The notes beneath the pieces were generated by a model. It was not told the origin of the DNA. It saw only the letters and a program-made list of their open reading frames with translations, and ran no database searches. The position numbers were made by a program, and so were the translations under genes. A stretch of DNA of 64,000 nucleotides from the NCBI GenBank assembly GCA_010093605.1, contig MU004181.1:3782001-3846000 (forward strand), read 5' to 3'. This document shows positions 1 to 64,000 of this stretch, in pieces. Positions within the stretch are counted from its first letter, which is position 1. Every line of letters begins with the position of its first letter. Source of the stretch: Lophium mytilinum (Eukaryota).

Positions 1-160
1 GTGAGGGGTGTGAGCAGAGAAGCGCAGTGGATAGTGCTCGATGTAGATCGTGCAATGCTGCATATTGAATGCGAAGACTATCTTCACCATTATCTTGAGG
101 CCGTGCCGCATTTCATCTTCATGTACGCGTGATCGTTAAGTCAAGGGTGGGGAGCTGCGC

Positions 161-1432
161 TTAGCACACATCCTCCACCTCTACCGCCTCGCCGCTTCGC
201 GGTCCTATATCTGAGCGTAGGACGCGGCCGAAGAGCTCGGTCAGCATGTTGAAGCAGATGCCCGCGATCGGGGGGTCGTAGCGGCCTTTGCTTAGTTCGT
301 CGCGGATGAAGGCATCTGTAGTCATGTATCGTCAGCATGAGTGACAGAGAGTAGCCGTCGAAGTGATAACGGCATGAAAGACTTGGGATAGGGTTTGCTT
401 ACGCTGTGCCCATGCCACCTCGTAGAAGGAGAACGTCAAGCCAGCGTCGTGGAGCGTCTTGCGGATGAGATCGCGACCAGCGGGTGGGACGTGGTTGTCT
501 AGTTTGCCAAAGATCTGTAGGGTCACGCTCATCAGTATCGGTTCACATTACATGCCTCATATAACACTTTTGAGAGTAGTAGTCTCGGCTCACCATCACC
601 AGTTCCCCCTTGATGTCCCCAGCACGCGCCAAACTGTCGTCGTTCTTCCCCGCACCTAGACTCTTCGAGTGCATGTCCGTCGCGAAGTAACACACCGCGG
701 CAGAGACTCTCTTGTCTAGTGCAGCGCGGTACGCGAGGTGGCCGCCTAGGCACATACCTGCAGCGCCGATGCGGCCGGTGCAGGTCGGAAGGGAGACGAG
801 ATGGTCGATGCTGAGGGTCGCATCTTCGTCGTACGCGGAGACTTTCTTCTTGATCTTCCACTCGTTGCCGGCATCTGTACCGGGGCCGTCGTAGGCGAGG
901 GCTTCCGGGCCTGTGAACTCGTGGTAGGAGGAGGGTGCTACGGCGATGTAGCCTTGGCCAGCGATTTGGCGGCAGAAGCGTGCGACGGGGCCGGTGACTA
1001 GAGAGGGGCGTGAGGTCAGGTTGTGATGGAAGATGTAGCGAACGAGATGTGATCTTCCTTTAAAAGTGGAATTTGAGAAATGGAAAGGAGTTCTTATGAA
1101 TACTTTAATGCTGACAGACAGGAAAGTTATAGTGCGAGATGTATACTGTCACGTAAACTAAGAGTGGTGGATCTTGTAATACTCTTCTTTTCGATATAGA
1201 CAAGGAGGGAGGAGACATAGAAGAGAACTCGGAACTACCTCATACCTTGATAGATCTCACTGAAGACAACGACTCCTGGGAATTTAGCCTTTGGGTAGTT
1301 TGCAATTGTTGGATGGAACACGAAAAGCCCTAGTCATTTTCAGAAAGACACGGAATGTCACGGATGAATCGGCCTACGCATATCCCCTCCAGCCTGGGTG
1401 GCAATATCGACGTGTGACTCTTGAATAAGCAT
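161..1432 (-). CDS. Dienelactone hydrolase family protein (5 exons)
   Basis: Spliced translation: MLIQESHVDIATQAGGDM..., FSEIYQ/VTGPVARFCRQIAG, nucleophile motif GMCLGG, C-terminal HAFIRDELSKGRYDP...VEDVC*. GT-AG introns; stop at 161-163. Confidence 0.9.
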
Positions 1433-2415
1433 CTTGATATAGCCTTCCTGTTCCTTATTTTGAAAGTTGAGCTGGCGGAGGAGCAGAGACGAAGCTTGTG
1501 GTGAAATTGAGACGATGTCTAAAGCGGAAGTGGAGCTACGGTGGACGATGAGAGCCAACCTTCTTTTCAGTAGAACTAGGCGCGCCCCTCCGTGCCCTTC
1601 TGCAACTCAGACGTCAGATCTAACTCCGCACAAAGCCATACCGGGCGTCCTTTAATCTCAGAATACGTGAGGAGATGAGAGCTAATAACAAGCGTATCAT
1701 CCGCAATCTCCGTCTCGCAGAGGATTATGACAAAGTTCCTTGGTATGCGTGCAATGCACCCCTTCAGTCAGGTCAGTTTTGACCCATTCAGAACACACGA
1801 AACAGTGTCGATTCTAAGAACAGCATCTTTGACATCTGGACATGTTTGTAGGCCCCCAAAATGGCTAGCACAGGGGCCAAAGTCAGCCGCCCTGCAGCTC
1901 GCTCCTCAAGCTCACGATGGCTTAGGCCGCCCTTCAGCCGCACATGCTAACAGCACCGGCTTCACGCCACTATATGAGAGGATCTCCGGTCCCCTTCCTT
2001 TCCCCACCTCTTCCTCAATTCTTCTTGGCTCTATGAACATAGCTTTCGCGAGTTGGTAACACTGTGGCGCTGCCTATCTTTCTTGTGGCTTGACTCATCC
2101 CTTACAGCGAATTCCTGTCGAGGTGAGTCAAGATTGTTGCTGGATTGTTGCCTGGACATTTGATGACGCGGGAGTAGTATAAAGAGTCTACGATTTCTCA
2201 AATGTTGAAATCAGAAAGAGAAGATCAATCGAACAACATTCGTCTCCGTTCGCATATCCTCAATACGACCAATTGAACCTTCGAGAGTGCTCTCATCCTC
2301 AATCTACTACCCCAGAACCGTCCATTATACTTTCAATAGTCCTTGTGTCCTCAGTCTACTGCACATACTCGCCACTTAAGCTTGAAGAGACAGTCCTGTC
2401 ATCCCCAAAGCAATC

Positions 2416-5400
2416 ATGGAATCCACCGAGAAAGAGATATACGATCTCCTCATCCTTGTAGACGCAACTTATTCTATGGTACGTGAGGTCCCAGTACACA
2501 TATTACAATCCTTTGGTTTCATCATTCCTGGAGCGTGTTGTAACATCGAAACGCGGTTGTGCACCTATGCTTGCCGGGCATGCAAAAGGTGGCACTCGTA
2601 TTCATACTTAGAAGCCGCGATGGATGCGTACTCATGTATGGCACTGCCTGGGGTCCTTCAATGCATTTTCAGAGTCCTAAATGGGATATAAACTGTTCAT
2701 TTTGGGCCATTCGAAAAGTCGTTGAAGCACTTCAAGCAGTGGCAGACAGATGTACAGGAGACAGCATGCTTGAAGATCGCGCCACTCTTTTCATCCCAGC
2801 GTGATACATGAGCCGCTTCGGGCACTATTTTGCCAGAAGATCTAGTATCTTTTCTTGACTCCCGTCCCCCTCACGTTCCCCCTGCCGCTCTTTGCGAAAA
2901 TATGCTAACATGCGTCCTACTACCTCCAGAGCGATTACCTCGAATCATTGCAATTGTCTTTGCCAAAGGTCATTGCCATCTCTACCCTGACCGATTGCTT
3001 TGCTCGCATTGGTCTCTTAGCGTACCGCGATTACTGTGATACAAAGCTGCTAGAGTGGTCAGGCTGGCTTGAGCCTTCGGCAAGTGACAAAGAATCTCAG
3101 CCAGACCTCATCTCGCTAGCAAAGTCACTAGACCCTCTCGGGGGTGGCGACTATGCTGAAGCGACCAAGACCGGGTTGGCGAAGGCGTACGAGGTGATGA
3201 GACCAGAGGCGACGACCATTATTCTTGTCTACACGGATGCTCCCCCGCACTCGCTGGTCAATGGATCCATGACTGAGGAATGGTCTAATCTTGGCAAAGA
3301 GAAGAAGGCGCTCAGCGATCCGGCGTCATATGGCGGATATGGTCCTCTGTTCAATGACTGGGTATCTGCGAGCAAGACCCTCCACTCTGGGGAGAAGAAG
3401 GCCCAGGTCTTCTGCATTCTGGAACCGTCGATGGCTTGGCAGTACGTCGGCCATTACAACTATCTCTCTGCCATTACTCGCGGTGCATGCCTCTATCTCA
3501 AAAACTCTAAGCCCCTCAGCATTTCAGAAGTGACTGTGGAAATGCTTCTCGCGTGGATGGGTGTCGAAAAGGCCGGAGTAAGCGGAGCACCCCAAACGCT
3601 CTCTGCGTCGCTGTCGCGATACATCGATGTTAGTGCCATCAAGAAGGCCAAGCACGAAACCGATCCCGCGGCAGATACGTACTTCGCCGCCACCAAGAAG
3701 GAGGCAGATGCCAAGAAGCTGATTATGAAGAACATCACGGAAGTCCAGCTTACCACCGAGATTCTCAAGAAACATTTGCCTAAGAAGAAGACTCCGGTAC
3801 AGGACTTTGCGAAGCGATACAATACTGACGAAGCGTACAAAGCTGTGGCTGTGGAGCATCTTACGAAGATCATCAATGAAGACGTTTCGGCTGTATCACT
3901 TAACCCGGTGTTTGGAAGCCTCTGGCGTGCGGTTTGCAACGACAGAAACAACAAAGCTCGGGATGGATTGATATCCGCATTCGGCCTCCAGGTTGAGAGG
4001 ATAGCTAATGCAGAGGAAAAAGCTCGCATGAAGACTTGGCTTGAGGAGTCTTACGATTATACAGCCGAGGTTCTAGAAGCAATTGAATCCGTTCCTAAGG
4101 AACAGCGATTCCCATGTGTTTATCTCGATCCTACGTTGGCCTTTGTTAAACCTACCCTCGATGGAGATGCCGACGTCGAAGACGAAGATGATCGCCCTAT
4201 TACTCAATTTCGTCGCGACGAACTCCTCGAAATTGGAAGGTCATGCGATTACAAGATACTTCGACGTCTCGGGAGGGTCCTCACCCGTCTCTCCTTCGTG
4301 GAATCTGCTAGTGATTTTCCAGCCCATATCGTGGGCACCAGCGACGAAGATGTTCCAAAAATTCCGATGGCGCTTGCCAGTCAAGAGCATGGGCGCAAAT
4401 TTTGGAGAATCTTACTCCATATCGTTGTCCCTGGAACGATGCTGGCGGCTCGCCCATCTGCGCTTCTAGCTGCTCTCAGTATCCGATTGGGTGTACAGCC
4501 ACTGTTCAAGGCTGCGGACACGGAGATGCTGATTTGGAAGGAAAAGTGGAACAACCTCGAGATCCCAGAGACATGGAATGTCAGCTGCCTTTCACTTCTG
4601 CTGGATGCCGACCAGGAGTATCGACAGAGAATGGGTACGGAAGGAGGCACCACTAAATCAAAGCTCTTAAAAGAGAGTGATCGAGCACTTTTCGAGCGAC
4701 TCGTCGAATACAAGATGCTGGAGCTTAATCTCAATACTCATTTGTCAGCTCTTATTGGTTGGACACCGGAAAAGACATCTGTATCTATCGGTCCCGTTGT
4801 CACTTGTCGATCCTGCAAATATCCCCGCTCCGTATCCGTCATGGGGAAGAATAGCCAATGCGGGCCATGCTCTGCACACGACTATAAGGACGCCAAGGAA
4901 AAAGAGGCCTACATCAACTGCCGAGTAACGAAATCAGACGATGAGAACACTCAGGCCTCATGGGTTGAATGTTTCAATCGTGAGTGCCGTGCTCAATACG
5001 TCGTTTACAACGTAGATGCATTGAACGTCCGTGCGAAGTGCCATTACTGTCGGGCTCCAAATATGGGCAGTGCTCCCGTGCTCGAATGCACTCAGTGTTT
5101 CAACCGCGTCATCTACCCAGAGGAATATCGCCCATCTACTTTGGCCAAAAACGACTTCAAATGCTACGCGTGCGTATCCAAGCGCACTACGATTGTCGCT
5201 GTAGAGACCAATGCGAACAAAATCTGCCAAGAAACCGACAAATCCTTCTGGCTTCTCAAGAACACGTCAAATAAGATTGCCGATCCCTTTAATGGGCGCT
5301 CTCTTTTTCATACCATCACTGCTTCTGGTACCGCAGACTTTGCTAAGCTTGTCACTCTTTTCCCGAGCCAGCCTTATGCCCAGCTTAGACTCAAGGGCAA

Positions 5401-6202
5401 GCTAATCCACAACGCACCAGACCTAGTCAAGCATCTTCAATCTTTCATCTCTCGCCGCCGCACTGAATCAGTCCCGTGCTCTCTATGCTTCAGCAACTTC
5501 CGCCACACCGCGCTTCGCCCCGCATGTGGCCGCTCAGGGTGTACTCAACGCATCTGTGGCGACTGCCTCCAGTCATGGTACGGTCTCAATGGCTCAGGCC
5601 GCATCATCAACACCGCCGCTCTGTTCTGCCCATTCTGCCGACGTGCTCCGGCTGCAAGGACGCTCAATGCCTATGGCCAGGGCATCCACGCCGTTGGTGG
5701 GCTGAAGACGGCAGTCGAGGAGCGCGGGCAATGGATCCACGCCTGGTGCGTTGAATGCGGCCACGCACGCCGGTATGTGGAGAGAGTATGCGCGCGAGGC
5801 GCACCTGCCGAAGTAAAAGATTGGCAGTGTGAAGACTGCATCCGCTACATCGAAGCGATGAATTCCGCAAACGAGAACGCCATCAACGAGCTTCTAGAGC
5901 AGCAAGATCTTGAGGATGACGAGCACCATCGTACTCGGCGCCGCGGCGGTAATCGTGCTCAGAGAGCTATTCGGGAGGGATACACGCGCCACACGATAGG
6001 GGGATCGAGGGTGGTTATCAAGAAGTGCCCAAAGTGTGGGGTGGACAGCCAGAAGGACAGTGGGTGCAATCATGTCATGTGTCCGGTCCGAGGCTGCCAA
6101 ACGCATTGGTGCTGGGAGTGTGGGGGGGCGTTTGATGAGGACGAGATTTATGATCATATGGCGGAGGATCATGATGGGATGTTTGGGCATTATGATGATT
6201 AA
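2416..6202 (+). CDS. VWA domain + multiple Zn-ribbon + RING/IBR-like/Rcat (RBR/ariadne-type) E3 ligase-like protein, ~1111 aa, mimivirus R811-like architecture
   Basis: Exon 1 2416-2478 (MESTEKEIYDLLILVDATYSM), intron 2479-2929 (GTACGT..GCTAAC..CAG), exon 2 2930-6202 in frame. VWA motifs DATYS, GGGDYAE, TDAPPH; many CxxC pairs; RING CSLC..CPFC; Rcat CPKC..GCNHVMC..HWCWEC. Confidence 0.85.
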
Positions 6203-6415
6203 GGGTGATTGAGAGCGCATTTGAGATGTATGAGAAGATTCGAAGTAGATCCGGAACGCTGGAGGTCTACAGACTCATGTCTAGTCCTTGTATCATGTTG
6301 GCATGACTGCTTGGTAGTTAGGATGCTTGAACCTACGTTAAGTTTAGCCTCCATCGACACACCCTCTCTTACAGCCCCGTCTCTCTTCCCATTCAACCTA
6401 TAAAATCCCCTCAGC

Positions 6416-6946
6416 TTACTCCCCTCCACAAAACTTTGACACCTCAAATGGCCTCGGCTGCAAAGCCAAATCCGCACTCTCCATATTCGCATTCCCAAAC
6501 TCCATCACCTCCCTCTCCAGCGCAGCCACATCATCGCACTTGAGCACCTTCTTCCCGTCCGCCTCTCCCGTAAGCTCCCCTAGCACCTTCAGGAGCCAAG
6601 TGCGGCATGTAACATCCAAGTCATTCAGCCGCTCATCGAATTGACGGATGGTCTTGTCAGCGTGCTCACGAGCAGCGAGGTCGGCGATCGTCGCGATCTG
6701 GAAGAGCCCAACGAGAAACGTTTCGTGAAAGACGCCGCGGGTGTCTTGGTGTGCGGCGATCCAGGTACCAGCGCTGCCAGTGATGTGGTACTTGGTGCCG
6801 CCGGCGTCTTTGTTGTTGTGTACGTAGAGTGCCCAGTGGAAGTTGAAGGCTTCGGGGGGCGAGGCACGGTTGAAGAGGAGCATGTAGACACCGCCGTCTT
6901 CGAGGACGTCGAGTGGGTGGGGCTTTGGTCTGGCTATGGAAGACAT
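6416..6946 (-). CDS. DUF6540-like protein with permuted papain-like His...Cys motifs, 176 aa
   Basis: Intronless ORF with FHWALYV, KYHI and TCRTW motifs, the pattern of small fungal His/His/Cys proteins. Confidence 0.65.
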   Translation of the reverse strand: MSSIARPKPHPLDVLEDGGVYMLLFNRASPPEAFNFHWALYVHNNKDAGGTKYHITGSAGTWIAAHQDTRGVFHETFLVGLFQIATIADLAAREHADKTIRQFDERLNDLDVTCRTWLLKVLGELTGEADGKKVLKCDDVAALEREVMEFGNANMESADLALQPRPFEVSKFCGGE

Positions 6947-7493
6947 AATGGAGATGAGTCCGTGGAAAGAGATGTGCTCGATTTGGAAAGGCTAGGGTTA
7001 TACTTGGAACATCGGGTGATGCTAAGACTTTTATGTGAATGACTCCCAAATTCGACCTCTCACCAAATGAAGAGTTGAACAGCATCAGATGCTATAGTAA
7101 GACTATTGGTATTCATCTACCAGAATGCACACTGCGAGACAGCACCCCGACGCCAACAGTGAGTTACCCATTGCTTGGAAAAGGGGACATATTGGCTCCA
7201 CCAAGCGGATCTAAATTATTTTTGATGATCATGTTCTGACGATACGTTGAAATGGAACAGCACAGTGTCTCGATATAGATATGTGTGGGCTTTTCTTTCT
7301 ACTGCTCACGATGATTTTCAGTATGACGATAGAGTCTAGCATTCCAAACAGCTGTGTAAACTCGCGAGACAGTGATACAGGATTGCTTACTAACTAATAA
7401 CTGGCCTGTGCACCGTCAATCTTCCCTTCAAGTCTCTCCACGCCGCTCTTACAAAGGGTACCTTTGTACCTTCGAAGTTCTTCGAGAGATAAA

Positions 7494-8408
7494 ATGACAA
7501 CCCTTGCCACACTCCCTGCGGAATTGCGACAGCAAATCGTCTTGAACAGCATAAATTACGAATTTCAGGAAATACCTAATTCGCTAAACATAGCAGCCTT
7601 GCTAGCCCTCGAGAGCCCCTCTCCCAAACCAAAATCCCGCGTCCATACTCCACTCAGCGGCGTCTGCAAAATTCTCCAAGAGGACATCCAGGAGGTGCTC
7701 CGCCGTTGGCCTGACGCCAAAACGGGTTCCTTTAGCCCAGTTGAGACGCCATAGGACTTGCGTTGCTTGCATCTTGTCAATAATTATTTCGCACAGCGTG
7801 CAACAACCTTGAACCGCGCATGGCCTGGTATTCAGGAAATGCAAAGCCAACTGTTTGACCATCGAAAAAACTATGAAGCTTATGACAACTTGGAAAGACT
7901 CGACATGGGCCTGGCAAATCTGTGTATCCTAAAGGAGTGGGGCTATCGCTTTGAAGGACGGATCCCTACAAGCGTCAAGGTTCTGAAAATCGACCTCACG
8001 ATCCCTTCGGGAGCTTTGAAAATTCTGGAAGAATGTGGTCGAGGAGGTGCTCACGTGCCGAGACAAGAGCGAATTGAATTGCAGGGGCATTTTTGGTATT
8101 ATCTTATTGACCAAATCGTGCATACGCTCAGCAACGTTATACGGGGCATGGACTTGCTATTGTCTGCCGACGAAATAGTTCACGCTGCGCCAGGCTTAGA
8201 GAACTTGGTACTTGAGACCATCGGATTGGCTCCTGAGAACCAGGTGAATGCCATGGCTCATGCGAGCGAGGGAGTGAGGCAAAAGTGGGAAACCGAGAAT
8301 ATCATATTTCCATGCAATAGTTTCGCCTTTTCCAAGATCGTCCTCACTTTGTCTGATTTCACGAGGCAGGTCAAGGCAAAACGGGTGGAGCTAGGGCTAG
8401 AGATATAG
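7494..8408 (+). pseudogene. F-box-like protein gene with one in-frame TAG at 7752-7754
   Basis: N-terminus MTTLATLPAELRQQIV is F-box-like. ORFs 7464-7754 and 7758-8408 are in the same frame, separated only by TAG-GAC; no intron seen around the stop. Confidence 0.6.
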
Positions 8409-8984
8409 AGACTCTATGAGTTGAACATAAAGCGGCAGCTCGACACTGTTCGCGGGCCACTTTCAGCCTAGTCAATATTGTCCTTTTCTGATCTTTCATA
8501 TTGTACTACAAGACCTCAGATGGTACTAGGCTAGTGTATGAAAAGCCCAGAGGGCGTGTGTTGCTCAAGTATTTCGTTGTAATTCTTATCCCTCGAAGAA
8601 CCTCGCTTGGAAGATGGAATACCGCCACAATACTATAATATATATATAATCTTCAAACCTTGTTTGCTCTCGCTGTCAAGACGTCCCTGCAAATCCTAAT
8701 CGCAACAGCAGGCCATTACCCCGTTCCCCTCCACTTCAACAAGGCCCGTCAACTGATTCATGTCTCCACCTTCACCCACGGTTCCCATCTCAGAACCAAC
8801 ATCTTCACTTGCAGCACTCTACCATGGAAAAGCCTACCATCAGAGCGCGCGCTTCTTTAAAGTTCTCTCTGCGGCCATTCCAGCTCTCTTCCTCTCGACA
8901 TACTGCACACCACACATTTCCCCAAAACTTACCCACAAGCTACTTCGAGACACGCAACGAACGACGCAGACAAAACCTCACGAA

Positions 8985-9380
8985 ATGGCCTTTATAACCA
9001 CGACCACGACTACGACCAATACCTACCATGTCCTCGCCATGGCCGTCAGCCATCTCCCTCCCTCGAGCCTCAACACTAACCCTAACACCAAAAACCCTAT
9101 GGTCTCACGCCCAGCCTCTCCCACGAAAAGAACCCAGTTCCTGGACTCATACAACCACGCGGAGACACCCAAGGAACACGACCGCGACTCATTCCACCCC
9201 ACCAACCATCACATCCGCTTTATTCAGCCCGAGATCGTGAAATACCCCACACCGGGGAAGGATGCACGTTGGGTGGGCAAGCTATTCAGCGGATCGCACC
9301 TGTCGTGGGCCGAGAAGGTCGAGAGGGCGAGGAAGAAGGATGGGAAGATGGGGAAGGGTAACAGATTGCGGGATTTTTAG
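8985..9380 (+). CDS. Possible small hypothetical protein (start uncertain: 8760, 8985 or 9099)
   Basis: Open frame 8760-9380 with a coding-like 3' half (RFIQPEIVKYPTPGKDARWVGKLFSG); TATA-like run at ~8635; no recognisable domain. Confidence 0.35.
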   Translation: MAFITTTTTTTNTYHVLAMAVSHLPPSSLNTNPNTKNPMVSRPASPTKRTQFLDSYNHAETPKEHDRDSFHPTNHHIRFIQPEIVKYPTPGKDARWVGKLFSGSHLSWAEKVERARKKDGKMGKGNRLRDF

Positions 9381-9992
9381 GAAATGTACCTGGGCGCGCT
9401 TGTGTTCGGTATATTCGGTGATCTTGAGTTTAATATTAGTGGATTTTAGTCGGGGTATGTCCGGAGGGAGGGGGGGAGGGCGGCGTTTATTGTCATCTTA
9501 GCTAGGTATCGCGAGCAGAAGTGGGAGGAGGCACAACAATCCAGAGAAAAAGCACCATATCAGAACAAATCTTTCGAATTATAAACCTACACACTCATGC
9601 CACCAGTCTCACCTCGGTTCCACATCACAAACTTCACTCTTCCGCACCGGAAATCATGAACCGGAGAAAAACCACGATACACACAGGTATATGAACAAGC
9701 AACACGAAAAAAGGTCCCTTGTGAAAATGCAGTCGAGAACAACAACAAAACACACTCCACAACCATTGGAAAAAGATGACGAGAAGGGCCAACGACGGGG
9801 AAGACATGATGTAGGTACAAACCGCAAAGGAGATATAGGTATCCACGTCAATCCATACATGACACATCACCGCCGCTTCTTCTCCGGGTACTAAGCATTA
9901 GGTATACACGACCGCCCTCCGCCGCATCCAATCTATCACGATCAACCTTTCCAATCCAAAGGCTCATGCCACCGTTGTACTTTGTTCGTCCC

Positions 9993-12123
9993 TTACTTGT
10001 CGTGGTGGAACTTCTCCTTCAGCTTGCCGAAGAACGATAGCCGGTTCTTCTTCTTCTGCTTCTTGTCGCTGGCGACGCTCTCCGGGGTACCGACGGCAGA
10101 GGCCTCTCCGTTCTTCTTCGGCGTCTCTGGGGTGCTCTTAGCCGCAACCTTGCTGGACTCGACGCCAGTAGTGACAACTGGGGTGCTTTCCGCCGTCGTG
10201 GGTTGCTTGGACATGGGCGAAATGTCGCGCGAATCGACTGCTTTGGGTTCTTCAACAGCGGCTTTCGGCGCTTCAACAACAGCGGCTTTCGGCGCTTCAA
10301 CAACTGCGGCTTTCGGCGCTTCAACGACTGCGGCCGCACCAGGCGCGGTTGCACTCGTCTCGGCAGTCACCGTGGGAGCGGGTTCGCCGGCTTCGTTGGT
10401 GGGCTTGATCTCTTTCAGCAGCTCCTGCTCTACTTCCTTCTTCTCTTCGACGGCTACCGGATTAGCAGCGGCCTCTGGGGCAACTTCTGCCTCTTTCTGG
10501 CTTTCGGCGACAACGGCAGGCACTTCGGGGGCAGCCTCACTGGCTGCGGCAGCTACGGCAGGAGCGGGTTCACCGGTTGCGTTGGTGGTCTTGATCTCAC
10601 TCAACAGTTCCTGCTCTACTTCCTTCTTCTCTTCGACAGCTACTGGGTTAGCAGTGGCCTCCGGTCCAACGTCCGCTTTTATCTGGCTCTCGGTGACGAC
10701 CTCAGGCACTTCGGAGGTGGTGGCAGTCGCGGCAGGCGAGCCGTTAAGGCCGAAGATACGAGCAGCAGTGTCCTTGGCCGAGTAGGTGGCTCCAGCGAAA
10801 GCAGCAGCTCCACCAGCCGCAACACCACCAGCAATGGCAGCAGCCTTCCCAATGCCAGAGGTGCTCTCGGCCGCGGGAGGCTCCTCGGGGACCTTGGCCT
10901 TCAATTCCTCTTCAACCTCCCTCTTCTCGAGCACTGCTTCGGAGTTCGCGGATGCTTCAGGGCTGAAGTTTGCCTCTTGTTGACTCTCGGTAACGACCTC
11001 TGGGACACCCTTCGGCTCCAGAGGAACTGCGCCTGCAAGCGCGGCAGTTGAGCTAAGAGGAGCGGCCGATTGGATGGTATAGCCTGGGTCTGTCTCAGCC
11101 GCTGTGCCTGCTCCCATTGGCAGGCTAGACTCCGGAATCATTGTGCCGCCGATTGGCGGGATCCCAAACATACCTCCCTTGGTCTCGCGCTCAGCCTCGG
11201 GGGTAACGACAGGACCTAGTTGCGGCGGGGCCGCGTCTGACGCTTCGTAGGACTTCTCGTCAGTCTTAGCGGTGCTTGAAATGGTGTTGGACGTCAGCGT
11301 GCTTGGATCTGGGACCTTCTCGCCAGGAGCTAGGTGAATTGGGTTGCCAGCGCCGGCAGTCGCGGGTATCGGGTTGACGCCGAACGCCTTCTCCTCAGGC
11401 TCGTCATCTTTGACAGTCGATTGTATAGTGTTGTTTGTGAGGGTGCTCGGGTCGGGCACCTTCTCGCCGGGTGCTAGGTGAACAGGGTTCCCAAGGCCTT
11501 CAGTAGCAGGTATGGGGTTCACGGAGAAAGCGTTGGGCTCCGTTGCTGGCGTCTCGGGGAACGCGCCAGGCAAATGCGAGGCCTCCTCCTTGGGAACAGC
11601 TCCAGCCATTGCAGCAGTGGATGCGGCGGGGGCGGCTGAAGAAAGGGTGTGGACAGGTGTTTCTTTGATGTCGTGTGGGAGGAGGATGTTGTTGTAGTTT
11701 GGTCCGTCGTATTCGCCGGGCGCAGTGTCGTTGGTCACCCAATTGCCGTCGACGACGAACTTGGAGCGCAGTGTCAGCGGGAGAGGGCAGGAGAGGACAG
11801 AAAGATGGTGTTGGAGGGGTGGGAAGGCAACCACGGGTCGACGACGGCAAGCAGGTTTATTTGCGGGGGTCGCGCCAGGAGAGTCAGCACCGGCGAACGA
11901 TGAAAGCACCAACCTTGTATTCGACTTTCTGCTTCGGCAGCTCGACGGTCTTCTTGAAGATGCCGTCCTCTTTCTCCAGCTTGACGCTTTGCTTCCAATC
12001 ATCGAAGGTGCCGGTGACGAACACTTCGTTAGCGTTGTGCTCCCTATAGCGGTTTTGTCAGCGCGGGTAGGCGTGGGCGGCGAGGGCACGCGATGCCTAC
12101 CAAGTAAAGGTATAGCTGCCCAT
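9993..12123 (-). CDS. CBM48 (AMPK glycogen-binding-type) domain protein, Crp1/Mdg1-like, with internal repeats
   Basis: Spliced N-terminus MGSYTFTW-EHNANEVFVTGTFDDWK...YK-FVVDGNW. Acidic repeat-rich middle; basic C-terminus KKKNRLSFFGKLKEKF. Confidence 0.85.
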
Positions 12124-13997
12124 GGTTGCGACGTGCAGTGTAGGAGGCAGGGGATGGAGGTGATGGGGGTGAGTCGGTCAGAGACAGCTGGCTTCAGTCC
12201 TCTAGTGCGCGCGCGGTGGCTGGGGATGAAGGCTAACGGAGCTTGCTGTGGCGGCGCGGTGGAGCTAGCACGCGGGCAATGCGGACAGTGAGGATGTTTG
12301 TTCGGTGAGGATGGGCCTGCGATGACGGATATGGATGCAGGGTGATGCTGGGGCTGGGACAGTGGAGCTGGAGCTTTCGTGGGGCTTTTGTGCTGTCGAA
12401 TTGAAGACGACGCCGGGCAGATCTCCGCTAGGGCGAAACCGGCCTGGCGCCCAACACCACGGGCTGGATATCGCCGTCGCGCCCTGGAGGTCCTTCGTCC
12501 ATATCAATTCATGCGCTTGTGGGCGCCGAGCAGCAATTGGTCACTGGCGGGCACACAATGGCATGCGCAAACGTGATGCCATGCTGCTTCGCCCACGAGC
12601 TGCAAACGTGTTGAGGTTGCTGCGTCATGCCGTCCGCCTGACATGCCTCGTTTCCCTAGCCTCATTGCAATGCTTCTGCGTGGGTTCGTAGCACAACAGG
12701 ACCGCCGAGGGCACTCACTAACTAACCCCACCGCTCCGTACGATACACTGCGCCCGGCTGCTGCACGAGACTCGGCGTCGTCGCTTTTGACATCGGGCTA
12801 ACTGGCTGGAGACACGGCCGCCTTGCCGTCTTGACCGCCAGTTCGCGCTCCAGGACAAGCTCGCTGGGCCGCCAAACACTGCCCTTTCCGACGAGAAGGT
12901 TGCCAGAAACAGTCCAGTCACGTCTCTTCCCGAAACCTGTCTTCGGGCCTCCCAAGCCTGACGCAGGGGCAGCTGTCTCAGACCTCAACGCTCTCGGCAC
13001 GCTTGTCTATGGCCGTGCTAGACAAGCAGTTCTCACTATCAGCTTGACTCGGCTGGCGTATGGTTCGCAGAGGCCTCGCATCGCTCAATCGGCCACCGCT
13101 CATCGGCCACCGCTCATCGCAGGACTGCTCGTCCGCGGTCGACATCGATCCCCTCTCGCAGCATGGACGGGTTTTCAAGGTCACGTTATGGCGGAGACAG
13201 CCCCGGGAGGCCACTGCGAAGCAGGCGAGGCCACCGCGCCACAGATCAGCGGGCTTTGTCGCATTCTTGGAGGCAGGGAGAGCGGCTTTCTTTGTCTGCG
13301 TACGGCGGGCGAAAGACGCGGTTCTGCAGTTTGATACACCACGAACAAGCTCATCGCGCGGAGGCCAGGCGGCTGTCCGTGGGGCGGGCGCTAGGAACGG
13401 CGGCTCCAGCTCGGGGCGATGCAGCGGGGAGAGCTTCACGGCGAGACCATGGAGCTGCCGGGCTGCGGGCTGCGCTTCTTCAAGACAGCGCGCACCCGTC
13501 TCAGACACGGCTCGACTGCGATAGCAGCACAGTTGCGACTGGCTGCGGGCGTGGTGGCATGTGTGCTCTACTTATACTGGCCGGTTTGCGGCGCTGTGCC
13601 TTGCTAACCTTGCTCTGTGACTCCTTCTCGACGCCTGCTTGCTTGCTTCTTCCTGCCTTCTAAATGTTCTAGAAAGAGCCCCGCAGCATCTCCTCGCGCC
13701 TCCACTCGTCACGTCCAGCTCGACCTCGACTCAATTGCTTGCCATCCCATCCCGTCCCTCGCCCAACCCACGCCCTATTATTTGCATTCTCTGGCACCTC
13801 AATCCCTCGCCCGCGGCCTCAATCGCCCTGCTCTGCCTGCGTGTCCATCGCTACTCGCTCTTCGTATTCGCCATTGCGTCCTCTGCCGGCCGTCACACGG
13901 CAGCAGCGTCATCCCTGCGCTTTTGGCCTCTCTCGCGAACCAACGTCAAAGGAGTGCGGGTCCACCACAACCCCTCCCCTCTCACCACCACACCTCC

Positions 13998-15374
13998 ATG
14001 TCGCTGCCACCCGACTACTCCAATGAAATCTCCACCCTCAACCGCGAGATCCTGAAGCACAGCCCCCAAGACGTCCTGCAGTTCTGCGCAAACTTCTTCC
14101 ACCGCCGCCTCGAGTCCCAGCGCGCCGAGTTCCTGCTGTCCCAGCACCATTCCACGCAAGGCGGTGGCATGGCCGAGAGCACATTCCCCGGCAGCAATCC
14201 CTTCGGCTCCTCGCCCAGCGGCGGCCTGTCTACCGCTGGCATGCACCGCCTCGAGGAAGAGGAGGAGAACGACACCGTCGCCTCGCCCACCGCCCAGTCT
14301 TTCCCGCGCTCCACCGACGCCGCTCCCTCCAGCGGCGAGTCGTCCTTTGGCAACTTCGGCGGCTTCCAGTCGCAAGCCAACAGCCGCGCTGCTGCCTCCA
14401 AGTCGCAGCCGCCCTCGTCGCTCCCCATGGATCCCCAGAGCTTCCCTAACAACTACAACATGAACCGGCGGACGTCCGTGTCCGCCGAGTCGCTCAACCC
14501 CACCTCTTCCCTCAACGACAACTGGACCCCTCCCTACCACCAAAAGACGGAAGACCAGCAGACACGCCTCAAACAGGCCGTATCAGGCAACTTCCTCTTC
14601 TCCCACCTCGACGACGAGCAATCCGCACAGGTGCTAGGCGCCCTACAAGAGAAGCCGATACCCACAAAGGGGATAAAGGTCATCCAGCAGGGTGACGTCG
14701 GCGACTACTTCTACGTCGTCGAGGACGGACATTTTGACATATATGTCAACAAAAGCGGCAAGCTAGAGGCAGGCCCCGATGGCCTAGGCAACAAAGTCGG
14801 CAGTGTAGGACCGGGCGGGTCGTTTGGTGAGCTGGCTTTGATGTACAACGCTCCCCGCGCGGCCACCGTCGCGTCTACCGAGTCTTCGACTCTATGGGCC
14901 CTAGACCGAGTAACCTTCCGCCGCATCCTCATGGACAGCGCATTCCAGCGACGTCGGATGTACGAAGGCTTCCTCGAAGAAGTCCCGCTACTTTCGTCGC
15001 TAACGCCATACGAGCGGTCCAAAATCGCCGACGCGCTCGAAACACGCAAGTTCCCTGCCGGCACGACCATCATCCAAGAAGGCGATGTGGGCGAGTCTTT
15101 CTTTATCCTCGAGAGCGGTTCCGCCGAAGTCTATAAACGCGGCATTGACAAGGCCGTCAACAGCTACAAGAAAGGCGACTACTTTGGCGAGCTTGCCCTC
15201 CTCAACGACGCACCCCGCGCCGCCTCCGTCGTCAGCAACACCGAAGTCAAGGTGGCGACGCTCGGCAAAGACGGTTTCCAGCGCCTGCTAGGCCCCGTCG
15301 AGGGCATCATGCGGCGGAACGACCCCAGTAAGCTGGGGACAGAGGGTGTGGACCCGTTAGCTAAAGGGAAATAG
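13998..15374 (+). CDS. pkaR: cAMP-dependent protein kinase regulatory subunit
   Basis: RIIa-like D/D N-terminus (PQDVLQFCANFF), inhibitor site RRTSVSAE, two cNMP-binding cassettes (FGELALMYNAPRAAT, FGELALLNDAPRAAS). No CDS intron. Confidence 0.97.
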   Translation: MSLPPDYSNEISTLNREILKHSPQDVLQFCANFFHRRLESQRAEFLLSQHHSTQGGGMAESTFPGSNPFGSSPSGGLSTAGMHRLEEEEENDTVASPTAQSFPRSTDAAPSSGESSFGNFGGFQSQANSRAAASKSQPPSSLPMDPQSFPNNYNMNRRTSVSAESLNPTSSLNDNWTPPYHQKTEDQQTRLKQAVSGNFLFSHLDDEQSAQVLGALQEKPIPTKGIKVIQQGDVGDYFYVVEDGHFDIYVNKSGKLEAGPDGLGNKVGSVGPGGSFGELALMYNAPRAATVASTESSTLWALDRVTFRRILMDSAFQRRRMYEGFLEEVPLLSSLTPYERSKIADALETRKFPAGTTIIQEGDVGESFFILESGSAEVYKRGIDKAVNSYKKGDYFGELALLNDAPRAASVVSNTEVKVATLGKDGFQRLLGPVEGIMRRNDPSKLGTEGVDPLAKGK

Positions 15375-16404
15375 TGAGCGCTGGCACATCTTCTTCTGCC
15401 ACGCCAGTTTTCGAGGGTATGCCGCGCCTAGATTCTTTGCATGGCCAGATGGTAAAAGGCGGGTGGATGATGGATGGTCTTATTATTTGAAGCAAGAAAG
15501 GATGTCAGACGCGCTAAGGAAATAGGCTGAGTCGTTCCGTCACACGGCTCGATTCTCAGCTCTCATAAACGTACGCGGAATTCACGAATGGATTACTCTG
15601 GGATGGACGCGTGAATGAATGGATTGGATGGGCGGTTTTTCAAATTCAAGTTCTTGTTATTTCCCCACCCCCCGCTGCGCTCCTCTCTCCTCGTCCGTTG
15701 TGATATGGGAAATTCACAGACTGGCTAGGCTAAATGTGGTTTTTTCTTACTCTCACTACACTACTACTACTACTACAGCACCGGGCGCTTGTTACGTTTT
15801 TACGTTTTCTATATGTTGTGATTGTATGCGTACCATTCCGCACTGTCACTAAGGGTTGTCGGCCGCTGTCTGGGGCTAGAGCTAGGCAGGGGGCGGGCCC
15901 CGTTGGGAAGGGTTGGGAAACAGTTGGGTTGCTGTGGGCTTTTGTGTATCGTATCGAATGAGTCGGGTTTTGTTAGATTGCGATAATGGCAGCACTGTTC
16001 TTCGAGTCTTCGTTGTGGGGGTGGTTTATGACGTAAGACGAAGGTGGCTGTCACGTGATGAGCATTAGCTCAAGCTTCGCGAGGCCTGAAGATCAAATTA
16101 CAAGCACAGAAAAAGGGCAGGGCACTAAGCAAAACTAGAAACTGCTCAGAAAAGTAATGTTTCGATCGTTGAGCATCTCACTAACATCCCGCTCGTTCAT
16201 AAGCAAGTCCGAGTTAAGCAAGTAGTATTTTCTATTGATCCAGTAGCATTGAATCAGTTTTCCGGATAATGAGGCATCCCACTCCATTGCAGCGGTGATG
16301 ATTAGAGGCTTCGTTTCCGAAACATAACAGCCTACAGCGTCTTCGACATCTGTTTGCATCCACGAAGGCTGTGGTATTTAGACCATTCGTTCATTTCCAA
16401 ACGC

Positions 16405-17773
16405 TCAAGCGCCTATGACGCCGGACCAGGCGTCGAGGCTCTCGAAGAACTCCCCCATATCCTTGCCCGCATCACGCCATTCATACATCTCCTTCTTGAA
16501 GGCTTCCACATTCTCCGCAGTGATGAAGTCCACAACACTCTGCTTGGTAATACCAACAAGAGGCTGGCGGTATGAGACCACGAAGTCCTCGGTCTCCGTC
16601 GCTTGCTGAACCATAGGTATCAGCTTGTACTGGCAGAACCGAGACAGCACCTCCGCTTGTTCGAGGGTAAGATCTTCCCCGTCTTCTCGCACGAGTAGAA
16701 CGTCTCCGATGCCGTGCTGCCAGTGTCTAGGCGCAAAGCCCCAGCGAGGACGCTTCGGATTCGTATCAATCATGAGGAATAAGGCGGCTTGGTTGGCGAG
16801 ACTGTTGCCATGGCCACGGGCTTCTGAACTCTGTGGGATCTTCCAGGCGCGGAAAGGCATGTTGACAAGCTTAGAGATTGGCGATACCTCGCCATCTAGC
16901 GTGGCAGCATGGTTGGTGCTTACTTGGACGGCGACGAAAGGCTTCTTTCCGCGAAGGTCTTGCTCGCTCTTGCATGTGATCTTGACGCCTCTCATGGTGT
17001 TCGCAGTCTTCTCCGGCTCCTTGCCACACTCTTCAATACCTGTTGCGTTGTATTTGCCATAATTCACGAAGTAGTCGAGAATGTTCCGGTAGTCGGCGAG
17101 AGTCATGTCTGTACTGTAGATTGCATCCGAGCCTCGACCGACTTTTCGCATGACCATAATCGGACCACGCCATTGAACAGCAGGAAATCCCAAGGGAGCG
17201 GTAGCACGATAGAGGCTGCGCGTAGGTTTGGATTCGCTCAAGTAATCATCTAGGTTATAGACGATGATATCATCCTCCAGCACTTGATTGAGACGATGAT
17301 TGAAATGCACAACGCTGACGGAGGGCGCTAGATCTTCCATGTATGGAGATAGGTCGGCAGTCTCCACACCTTCGTCGGGATAGTCGGTGCAATGCACCCA
17401 TATCAGTGATGGGCGCTCGTTCTCCTCCGTGAAGAGGATGGCTCGCTTATGCTGTGCAGTCGGACGCGACTCATTCGAATACGCCTTGCAAAGAAACTTG
17501 TGTGTTGGCCAGTCTTCTTTCTGACACTTCTTAGAGCAATAACTGCAACTACGACAAGTGGCGCAGAGTCGGGCGGGTTTCTTGCGGCATATGATGCAGC
17601 TCTGAAGTTCGGCGGGAAGCTTGCCGGATGGGCTGGTGGAAGGCACTGGTGCCGGGGAAGGAGACTTGTTCCTAAACGACTGTTAGAGTGGTCTGAGACA
17701 GCAAATAGAAGTACGTGTAGACGGAGTACACTCACAGAGTAGCGCCGTCGCTGGTATCGTGTGGTTGCGCCAT
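16405..17773 (-). CDS. MYND-type zinc finger protein
   Basis: Exon 1 MAQPHDTSDGAT from ATG 17773, intron GTGAGT..CTAAC..TAG, then CIIC..CATCRSCSYCSKKCQKEDWPTHKFLC and a C-terminal domain (WGFAPRHWQ..GDVLLVREDG). Confidence 0.85.
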
Positions 17774-19122
17774 TTTCAGTTACAGTGTCGTGAGACAGTC
17801 ACTCTTGCTGCACCTTGAAGGAGTGTCGTCGAGACAAGGCTGTCGTGCTGGGTAGAGGATTTCGTCACCACGGAACCTTGTAAGCTGTTAGTTAGCATTG
17901 CTGAAACTCCCGAAAAGATCGAGCCCATTTCACTTACGTCGCGGCAGCCTGTGCCCAATGACCCGCCGGCGTCTGTCGAGGGAAGCGACAGGGCCTCTCG
18001 AATTGATGAAGTGCTTCGAGAAGGGTGAGCTAGTCGAAGTGTCTCGGGTCGAGAAATCGGTTCGCGACGGTGGAAGACATATGTGTGTGGCGGACAAGGC
18101 CAGTGACGGTAGAAGGCTTGCAAGTCCACCGCTGTCACCCGTGGACACGGTGAATAGAATGGGAGCAAATAGTAAGCAACCGATGGAGTACAGGCTGAAT
18201 TCGGTAGTTGAGATGGATCATGATTGAGGTGAATGAAAACGCAGTATGCACCCTAGTAAAATAACAAGATGAGATTCTCCCCGCTGGTAACAGCGTAGGT
18301 AGGTGCAAGTCATATAAGGCGTGTGACCTCTGAATACTACATGCTAATGTCGGTATTGATTCCGCGGTGAACCCTGACTCGGAGTAAACTCTAGAGTCCT
18401 CATCTCCACGTTTGGGTTGATTATCGAAAAGGAAAACTCTAGCAGCAGACCGAAAGATGGATTTCGAAATGGACGGCACCAATCTTTTGGCTTGTCGAGC
18501 AACGGCCCGTATTTATACGCGCGGTACAAAATCTGTACCAAAGACAGAAATTCTAACGAAAAATGAGACGAGCATATTGGTAGGCGGCTCCGCTCATATG
18601 GTGATAGTTTACTCCGGGAAACGAAGTGAGAAGTGAGATGCTGATTCTACAACTTCTATACCGTACTACCTCTCAAGGTTCTTCACGTAGCGTACCTGAG
18701 CGTTTCTCTTTGTCACGGAGATACAAATCATGATGCAAAGTTACGTTGCAAAGGCTGAAGGGGTAATCAGACGGAACCTTGGAAGACGTGTCGTTGGACC
18801 CTGTGATCGACAAAAGTTACGCACGTGGCTGAGTGAAGCTCGAGCTCCGCAACAGACGTCGGTCCTTGAACCTGGAAAGTCACTGGGCACCGCAATACAA
18901 ACATCTGCCTGCTTGAGGTACTTCGTCTGCCTGCTACATTCACAGTGCCAACCTACGCCGAGTTCTATCGTTTTCTACTAGGCACCGAGTCCACACGCGA
19001 TTCCTTCGTTATTATAACTACGCATTAAAGCCCAACACAACCTCTACCCTCTAAGCTTCTACCGCTATACAGCTGGTAAACACCATCGATCACCATCATC
19101 GCGCTCAGGCGCTCCCCTCACG

Positions 19123-20306
19123 ATGCCTCTCGATATCTCCATCCCCACCACGTCCACCTCTGAAGGGCCCAAACCTTTCACTAAATACGCCATCCGCATC
19201 GCTGCGCCCCTCCGAACCACGATCCTCCACAAGCGGTACTCCGACTTCGCCGCCCTCCACTCCCTCCTCACCTCCCAAGTCGGCACTGCGCCCCCAGCAC
19301 CGCTACCAGGAAAATCATGGCTGGGCGGTCTGGGCAGACTAGGACTCGGGAGCACGAATGGTAGTCCTGAGATGATCGAGGAGCGACGGAAAGGACTAGA
19401 AGCGTATTTGCGGGCTATAGAGAGCTCAGAAGATGGCCGGTGGCGTGTGAGCGATGCGTGGCGCAAGTTCATGGAGCTGGGTGCTGCGTCGGCGGGGCGA
19501 AACGGGAGCGTGAGCACGAACGCGTCCGGGCTGGGGAAGGATGCGATCAAAGATGGGAGTGATTGGTTAGATGCACACGCGGAACTAAAGAATAGGCTGC
19601 AGGAGGCTAGGCTGTGGCTCACGAAGAGAGAGCAGGCGAATACGGCTAACGCACAGCATGAGGCTGGAGCGAACGCAAAGAGGAGCCTTGTTAGGGCTGG
19701 CACGTTGATACAAGCACTTGAGCAAGCACTAGAAAGGTTGAGTGGGAAAGGCGGGAGTGAGTGGGGTGGCGAGAGACTAGGGGATGGGGAGGTTAGGAGA
19801 CGGCGGGATCTGATTGGGACGGCGAGGAAAGAGAAGGATGGACTGGAGGGTGTGCTGAACGCTATGGCTGTGAAGTCTGTCGCTTCGAGTACACAAGGGT
19901 CAACATCTTCAGCCAGCGCGACATCAGAGCAAAAGAGCAGCCTGTTTAAGGGTGCAGCAGGTGGTGGAAGGAGGGTACTAGGTGCACCGGCGAAGGAAAC
20001 CGAGAGGACGCGAGAGCTTGACAACGAAGGGGTTCTACAGCTTCAAAAACAAATCATGGAAGAACAGGAGGAGGATGTCAAAGATTTATCGCAGGTCGTA
20101 AGGAGGATGCGAGAGATGGGGGTGCAAATCAACGAAGAGGTTGTGCTGCAGAACCAGATGCTTGGATTGTTTGAGGAGGACGTCGATAGGTTCGTCATGT
20201 GCCACCAGCTAACACTCTCAGACTCAATTTCAAGGGTGCTAACTACACATACAGAGTGGATGGCAAAATCAGGATTGCAAGACAGCGTGCAGACAAAATC
20301 AAGTAG
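19123..20306 (+). CDS. VAM7: Vacuolar PX-domain t-SNARE (Vam7-like)
   Basis: PX motif KRYSDFAALH..LPGK; SNARE heptads EEQEEDVKDLSQVVRRMREMG. Intron ~20190-20253 gives the C-terminus VDGKIRIARQRADKIK*, with no TM helix. Confidence 0.9.
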
Positions 20307-20471
20307 GTTTCTCGACGGGGAACCTCTGACGGTATCGATAGCGACTCATATACCCGGCGCTTGCCTCCTGTTTTACGTAGAGCTGAATGCAACATCCATT
20401 TCTAGTCTGATTTCCCGGCCAGTTTCCTGTGCTCTGTCTTTCGTCTCAAAACCGGCTCTGAGGGCTGTCGC

Positions 20472-21283
20472 TCACCATTCGATCACAGAATCCGCCTCTT
20501 CCATCTCTTCTTCGTCCACGCTTGGAACCTCATAAGCCACCCCAAAATCCCTCAAGCGCCTTACATTTCCACGCCGAATATCCTCTCGAATCTCCCTCAT
20601 CACCAAATCGAAAAATCGGCGCGGCGGAAATGCGTCCATCTCCCCTTCCAAATCCTCCTCCTCCATGATTCTCACCTCCTCTTCATCCTCCATGTCCTCA
20701 TCTCTACGCTCTCATCGTTACCCCCGCTCGTCATAACATGCAGCAAAGGACAAACTCACCTGTCCTCATCTTCGCCCTCCCCAGGCTCACCGGTCTCTCC
20801 GCCCTCCAAATCATCCCGTGCCTCCGCCCTCTCCAACACCTCCGCCACCTCCTCCAAGCACTCCGCAACCTCCTTCTCATCCCCCCGCTGCTCATGGTAG
20901 ATCCCATCCTCATCGGCCTTCCAGGTTCTGATATACCTTTCTCGCGCTTCAAATCCGTCTCCCTCCTCCGCCTCTCTAACCGCCGCCAGGAACTGGTTCT
21001 CGATCCGCCGCAGCGGGCGCGCCGGGATGACATACACGAGGAGTGCCGCACGTGTGAACCGGGTGACAAACGCATCGGGGTGGAAGCTTGATCTGGGGTC
21101 TAGGGCCAGGAAGAAGAGGAACCGTAGGGCGTCGAGGGGTAGGGTGGGGTCGGCACGGTTGTGGGCCATGCGAATGACGTCGCGGATCCGCGGTTTGGTG
21201 TAGTAGAGGTTTTCGGAGATGTCGGGGGGTGTGCTGAGGGGTGCGAGCAGGTCCCGAGAGCTGATTGAGGCGCCGCCAATCAT
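20472..21283 (-). CDS. Hypothetical acidic protein (2 exons)
   Basis: ORFs 20756-21283 and 20472-20693 join in frame through a GTGAGT..TAG intron; no domain recognised. Confidence 0.55.
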
Positions 21284-21666
21284 GGTGGGCTGTTGGGTCG
21301 TTGTGGTTTGTGGATTGGAATTGAGTAGGCTTTGGATGAGGATTGCGATGGGTTATGAGAAGTTGAGAGGAGATGGAGGGTTGAAGGATGAGGCTGTTTT
21401 ATATGCACTACAGACTGAATGTGAGGGTGAAGGTTGTATTATATCAAGCGAAGTGCGGTTTCACCGTATTTTAAGGGGGATTTGATACGGCTCGTGAAAG
21501 GTGAAGGCTAGCAATGATTGTTTGACGGCGTCGGCAACCTGGCAGAAGCCCTCCTTGGGCGATTAAGAAGCGTCAAGAGCTATACACTGTGAATGGGATT
21601 TGAATCCCTAACTTCGTGCAGTCTAAGTCTGAAATAACTTGGGGAGATCAAAGACTTACAATAATA

Positions 21667-21860
21667 GACCATATGTCTGGGCACACGGAACTGTCACTGC
21701 TTCGCTCCAATGCTGCTCGCTCGACACCACTGTATGGGGTAGCCTGGCTGCTGACCAGCCAAGTATCCAAAAGGCAGTCCAATCTACACTGCTTGAAACT
21801 CGACATTGCCTTGGATGTTCGAGATCCTGTGAGTACACCCCACACAGTTGCGAACCAGTT
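21667..21860. mobile_element. Degenerate copy of the ~200-bp MITE-like element at 22718-22925
   Basis: GACCATATGTCTGGGCACACGG matches that element's left TIR; internal segments align with mostly transition differences; right TIR not evident. Confidence 0.6.
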
Positions 21861-21935
21861 CAACGTCTGAATTTAAGCAATACCTAATAAGACAGCACTA
21901 TCCAATTGCTCATTTGGCATTTTTCTCAGATGCCC

Positions 21936-22453
21936 CTAATCTTTCAGTTGCTCAACATACGCCGGGGGCGCACTCTTACTACTCTCGGCCACAACGGGAG
22001 GCGGTGCAGAAATCAACCCCCCAAGCTCAAACTCTGTGTCCAACTTCACCAAGTAGATCGACTCCAATGTACCACAGTGATGAACTCCGGGCGTCTGGTA
22101 CAGCCTCTGCACTTTTCTACAGAATTGTTGCCATACTTCGGGCGAGCCGTGAAAGTCGACATATGCGATCATGTGATCGGCGATGGTAGAGACACCGAAG
22201 AGGCCTTTAGCAGGCTTCATGCCGTAGCCACCCTGTGATGAGACGTTAGTATAAATCGCGCAAGAAGTACCGGAAGATGATTTACATATGCTCTGACGAC
22301 TTCGCCATTGAGGGTCGGGTGGAACATAACACGCACGGCATCGGGATCGGAGCCGAAGGTGTCTGCATGGAGCTTTGCCAGGTTCTTCGTGAATGCGGCG
22401 GTTGCAGCGCGATTGTCATGCAACGTTAGAATGTAAATGTGGTAGACTGGCAT
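21936..22453 (-). CDS. Tautomerase superfamily (MIF/cis-CaaD-like) protein, 2 exons
   Basis: Begins M-P-V-Y (Pro1 after Met removal), LAKLHADTFG..VRVMF. Intron GTAAAT..CTAAC..CAG joins to GGYGMKPAK in frame. Confidence 0.65.
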
Positions 22454-22717
22454 GCTTTACAACCTGTGATGGAAGAATCGGAAAAGAATGGCTCCAAACG
22501 GGAAATGGGATGAGAGCTCTCTGTTGTATTAATATCACGACGAGGCTGACCGAATGATTCCCATACCTAGCCACCAGTGTGGCAGCCTTGGGCTGGGCAA
22601 CGATCACCTCATAATATCAACTGAAAATGAGCCTCGCATTCAATATGAGCACAGCCACAATGAAGCTTGGCAGAGCCCGAGAATAAGAACCTAGGTACAT
22701 ACCTACCTACAATACTT

Positions 22718-22925
22718 GGCCATAAGTCTGGGCACACGGATTTACCCAATTACTGTTCAGCTCCAATCTTGCTCACTTGACACCACTAAGAGGAGTAGCC
22801 CAGCCAGTCATTGGGCAGCGAGTTGAGTAGCAGTCTGCCTGGAACTTGGCATCGCGCCCAGAGGTTCAGAACTTTCATGGGGGTACCCCGTGTAGTGCCA
22901 AACTGGTGTGCGCAGACTTATGGCC
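22718..22925. mobile_element. MITE-like element, 208 bp, ~20-bp TIRs
   Basis: Left GGCCATAAGTCTGGGCACAC and right GTGTGCGCAGACTTATGGCC are 19/20 inverted match; non-coding; no clear TSD. Confidence 0.7.
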
Positions 22926-23356
22926 AGTCACTCTATCAGCACCCAACAGGGTATTCTCACATAGTTTCTGCACAAACCGGCGGAGATGGCATGATTTTGA
23001 TTACCGCTGGAGAACCGGGCAAGGTCGCTTTTGCACAGAAGGCAGCTGAACAGTGATATTGCTGTAGATCTGGCATATGGGAAATGAGAGCACGCTTAGA
23101 GATTTGCTTTGGGCGGGCCTTGTTTTGGTCCACGAATATGGTTGAAAATGGGGGTCTATTTGGGGCAACCCAGCTCTGCTAAAAGAGCAAGCACACGGGG
23201 AATTGGGATGGAGTGGTTTGGTGTCTTAATTTCTACGGGATGAATGTGAAATGTTTCTTATTGCCATACCTGCGTTGAAATTGTCTGAATAGTCATACCG
23301 TTAAGTTAGCTTTAATCGTAGGTTCCAAACGAACAGCAACGATACAGCCTCTAGAC

Positions 23357-24370
23357 TCATTGGGGTACTGCACTGTCTATTTCGGCCGTCGCCATAAGGC
23401 CGTAATGGTCAGTCACCCATTCTTCACAGCCTAAGTCTCGTAATCCCCGTCTCTTGTCCTCGGCAACCTTGATTCCCACTCCTACTCTTTGTAGTGCCGT
23501 CACCGTTACCGAGCCACAGTGCAGGACCTTATCCATCCTGCTGCAACCAAACCTATCCTTCATCCACTGCGGTACTTGTTGGCCCCATGTATAGCCCTCT
23601 TCGGAGTCCTCCGCCCCTCCAAGTTCTAAGTAGGCATCCTTCAGTCCATTGTCCGAGTGGAGAGTCCGGTCAAAAGGCTGTATAGCATTGAGGTCTCCCG
23701 CAAGCAATGCGGCGTGCACGTGTTCCTCGTGCAGATATCGGGCGGCAGAGGCCAGCTGTAAGGGCCGAATCGGAGGGTCTGCCACGAGGGACTCGAGGTG
23801 CGTGTTGCATAGTCGCAACACCCTCGTGTTTCTATCCGATTCATGGTGCAGGGTAATGTCTACGAACAGTCCATCACGCTCGAATTTGGTCACCCAAGGC
23901 ACCCGGAATAGCTGTGAGACCAAGAGTCTCCTATCCACGAGGGTCGTTGTACCATACAATGGACTGCCCCAGCTTCTTTCGTCGACGTCGGTGAGGAAGA
24001 AGCGTGCCTGGATCCAATTACTAGCCCGTATTTGCGCCATATCGGACTGGCCCATCTCTTGGAGAAATACAACGATCGGTTGGGACGCCGGTACACTGGA
24101 GATGAGGCTCTCGAGATGCTCCAGGGCGGCTGCCATGCGTGCCTCCGCTCCACCTGTCAGGACGTCAATGTTCCAAGTGATCAGACATATGGACGAGACT
24201 TTGGTGCTGCCAATGGCTATGGTGGATGTGTTTTCCTGCCAGCTTGCCCCATCATAAGCCCAGTAGGATTGGGCCTTTGGCTGATAGTGCGATTCCTCGA
24301 GCACCTGGGCGGGGGGCTCTGCAAGCTTTGCAGCTAAAGTAGCTTCGATAGATGCGGGTTTAGGAGGCAT
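23357..24370 (-). CDS. EEP-family phosphodiesterase, tyrosyl-DNA phosphodiesterase 2-like
   Basis: Motifs TWNID, FLQE, THLES, AGDLN, RMDK, TDHYGL. Confidence 0.85.
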   Translation of the reverse strand: MPPKPASIEATLAAKLAEPPAQVLEESHYQPKAQSYWAYDGASWQENTSTIAIGSTKVSSICLITWNIDVLTGGAEARMAAALEHLESLISSVPASQPIVVFLQEMGQSDMAQIRASNWIQARFFLTDVDERSWGSPLYGTTTLVDRRLLVSQLFRVPWVTKFERDGLFVDITLHHESDRNTRVLRLCNTHLESLVADPPIRPLQLASAARYLHEEHVHAALLAGDLNAIQPFDRTLHSDNGLKDAYLELGGAEDSEEGYTWGQQVPQWMKDRFGCSRMDKVLHCGSVTVTALQRVGVGIKVAEDKRRGLRDLGCEEWVTDHYGLMATAEIDSAVPQ

Positions 24371-24782
24371 GGTTTACAGTACTAGACGTAACTGTGTGTA
24401 CGAAATACCTCTCGCGTTACCGTGTTAAGTCCTTCGAGGTACTACGAGAAGCTGACCGAGGTGTAAGCCAACTTTTGTGAACGACTTCAAGCTCGGCAGG
24501 CCACCTCAGACGACGCGCACTGCCGGTACCTGGAAGCGATTATCAGCATACATGTTTTGCAGTCGCCATTGCTGGCTCCCGCAGGAAGGGGCAGAGCATG
24601 ATGCGGCGCGGATTGGGAACCTGCAAGCCTAGGTACGATTTGGCGACACGGTTAACCCAAGCCTTCACCTTGGGGCTTGACCACTTCCACCCCGGCCTCG
24701 TTGTGAATTGTTTCCTCCATGCCACGACCGCCGTATTCTCTCGTCGGCGCCTGAGGTGGGCCCCGGCCTTCCTACAGCGACA

Positions 24783-27700
24783 ATGGACGCGCAAAAGCTG
24801 CTCTCATCCATGTGTGTATCCTGCCCCACTCATCATGAGCCCGTCCATCGTGAACTGACTTCCTCTAGCGGCCTTGTTGCAGGCCTGGTAATCCTTCCCA
24901 GCCTCGTACGTACCTCGTTCGCCATCGACCGCCCAATACACTCGTCAATCGTAGTGCTCGCCGTCTGTGGAGCTTGTATAATAGGGTTGGACCGAACGCG
25001 TGCCTTGAAGGATACCAAATCGCACCGACACCGCTATGGGCCGATACCCCTGGAAGACGCGAATGATCGGCTCACATCGGGCAATGGATCAATACACGGT
25101 GAAGAGGGTGTGGGGAAGCAATCGCCGCTGTCCAGCTTAAGACGGCTGCGGCTTGTCTTCCTCATTCTGGTTGGAGCTCTGTGCACCCGTGTTGAAGTGC
25201 TGCATCAGGTCGTCAGAGGAGTCCAATGCACTCGGGGGAGCTACTATGTATGTCTCTGGCATTCAGAGCTTTATCTCTACTTTACTAATCCTCCGAAGCC
25301 ATTTCTCCCATTTCTTCTGGCTGTGTACGATTTCGCCATTGTCCGTCGTCATCGTCAGGGACAGAAGCCCGATGAAGAGCAAGATGCGACTTCATTCCAG
25401 GCAATCTTTGCTCGCCTCTCTAGACATCGCTACATGCTTGTCTTCTCTACTCTACTTTTAGGCCTTTGTAGCTCGCTCGAGTTGTCGGCGACTGCACCTC
25501 TATCCTCGACTTACGTATGCGCTTCAACTTTGCCAGCATTCTCTCTGGTACCCGTGTATCAGCTTCTTGGATTGTTCTTAGACGCCTTGATACTCATATT
25601 AGTGTTTCATATCCTTGATTTAAGCTCAGATTCTCAGCAATCTAATGTCAATGCACACCGGATCATAGGCTGGGCCTTGCTTGTAAGACTATCTAGACAA
25701 CAGCTTGTAGTCGTTGACTGACACCTCAACTGTAGCTACCTGCTGTTATTTGGACTGCAGTCGGCGCTGTAATCTGCTTTGCGAACCCCGATGATCGCCG
25801 CTGGATCCTTTACCCAGAGAGAATATATCTCTGGGGTCTATTTAATCTCACCCTAGCCATTTGCGTCACGGTTCTATTTGCTCTTTCCGTGGTGAGTTAT
25901 ACCCAAATACAGTGCCCCGGTTCCTAGTCTGTGTACACTTTTCTGTCACTGCTTGAGGTGCCTCGAAGTACTCTCAGAACTCTGCAGGTGTCTTTCCGTT
26001 TCAACTATCACCGTAACAACCAAGCTTACAAGCATACCCTTTGAGGTGATTAAGCGAGTCAGCTCATTGTTGAACATAATAGAACTTCGCCTCAATGATT
26101 TGCTGTGGCAAGAAATTGTACACAGACGGCATTGCAGATAGAACGCTGCTAACGTTATAGGCTTCCCGCTCACGATTAGTGTCATTCTCCTTTCTGGTAA
26201 TCTTTACATTAACAGGGCTGGCGGCATTGACATCAGACTGGGGTCAACACGTCCAGGTTTTGGGCTTTTCCGATAAGTTGAAGTTTGTCTTTGTGACTAC
26301 GGTATTCGTTGCTGGCATTCTCTATGCGGTCGTTGAGATGTCTGCTGAGAATCGCTCTCGATCCTCGACGAGAAACACGTCGGGTGTGCCCGGTTGGTTT
26401 CTCTATTCAATCGCAGGTCTCCTCATATTTCGCGTATTGTTCGGGAAGCCCTATCTCGGCCAACCGAGCTCTCACCCGATTGATATTCTGATCGGGAGGG
26501 CCCATTCTCAGCACGACCTGTGGAAGAAGCAGGCATCCTCCTCGAAGTCGCTGTCGGATGCTGTAGCAGTCTACCGCCAACGATATCACAGGAATCCGCC
26601 TCCACACTTCGATATCTGGTACGATTATGCCACCTCGCGGTCCTCCATAGTCATTGATGACTACGATAACATCCATAATGACCTGTTACCCTATTGGTCC
26701 CTGTCACCCGCTGAAATACGTCAACGAACATGGGAAATTATAGCAAATCCTTGGAGTGATGCAGGTGGCGTTCACGTCAGAGCAGGATCGCTTGAGATCA
26801 GTGCCAATATGCCAGGAACGCATAGGTGGATGGTTGATGGCGTCACCCACATCATGGAGAATTTTGTAGAGTGGCTTCCTGATATGGACCTTGCATTCAA
26901 CCTGAATGACGAGGCACGAGTTACGGTACCATTCGAAGTCTTGGAGCCTCTGAAAGAAGCATCATCGAGAACAGCTCTATCAGAGAAGCTGGGTGTGGCG
27001 GGGTTTAGCCAGGAGAGGTCCCCTGGGTGGGCCCTAATACCTGAGCAACCAATAACAGATTCGCGCTTCCAACAGCGCTCTTTTCAACGCACATTTCATG
27101 AGTTCGGAGCTGTAGGCTGTCCTCCTTCTTCAAGAGCTCGGAAGGAAAGGCTATGGAATGTCAAAGATTTGTGTACAACTTGTGCAGCTCCGCACTCATT
27201 GGGGCACTTCCTCTCCAACTGGACTCTATCAGCGTCGGTCTGTCACCAACCCGACCTCGCTGACCTGCATGGTGTGAACCTCTCACCCGCCGCCTACAAA
27301 GGCTCCCACGAGCTCATGCCTATGTTTAGCCAGAGCAAGCCGGCCGGCTACAACGACATCCTCTACCCTTCAGCTTGGAACTACATGGACAAAGTCAAAT
27401 ATGCCCCTTCCCCTGAATTTCCGGACCCTCCGTTCTCCGAGAAAGAAAACACTCTTTTTTGGCGTGGTGCCACATCTGAGGGCGTCTCCCCCGGCAGTGG
27501 TGCTTGGAAGGGAATGACGCGCCAGCGCCTGGTGCACCTCACCAACAATGTTACCACTCCCCAGCTCATCCTCCTCCCTCAGCCGCGCACGAATAAGCCG
27601 AGCTACACACTGCTTACTCCTACCAATGTTGCCGCTCTTCTTAACAGCTCAGTCCACCTCGTTGACGGCATCGCCCGCTGCGGCGGCCGCGATTGCCCTG

Positions 27701-28155
27701 ACCAAGTGAAGGAGTTTGGAGGAGGAGCCCCTCGCTCGGACTTCCAGCACCACTGGCACTACCGATACCTCGTCGATGCAGACGGCGCGGGGTTCTCGGG
27801 ACGCTTCCTCCCTTTCCTCCAGAGTGGTAGCGTGCCGTTCAAAACGGCGCTGTTTAGGGAGTGGTACGAAGGTCGTTTAACAGCGTGGCGGCACTTCGTG
27901 CCACTAGATTTACGCCTGCATGGGTTATGGAGCACGCTGGCGTATTTTGCGGGAGTGGACGGTGGGATCATCGAGGGGAGAGTGGGCAAGTGGGAAGCTA
28001 AAGCCAAAGAGGCAGAAGATATCGCGGAGAATGGCCGGAAGTGGGCTAATACCGTACTGAGAAAGGAAGACATGGAGATATATTTCTTCAGGCTACTGTT
28101 GGAGTGGGGAAGGCTAACGGATGATCGGAGGGACGAGCTGGGGTTTTCGGTGTAA
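24783..28155 (+). CDS. Glycosyltransferase family 90 (CAP10 domain) with multi-TM N-terminus
   Basis: Multi-exon hydrophobic N-terminus, then YRQRYHRNPPPHFDIWY, LPDMDLAFNLNDE, LFWRGATS, DADGAGFSGRF, WRHFVP, YFFRLLLEWGR. Confidence 0.9.
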
Positions 28156-28307
28156 GATGGTGTACAGATTTACATCTAGCGGCCGCTGCCTATGGTAGCC
28201 TAACAGCTACTCAGATTTTCATACTCTTTCAACATTTTCTAAACCTTGAGAATACCGCGAATTAGTACCAATAGCGCCAGGTCAGCGTACACATGCCCAA
28301 GTTTTCC

Positions 28308-30184
28308 CTAGTCTTTAATCTTGTTCTCCTCTCTCCACATCAGCCGCTCTTGGCTAACGACACCAGGCCCTTTGTAGACACTCCCATAAACCCCGCTAGC
28401 CCAGTCTTTGCCGACCCCTTCCCTTGTCGCCTTCTTCCTGTACCACTTCCCGTAGGTAAGCAGATAATAAAGGCGGAAGCTCAACAGAGCGAACCTGTCG
28501 CGTTCCAAATCTGCCGGATACGTCGCTCCAAGATCTACAGCTGCCGCGATACCACTGATCACAGCCGTCTCATGCGCATTTACCAACGTCCACGCCGCCG
28601 CAAACCGCGTGTGGCGCCGGCCCTGCAGAAGCCACATCCAGGGCACCACAAACAGGTAATGGGTGAAAGAGTGGCAAAGCTGGTGCCACCAGTCCTTCCT
28701 GATGATCTTGCTCTCGTCGATGTCGTCGATAGACCAAAGGTGGCCATCGCGGTGCTTATTGAGGAAGATTGTTTGAAAGACGTGGCGCTCGAATGGTACC
28801 TCTGGGGGGAATTGTGCTTGGTAGTTGGTGCAATCGAAGCACATCTCCAGCTTCGTTGGGTCGGCTGGGTACTGCTTGATGTAATACATGGGCTTGAAGG
28901 ACTTCCGAGCCATTTCGACGCGCGTGGTTTGGTCTACACCGGAGAGTGTGGAGACGGCTTGCTCATCGCTGTAGAAGTTCTCGTAGTTCCGCTTCATGTA
29001 GTCACTGTCCCAGTGCGTAACGGTGATATCGTCCGCAAATTTGGCAGAACCGAGCACTTTCTTCTCTCGGAAGCTTGCGGTGGATTCCAGTATACGTTTT
29101 GCAGTATCGGCCCTTTGAACGGTCAGCGTGACTAATATCTCTTCTCACATCTCTTTGGAAACTCACAAGACGCAGAGCACTATTTCGTCGTAGTGCTCCT
29201 CGAACTCCTTCGCATTCGAATCCGCATTACTATCTGCGTCCTCTGAGACCCAAGAGCTATTTGGGTTGTGGCCATCTGGTTTCGGCGTACGCTTGATCAT
29301 GCGGACAACAACGCCGGTTTTGTCTCGTTTCATCACCCGCGTGAGCTCGGTAGAGAGGCGGACCTTGACGCCACTTGCAACGAGGCTCTTTCTCCAATCC
29401 TCGTAAAAGTCACTGAATTTCGGAAAGACGACCATGGGAGGCAGATTGCTGGCGACGCTCAGCTTATCCCCAGGATACCACATGCCGTACGTGGGGCTCG
29501 TACATAGCCGTTCTAGGATGATGCTCGGGACCTCAGGTGTGTAGTTGCCAGTGCCCAGGAATAGTGCAACCATAGGCAGCACAATTGTGTTGGAGAATTC
29601 GTCAGAGAAGCGGAAGATCTTCATCAGGTATTTGATGGGTATCATTGCGAAAATTACTTCAAACCAGCGAATTATGGACAGCATTGTCTTGAATCTTTTG
29701 ATTTCCTTTTGGTGGCGGGCGAGCAGCGAAGTCGGATAGACATTTGACCAAAACGTATCATCTTTACCAAACGACACCTATGCAGTGAGTAAGAATTCTT
29801 TAAGTGTGGCTGTGCTTTCTTACTTGCAACTTGACGGGATCGGCGTGATGGCCCTGGCGAGCAAACATAGTCATGGTGTGGTGGAAGATGAAGCTTCCCC
29901 CTTGAACACCCTGGTTCATCCAACTGGCTCCATGTCTTTCCTTGTCAATCGGGATAGAAAAGGCTTGCCCTCCGCAGTAGTTTTCAGCTTCAATGATAGT
30001 CACGTCAAATTTGTCAGGATGCTCGGCAAGATGGTGTGCGCAAGACATTCCTAAAGAATGAAAAAATTAGTCATTGACTCTTAGCAAGAAAGTGAGAGCT
30101 GTGAGTGTACATACCAGCAGCGCCGGCTCCTACAATCAGTACCTTCTTCTTCCTAACGCCATCCTTCCCTGTTTGGGATGCCAT
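28308..30184 (-). CDS. Flavin-containing amine oxidoreductase family protein (4 exons)
   Basis: Rossmann motif VLIVGAGAAG, EAENYCGG, NQGVQGG, C-terminal AWTLVNAHETAVISG; exons join in frame. Confidence 0.88.
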
Positions 30185-30909
30185 ATTCGTAGTTGGGAGT
30201 AGAGGAGTTGATGAAGGACGCATGAGAAACAATAGCGACACTACAGCTTTGAACAAACTGCGAATTGGACTCTCCTTGTAAAGATCCTATGTTCGATCTA
30301 TATAAGTGCCTCGTGCATGACAGAAACAAGTGCGTCATGACAAAGGGTGGCTTGGTACTTGCGCGATCTAGATGCGCGATCTAGATCGTAGATAAACGAA
30401 CCAATAAACGTTACAAATTCATCAACACCAAACCTACCTCGAGAGGTACATCGCTGGAGCACATTGGACAAAGGCTTACAAGCCAACGCCTTCGAGAAAT
30501 CTAAATAGGACTCAATAATGTGAGTGAACCCTGTCGCAACCCTGGCCTGTGGTATTATGAAGCAAAATTTCTCTTGACCATAACATTTGTAGGTATATGT
30601 ACCGCTTTCTTCACAATGTCCGGCGTGCTTCTTCAACACACTTCTCAAAAAAGTCGAACTAGATAGGAAGTGAGAGTTCCAGGCAACCGATAAACTCGCT
30701 TGGCCAATTACCAAATAAAATTAATACCAGGTCCACGTGGTTGGCTACCTTCCAAAAAAAAATCTCTACAGAGAGCGTAGTGAAAAGTCTTCAACCTTTG
30801 AACAGACACTATACCCAAAGAATCGATACGTTTGTCACAATCGGGATATCTTTGGTTGGGGGTGTTAATCAGAGCAGGGAAAACTCGCAGCTTGCCCACG
30901 GTGTATCCT

Positions 30910-32840
30910 TCATGTGCTTCCAACGGTAACCTCTACACTCCCTGACCAAGTGTCGAATTCTAATGTACTATTGCCGCGTCCTTTCTTCGCCTTGACCGTT
31001 TTGCCTGCGTATCCACCTCCAAAGTGGATGATCTCCACGTCTTCTCCATAGAGCGTAAGACTCCCGCTGTGAGTGCCTCCATTGATAGCACCTTCCCACT
31101 CCTGAGGATAATGCAGTACCATCGCTCCAGATCGAGCTGTGTGCGAGCTTGTGAGTCTTGATATAGCCGTTCCGGGATTCTTGTAGGGTGGTTTTAATGT
31201 CACCTTTGTCATTCCCGATCTCGTGTTTGTATTGAGAGTCGAGAGGCCAGCGTCCGCCTCGAACGGGATGATGTCGGCAGTAATAGACCCGGAGCCAACT
31301 TTGATATCTGTAGAGGAGCCATGGATCAAAACTGCCGAAACTAACCCGGATCTAGAGACGATGGCAGTTTTGTAGTCCCGGGCCGGTATGTCGAAAGTGT
31401 CGAAATCTACTTTTACGAGGCCAGATAGCGACTCCGCCCGGAAAACGGCAGCAGTTGGATGGTCTTTGTCTGCCTCTTTTGGCTCAACATCAACGCTAAT
31501 CATACCACTCTTCGTCTTAATAGAGAGGAGGTCCATGAGAGCATATCTGCCGGTCACGGCTCCTGACCGAAGATCAATCGTAATCTCTCTTGATCGAAAA
31601 GGATGCGCATCAAGGGATCCTGCGTCTAGTTGAATAGTGGTTTCATTCGTTACTTCCTTTCAAGAAAATTAGCAGGGTTAAAGAATTGATTAACATGACA
31701 ATCACTTACAATATCGACACCGTCATAAATCTGCACTGATAAGTGATGTGCGTTTGCTGTGAGCTTCTCTAGACGCACGCCTGGCGAGACATAGAGGTAT
31801 AACTCGATCCGCAAGCAGACCGATCTGTAAAAGGCTTCATACTTCTTCACGATTGGCTCCTTAATCTGGAAACTTGTGTCGGTTTTGACGTATCGCAGCT
31901 CTTCTATCTCAACGAAATCCGGTGTTGCCATAACGAGGTTGCCAGTTAGGCCACTCTTTTGGCCCTTGGGCGCTTTCATCACATGCAAAGTGCCGGAAAT
32001 AGTGCCAAGTTTATATAGAGGATCAGAGAGAAGTTCTTGAATAGAAAAGGAGTGCGGCGTGCCAAAGTCGAAATCCTCGCTCGTGGTATGGTACTTAGAC
32101 GTACAGTAGGGCGGCCAGTCCACAATCTCCCGTGGTGCATCGGAACTATGGTTGTCCTAGGCTATTATTAGTAAAAGGGAAGTCATTTAGGTATTTTTGT
32201 ATTCAACGACAAAGAGGAAGATTTAGAAATTGACAGAGCCTTTTGGATCTGAAATCACTCGCTCCCTTACCTTATGCATACTCGCGCCACTAGCAAGACA
32301 AGCAGCTACTATTGCAGCGCATAATAAAAGGACTATCTTCAGAAGTCGGCCAGAACAAAAATTTCGCACGTGCTGAGGGTACTTTTGGTAGGAATTATAT
32401 TCAAATGGCTCCCGAAAACCCCCCATATCCTGAAGGGGACGTGGAGCCCCGAGCAGTGGTGTTGCTGAAACAGGGTTCGCAGCTTGACTGGGGGCAGGTT
32501 CGTTCAGCATGGTGTTGTAGGTCACCTGCTGATTGAATGGCCCTTCGTAGTACGCTGGGGGAGGCTGATTCGACTCCATCTGACGCATTAACGGGGTAAC
32601 CTCATTCGAGCTGCCCCGTGGCTGTAGCATTCCCTGGCAGACTGGAGAGCTTGAAGAAGTGCCAGTTGAGCGTTCCAGGTCAGCTTCGCTCGCTTTTGAC
32701 AGAGACCGAGGTTCCGAACTAGCTACATCGATGTAAACGTCTCGCGGGTGAAGTCTGTCTGAGAAGTAGCCGTCTGTCGGGCTGTACTCGTCGGAGAATG
32801 ATGCTCGGTCGGAGTCATCAGACTGTGACTGGTAAGGCAT
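30910..32840 (-). CDS. Type II membrane protein with adhesin-like (DUF4097-type) beta-repeat ectodomain
   Basis: Low-complexity N-terminus with PPPAY, TM segment LLKIVLLLCAAIVAACLA, and repeated SGSV/SGSI/SGMI motifs; 3 exons. Confidence 0.7.
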
Positions 32841-33637
32841 TGCGTCGAGAATTAAGAAGCGTGCCAGCCTCGATAAATTCACATAGAATGATCGAAGGCG
32901 GAGTCCAGAAAGTCGATAGCAGGCAGCAGGATATTTGAAGTGTGAGGAAGCTTCGTAAGACGAACGTACGCAGGCGTTAAAACCCCAGTTCCATTGGTGT
33001 AGATACTCCCATCTAACGCATCCTTGAAGGAATATGCGTCACACACTTGACTGCATGCGGCAGGCGTTATCGCTCTACGTGATATCGCAAACGAGCACGT
33101 ACAAATGAACAGAATATTTTAGTCCATTGTGTAATTGGCTAGGTGCATAGGGACTCCAATATAAGAAGTAAATGCTTATACTGTGGGGCTTGGCATAGTA
33201 CACGTGCACGTCTTTTGCTTTGGGATTCCGCAATAAACTGTGAGATAGAATGTTAGCATGTTGCGCTCCCCATACAACGTCCACATAGTAAGTTCCTGCT
33301 GCAGTCTGCCTGTGAGGGTCCCATTCGGCGCGAGACACTGTGAGCGACAACAGACGCCGAGCAAATTGAACAATATCGCAACTGCGCAACGTTTATTCAA
33401 CACATTCAAACCTCATTGCTATTTCATTGGTATACATCTATCCCGCCAAGGATATCTCGGTCCAGTGAGTTCGCGCGTCGCTCCGTCGAGTAGGGATTTG
33501 AATACCGTGTACGCCCAGAAACGCCGTCCAATGAATAATGTGTGACCCAGCTCTTTCCAAAAACGCCACGCTACAGAATGCTCAGATGTCTGCTATTGTA
33601 CATATGCAAGATGCAAGATCCACTTATGAGGCACCGG

Positions 33638-34055
33638 CTAGCTCTTCTCCAGAAGTTCTTTCGCTTCGTTGACTTTCGTAGCGAGATACGGGCTGCCTCC
33701 ACGGTCGGGGTGGTTGTTCAGCATGAGTGATCGGTGCTTCTTTCGGATGAGTTCTTTGGAGAGTCCGCGTTCGCTGCGATTCTAGTTAGATCACACTCAA
33801 GTGCGATTGCGACTGTAGGTCTTACGGAACTTCCAGTATCAATGCGGCCTCCCTTCGGGTCATCTTGGGCTCGAACCCGCCCTTATAGAAGGCCCGCCCA
33901 AAAGCAGCGCCACCTCGAGACTTGCGGAGTGCGACGAGTCCAGCGCGGCCCTAGTAACTTGTAAGTGGGAGGCTGCGGCGGAAGAAGGCAGCAGGTGTAC
34001 GCACGAAGAAGGCCGCTGCAGCGACGCCAACGCCGATTGCTACTGCAGATGCCAT
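33638..34055 (-). CDS. PAM18: Mitochondrial import motor J-protein Pam18/Tim14
   Basis: Spliced: [21 protein letters not shown]...[19 protein letters not shown]...[19 protein letters not shown] (HPD motif). Confidence 0.95.
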
Positions 34056-34285
34056 GACAGACGGACGGGAAATTGAACGGTGATGAGCAGCTGGTGAGGA
34101 TGGGCACACAAGAAGACGATGAAGAAGAAGCGTGAGAGAATCGCTGTCGCCGCCGGGCACACCAGGTTCAAGATATGTTTTTAGTGGCTTGGCACCCAGC
34201 ATCAAAAAGTTCGTCCCGCCGAGTCTGTGCGTGCTTCTCATCCACCACCACACTCCCACCGCAGTTGCACTCCGAGCCCGCCAAT

Positions 34286-35085
34286 ATGAGGATTGAGACG
34301 TGTAAGTCTGAGCAATACCCTAGTCGGCCTCTTACTGACTCTTTTAGGTTATTTCTGCTCCCAGCCAGGTTAGTCAAAAGAACCAAAAAGTTATACCAAA
34401 AGCGAAGTCAAATTAACTCCAAACCAAAAGTCTATCCGTCCAAGGGCATAACCTTTGTGCGTAATGACGCTCACAAATTCGTCTTCTGGTAAGGCGCCTG
34501 TTCGAATATTTCGCTCGAGTGCGGACAGTCCGCGCTGACACTCCGCAAAGCCGGTCGAAATGCCACAGGAACTTCAAGATGAAACGCAATCCGCGCAAGC
34601 TTGCCTGGACCAAGAGTTTCCGCCGCGCTCATGGCAAAGAGCTGACAGTCGATTCTACGCTCTCCTTCGCCGCCCGCCGAAACGTCCCTGTGCGATACAA
34701 CCGCGACCTGGTTGCCACCACTCTTAAGGCCATGCAGCGGGTCTCTGAGATCCGAGCCCGACGTGAACGCGCGTTCTACAAGCAGCGAATGAAGGGCAAC
34801 AAGGAGCGACAGCGACTAGCGGACCGGAAATTAGTGGAGGAGAACCAGCACTTGCTGCCCCCAAGCGAGCGGACTGTGGCCGAAGTCGAGGACGGGAAGG
34901 TGCAGGTTGCCAACGAGATGGAGGTAGAGCTGGTCAAGGCTAGGGTCGATGCTAGAAGAAAGGAATTAGAGATGGATGTCGAGGAGAGCGAGGTTGACGA
35001 GGCACAAGAGGTGCTGAAAGTCAAGACCAAGAGGAAGCTGCGAATTGCGAGAGGCGGCAAGGTCGAGCCCATGGATGTGGATTGA
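34286..35085 (+). CDS. RLP24: Ribosome biogenesis protein Rlp24
   Basis: Four exons give [48 protein letters not shown]. Confidence 0.95.
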
Positions 35086-35613
35086 AGCGTCATGACTGGG
35101 AGTGGAATTGTTTGCAAGCTACTTTGGCGTTATGGCGGCGAGGCAGTCAGGCGTTGAGGTTCTGTTGGTTTCTGGACCGAAAAAGACCCATAACGCCGTT
35201 GACTAAAAGGTGCTCCATACCGCCCAAGCTATGACATAAAGCTTTGTTGAGTATAGCACGCACCTGGCGGTGAACTGTCTCACAAAAGCCTAGGGATGGA
35301 TACTGTTATATCCACAGCATCCTCAATCATTAGAGCACAAGTAGTCACCCAAAACCCTAAAATTTTCCAGTCTACCTGATTTTGTACATCCGTACACCAA
35401 TATGCGCTAGACTTAAACATTAAGACACGCTGCTAACCGACGCCCAGGATGATGATGATGATGATACAAACAACAGATCCTAAGCCTAAGGTCATGGCTA
35501 ATATGAACTGAAACGAGACGAGAGCGCGTAAATCATGCCAAAAGAGCAACAGGTATATACAAAAGACAAAATCGAGAATATATCTTTTTTCACTCCAAAA
35601 GCTGGGATATGGC

Positions 35614-38600
35614 TCAGCCTGGGTTCTGATTTTGCCCATTCGCACCATTACTTCCGCCACCCTCTCCTAAATCTGGCAGGACGCCATTCATCGAGATGCC
35701 GTCTTCATACCCGGAGTAGCCCGTCATATCTGCCCAGTCCCACTCTAGTGTCATTGGCATCTTCCAAATGTCTTGCGGTACGAAGTGATTTTGGAACGTG
35801 TTCATGTCAAGAGGATCTTGTATTGTCCCATTGGGGTTCATGCCATTGGTAATGCCATTCATGGCTCCGGAGTTCGGGTTTTGCACGGCTCCAAACGACG
35901 AGAGCTCCGGAATTCCTGGAGTGCTTGTCGGTAGCATATGGCCCGCTGTCGAAGGAGATGAGAATCCGCCGATGAGGCTGGCTTGGTTGTTTAGGCTTGC
36001 GTGTGTGAAGTCTGGAGAAAATGGGAACGGCTATAAATGAACGAGATCGCGTTAGCATCAACTAAAAACAAGTGATTTCACGATAGAAATGCAAACATGA
36101 TCGCTTACCTCATCAAAGGGGCCGTTGAAGTCGGGATTGAAATTTCCTGGGATGCCGGGAAGAGGGGTCTGGGATCCTGGCTGTTGATGCGGAGGTCCTT
36201 GTGAGCCGCGCGACTGCAGCTGTCGATTCTGAAATTCGGGCGTCAATATCTGCTGTGCTGTGGCGTTGATTTCTGCATCCTGATCTGTCGCCTGTTTGCG
36301 CTTTCGTCTCGAGGAATTCTCTTTGTCGGCCTTCTCCAATACTACTTTAGCAATGCGTTCGAACTCGGCGCAAACGCTCAGCATCCTTCGGACACTGCCA
36401 TTTTCTTCATCAGTACACAACAGACTCAGGAAACCAACGACTAGATTCATCAATCGTAGATCTGATCGCGCTCGAGTGTCTTGGGGATTTTGTAGGATGT
36501 TGGCGAAGAGTGTCACTAATGCTGATACAGGGTAGTAAATGATCAACCTAGAGAGATTAGTAAGACACGGGACGAAGTGGAATAATACACTTACCAAACA
36601 CAAGCGTAGTCGCCTTTCGGGATGTATTTGATGAGATGGATGGATGCCCGCGCAGCCTGTACGCATAACGCAGCGGACGAGAAAACTCTTGGGTTGAGAG
36701 GACGCGCATTGAGTCCTTGGATAGCGAAATTCGACAAACGGCTAGTCCAGTACCCATGATGCACGCTCATGCGATGTATCGTTGTGAGGCAGTTGTAGTA
36801 TGCAAAATGCAGTACTACGACGTGTAAAATGAGTGGCGTGTGACTCGCTTTGATTTCGTGTTCTGGTCGAAAGTCGATTGGTATCGCGTCTTTCCAGCTT
36901 TCCAACTCTTTGTCAAGCTCGCCGATGGTGTTGAGAAGCTCTCCATCAGACTGTTTAGACGCTTTCACCGAATAAAGCTGTTTGTATACTTTACTCTCGA
37001 TACAAGCGAAGGTACAGAGCAGGCGGAAGAGATTTAACTTCCCCTTGCCATCGGCGAGAGGGATGTTTCCTATGTTGTCTGGGGGGTCCTCGCTAGGGAG
37101 ATCTACATTCATGTCATCGTCATCTTGTATAGGGGGTCGTCCCGACCGCAGGCAGATGCTGGAATAGCGTTAATATTACACAGAATAGGGGTAGCAGTAT
37201 TACTCACTCTCGGTCAAGCATGTACGCTATCCAGAACACTCTTTTCCGTTGCTCGATCTCAGATGGGTTGAGATTGAATCCTGACCCTCGCTTATGCAAG
37301 CCTATGCTATGGGAGAGACGAATAGCAGCAGCCACAAAGAAGAAGGAAGGTTGTGGATTCGGTGTGCCTTGTAAGAAGAGAGCCTAAAAGTCTGTTAGCT
37401 TGTAAAACGTGGAGTTACAAGGGTAGAATCATTACCATGCCGAGAAGAGCTTGCACGCTGAGGAGGTCTGTGTTGCGCATGGTGAGTTCTGTCTGCACTG
37501 CAAGGGCGTTCTTCAGATAGCCCCACGCTTTCTGGTCTTCCTCCTGTGGTACTAGGTTACTCATAACGCGGAGTCTATGAGCTATTGCTAGAGCAACGTT
37601 CAAACTCGCCCACCAGCCTGAGCCTTCGTAAGGGTCTCTTGAGTAGTGCTTATCGACTAGATGCATAAAGGTCGGTTCGTGGAACAACGGGAACATGCAG
37701 TTAAAATTTTCGAAGTAGTCCTTCAGCAAGGATAGCGCCTCGTTCTTTGGAGGGAGTTGTTTATAGACGCGCCGTGAAAATATGTCGCGGAAGACGTCCG
37801 GTTTCCAATGAATCCATTTGTTGTCATCCACGGCAGCGGTGGAGATCATCTCCTGGAATGATGAGTCTCCGGTCTTGTCGTTCACCCATTGTATGCCCTT
37901 TGGAGAGAAAATAGAAAAGCCCGAGGAAGAGCCTGTTGTATGATTAGCGCATAGTGTGGGCATGGCCTCACAAGTCACATACCAATATAGCGAGTCTCAC
38001 CACAGTTGTTCGTCACCAGTGAGCACATCATTTCAGCGAGCGCATCGTCTTCACCGTTAGTCTCTGTCGTTGGTTTGGCCGGCTCCGGCGACGTCATGCC
38101 GCTGGCAGGGCTGGGCAATCCAGGTTGGACTGGTGTGCTCCGATGCGACGTGAAGCCGTTGTGGCGAGACGTCGAACTCTGTGCGTCCGAGTTCCTCGAC
38201 GGCTCGGGGGTGCCGTTGTGGTGCCCGGTCTTGTCTGCAAGCCGCTTCTCCAGGGTTCCTAGATCGGTCCGGCCATCGTCGTCCTCGGGCAGTATGCCAG
38301 ATAGCCTGATGAGCGACTCCATGCGGGCCAGGCGATTCTCAAGGCCCTCTATGTATTTTGCTCTGCCAAGAGATCAGTATGAGGTCTGGGGCTAAGGGGC
38401 GGGGCTGACCAACCCTTTGGGAGGCTGTCGTTTCTTCTCCACCTGCGTGAATATGCATTCCGTCTTGTAATTCTGGCAGTGGGTGCAGGAGGGCGTCTTG
38501 CCATCGCACTTGATCTTCTTTTTCCTGCACATGTCGCATGCCTATTCAACTAGTCAGCAGAGACAGGGCGACCAGAAACAAGATACGTACTCTGGCGATG

Positions 38601-38812
38601 CGCCGCCGCTTGGGGTCGCCTTGTTCATGTTCCTGCGGGTCGTTGCCATCGACTGAGCCCTCGTCATTGCTGTTGGCGAAGATTGGGCCCCCGGAGAGGG
38701 TTGGCGGCGAGCCATTGGCGCTGAGGCTGCTGAAGATGCTGGGGGGCTGGTTCGTGGGCTGCTGCGGATAGTAGGACTGGTGGTCGTTCTGCGAGTTGGG
38801 AGAGCTGTCCAT
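35614..38812 (-). CDS. atrR: Zn(II)2Cys6 transcription factor with Fungal_trans domain, AtrR-like
   Basis: [60 protein letters not shown], as recalled for Aspergillus AtrR; middle homology region RVFWIAY; multi-exon. Orthology from memory. Confidence 0.8.
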
Positions 38813-39799
38813 GGCGGACCAGCGCCGACGAGCGTCGGGGACAGGAGCAGTCACGGCGGTGGGCGGCGGCGTTGTGCGGCGATATTGGGACGACGTGGGG
38901 TCGATCGAGTCGCACGGCACTTGGGAGGAGAGAGCGCAAGGCTCGGGGGGTTCTGGGGGTGGACAGCGGCAGCGGCAGCGGCAGCGGGCAGCGGTTGGGG
39001 TAGATTGTCACGTTGCGGAGGCGTCAGGGAGGGGAGTGCACGATGTTGTGCGTAGCAGCTAGAAGCATTTGCATTTGCAAGCCGAGAGGAGGTGGAGTTA
39101 GAGCTTTCGCCGCAACTCGTCCGCGCGCTCCCGCCGTCCAAGCCAGAAAGGCGGGCAGCAGCAGGGTTCGCGAAGCCACACCTGGAGGCTGCAGATCGCA
39201 CACATGGCGGATGGCGGCGCTCCTAGCCAGCTTCAAAAGGCGGAGACCAGGCGTGCCAGGCTAGCCCGTCTTCCATGGCACGCTCACAAGTTTCAACACC
39301 AAGCCCGCGCGCTGGGAGCTCAGGGAATGCGCAGTGCGACAGGGCAGCGCGCGGCATTCGGACCCTGCTCCGCAGAACGTGAAGCGTGCACTCACGACTT
39401 CTCCAGAGCTCACCGCTGCGCTACTACTGACTACCTATCCAAATAGACTTCGAACCTTCGAACCCGCGAACCCGCCCTAGGCTTGGCGGCATCGACGAGA
39501 GACGGCCGCCAGGCTACTACCCCATTCTTGCTGGGGGCCTCCTTGGACCGCGAGACCACCTGGAAGACGCTGCTGCCCCGCACGTCCCTGCATGACGCCG
39601 ACGCCCTGCTGAGCCACCTCCGTCCTTCACCTCCAATCTTTTGGAACGCGCCGGCCCAGGCCATTCTCTCCCGTAAGCCATCGCATGAAGCCAGTGCCCT
39701 GCGCACTTGTTCTCTGCCCTTAGCATTGTGTTCAGACGACAGCCAAGCGCAGCACATTGCATCACGCGCTCCCACCATCCACCCACCCGCCCACCCACC

Positions 39800-41616
39800 A
39801 TGGCGGCCGCGCCCTTGACCGCCGAGCAGCTCGTCCACCACCCCGAGTTCAAGCACATATCATGGCCTCTGCAGCCGGCCGCAAAGGGCAAGGTGTCTGT
39901 TGCGGCTGGACGCGGGGGACCCTTCAGCATTGCCTATGAGATCCACGGCAAGGGAGATCGTCGCCTGGTGGTGAGTGGCCCTGTCTCCTCTTAGTCCCTT
40001 CCATCCACGCAATACATCTCCATCGCCCGTGCTTTGGGCGGGAGCCTCCGCGTCGCTGCAACTTCGAATGCCTGTGTTGTTGCGATCCCGGGAGCAGGAG
40101 CTCCAGCTGTGCGCCCGCCTCGGCCAATCCCAATCTCCCCGAACCTTGAAGTCTCCCAGCTTTGGATCTGTGCTATGACTTCACTTTTCTAGTCTCTGTT
40201 CAATGTCCACTCTTGCGCTCTCCTAGTCTCTGTTCAATATCCACGTTCCTAGTCTCAGTTCCATGTCCACTTCCTAGCCTCTGCTCAATGTCCTCATCTA
40301 GACATATTTCTTCTGATCACGCTCGTTTCTTTCCGCCGCAGTGCTTTTATGGCCATCTGCTTCACTATGCCTTTCTCTAGTGACCACGCTACGAGCCATC
40401 ACCGGCCGTTCAATGGGCCCACAATAGACTCTCACGGCCTCTCCTCGGAGGACAGTCCTTGATATTGCCGCACATCCACTAACGATTGCTTTTCCGTCAA
40501 CGGTAGTGGATCATGGGCCTAGGGGGCTTGAAAACGACGTGGCAACGGCAAACGAAAGACTTTGCCCACACCAAAGGGGACATATACACATCCCTGGTGT
40601 TCGACAACAGAGGCATCGGCGAATCGGACAAACCCTTCATGAGGTACTCGACATCCGAGATGGCCAAGGACACAGTGGAGCTTCTGGACCATGTTGGCTG
40701 GACTGATAATAGACGATTACACGTCATTGGAATCAGCATGGTAAATCAGCCCCTTCCTCCTCCGAACAACTTCGATAACTCCTCAAGGGTGGGATGATCG
40801 CACAGGAACTCGCCCTCCTGATACCGGACCGGATATGCTCGTTATCGCTAGTCTCGACGGCCTCTGGACTCTTCAACACTGTCGTGAGTGCACGAGAAAT
40901 GCATAATACATGTTCGTAGTCTAAGCCTGTACCAGGGATATTTTGAAAACCTCCGCAATCGAATTAACTTATTGTAAGTGGACATATGGTGCCTCCCTAT
41001 GAGTCTATGCAAGAATCTTCCCCACAGCACGTAGTGCTCAACGTCTGGTCGAAGATTAAGGCACGGTGCCCTGTCTCGTCGACAATCCTGCCTTGCAGAC
41101 CTAACTGTACACAGCATACCTCGGGCAATCGATGTGCAATTAAACAACGTCAAGAGGAACATGTACACAGCGGCATGGCTTGAGAAACCTGACGACACCG
41201 AGTATGTGGTAGAGCCGTTCCCCACAAATGGCGACCGCTTCGCAGCTTTCGAAATTGCCAAACGCAGTAATGCTGCCGCCTTTTCGCGTACTGGATTCTT
41301 AGCGCAAGCGATCGCCGCGGGGTGGCACTACAAGTCGCCTGCACAGCTGAAGTCAATAAGCGAAAAGCTTGGAAAGAAGAGGATTATGATAGTCCATGGG
41401 GGCTCGGATCGTATGATACCATTCCCTCACGCTAAGGTCCTTCAGCTTGGGCTAGAAGGTTGGGATTCGCTGGAAGCAGCAAAGGAGACAGAGGCAGAGA
41501 TCGAGACTCACTTTCCCGTGGATCAAAGCCATGTCATACCCATCGAGATGCGAGCCACCTTCATGGAGTGGGTGGAAGGTCTCGTTGAAAAGACCGAAAA
41601 GCTGGACATGACATAA
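39800..41616 (+). CDS. Alpha/beta hydrolase fold protein (5 exons)
   Basis: IAYEIHG, WIMGLGG, FDNRGIGESDKP, nucleophile elbow GISM/GG across an intron, HGGSDRMI, SHV. Confidence 0.88.
40189..40295 (+). repeat. Intronic minisatellite, 4 degenerate copies of CTAGTCTCTGTTCAATGTCCAC
   Basis: Copies start at ~40189, 40223, 40249 and 40274. Confidence 0.75.
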
Positions 41617-42461
41617 TCGGCTATCTGGTACCATCCATGAAGACGCTCATAATCGCGGGCCTGGCTTATAGTAAGCTTTTTAGTTAGAAGGTAACATCAC
41701 AAAGCGTAATGCATAAGCACATTCCAGTTCGAAAGATCGCCCCACACCAGGAATAGTTAGTCTGCAGCTCTGATCAATCCAAGTTATAGAACAGTTCGGC
41801 ACATTCGTCACCTTCGAATCCAACTTGCTAGTATTACAGAATGTGGGAATTATTTAGAGAAAGTCTCTTTGTAGAGCTCAGCCCGCCTTCTGGGCTAGGC
41901 GACTAGCTCCTAAGCGACTACTGAGTCAGTAAGTATGTATTTACGCATAAGTTGAGAGTACAGAATAGTACACTCCCTAGCTGCAGACTGCGAGACAACT
42001 TCAGGGAACTACTTTGATGTCCAGTCTTTGGCCTGTTGTTTAATACTGAACAAAGGGGCTGCGGTGTATGTTGGGAACTAGAGACAGTCAAGTTACAGAT
42101 ATAGCCTTGCGCTAACTTGAATATTTGGATCAGACAATTATGATTGAGAAGAGTTTCGGGCTCAGAGAGCATGCAGCATTGGCTAGAACGATGATGGAGC
42201 ACCACACTCTCTCCACAGATTTGAAGTGATATGAAGCAAAGCTAAGAAACAGTTGGGTTTTGAGCAGTCTGTGGACTGCGAAATCTCACGATTGATGCCG
42301 CTCATCGCTTTCGTAGCTCATCAGATAGTCGTTCCAGTCATATTAACATCCATGAGATGCCGGATTGTCAGCATACCAGCCATGTGCACCCAACGCCGAT
42401 GGCATTTGTGAGAACCACGGCGTGCTGCCTTGACCCTTTGTAGATTCCAGGACCATCCATC

Positions 42462-43523
42462 TCATTTTACGACCTCATCCAATCGGTTCATCAACGATTG
42501 TGCTTCTCTCACAAGAGCTTTCCTCCTACCCCGCGCTTCCTCGTCTCCTCCTGTCTCCACCGAGTCCAGCTTGATCAGGACCTGCGCCAAGATGGTCTCA
42601 GTGAGCTTCTTATGCTCGAAATCGCGTTTTGATTTCTCGGATGGGGGATTGGCGGAGAAGGAGACGCATAATGGTACAATTGTAGTGTGGAAGTTGCTTG
42701 CAATCGCGTCCAGCTTCTGAAGGGCGGTTTGTGGGCCTTGCGTAGCAGCTGGGGCTGGGGGCGCAGATGTGGGACGCGGTGCCGGGACGGAGGACGGTAT
42801 AGGAAGAAATTCGGCCCTCGCGGGGGTGTGGTTAGGGAAGTCCGGGTTGGACGAGCTAGCCGGCGCACCGTTGTTGGACTTGCGACCCTTCTTCTTCTTG
42901 CCTCCCCTGTTTCTCCGCTTCTTCTTGCTGTCATTCCCAGCCTGGCTCATGTCTTCGGACGCATCCTCTGTGTCCTCCTCGTCGCTGCCCGCACTCCACG
43001 CTCGTGGCCCATCCCCATCTTCAGCTCCAGGTGCCATTGCTCCCTGTCCAACTTCTCCGACAACGCACAGAATCTCAGAGCCTTGTCCATCGCCCCTCAG
43101 TCCTTCTTCTCTCGCAGGCCGGTCGTCATACTTCATGTTCCTCCCACGATAGAACAGCCGTACACGTGCAGGATCAGTAACACCGAGTTTCTTCGCCGCC
43201 GCGGAGCGGACAGTCCCTATCTTCAAGTCGCCATTTCCAATACTACGTGCGGGGAAGTGGGTCGGGTAGCTGACCCGCCTATGCTTCAGCAACAGGACGT
43301 CGGTAGCTCGATCTGGGTTCTTATCATCCCACTCGACAATTTCCGGTTCGGCAGAGCGAGATGGATGCCGGCTGTGGTGGCCAGAGTGCGTGGCTAGGTC
43401 TTCCGATGTTATGTAGCTAAAGTCGGCATCGGAGACTTCTGCATTCGAATTTGCGGCCGAGCCGGAACGGCCAAAGGGACTGAACCGCCCGCCCCAGTTG
43501 CCGAAGCGGGAAGACCAGGCCAT
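42462..43523 (-). CDS. BAG-domain Hsp70 co-chaperone with ubiquitin-like domain
   Basis: UBL-like RVRLFYRGRNMK; BAG EHKKLTETILAQVLIKLDSVETGGDEEARGRRKALVREAQ. Confidence 0.9.
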   Translation of the reverse strand: MAWSSRFGNWGGRFSPFGRSGSAANSNAEVSDADFSYITSEDLATHSGHHSRHPSRSAEPEIVEWDDKNPDRATDVLLLKHRRVSYPTHFPARSIGNGDLKIGTVRSAAAKKLGVTDPARVRLFYRGRNMKYDDRPAREEGLRGDGQGSEILCVVGEVGQGAMAPGAEDGDGPRAWSAGSDEEDTEDASEDMSQAGNDSKKKRRNRGGKKKKGRKSNNGAPASSSNPDFPNHTPARAEFLPIPSSVPAPRPTSAPPAPAATQGPQTALQKLDAIASNFHTTIVPLCVSFSANPPSEKSKRDFEHKKLTETILAQVLIKLDSVETGGDEEARGRRKALVREAQSLMNRLDEVVK

Positions 43524-44358
43524 GAACACCCAGGAGCAGACGAGAACAACAGCAACGGCGAGTGTGAGGGGTGTGGTGTCGTTGGCGAGGTCGGAGAAGA
43601 AGGCAGCCAGGGCAAACGTATGACGTGTTCCCAGATGTGGAAAACTAGACGATAGTGACTTCTGAGTTGTGCGGGGAGGGTAGGCTATGTCGAGTCGAAA
43701 GCTGAAATAACGGCTCAGGTATCGAGATGGTGCTCAGATGCAGACCCGCAAAGTTTTCAAAGTCGCCTAGTTCGAGTGAGGCCCACAAGCGATAGGATCA
43801 CTGTGAAAGCGGACTGTGGCAAGGGGGCTTCAGTGGAGGACGGAGTGAGGCTGCGGAAGAAACGATGACGAAAGCCAGGCAAGAGCGCGGGCGAGTGTCG
43901 GTGAAAGGGCGGAAGTCAAAGATGAGGCCACAGCCAAGCAAGTAGTAGAGAGGATCTGCTGTAGGCCTTATCTGGATAACAGGCACGGACCACATGGCAC
44001 GTGATAGTACCATCCATGGATTGTACAAGAGCTATATGAATGCCTTTGTAGCTTCTTTGTTCTATCTCTGGCTTGATGGATAAGAGAGACATATAGTATA
44101 CCTGGGCATTCTCGAACCTGGCTGGTGAATGGGTGGAGAGGAAAGTGCCACCCGCCAGCCGGAGTGGGACTGATCGCGGACTTGGCGCCAAGCTTTCCAT
44201 GCCGTCGATCCCGCTGTTTGTTTATTTTGGGAAAGCACGACCGACCTAGCGCAGCTCCACCTCAACCTCATCCCCCACCCGCCCTCTCTTGAGCCATCTG
44301 CCGCTCCTCCACTCGCCTCCTCCTCTACTACAGATTCGAAAACCTCGAAGACATTGCC

Positions 44359-46272
44359 ATGGCGAAGCGGCGATCTGCGCGCCTGCAAAAGGCGGCGGAA
44401 GCGCCATCCCCAAGCCCATCCCAGCAGCAGACGCCGGCTAGCCATCTTCCCGCAGTCAGCGAACAGAACGAATCCTCTGCGGCCACGTCTACTCCCGAGA
44501 AGCCTTCAATCGCCAGCTTCAGCTCTATCACCACACGTACCCCGCGCAATCGAACTCCGATCAAGCCTTCCGGTGCAGACATGCATCCTCATCACCACCA
44601 GGCTAGCACCGCAAAGCCACTCGAAGAGGCTCGCTGGCTGGGCTTTCTAGCCAAGGGCGCCCACACTGCTCCAGCGAAAGGTCCCAACCCGCTCGCAATA
44701 ACTCAGTTGACACCTACGAAAGGATGTCAGCTCGCTACCAATCCATTCTCTACCCCAAATTTCCATTTCAGGCACAAGAGACCATCTACGGACCTATCCC
44801 CCGAGGCTCAGCGCATGATGGAGGAGAGTCGCGCCGAAGCTCAAGGAATTCGCTCTCAGCTATTCTCTAGGCGTGAAGCCCCTTCAAGCGCAGCCCCCCT
44901 GGCCCGTAAGATGGCAACACCCAAGGGCAAGGCAAGCCGTTTCAGTGACATCCACATGGCTCAGTTCAAAAAAATGGATTCCATTATGAGCCATCCTTCG
45001 TTAGCTAGGACGAACCCAAGCCAATTCAGCCCTGCTAAGACCTCACTGAAGCGATCCCCTTCCAAAGCAGAGCTTGACGTCCACAATGACCCGCCCCAAC
45101 CAGCTGCTAGCCCACGCAAGTATCTGTTGCCGAGCGATAGACACACACAATTTGCGCCTGGTCCTGTCCCAACCAAGCCCGCGGTGAACCTCAGCGAACC
45201 CCGCGACCAAGGCAAATCGGGCTCAACGAAGCGCGTTAAGCGGCACGTACACGACGACACTTCTACAATTCGAACTATCACAGAACATAAAACTCCTGAG
45301 AAAAGTGTGCCGACCACTCCTCGAAGACCGACCCACCGTGCTCCAGTCTCTACGCTTCCACGATTTACTTCCAGGCTCCTCACCCCTACCAAAGCTTCCC
45401 TTGCCCGGACACAGAGTGCAAAGCCCATTAGAATCGCCAAGGTACCTTCCATGCTATGCTCACAACCAATGAAAGCACCAAATGGAGGAAAATCTTTTGA
45501 GGACTCGCTCAAGGAAGGAATTCGTAAGACAAGCCACTCGTTACTCAGTATGCCGGGTGTCAGGTCAATACTTCGCTCACCGAGTCGCAAGTTCTCCACT
45601 GACCCGACAAAAATTGCGGCAGGCACCCATATGTCCCCGCCTCCTGAACTAAACTTCGAAGCAGAGCTTCCAAGAGTCCCTGCTACAGCACCTACTCGGA
45701 AGCATGTCAACTTTACAGCAAGCGCAGTTGCCAAAGATGAACAGCTGGCTACCCCATCGCGCAAGGCCCCAGAACGAGCAGCATCTGAGGTTCCACTACC
45801 ATCAACTGTTACATATCCAGCACTTCCTAGTGGGGACGACTCCAACCTTGCTAGTGTACCTTGGACGCGTAGGATGACCATGGGAGATCAGCCGGGTAGT
45901 GGGCCTGGAAGCTTCACTTTCCGGTCAGAACAGGCTGTGAACTTTGGCCCTGCTACAAGCGGCTTGCAACGTTCAAAGCACGGACCGAAGACTGGCACCA
46001 TCAGACACGTCAGAAGCAGCGATGTACACGATGTAGATGCGGAGACGGAAGGCGGAAGCAAGAAGCGCAAGTTGGACGTGGTTGACGAAGGCTTTGACAA
46101 GGAGAACGAACATCAAGAGGGCTCTCGAGCTACCAAGAAGTCGAAAAGTAATTCGCAAGCCGGTCCGAGGACTCCTGCCAGCAAACTTCCCCGGCGCCTG
46201 GACAAGCGTGCGGGATCACTTACGCCTGCTAGGCTGAACCTGCTGGCCACGCCTAAAAGGAGGTGTGGCTGA
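44359..46272 (+). CDS. Basic, disordered S/T-P-rich protein, possibly spindle/microtubule-associated, 637 aa
   Basis: Intronless ORF with many TPxK/SPxK CDK-type sites, FSDIHMAQFKKMDSI, LLTPTKASLAR and a KEN box. Function inferred. Confidence 0.75.
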   Translation: MAKRRSARLQKAAEAPSPSPSQQQTPASHLPAVSEQNESSAATSTPEKPSIASFSSITTRTPRNRTPIKPSGADMHPHHHQASTAKPLEEARWLGFLAKGAHTAPAKGPNPLAITQLTPTKGCQLATNPFSTPNFHFRHKRPSTDLSPEAQRMMEESRAEAQGIRSQLFSRREAPSSAAPLARKMATPKGKASRFSDIHMAQFKKMDSIMSHPSLARTNPSQFSPAKTSLKRSPSKAELDVHNDPPQPAASPRKYLLPSDRHTQFAPGPVPTKPAVNLSEPRDQGKSGSTKRVKRHVHDDTSTIRTITEHKTPEKSVPTTPRRPTHRAPVSTLPRFTSRLLTPTKASLARTQSAKPIRIAKVPSMLCSQPMKAPNGGKSFEDSLKEGIRKTSHSLLSMPGVRSILRSPSRKFSTDPTKIAAGTHMSPPPELNFEAELPRVPATAPTRKHVNFTASAVAKDEQLATPSRKAPERAASEVPLPSTVTYPALPSGDDSNLASVPWTRRMTMGDQPGSGPGSFTFRSEQAVNFGPATSGLQRSKHGPKTGTIRHVRSSDVHDVDAETEGGSKKRKLDVVDEGFDKENEHQEGSRATKKSKSNSQAGPRTPASKLPRRLDKRAGSLTPARLNLLATPKRRCG

Positions 46273-46627
46273 AGCGACTAGAATTCTACCGATCCTCATG
46301 AACTTCTCCTGTACCATTTCGACGACCGTCAACACCATACAGTCCTCAAGGGTGTAAGAGTGTGGTAAGGATAGTGGCGTGAGAAACCCTACCTTTGATG
46401 TGTTACTATTACATGCGTAGCGATGGCGAAGCGGAGTTCCTTGTAGGAGGTTTTTCTTGGCTGTTATTGGCTTCAGCTTTTGACTTGTCATAGGCCAGAT
46501 AGGTCTTGGGAATGGGCGGATGGTGGCGAACTCATAATGAAAAGCGACCAGAGTACGTTAAAAATCAGACACTGTAAACAATAAATATTTTATACAAGCT
46601 CTAAACTCCCTCAATGTGAGGGCTCAT

Positions 46628-46890
46628 TGTAAGGATTATAATAGCATAAGCGTTATATTCTTACGCGTAATAGGCTTAAAAGCCTTTAAACGGGACGAAA
46701 CTATAAGCGTTTAAACGTAATATAATAAACATTAGATAACATTATAAGAACGTTAGAGAAACGTTTTATAATGCATTAAATACTGTATATATACTCTATT
46801 ACTATTAATATAGAATAGAATACTTAAGTAATATAATTCCTATCTATCTATCTATCTATTTATTCTTCTATTAACTCTATACCTTTAATA
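46628..46890 (+). repeat. 5' LTR of the Copia element
   Basis: Starts TGTAAGG at the GC/AT boundary; ends CCTTTAATA (RIP of ..AACA) immediately before the PBS-like motif. Confidence 0.75.
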
Positions 46891-49800
46891 GGTTATAAGC
46901 CTAGATTACACTACGCAATCTACAGCTATATAAAGCACTAACAGGCAGGTTCCATCTTAAAATTAACTAGATATTAATTAAAATTATCTAAATTAAAAAA
47001 ATATTAATAAGAATTATCTAAATTAACTAAATATTAGATAAAAACAACGCTATTTACTATCTTATTTACTATTACTAGTATATAAACCTACTATACTACT
47101 ATATAAGTAGTTTTAAGCTTAAAATAAAGCTAAAATAGCTAAAAATAAAGCTAAAATTAAAGAAGAGGACAAAGTTATTAACTATAAACCCGCTATATAA
47201 TAGCTAGAATGTAATCTAGAATTATAAATCTATTACAAATAAAATTAGACTAAAGAAATTTATATTTACTATTATAAAGCTTCTATAAGCTTATATTATA
47301 TTATAAACTACGCAATTAACCTTCTAACCTCTATTATCTATTACATATTAAATCTAGATACTCTAGATTAAATTATAACCTTTTATCCTATTATCTTATC
47401 TAACATAAGATAAAGAAATTAATTAAAAATTAAAATATTTCTCTTTCTATCTATCTATCTATTTATTAAATACATAGATATATAGAATCCATCTATCTAT
47501 CTATTCACTAAATACATAGATAGATAGAAATCTATCTATTTAAATAAAAATCTATAGATATATAGAAATCTATCTATTTATCTATTTATCTATCTATCTA
47601 TTTGCCTAACAGGCTATCTATCTATCTATTTAATCTAAAATAGATAAAATTAGTATTACTAAGCTAGTTAGTTAATTTAACTATAAAGTTTAGGCTCTAA
47701 GAGTATAATCTCTCTTAGTAGAAAAAAGTTATAGTAATGCTATTAGTAGTACTACTCCTATTCCTATTAATAAGGAAAACAATATAAAAGCATTAGCCAC
47801 TATTAGGCTTACTATAGAGGACGGTCCTCTATTATAATTATAGTATTCTACTACTATAATAGAAGCTTAGAAGCTACTAAAAAAGCTATATAGCTCTAAG
47901 GGCTTTAGTTCTAAATTTCTTATTTATAAGGAACTATTTAATACTATTTTATCTAAGTTTTTAACTATAGAAGACTACTTAAATAAGATAAAATAGTTAA
48001 TAGATTAATTAAAAGTAAAAAAGCTTAAATTACTAAATTAAGTTATTATAGCTTAGGTTCTAAATAACCTAATAGACCCCTATAACGGCTTTATAACTAT
48101 AGTTACGCAATCCTATAGGGAAAATTTATCTAATATTAAACTAGATAATTTATTCTCTAATTTAATAGATAAAGTAAGACAACAGAAGTCTAAAGAGCAC
48201 GAAACGGCTCTATTTAATAGAACTAAAAAGTTCTTACTAAAAAAGAATAGAGTAGAAAAAATAAGATATTATAAGAAGTATAAAGCAGCTATGCACTTTA
48301 TAAAAGATTATTTCTATCTATTTCCTAAAAAAGCTCTAAAATAGTTTAGAATAAAGGAATACTTTAAACCACTAAAAGATAATAAGGAAGAATCCTTACT
48401 TATAGAAGAATCTAACCCTAATAATTAGGGAGATTTCGATATAGATCTAGATGCAGCTAAAGTAAAGGTATTTCTAGCATTCTATTATACCCCTAATAAT
48501 AAAGCTAATTATATATTAGACTCCGGGAGCATAAGCTATATAATAGTAGATAGAAATCTATTTACTAGTTATAAGGAGCAAGCTATTATATTAAATTAGG
48601 GAGAAAATAAAACTATAACTATAGAAGGTATAGGAAATGTATAATTAAAACTAAATAGAAATATATTTATACTAGAAAAGTGCCTTTTTATACCTAACTT
48701 TAGATATAATCTAATATCTATAAGTAAACTAGATTCTATAGGAATAAACATTACATTTAAGAATAAAATAGCTATTATATATAAAAAGAATAATATACTA
48801 GCAATAGCATCGCTTAAAAACTTGTTATACTATATAAATATAGAAAATACAACACTTTTTATAAACTAAATACATAAATAGATAGATAAAAGCAATTTAA
48901 TAAATATATATATAGATAGAAATAATCTATCTATTTAGCACTAAAGAATGGGCTATATAAGCTCTAGAAAGCTTAGTATACTATTAGGTATAAATATAAA
49001 AGAACCTATATAATATAAAGCCTATATAAAAGCTAAAATAATAAAAAATAAAAGAAGTAAAGAAATAATACTAAAAACGGTAATTCCTTTATAAAAAGTC
49101 TCTTTAGATTTAGCAGGGCCTATAAATCTATCTAGTTTAAGGGGTAATAAATACATTATCTTCTTTATAGATACAGCTTTAAGATATATAGAATATAAAC
49201 TATTAAAATCTAAAGATAAAGCTTATAACGCCTTTTTAGAATATAAAGCTAAGGCTAAAAATATAAATACAGGAGATAAAAGAAAAATATAAATTTTTAA
49301 AACTAATAATAGGGGAGAATATATAAATAAGAAGTTTAAAATAACTCTTTTAAAAATAGGTATAACCTATTAATTCTTAAGCCCCTATACGCCGGAACAA
49401 AACGGTCTAGTAGAGCAAATTAACTTAACTATATTTAATATAGTAAGGGCTCTATTATATATAGCTAATTTACCTTTTAACCTATAGAAAGAAGCTGTAA
49501 ATGCGGCCGTATATATATATAATAGAACGCCGCACTCTAGCTTAAAAGATAAAACGCTATTTAAGCTATATTATAAAAGAAAAGCTAAAATAGATAATAT
49601 AAAAATCTTTAGCTCTACAGCTTATTATAAGGTTAAAACGCAAATAACTAAATTAGAACTAAGAGCTAAAAAGGCTATAATATTAGGCTATAGTTTAAAT
49701 GCGTATAGATTATTAGATCTAGAAACTAATAAGATCTTCTAGGCAAGAGATATAACTATAATAGAAAGCTTTCTAAATATAAAGAATAAAGTAAATAAAA

Positions 49801-50496
49801 AGGAAAGCTCTATAGAATATACTATAAAACCACTAAAAGAACGTAGAAATATAGATAATACTATAATAAGTAGTAATAATACTATTAGAGATAAAAGTAG
49901 TACTATTATAGATAAAAGCTTATCTAAAGATAAATTAGCTATAAAACTATCTAAAAATCTATCTATTTAAAGATATATATAAAATCTAAATTTAATAAAT
50001 AGATATATAGATAAAAATTAATTATTAAATATATTTATAGATAGAAACTAAACTTAATTATCTATAAATATATATATAGATAATCTATCTAAAGATAAAT
50101 TAGCCTTTATTATTAATAATAATAATAAGCTAAATATATATAAATAAGCTATAGAATCTCTATATAATAATAAATAGAAAGAAGCTATATAAATAGAAAT
50201 AGACTAGCTTAATAAGTAAAATACCTAGAAGTTAGTAGACTTACTAGTAAATAGAAATGCGTTAAAAGAATACTAGGTTTATAAAATTAAAACTAATATA
50301 GATAATAATATATCTAAATATAAGGTAAGATAGATAGTAAAAGGTTTTAGCTAAATCTATAGCGTAGATTATAAAGAAACCTTTACTAATATCTGCTATC
50401 TAGAAGTATATAGGCTATTACTTATATTAGCTACTTATTATAACTAGGAAATAATATAATAGGACTTTAAAAATGCATTTACGTATATAGACTTAG
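46628..50496 (+). mobile_element. RIP-degenerated Ty1/Copia LTR retrotransposon (5' part; interrupted in RT)
   Basis: LTR 46628-46890 then PBS-like GGTTATAAGCC. Protease ILDSGS at ~48515, integrase SPYTPEQNG at ~49380, RT relics (..VKGFS*IYSVDYKETF..DFKNAF) at 50175-50490. Domain order PR-INT-RT. Confidence 0.9.
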
Positions 50497-52160
50497 TATA
50501 AGAAACGCGAGCGTATAGTATAGATATAGAGTATAGGCGTATTAAGTTATTAAAGATAAGTTTATATTATAAAGTATATTAAGTATAAGGCTCTATATAA
50601 TAAAACTATATAGGGTGTATATATACTAGCTAGTATATATATACTAGAAATATATATATACTTAATAGCTATATTTCTTATAGAAGCCCCTATAAAGAAA
50701 GTTACTATTTTAGTAACTATGCTACCCGCCCCTAGAGAAAGAAAAAGAGAGACTAAAGTAAGTATATATATAGAATATATATATTAAGAATATATATATT
50801 AAAGAGTAATTAAGCCTTAGTAACTAGCTCTAGGTAGTTAAGCTAGAGTAATTAGCTTAGCTTTAGCTTCTTAAGAATATTACTAGTAATATCTATAGCT
50901 CTATACTTCTTATTTATAGCTTTAAGGGCCTACTAGTATTTAATATTAACTAGTAAAGGTATAGATATATTTTACTTTAGTTATAGTATTACTATACCTT
51001 TTATACTTATAGCTGGTAGTATTATCTTTAGTAGTATTACTATAGTAGCTTTAGTAGGCTTTAATAGTATTAGCGTGCTAGCTTATAGTATAGAGGGCGT
51101 TAGCGCTATAGTAGCTTTAGCAGGCTTTAATAGTATTAGCGTGCTAGCTAATAGTATAGAGGGTGTTAGCGCTAAGAATACTATAGGTATCTTAGTAGTT
51201 ACTAATATAGATATAGGTACTACCTTTATAGTATATATACTTACTTACTAGGTACTATTATTTATTAGTAAGAGATAAATCTATCTATCTAGCGCTATAA
51301 GAATTACTAGTAGAGGCTCTCTTTTCTTTTTTAGCGGCGTCTATAGTATAGTATTAGTATTTATAAGCTTTATATCTTATATAAAAGTAGTAGTATATTA
51401 GTCTTTAATAAAGTAAAAGAAGTCTAGTAGTAGATATAGGTATACCTTAGTAATTAATTTAACTATAGTATCTACTATAGTATTCTTAATAGTAATAATA
51501 TTAAGTCTACTAGCGCCTATAGCTATATTACTACTAGCGCGCCTATAGCTATAGAGGTTATTTACTCTTATCTATACTATCTAACTTATCTTAAAATATA
51601 CTATATTATAGTAGCCTATATATATATCTATAGTATCTTATAGAAGCTATATCTACTTATTATAGATTTATAGCTTATATTAGAGCTTTAAATCTACTAT
51701 TACTACTAGGTTTACTACTATCTATAGTATTTATAATAATTACTTCTAGATAGAGCTTATATATATCTTTATTAACTACTATATAGCTTTCTTATAGTTA
51801 GATTAAATATAGATAGTATACGCTACTATTTCTACTAGTATTACTATAGCTTACTTTAATAATAGTATTACTAGGGTTAGCTATATTACTATAGGCTAGG
51901 CTTTAGCGGGGGTTATCTTTACTAGAGCTATAATAGATAAAAATATCTTTCTTACTACTTATTTTATTATTACTAGCTCTATACGTATTTTATATAATTC
52001 TATATAAAAAGATTTAATAGTATTCTTATAGCTTTCTATTTAGGCCTTATATTTCTAGTAGCTATATTTAAGGCCCTAGATAGAATAGTAAGATAGAATA
52101 TATTATTTAGCTAGTAGACGCGCCTATTTACTATTAAAGGTATTAATAATAGTCTTATAC

Positions 52161-52327
52161 TATTATAAGAAGTAAGAAGTAGAGGTAAAAGATATTCTAT
52201 TAAGCTAGCTAGCAGGCGTTACCTTAAGGGGACGCCGGCGTATAGAATACTAATATCTAGCTAGGCGTATATATAAACGTCCGTTATATACTATATACTA
52301 TAGCCTACTATCTATAAAACTATAATA
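52161..52327 (-). repeat. 3' LTR of Gypsy B
   Basis: Direct repeat of 59882-60048. Confidence 0.93.
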
Positions 52328-55300
52328 ACTACCCTAAATAGAAAAAATATTATTATTCTTAATAACTATATATCTAAGCTATTCTTTCTAGATAATAGCG
52401 TTCTAAGAATAAGATAGTAAGTAATAATTAGTAGCGTAGAAGATAAATATAATAGAAAGATAGTTCTTATAGATTATAAAAGATAGTAAGCTATAAAAGG
52501 AGATAGAGTTATAGAAGTTATAGAAAATAATAGATTTATATAAGTTATAAAAGAGAATAGCTTCTTAAGCTAGTATACTATTAGCGGGTAGTAGAGTATA
52601 GATAGCTATAAAACTTTATAGGCGGCTGTAATTAGGCTATAGTAATTAGCTTATAGATAAGTAATTAAGCTATAATAGATTTCTAGAAGCTAGCTAAGAT
52701 AACTAGTTCTAATAGACGGGGGCGTATAGATAGGCGGAGGCATTATAGTTCTAGGTAATTAAGCTTATAGTAATTAAGCTATAGTAATTAATCTATAGTA
52801 ATTAAGCCCTTTAAAAAGTCTATAAGGCTTATTTTTAAGAGGGGTGCGCCTTATTATAGGTGTCTACTAAGTTAATATTAATATCTCTATAGTATATCTA
52901 TTAGTTTTTCTTAGTACTATAGCCGCGCCACTTAATAAAGTACTTAATAAACTTTTTTTTAGCTTACTCTATATAATAAACTTAGCGGCCGAGTAGCTTC
53001 TTAATATAATAGAAGGCGCTATTATTATTATTATATTTATTATTAATGGCAGGCAGCTAAGAGAGTTAACTAGCCTTATTATACTTATATAGGTCCGTCT
53101 CTAGTACTATAGTAGGCTCTAATTACTTAATAGAAATTACTAGATAGATCTTCTAGGTATCTAGAAGGTCTATTTTATACGTGTTATACTCTATAGTATA
53201 TTTAATAACTCTAGAATCTATATATTACTAGCTAAACTTCTATATTAGGCTAGAAATCTTAAAGCCCTTATTTAGATAGATATATACTAGATCTCCTAGC
53301 TATAGTATAAGCGGCTAGCGTTTAGTATTAAAGTAGATCTTTATACGCGCTATAGTAAAGGTAATAGTATTAGTAGTATTCTAGTAGAGTATATTATAGG
53401 CTTACTAAAAGCTCTAGATACCTACTTTAGAAGTTAAGAGCTATATATCTAGTAAGAATATAAATATTAGTAAAGGGCCTACTATAGATATCTAGAGTCT
53501 TAATATAGATATCTAGAGTCTTAATATAGATATCTAGAGGCTTAATATAGATATCTAGGGGGCTTATATACCTATAACTATACTAATAGCTAGTTTAGTA
53601 AGGTTATCTATAGTAATTAAGAATAGAAGGCCTTTATTAATATAGAAGCTATAGATTACCTTATTTAGAGAGATATTTATAGACTTATTCTTTATATTAT
53701 TTATAGAGTAATAAAGCGTAATAAGAAAAGCTAGCTAATTAAAACCTTCTTATAAGATATAGTAATAAATAGTAATTTCTATTATCTAATTTATATATTT
53801 AGACTAGCTATCTATTCTAGAGTAGTACGCCGTTAATATTAAAAGCCGGGTTTCTAATTATTTAAAGAGGGACTTCTAGAAGGCGCTAGTAAACTTATAG
53901 TTCTAGTCTATAATTATAGCGGCGGGTATACTCTAATTAGCTAAAAGATCTAGTATAATATCTATCTAGTTTTTAGTATTATAGATATCTTTACTAGGGC
54001 TAGCTATAGCGCGCTTACTAAACTTATATATAATAGTAACTATAGTATTAAAGCTATTATAGTTAGATAACCCTACTATAAAATTAATAGATACTATATA
54101 AAAGAGTATTAGAGGAGTCTATATAAATATAAGTAAGCTATAGAGCCTATAATAGTAGGTAGTATTAATATAATAAATAGAGTAGTAAAGAAGATAGGCT
54201 TTAAAATATCTAGAAAGCTTTCTTATATAGTATATAGCTTATATATACTTATAAGAGTATTAAAAGCCTATATATAAGTAAGTATTATAATACTTATAGA
54301 AAATATCCCCTTTTAAGGCTTTAAAAATATATAGCTATAGCCGGCCGTCTATAGTATCTCTATAATAGATAAGGTTATTATATAGAAAAAAAAAGAGTTC
54401 TAGAGTATCTATATTAGAGAGATACTATTTACTAGCTTCTAAGATAGTCTCTATAAGTAGAGTAAGTATATCCGCCTACTACTTATTAGTTATATACGCC
54501 TAGATAAATATATTATAGAAGTCTATTACTAGCTCTATAATTATTATATTAAAGGTAAATAGCTTCTCTAAGGTATCTAATATAGCTTATTCTAGATCTC
54601 TTATTATAAGACGTAATAGGGCGTTAGGTATAATATATTATTTTCTAGAATAGTAGTATATATTAAGGTAAAATTATAATAGATACTATAAGGCCTATAT
54701 AAGCCTTATATTAAGCTTATTAATAGCTAATAAAATTAATAAGGAGGCCTTTATAATACTAAGGGTGGCGGCGTAGTTAGTAATAATAATAACGGGAGCC
54801 TCTAATACCTTAATAAGATAATAGATATAATAAATAGTCTATACTATATAGGCGACTTCTAGCTTAGTTAACTAGTAATTATGCTTAGTAGCTAAGAGTA
54901 GTTTACTAAGAAATAGAATAGATTTAATCTTATTACGCTTAATATTCTTAATTAATAGTAGGTTTTCTTAAATATAATAAACTATAATACTAAAGCTATA
55001 TTTTAAGGCGTTAATATCTATATATAGCTATCTAGCTAGTTAATAGTATACTAGAAATAAAGAGTTACTAAAGGCTTATTAAATAGCCTTATATAAGTTA
55101 TAGAGCTCTATATAATTATTAACCTAGGCCTTATATATATAATTTAGGTAAGCGTATTCTATAATAGGGGCATTTATAAGAAGATAGGTTTTCTTCTTTT
55201 ATAAAAGCTTTAATAGCTAGGCGTAGTAGCCTATATACTATTATAGCTATCTAGTAAGCTTTAAATAGTACTCTAGCTTCTTTAAGAAGGTTAGAAAAGC

Positions 55301-58300
55301 TAGATTCTAGATAGTAGTAATCTTTTTAGCTACTATTATAAGGCCTAGGGCGTCTATATACTACCTTAAAAGTATTAAAAATAGATAGCCTAGATATAAC
55401 TTCTCTACCTTAAGTATAATATTTAATTCTATTAAGGTATTAAATAGCTACTATAGATAGTATAGATATTCTAGTAGTATCTTACTATAGATAACTATAT
55501 TATCTATATAGGCCTTATAAAAGGCCTATAGTTTATAATATCTAATAATCTTATTAATCTACCTTTAGATATAGATAATAGAGCTATAGAAGCCTATAAT
55601 AGCTATATTAAAATATTTTTATCTATAGTATAAAATAATAGTAAACTTCTTATAGTTATTATAACTAATAGGCTATTAATAAAAGAAGAAGGCGGCGTTT
55701 ATAGTAGATATTTAAGGGTAGCCCGCTACTAAGCTTATAAGCTTCTTCTATTTTAGTAGTAGGTAGAAGTTCTTAATAGTAACTCTATTTAGGCCGCGGA
55801 TATTAATAATAATATAGCCTTTTCTTATTAAAACTCTATTAATAGTAATAGTCCTCTATATAATAAATATAGAAAAGCTAAAATATATTAGAGCTATAGA
55901 CTACTCTATACGCCCTTATTAGTAGAGCTTATTAAACTTAGTATCTATAAGCGCCTGTTCTTACTATTTAAGAGAATAGACTTAGTAGGCTAGCTTAGTA
56001 TTATAGCTATTTACTTTATTAGTAAGTAGAATCTATAGCTACTAGTTCTTAGAAACGCTAGTAAGCTTACTATTATTAGTAAAGAGGGGTTTAAACTTAT
56101 TAATAATATTATAGATTTATATTACTATATTCTATATACTATAAATAGTAATACTAAAGGGGCTAATAGTCTTAATACCTTCTTTAAGTATTCTAGTAAG
56201 TATTAGCTACTTATTCTATATAGGGTATAAAGTTTTAACTTAACTAGTTTAGGTATTATAGCTACTAGGTAGTAGAAATGCCGGGTTTTAGCTAGTTTAG
56301 GGTTACTAAAGCGGCGCTTATTACGCGGTAAGGGCGTATTTACCGGCATTAATAGTATAGGCAGCTTTCTTAAAATAGTCTATAAGCGTGCTAAGCTTTC
56401 TATACTAGGTAACTATAAAGAGTTTCTTAATTATATTATATACTAGAATATATAATATACCGGCGTCTAGAATATAGATATATACGCCGCCTTTATTACT
56501 AAGCTTTAAAGGTAAATAAAGCTCTAGTATAAATATATAGTCTCTATCTAGAAGCTTATTATACTTATAGACCTTAAATAGAATAGGGGAGATAGAGTAT
56601 ATAGAAATAATTATTATAGCTATAGCCTATATAAAATACTAAATCTTAGTAGGTAAAGACTTACTATTTCTTATCTATACTATTATTAGAGCTTTTATAT
56701 TCTAATAGCTTACTATATATAGGCACTTATTCTTAAAGTTAATAATTACACCTTCTAGATCTAGAATATCTATACTAAGAAGTAGATTTATATATAGCTA
56801 TTTAATAATATAAGCCTTAAATATTATAATAGCTATAATAGGCTTTCTATTAAGTAGCCTAGATATATATAGGTTAATAATATAGTACTTAGTTAATAAA
56901 ACTAGGTAATTTTCAACACCTTATACTATTATTAGCTTAATTATTTTAAGCTTTATAGAGTTTCTATACTTTTTAAGAAAGTCTCTACTAATTAGGGTTA
57001 TTATATTACCTAAGTTAGGCGTAATATTATTTAAGGGGCCGTTCTTTATTAAGAATACCCTTATAATTATATAGTAATAGCCTCTAAATATAATACTAGA
57101 GCTAATCTTTAGGTTTATTACTAAGAAAAACACGTAGATAGGCTTTATAGTTAGAGGCTTATCTTCTATAGCTATTACTAGAAGGCTATAATAAGCGCTT
57201 TTAATCTCTATATAGAGTATAGTAATATATTAATAGATAGTTTCTAGTATAGGCTTTATAGCTAGCCTTCTATAAAAGGCTATAGAGGGCTTATAGTCTT
57301 TATAGAGATATTAAAATAAAGTATTATTTAATAGAAAGCTTACTATATAGGTATAATAAGTATATACTAATATAAGGCTTACTAGAGAGGTTAAGGCATT
57401 AAAGATATCTATAAATCCGGCGTTAATAAGATTAAAAGGCTTATTCTTAATATAAGGCTTCTAATAGGCGTTATTAATATATTATTTCTAGTGCTTATTA
57501 TCTATATAGCCTATTTAGGCTATAGTCTTCTTAACGCCGGCTTATATATCTACCTAATATTATTTATTCTAGGCGTTAATATTAGTATTAGCATTAATAT
57601 TAGCGTTATTTATAGCTATCTTAAATAGCTATTTACTAAAGTAGTTAGCTCTAGTAGACCTATAGCTTCTAAAGCTACTAATATTTTAAAAGAAAGGCTA
57701 AAAGGGTTATATATTACTATTTATAAGTATAAAAGGCTATTAAAAGGCTAGTAGCGCTAGTTTTAATATTACTATAGAAGCACTTTATTAATACTATAGG
57801 GTATAAGTATTATAGTTAGTATACCCGCTAAACTAATTAAAAGATAGCTATCTATAGTATTTACGGTACGGCTAGTTACTAATAGGTTAGTAGAATTATA
57901 ATAGCTAGAAAGTCTATTAAGAAGCGTAGAAGTTATACTAATCTTAAAGGGCTAATTACTAGCTATTAAAGCCTATCTAGATATAGACGCTAGCTAGGTT
58001 ATACTAGTTATTATATCTAGACTCTAATAGCTATATAAACTTATAAACCGCTATAGCTACTATAGATAGTAATATACTATTTCTAAATAAGGGGTTAATA
58101 CTATTCTAGATAAATATAAGCCTATTACTACTACCTTTAGTATTAATACTTAACGCCTTTATATTATATATTATATTATATATATATATTAATATACTAT
58201 AATAGAAGTAAGTATCTTAGAGTATATAGAAGGCTATTATTAGCTTTATAAGTAACTTAGTAAGTAGCTTCTTAAACTAGTAAATAAGGGATTTATACTA

Positions 58301-59160
58301 GCTATTAGTAAGAGCTATATATTAGAGGCCCGCCTTCTCTATATTAGTAAGAGTAGAGGTATACTAAGTAAAAGTACTTTCCCTTAAATACTAAGGTAGC
58401 TTATTTCTTATAATATCTTTAAAATAGAGCCTAGTAATATTTCTTACGCGCTTAATAAAGATATAGATATTCTTAATATATATATTATTTCTACTATAGA
58501 AGATACTATTAATAAAGTTAGCTAGAAGCTTTAACTTAAAGTAGAAAAAGCTAACTTCTTATAGTTAGAAGCCTTCTATACTACTATCTCTAGCACTAGC
58601 ACTAGTACTAGGTATACTAGAAAAACTAGGGGGGCCTAGTAGTCTAGAGGCTCTAGAGGCTATCTATACGCGTATAATAGCCGCATTAATAAGATTCTAG
58701 AGCTACTATAGCTAGGTAGTATTAAATACTATATTAGGTAATAGGTTCTAATTCTTATTATAGGTAACTTACTCTATTTAGTTTATATAGCTAGAGTTAG
58801 CTAAATATAGAGAGTTTATAATAGTAAGCTAGTATTATTTAAGCTATTATATAAAGTTTCTAATATTAGCCTATAGTATCTAGAATAAGGTTAGCTACTT
58901 TAAAAGGTATATCTAGCTCTAGTAAGAGCTAAGGGGCTACTTAGTAACTAGAAATTAAGTAAGAAAACCGCTTCTAAAGGCTATATTAAGTAACTAGCTC
59001 TAGAGTTAGCTAGAGTTAGTATACTTAAAGGTATAGAGCTAGTACCTAAGATAGATAATATTCTAAGGTAGCTCTAGGTAGATATACTATAGTAAGAAAG
59101 TATTAAAGCTACTTATACTAGATATAGAGTTTTAAAAAGCTATAGACGGGGGCGTATAGC

Positions 59161-59300
59161 TAAATATAGGCGTTAATAGCTAAATATAGATATTAATAGC
59201 TAAACGCGGGCGTTAATAGCTAAACGCGGGCGTTAATAGCTAAACGCGGGCGTTAATAGCTAAATGCAGGCATTAATAGCTAAACGCGGGCGTTAATAGC
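59161..59300. repeat. 7 x 20-bp tandem repeat (TAAACGCGGGCGTTAATAGC) in the leader of Gypsy B
   Basis: Exact 20-nt period, directly visible. Confidence 0.9.
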
Positions 59301-59881
59301 TAAAGAAGATAAGAATAAAAAAGAGATTAATAAGAGTAGAGAGAATAAAAAAGAGAAAAAGTTAATAAAAGAAAGTAGATAAAGCTTTATTAATAATATA
59401 GTTTTCTTCTAGACTATAGAACTACTTTCTTAGGGCCCTATAAGCTATATAATAGTAACTTCTAAAAGCTACTATAGACTATAGTCTAGAAGTTATTAAA
59501 AATAGTAGTTTTCTAAGAGTTATCTAAGATAGTAACTTTCTAGAACCTATTATAGACAGCAGTTTCCTAGAGGTTATTATTATTAATAGCTAAGTAGGTA
59601 TTTAGAGACGCTAATACTAGTAAGTAGACTTCTATAATATAAATATATATAACGCGGATAATAGAGAACTAGAAGATAGTTATATCTAGCCTATTAAAGC
59701 TATAGTAGATATAGACTAGTATAGAGTTATAGAGTTATAAAGCTAATACTAGTAATACTATTAACTATAGTTTCTTAAGTTCTAGTAGTACTCTAAAGGT
59801 TATAAAGAGCTATAGATCTAGTACTTATAATATATAAAGCTAGTAAGTAAGCTCTAGTAATAGTAGTACTAAGCTACTATT

Positions 59882-60048
59882 TATTATAAGAAGTAAGAAG
59901 TAGAGGTAAAAGGTATTTTATTAAGCTAGCTAGTAGGCGTTACCTTAAGGGGACGCCGGTATATAAAATACTAATATCTAGCTAGGTATATATATAAATA
60001 TTTATTATATACTATATACTATAGCCTACTATCTATAAAACTATAATA
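59882..60048 (-). repeat. 5' LTR of Gypsy B
   Basis: Direct repeat of 52161-52327. Confidence 0.93.
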
Positions 60049-63000
60049 TATACTTAATAATTCTATTAATTACTACGCTAAGTTTAATATTATTTTCTTT
60101 CTTCTTTTTAGTCTTCTAGTTCTACTTAAAGTAGAATTACTACTTTAATATTTCTAGAAAAGTATTATAGTCTAGGGTATTTAGGTACTTTTTATTTCTT
60201 ATTTTTATCTCTTCTCTAAGTACTATATATATAAATATAGCGTACTTACCTATAGCTACTATAGCTTACTAGTTATTATAAACTATATTCTACTATTATT
60301 TATTATATTTATAGATATATAAGATATTACTAGCGCTATATACTATTTTACTAATTAGAGTAGGTGTATTTTTATATATATACTACTAGCTTTCTTACTC
60401 TAGAATAATATTATTAGGTAAGTTAATTAAGTTAGTAATATTTACTATACCGGCGCTATTATTACTATTAACTCCTTTCTAGCCTTTAAGTACTATAATA
60501 GTAGTATTTATCTTTCTATTAAGCTTCTATACTTCTATATAATCCCCTATTACATCTATTATATTTAATAATTCTAGCGGCGGCCTAGGCGCAGAAGTAT
60601 AGGGGATAATTCTAGTCTTAAGTAATACTATTATTAAGGGTGCAAGTAATACTATTATTAAGAGTATAAGTAGTATATTAACTACTACCTAAAGCTTTAT
60701 CTACTAGGCGTTTATTCTATATTAGAGCTGCCTAGATAGAGTTAGTAATAGTTATACTTCTAGCTCTATCTCTTTTACCCTTCTCTCTACTATTTTTATA
60801 GTAAATATATCTAGGTTACCTAAATTATTTAGAACTTAGCCTATCTCTTTAAATTATTTATTATAGCAGCGTTTCTCTACTTTAGCTAGAGCTACTTTAT
60901 CTAATAGAAAAGGCAGCTTCTCTTTAGCGCTTCTATTAGCGGCTAGATTAACTTTATTAAAGAGGTTATAGCTTTTAATACCTTTAGCTTTAGTATTTAC
61001 TTCTTTAGGGCCCTTATCTCTATTATATAGCTAGCTAATATTATTACTACTAATATTAATGCTAGCTACTATATATAGGTTATAATTCTATACACCGCCC
61101 GCTAGATATACCTTATACTCTAGCTAGATATTATCTAGTAGAGGCGCTATAATAGTAATATTTTTAGTATAATTTAGATTTAAGTATATAACTAATTCTA
61201 GCTCTAGAAGATAGTCTATAACTATCTTAAAGGGTCTAATAATAACCTTTATTTACGCTAGTATTAGCTTAAGTATTTTATAGGTAAGGCCCCTCTATAT
61301 ACTATAGGCGCTAAAAAGAATAACTTTACTATAGATAATATAAACTCTACTATTAGCTTCTACGCTAGATAGGCCTATTAGCTCTCTTATAAGTAATACC
61401 TTATCTTTCTTAGTAAAAGTAGCTAGCTAGTTAATATAAAGCTTATAGAGGGAAATATTACTAGTAGTAAGTAAGGCTAGAAGTTTCCTAATATACTAGT
61501 CTATAAGTAGTACTTATAATAGAGGTAAATATATTTAGTTAATTAGATAGTAGAATAGATATAGTATAAAGTTATATTTAGCTAGTAGAATAGATTTACT
61601 AGAGTAGCTTTACTAGTATTCTATAATATTATCTAAAATAGTACTATTTCTATTACCCGGGCGCTAGAATTTTAGCTCTATAATAGTAGCGCTATAGTAG
61701 ATATTATTAGAGAGTTATATTATAGAGAAAGAGTTTATTATAGTAAAGTTATAGATAGTAGGTTTAATATCTATAGTTTTAGTAATTTACTATCTTTTTA
61801 GCTTAGTAATGCTAGAACTATATTTTACTATAAATACTAAAAACACTAAAAATACTATAATTATATTACTAATAAGAGCGCCTACGGGCCTTAAACTTCT
61901 CTACTATTTATAGAATATTCTTCTATAGTTATTTAACTAGCTCTACTATAATATTCTTCTTATTATTATACCCTTTCTATTTAATATTATAGATATTCTC
62001 TTTCTCTATAGTTCTACGCCTAATAATCTTCTCTATAATATATTTATTATAGCTATCTATAATAATTAGTTATAGAGATAGAAGCTTTCTATAGAAAGAA
62101 TCTAGGGTTACCTATTCTAAATAGGTAATACTAATAACCGGGTAGATTTATCTATATTTTTTAGAAAGTTTAAGCTTATAGGCTAAGTAGCTAATATACT
62201 TTATAATCTTAAATAGGCCTACTTAAATTAGTAATAGTAAGCTACTATCTAGAAGCCTATAGCTATAATAGACGCCTCTAATAACCTTAAAATAAATAGA
62301 ATCTTTTAAGTCTAGGGGTATATAGTTCTTATTATAGTATACTACTATTTTAGCTTAGGCTAGTTTAAAAGTATTAACTATATTAAAGTATAGTACCTTT
62401 CTATCCCTTAAAATAGAAATATTATCTATATTAGTACTATAGAATATTTTTAGTATAAGACTATATATAATCTTATATAGTATATATCTACTAGAGGCGT
62501 TAACTACTATATTAAGAGTATATTCTACCTATAGTAGAAGCTTCTACTACTATATCTTATACTATTCTATAAGTAGATAGTATAAGGTTATTTCTACTAT
62601 TTAGTTAGTTCTCTCTACTTATCTATCCGCGGATAGATAGTATAATATTATTATTTAAAGGTCTATCTTATATTATCTAAATAGCTCTATCTAAAAGGCG
62701 CTTATAAATTTTAGGTTTCTATTACTAATAATTACTTCTAGTAGGCCCTAATTATAGTAGATCTAATTAAAGAAGTAATGCATCTATATCTTAGCTATAT
62801 CTATCTTCTTTTCTAGTAGTAGGCGTATAGCCTTAGAGAACTTATTAGTAGTTATTATAATTATATTATTACTATTAGTAGATAAGGGTAGTACTACTAT
62901 AAAGTTAATTATAAAAGTTATAAAAGGCCTATCTAGCATCTATACTAGCTAGAGCTATCTATAGAGCTTTTAATTTCTTAGTTTTAAAGTCTTATATACT

Positions 63001-64000
63001 AGGCATGCTAGTATCTATTTATTAATCTTCTAATATAGTTTAGGTATATAAATCTTATACCTAAGATAATAGTAGGCTTAGTTAGCGCTATTATAGCCGC
63101 TTTTATTATGCGCCTTTTTAATAGCGTTATCTACTATACTACTTAGTAAGTATAAATATTACTTATTACTACTACCTTTTAGATATAAAAGGCTATTATT
63201 TAAGAAAAACCTATAATAGTAGATTTTATTACCTTATTTTACATTTATTCTAAGGTATTCTAGAATAACTTTAAAGATTTTATTCTTCTTTAGCTTTAAG
63301 TAGATTTATTTCTTATAAGCGTTCTTAATATATATAACTATAGTAGTAAGGCTAGTAGTAGTAGTATCTACTACGCCCTTAGCTATAATATTATTATAGA
63401 TAGTAGGTATTTATAAAAGCCTATCTATATTTTTATAGTATTTCTCTAGCTTATAAATAATTATTATCTATAGTAGAAATATAGATAGATATAGCTTCTA
63501 TTTTCTTAGGCGTACTAACTATCTATTTTTACTACCTATTTATAAGGCTAACTTTAAGGCTTTATAGTCTATATATATAGTAAAGTTATTACTATCTAGA
63601 TAGTATTAGAGTTTCTATAACGCCTAGACTAGGGCGCCTACTTCTAACTCTATAGCCTAGTAATTTTACTTATACTTTTTTAGTAATTAGCTAATAAAAA
63701 GAACTAGCTATTTAATTCTATTAAATCTAATTTAATATATAGCGCATCTATAGCTATACTCTTTAGAGCTATTAATATAGATAATAAATAGTTTAAGATA
63801 GTCTAGTAGAGCTAGTACTAGCTTACTATAAAGTATTACTTTTACTACTTTCTAGGCGTCTAGGCACTTCTTTAAAGAATTAGTAATCTTCTATATAGTT
63901 ATATAGTTCTTTTATATATAGCCTTTTTAAGAACTATTCTTAAGGCTATTTAGTTTTAGCTTTTATAAGAGTATAATAATATAGCTATATTTTTTAATAT

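Follow-up and report, generated by a model that had tools for sequence, protein, structure and literature searches.

A genuine two-exon fungal gene occupies positions 2416–6202 on the forward strand of the Lophium mytilinum DNA analysed here, a window of 64,000 nucleotides, and its product is probably an R811-type VWA-RBR orthologue, that is, an RBR-class E3 ubiquitin ligase of about 1100 amino acids with putative activity. The similarity to mimivirus R811 (P0365, identified by its source name) is colinear from end to end: BLASTP aligned residues 3–1090 of the exon-2 protein (P0001) with R811 residues 22–989 at 25% identity and an E value of 2e-90, and residues 5–1106 of the full-length orthologue P0003 with R811 residues 3–986 at 3e-96. 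The R811-like architecture that a preliminary description had proposed from the letters alone is thus borne out. Between the MIDAS strand and the Rcat tail, the domains of both proteins follow one order within a single colinear alignment, and their Pfam hits (VWA_4 and IBR_1) and invariant residues agree as well. The features of the gene are given below; residue numbers are those of P0001, to which 21 is added for the full-length protein.

2416–2478, + strand: exon 1, 21 codons, with the start codon, the first VWA strand and the MIDAS DxTxS (D16 A T18 Y S20, 2461–2475)
2479–2929, + strand: intron, 451 nt, with GTACGT...CTAAC...CAG signals
2930–6202, + strand: exon 2, an open frame of 1090 codons plus stop
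2930–3634, + strand: remaining VWA part, with GGGD (3140–3151) and TDAPPH (3233–3250), from hhalign to VWA proteins
3800–4759, + strand: conserved middle region of 320 aa (residues 291–610), with 15 near-invariant columns
4805–5173, + strand: three four-Cys clusters (C626/629/644/647; C681/686/704/707; C720/723/745/748)
5477–5638, + strand: all-Cys RING1 (residues 850–903), C-x2-C-x12-C-x4-C-x4-C-x2-C-x20-C-x2-C
5747–5839, + strand: IBR-like finger with five conserved Cys (C940, C943, C954, C967, C970)
5855–6013, + strand: variable charged linker from the IBR-like finger to Rcat, from the alignment
6026–6172, + strand: Rcat (RING2, residues 1033–1081), with the catalytic-type Cys1046 of GCNH at 6065–6067

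Gene model and VWA domain

The protein comprises 1111 amino acids in total, 1090 of them contributed by exon 2. The start codon at 2416 is the first ATG past the in-frame stop (frame 2386–2691), and exon 1 is translated as MESTEKEIYDLLILVDATYSM, an N-terminus shared with P0003 and other orthologues. The true start of the gene was missed by ORF-based calls because the MIDAS strand sits in an exon of 63 nt, and for annotation this start is now fixed. That such an upstream exon supplies the MIDAS DxTxS had been suggested beforehand, and the suggestion is upheld by the translation, by the orthologue N-termini and by the conservation of D, T and S, each of which is kept in 56 of 57 relatives in the family alignment.

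The predicted intron was likewise confirmed. In the public run X1, the one run on which the expression evidence depends and whose RNA nature is a guess, a splice-joint contig omits exactly the 451 nt with GT..AG ends and has a depth of 123, versus 10.7 for an unspliced contig of the same run, and a single contig spans 2929–6400 without any joint. Additionally, at the junction the sequence of the orthologue P0003 runs ...VDATYSMSDYLESLQ..., and exon 2 is colinear with this protein at 92% identity and 100% coverage. The junction peptide was also found uninterrupted, with the intron absent, in 3 of 3 related metagenomic loci (L014–L016), and the intron is lineage-specific. An imperfect inverted repeat lies inside it (2628–2670 / 2713–2755), and an Rfam search of positions 2479–2929 returned no family.

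VWA domains are Rossmann-like, and the one in this family is detectable by profile methods. When the N-terminus of the family was compared by hhalign with PF00092/PF25106 proteins, a probability of 99.5% was obtained (E 1.4e-22, 170 columns), and the Pfam model VWA_4 reaches its curated cut-off in three relatives, namely R811 (28.1), P0033 (28.0) and P0066 (27.1). The score of P0001 is just 14.4 bits, far under the cut-off, because the exon-2 protein is devoid of the first VWA strand; the full-length orthologue P0003 scores 16.3 bits. The aspartates of GGGD (residues 71–74) and TDAPPH (residues 102–107), D74 and D103, are retained throughout the 58 relatives, the former at the place taken by Thr in many VWA domains. 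Set against the usual MIDAS residues (DxSxS ... T ... D), the metal site would be MIDAS-like but variant, and metal binding is putative. Bacterial-type VWA proteins (PF00092/PF25106, e.g. P0347–P0354) share the motifs DxTGSM, YRD, GGGDxPEA and DAPPH, although they contain no RBR, middle region or Cys clusters.

Downstream of the VWA domain, the near-invariant residues of the middle region include W332, R333, H497, G502, R508 and E547, and the region gave no match in Pfam, in the PDB by sequence, in NCBIfam or in the ESM Atlas. It is followed by the three Cys clusters, whose cysteines are each kept in 55–58 of 58 relatives and which probably represent three zinc-binding modules.

RING1, IBR-like finger and Rcat

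The conservation alignment consisted of 58 rows drawn from fungi, oomycetes, rotifers, protists and viruses, and the retention of the motifs in 55–58 of these aligned relatives is far beyond chance. Rcat is the part most readily recognised: it scores 34.7 bits with Pfam IBR_2 and 32.4 bits with IBR_1, against a cut-off of 27 bits, and it aligns with the Rcat of ARIH1 and parkin at 4e-7, the family profile reaching 2e-11 against parkin. In this alignment, the query GCNH (residues 1045–1048) falls on the GCNH of ARIH1 with identical Cys spacing, and the pattern C-x2-C-x9-C-x-H-x2-C-x4-C-x4-C-x2-C is present. G1045 and C1046 (Cys1067 in the full protein) are found in 58 of 58 relatives, H1048 in 57, and all Rcat zinc ligands in 56–58.

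Such conservation weighs against the reading that the protein is a catalytically dead scaffold, in which the RBR fold would be kept for binding. The degenerate IBR and the atypical RING1 speak in its favour, but the catalytic-type Cys, the His and the zinc ligands of Rcat are maintained from fungi through viruses, and the scaffold reading is considered very unlikely.

In RBR ligases, an N-terminal RING1 with eight cross-brace zinc ligands binds the E2. The putative RING1 here contains eight Cys, which are conserved in 57–58 of 58 relatives with an atypical spacing, and the canonical His is absent; the position aligned to it is variable, being occupied by Q in 23, S in 12, T in 7 and N in 7 of the 58 rows. 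The phmmer match to the TRIM32 RING is weak (E 0.031), and zf-RING_2 was found in relatives at E 0.002–0.005, under the cut-off. In the IBR-like finger, all five Cys occur in 58 of 58 relatives. A canonical IBR (C6HC) binds two zinc ions through eight ligands, whereas here five Cys and no conserved His were found; the Pfam search of P0001 gave no IBR match on this stretch, and the finger could hold one zinc at most. The putative RING1, IBR-like and zinc-cluster folds were assigned from Cys spacing. Within Dikarya, the charged linker between the IBR-like finger and Rcat shows 11% identity and 50% gaps; beyond this group gaps make up 87%, and the linker is missing from P0007 and P0017. Taken together, the GGGD and TDAPPH motifs, the three extra Cys clusters, the RING, the atypical IBR-like finger and the GCNH Rcat were all found again at the positions first reported, and the proposed VWA, zinc-cluster and RBR architecture with a catalytic-type Rcat is sustained by Pfam, by the ARIH1 and parkin alignments, by profiles and by conservation.

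The reduced IBR and the atypical RING1 imply that the choice of E2 and the geometry may not be those of model RBRs, and they lend some weight to the idea that the enzyme uses another modifier or acceptor than ubiquitin to lysine. Candidates are a UBL as modifier, or ubiquitination through ester links or of non-protein targets, as has been described for some RBRs, with the MIDAS holding an acidic non-protein ligand. The middle region, whose W-R, H, G, R and E are invariant and for which no relatives were detected, could be counted on the same side. However, the sequence points to no particular alternative, and Rcat, with a spacing identical to that of ARIH1, is the most canonical part of the protein; this alternative is regarded as unlikely.

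Distribution and inheritance of the family

Full-length relatives were identified in Pezizomycotina, Basidiomycota, oomycetes, rotifers, protist transcriptomes and giant-virus contigs, so that the expected presence of the family in fungi, protists and giant viruses was corroborated in all three. A viral scan whose patterns came from the diverse alignment (A3) gave 13 loci, several giant-virus lineages carrying copies; with those of the fungal alignment (A1), 214 stretches were obtained, none of which was confirmed. In 185,579 prokaryote genomes, a single peptide pattern found 13 stretches, none confirmed as a full-length relative, which is weak evidence for absence. The viral R811-type proteins, encoded by giant viruses, differ from the Lophium protein in being about 120 aa shorter, with shorter acidic inserts and no charged linker before Rcat. 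PF00627, which we take to be the ubiquitin-associated (UBA) domain, is precomputed for two relatives, which speaks for the ligase reading. PF26200 is precomputed for many relatives and does not appear among the local Pfam search results.

In the trees, Dikarya form one clade (support 100) with a monophyletic Basidiomycota and a monophyletic Pezizomycotina as sister groups, and the classes roughly track taxonomy. The Lophium protein is sister to that of Mytilinidion (92% identity), followed by Glonium, within the Pezizomycotina clade (support 100). Because Dikarya are one clade with monophyletic subgroups and roughly taxonomic classes, inheritance within fungi looks vertical. On the other hand, the viral copies occupy four positions in the tree, and a single virus clade received an AU p of 0.024 with a quick LG+G4 tree in which many rows have deviant composition and rows without names were left free. 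The exchange among fungi, protists and giant viruses that had been envisaged is therefore not upheld for its fungal part, given the single Dikarya clade, and only exchange between viruses and eukaryotes is hinted at, by the four viral positions and the AU p of 0.024.

These data also bear on a recent horizontal acquisition of the gene by Lophium, with a giant virus or a protist as donor. Although full-length viral homologues exist and do not form one clade, the nesting of the protein with Mytilinidion and Glonium inside Pezizomycotina contradicts such an event, the GC content of the gene region (0.50–0.52) is similar to that of its surroundings, and identity to R811 is merely 25%. A recent acquisition is thus hardly credible.

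It had also been supposed that the protein serves in defence or non-self surveillance, its VWA domain sensing a pathogen or viral ligand and ubiquitination being the immune output. Prokaryotes have VWA-containing conflict systems, and the copies in several giant-virus lineages could be decoys or counter-measures. Additionally, one report (PMC11682717) places a Naegleria gene to which the R811 name has been transferred in the top five for up-regulation in a highly virulent isolate. Nevertheless, full-length identity is 50–92% across the Pezizomycotina classes, the fungal tree roughly follows taxonomy, no named species occurs twice among the matches listed, and the surrounding genes are of the housekeeping kind (PKA regulatory subunit, L24e, BAG and PX). 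This pattern is unlike what we would expect of fast-evolving immune genes. The supposition was left without support, and a defence role is judged improbable.

A literature search for a functional study of any family member found none, the papers merely using the transferred R811 name, in agreement with the earlier view of the family as uncharacterised. The use of this name on eukaryotic genes is now backed by whole-length homology, and for virology the fungal gene offers a tractable orthologue for investigating the role of mimivirus R811.

Proposed mechanism and comparison with known ligases

RBR ligases are a small and mechanistically special E3 class, operating by a RING/HECT-hybrid thioester mechanism, and those that have been studied are each activated by a ligand of their own. 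The Lophium protein appears to be an uncharacterised variant of this class. With ARIH1/HHARI and parkin it shares the Rcat Cys spacing, the GC(N)H motif and the order of a putative RING1, a middle finger and Rcat. It differs from them in that Rcat alone is detectable by sequence, that RING1 is all-Cys with unusual x4 spacings, and that the IBR has five ligands instead of eight. Moreover, the Ariadne, UBL and RING0 domains are absent, and the VWA domain, the unmatched 320-aa region and the three Cys clusters are found instead. The family accordingly adds to the RBR class a VWA/MIDAS module, a conserved region without detectable relatives and a reduced IBR, in an architecture kept end to end in filamentous fungi, oomycetes, rotifers and Mimiviridae.

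For an RBR-class ligase of this type, RING1 would bind E2~ubiquitin, and ubiquitin would move as a thioester to the invariant Rcat Cys1067 (1046 in exon-2 numbering) and then onto the substrate. The VWA domain, with its MIDAS-like DxTxS, GGGD and TDAPPH, the middle region and the three Cys clusters would most likely work jointly, and by analogy with the flanking domains of other RBRs this block is expected to be a metal-dependent module which binds a substrate or activator and gates the ligase. The identity of the modifier as ubiquitin, its passage as a thioester, what the MIDAS binds and any autoinhibition are inferences.

A broader and rather doubtful extension would be that R811-type VWA-RBR proteins constitute an ancient class of ligand-gated RBRs, in which the variant MIDAS and a new 320-aa domain (invariant W-R, H..G..R, E) would restrain Rcat, to be released by the binding of a specific acidic ligand or of a ubiquitin-like domain. 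On this view, the gene would have been captured more than once by giant viruses and used to redirect host ubiquitination.

Among known E3 ligases, plant RGLG1/2 likewise couple a MIDAS-bearing, copine-like VWA domain to a RING-type module, a likeness of architecture. RGLG proteins have a simple C-terminal RING and no known Rcat Cys, and hence ubiquitin is transferred directly from E2. For RGLG1, PMC7155146 reports that Ca2+ controls a change in the conformation of the VWA domain.

Gene model and intron

The predicted VWA-RBR ubiquitin ligase gene comprises three segments:

2416-2478, forward strand, exon 1
2479-2929, forward strand, intron
2930-6202, forward strand, exon 2

The open frame at 2909-6202 spans 1097 codons from stop to stop and has no start codon near its beginning. 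The first ATG is found at 2416, in the frame 2386-2691, which reads MESTEKEIYDLLILVDATYSM with GTACGT directly after it, and the 3' end of the intron carries a CTAAC branch site and a CAG acceptor ending at 2929. With 2478 joined to 2930 the frame is kept, for a total of 21 + 1090 residues, which bears out the 1111-aa spliced protein of the preliminary description. It was verified that MESTQKEIYDLLILVDATYSMSDYLESLQ spans the junction in P0003 (Mytilinidion resinicola by source name; 92% identity, 100% cover), the closest relative among the matches listed, and likewise in seven other orthologues read. Additionally, in X1, the sole public run with this DNA and RNA only by guess, a joint in one contig, at depth 123, skips precisely 451 nt bounded by GT and AG, with just 29 letters on its shorter side; the unspliced contig has a depth of 10.7 and the exon contigs 78-191. 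The junction peptide is also uninterrupted in the DNA of all three related metagenomic loci L014-L016 (70, 69 and 59% identity; around 2444-2510). Since orthologues, the X1 contig and the uninterrupted loci are three independent lines, the exon 1/exon 2 junction is right, and the splice proposed from the sequence agrees with each of them. No further intron was seen, one X1 contig spanning 2929-6400 without a joint. Several database orthologues (P0004, P0134 and similar) begin about 20-40 residues late, with 95% cover or a profile match from position 41, and such a short first coding segment may often be missed by gene callers.

Because the same peptide is uninterrupted in the related loci, the intron is particular to this lineage, and its absence from all three makes it a lineage-specific gain or else a loss elsewhere. 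By fungal standards the intron is long; it contains an imperfect inverted repeat of 43 nt (2628-2670 / 2713-2755, 72%), and its folding is more stable than that of 100 mononucleotide shuffles (z -2.9). In this it may resemble the introner-like elements reported in Dothideomycetes. About 33 nt of it (2722-2756) form a short dispersed motif, recurring in at least four other X1 contigs, with depths up to 577, that continue unlike the window, and matching 25964-25932 on the opposite strand at 82%; Rfam gave no match for this motif.

Domain architecture, conservation and proposed mechanism

In the window's own protein, curated thresholds are passed by the C-terminal Rcat only (IBR_2 34.7 and IBR_1 32.4 bits, cut-off 27). 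The Rcat aligns with those of ARIH1 and parkin at about 4e-7, GCNH falling on GCNH with identical Cys spacing, and the family profile matches parkin at 2e-11. The N-terminus is a VWA domain, as the first 300 residues of the family align with PF00092/PF25106 proteins over 170 columns (hhalign probability 99.5%, E 1.4e-22) and share with them the motifs DxTGSM, YRD, GGGDxPEA and DAPPH. Pfam VWA_4 reaches its cut-off in mimivirus R811 (28.1) and in the relatives P0033 (28.0) and P0066 (27.1); P0003 (16.3) and the exon-2-only protein (14.4) lie below it. The 320-residue middle region had no match in Pfam, PDB by sequence, NCBIfam or Atlas. It is followed by three four-Cys clusters, a poorly conserved stretch of 85 residues, an eight-Cys RING with a variable canonical His position (best outside match the TRIM32 RING, weak, E 0.031) and a five-Cys finger at the expected IBR place; a variable charged linker is missing from several orthologues. 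The folds of the RING, IBR-like finger and clusters are those suggested by Cys spacing.

Conservation was read from an alignment of 58 rows, of which 21, the window's among them, are Dikarya and the remaining 37 comprise oomycete, rotifer, unnamed metagenome and 10 viral proteins.

Rows conserving each feature
Catalytic-type Cys: 58/58
Gly preceding it: 58/58
His two residues past it: 57/58
Eight RING1 Cys: 57-58/58
Five IBR-like Cys: 58/58
Twelve cluster Cys: 55-58/58
GGGD Asp and TDAPPH Asp: 58/58
DxTxS Asp, Thr and Ser: 56/57 each (window row, lacking exon 1, excluded)

Near-invariant columns number 15 in the middle region, the same as in the VWA domain. Such a pattern points to an enzyme that is active and has a functional metal site rather than to a decaying or purely structural protein.

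In RBR ligases, RING1 binds E2~Ub and ubiquitin passes to the Rcat Cys as a thioester, while flanking domains hold the enzyme off until a ligand binds. The same thioester chemistry is proposed for this protein because its Rcat is canonical. VWA domains generally bind an acidic side chain via a metal, and since the MIDAS-like site is kept in every lineage, the VWA domain here may likewise hold a partner by such a side chain. It and the middle region could jointly select the substrate or release the ligase, such gating being a possible but tentative reading. Two relatives carry a precomputed PF00627, which we take to be a UBA domain and which fits ubiquitin biology.

Distribution and inheritance

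The gene is an ordinary orthologue in a family already labelled in databases, as 'RBR-type E3 ubiquitin transferase', 'VWFA domain-containing protein' or 'R811'; no paper describing an RBR family with a VWA, a middle domain, three Cys clusters and a reduced IBR was found in a search that left most subscription journals outside. Against R811 22-989, residues 3-1090 of the exon-2 protein align in one colinear block (BLASTP, 25% identity, E 2e-90), and the full-length orthologue aligns over 5-1106 with R811 3-986 (E 3e-96). The R811-like architecture noted from the sequence thus holds end to end, and the preliminary description of R811 as a VWA and ariadne-like RING protein is correct, its IBR_1 score being 38.7.

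A word-indexed protein search returned 502 proteins at E <= 1e-3 of 7998 scored, and the 120 matches listed all had E 0, with 50-92% identity and 92-100% cover. Names are attached to only about a quarter of the proteins; the named genera among those 120 belong to Dothideo-, Leotio-, Eurotio- and Lecanoromycetes, one liverwort record excepted. Full-length members are filed under the liverwort Calypogeia fissa and a Sulfobacillus MAG (one each, P0009 and P0197), and in each case the contig looks foreign to its assembly, being of fungal, viral or protist origin; by identity the liverwort record sides with Leotiomycetes, and it is probably fungal DNA. An exhaustive profile search of representatives gave 7822 matches at E <= 1e-3, 970 at <= 1e-10 and 481 at <= 1e-30, the weaker ones being generic RBR or VWA proteins. 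Named members further include Basidiomycota (Auricularia, Exidia, Botryobasidium, Athelia, Serendipita), Sordariomycetes (Trichoderma, Mariannaea, Cercophora), oomycetes (Aphanomyces, Saprolegnia), rotifers (Rotaria, Didymodactylos), the nematode Acrobeloides, two EukProt records and one MMETSP transcript. A scan of prokaryote genomes with a single pattern confirmed no relative. In IMG/VR, 13 loci matched, eight at full length (21-27% identity, E 1e-43 to 2e-109), one of these being the protein named for Acanthamoeba polyphaga moumouvirus and another 94% identical to a Bandra megavirus protein. The remaining five have a stand-alone VWA protein only; on these giant-virus contigs (L008-L013, about 5930-7125) it measures 270-398 aa, with DxTGSM and YRD(H) and no RBR.

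Quick maximum-likelihood trees of 58 and 40 rows (LG+G4, with SH-aLRT as the only support measure) were mutually consistent. Dikarya form one clade (support 100), within which Basidiomycota (99-100) and Pezizomycotina (100) are monophyletic; in the latter, Sordariomycetes branch first, and Eurotiomycetes and Leotiomycetes each stay together. Mytilinidion is the sister of the window's protein, with Glonium next; Dothideomycetes do not come out as one group, but the forks in conflict are weak or short. Oomycetes and rotifers are each monophyletic (100). Viral sequences occupy four places: the mimivirus/megavirus/moumouvirus group, L004, L006, which adjoins an oomycete and protist group, and the GVMAG group L003/L005/L010 with L007. 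Constraining the eight viral rows together, with unnamed rows free, cost 45.3 log-likelihood units (p-AU 0.024), a value obtained from a quick tree with long branches and many rows of deviant composition, so that more than one viral group is suggested, not strongly. Of the proposed exchange among fungi, protists and giant viruses, the fungal part found no support, the single Dikarya clade roughly following taxonomy and reading as vertical descent; the virus-eukaryote part is hinted at by the four viral places, and earlier on there may have been more than one such transfer, in either direction.

Defence reading and gene neighbours

A defence role for the ligase is argued against by several observations: no named species occurs twice among the matches listed, their identity across classes is high (50-92%), the tree is roughly in line with taxonomy and the surrounding genes are ordinary ones (dienelactone hydrolase, a DUF6914 protein, PKA regulatory subunit, MYND and PX proteins, exo/endo/phosphatase, GT90, L24e and BAG). 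One paper places a Naegleria gene with a transferred R811 name in the top five up-regulated genes of a virulent isolate (PMC11682717), the only expression note found in print; another mentions a Verticillium gene next to a PKS cluster (PMC9495618).

Three further features were noted in the window:

6416-6991, reverse strand, convergent downstream gene
9996-12503, reverse strand, 836-codon open frame
about 46400-64000, AT-rich block

The product of the downstream gene is a protein of 191 aa with matches to DUF6914 and DUF6540, and one X1 contig extends from the ligase gene beyond 6400 into its region. The 836-codon frame, without a Pfam match, is GC-rich (0.60-0.62) and rich in Ala, Pro and Glu, with repeated 'EVVTESQ..A.V.PEA' units. 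In the AT-rich block (GC 0.24-0.28), TpA/ApT is 1.6-1.9 and (CpA+TpG)/(ApC+GpT) 0.05-0.18, a strong signature of RIP-type mutation, and the block probably consists of degraded repeats.
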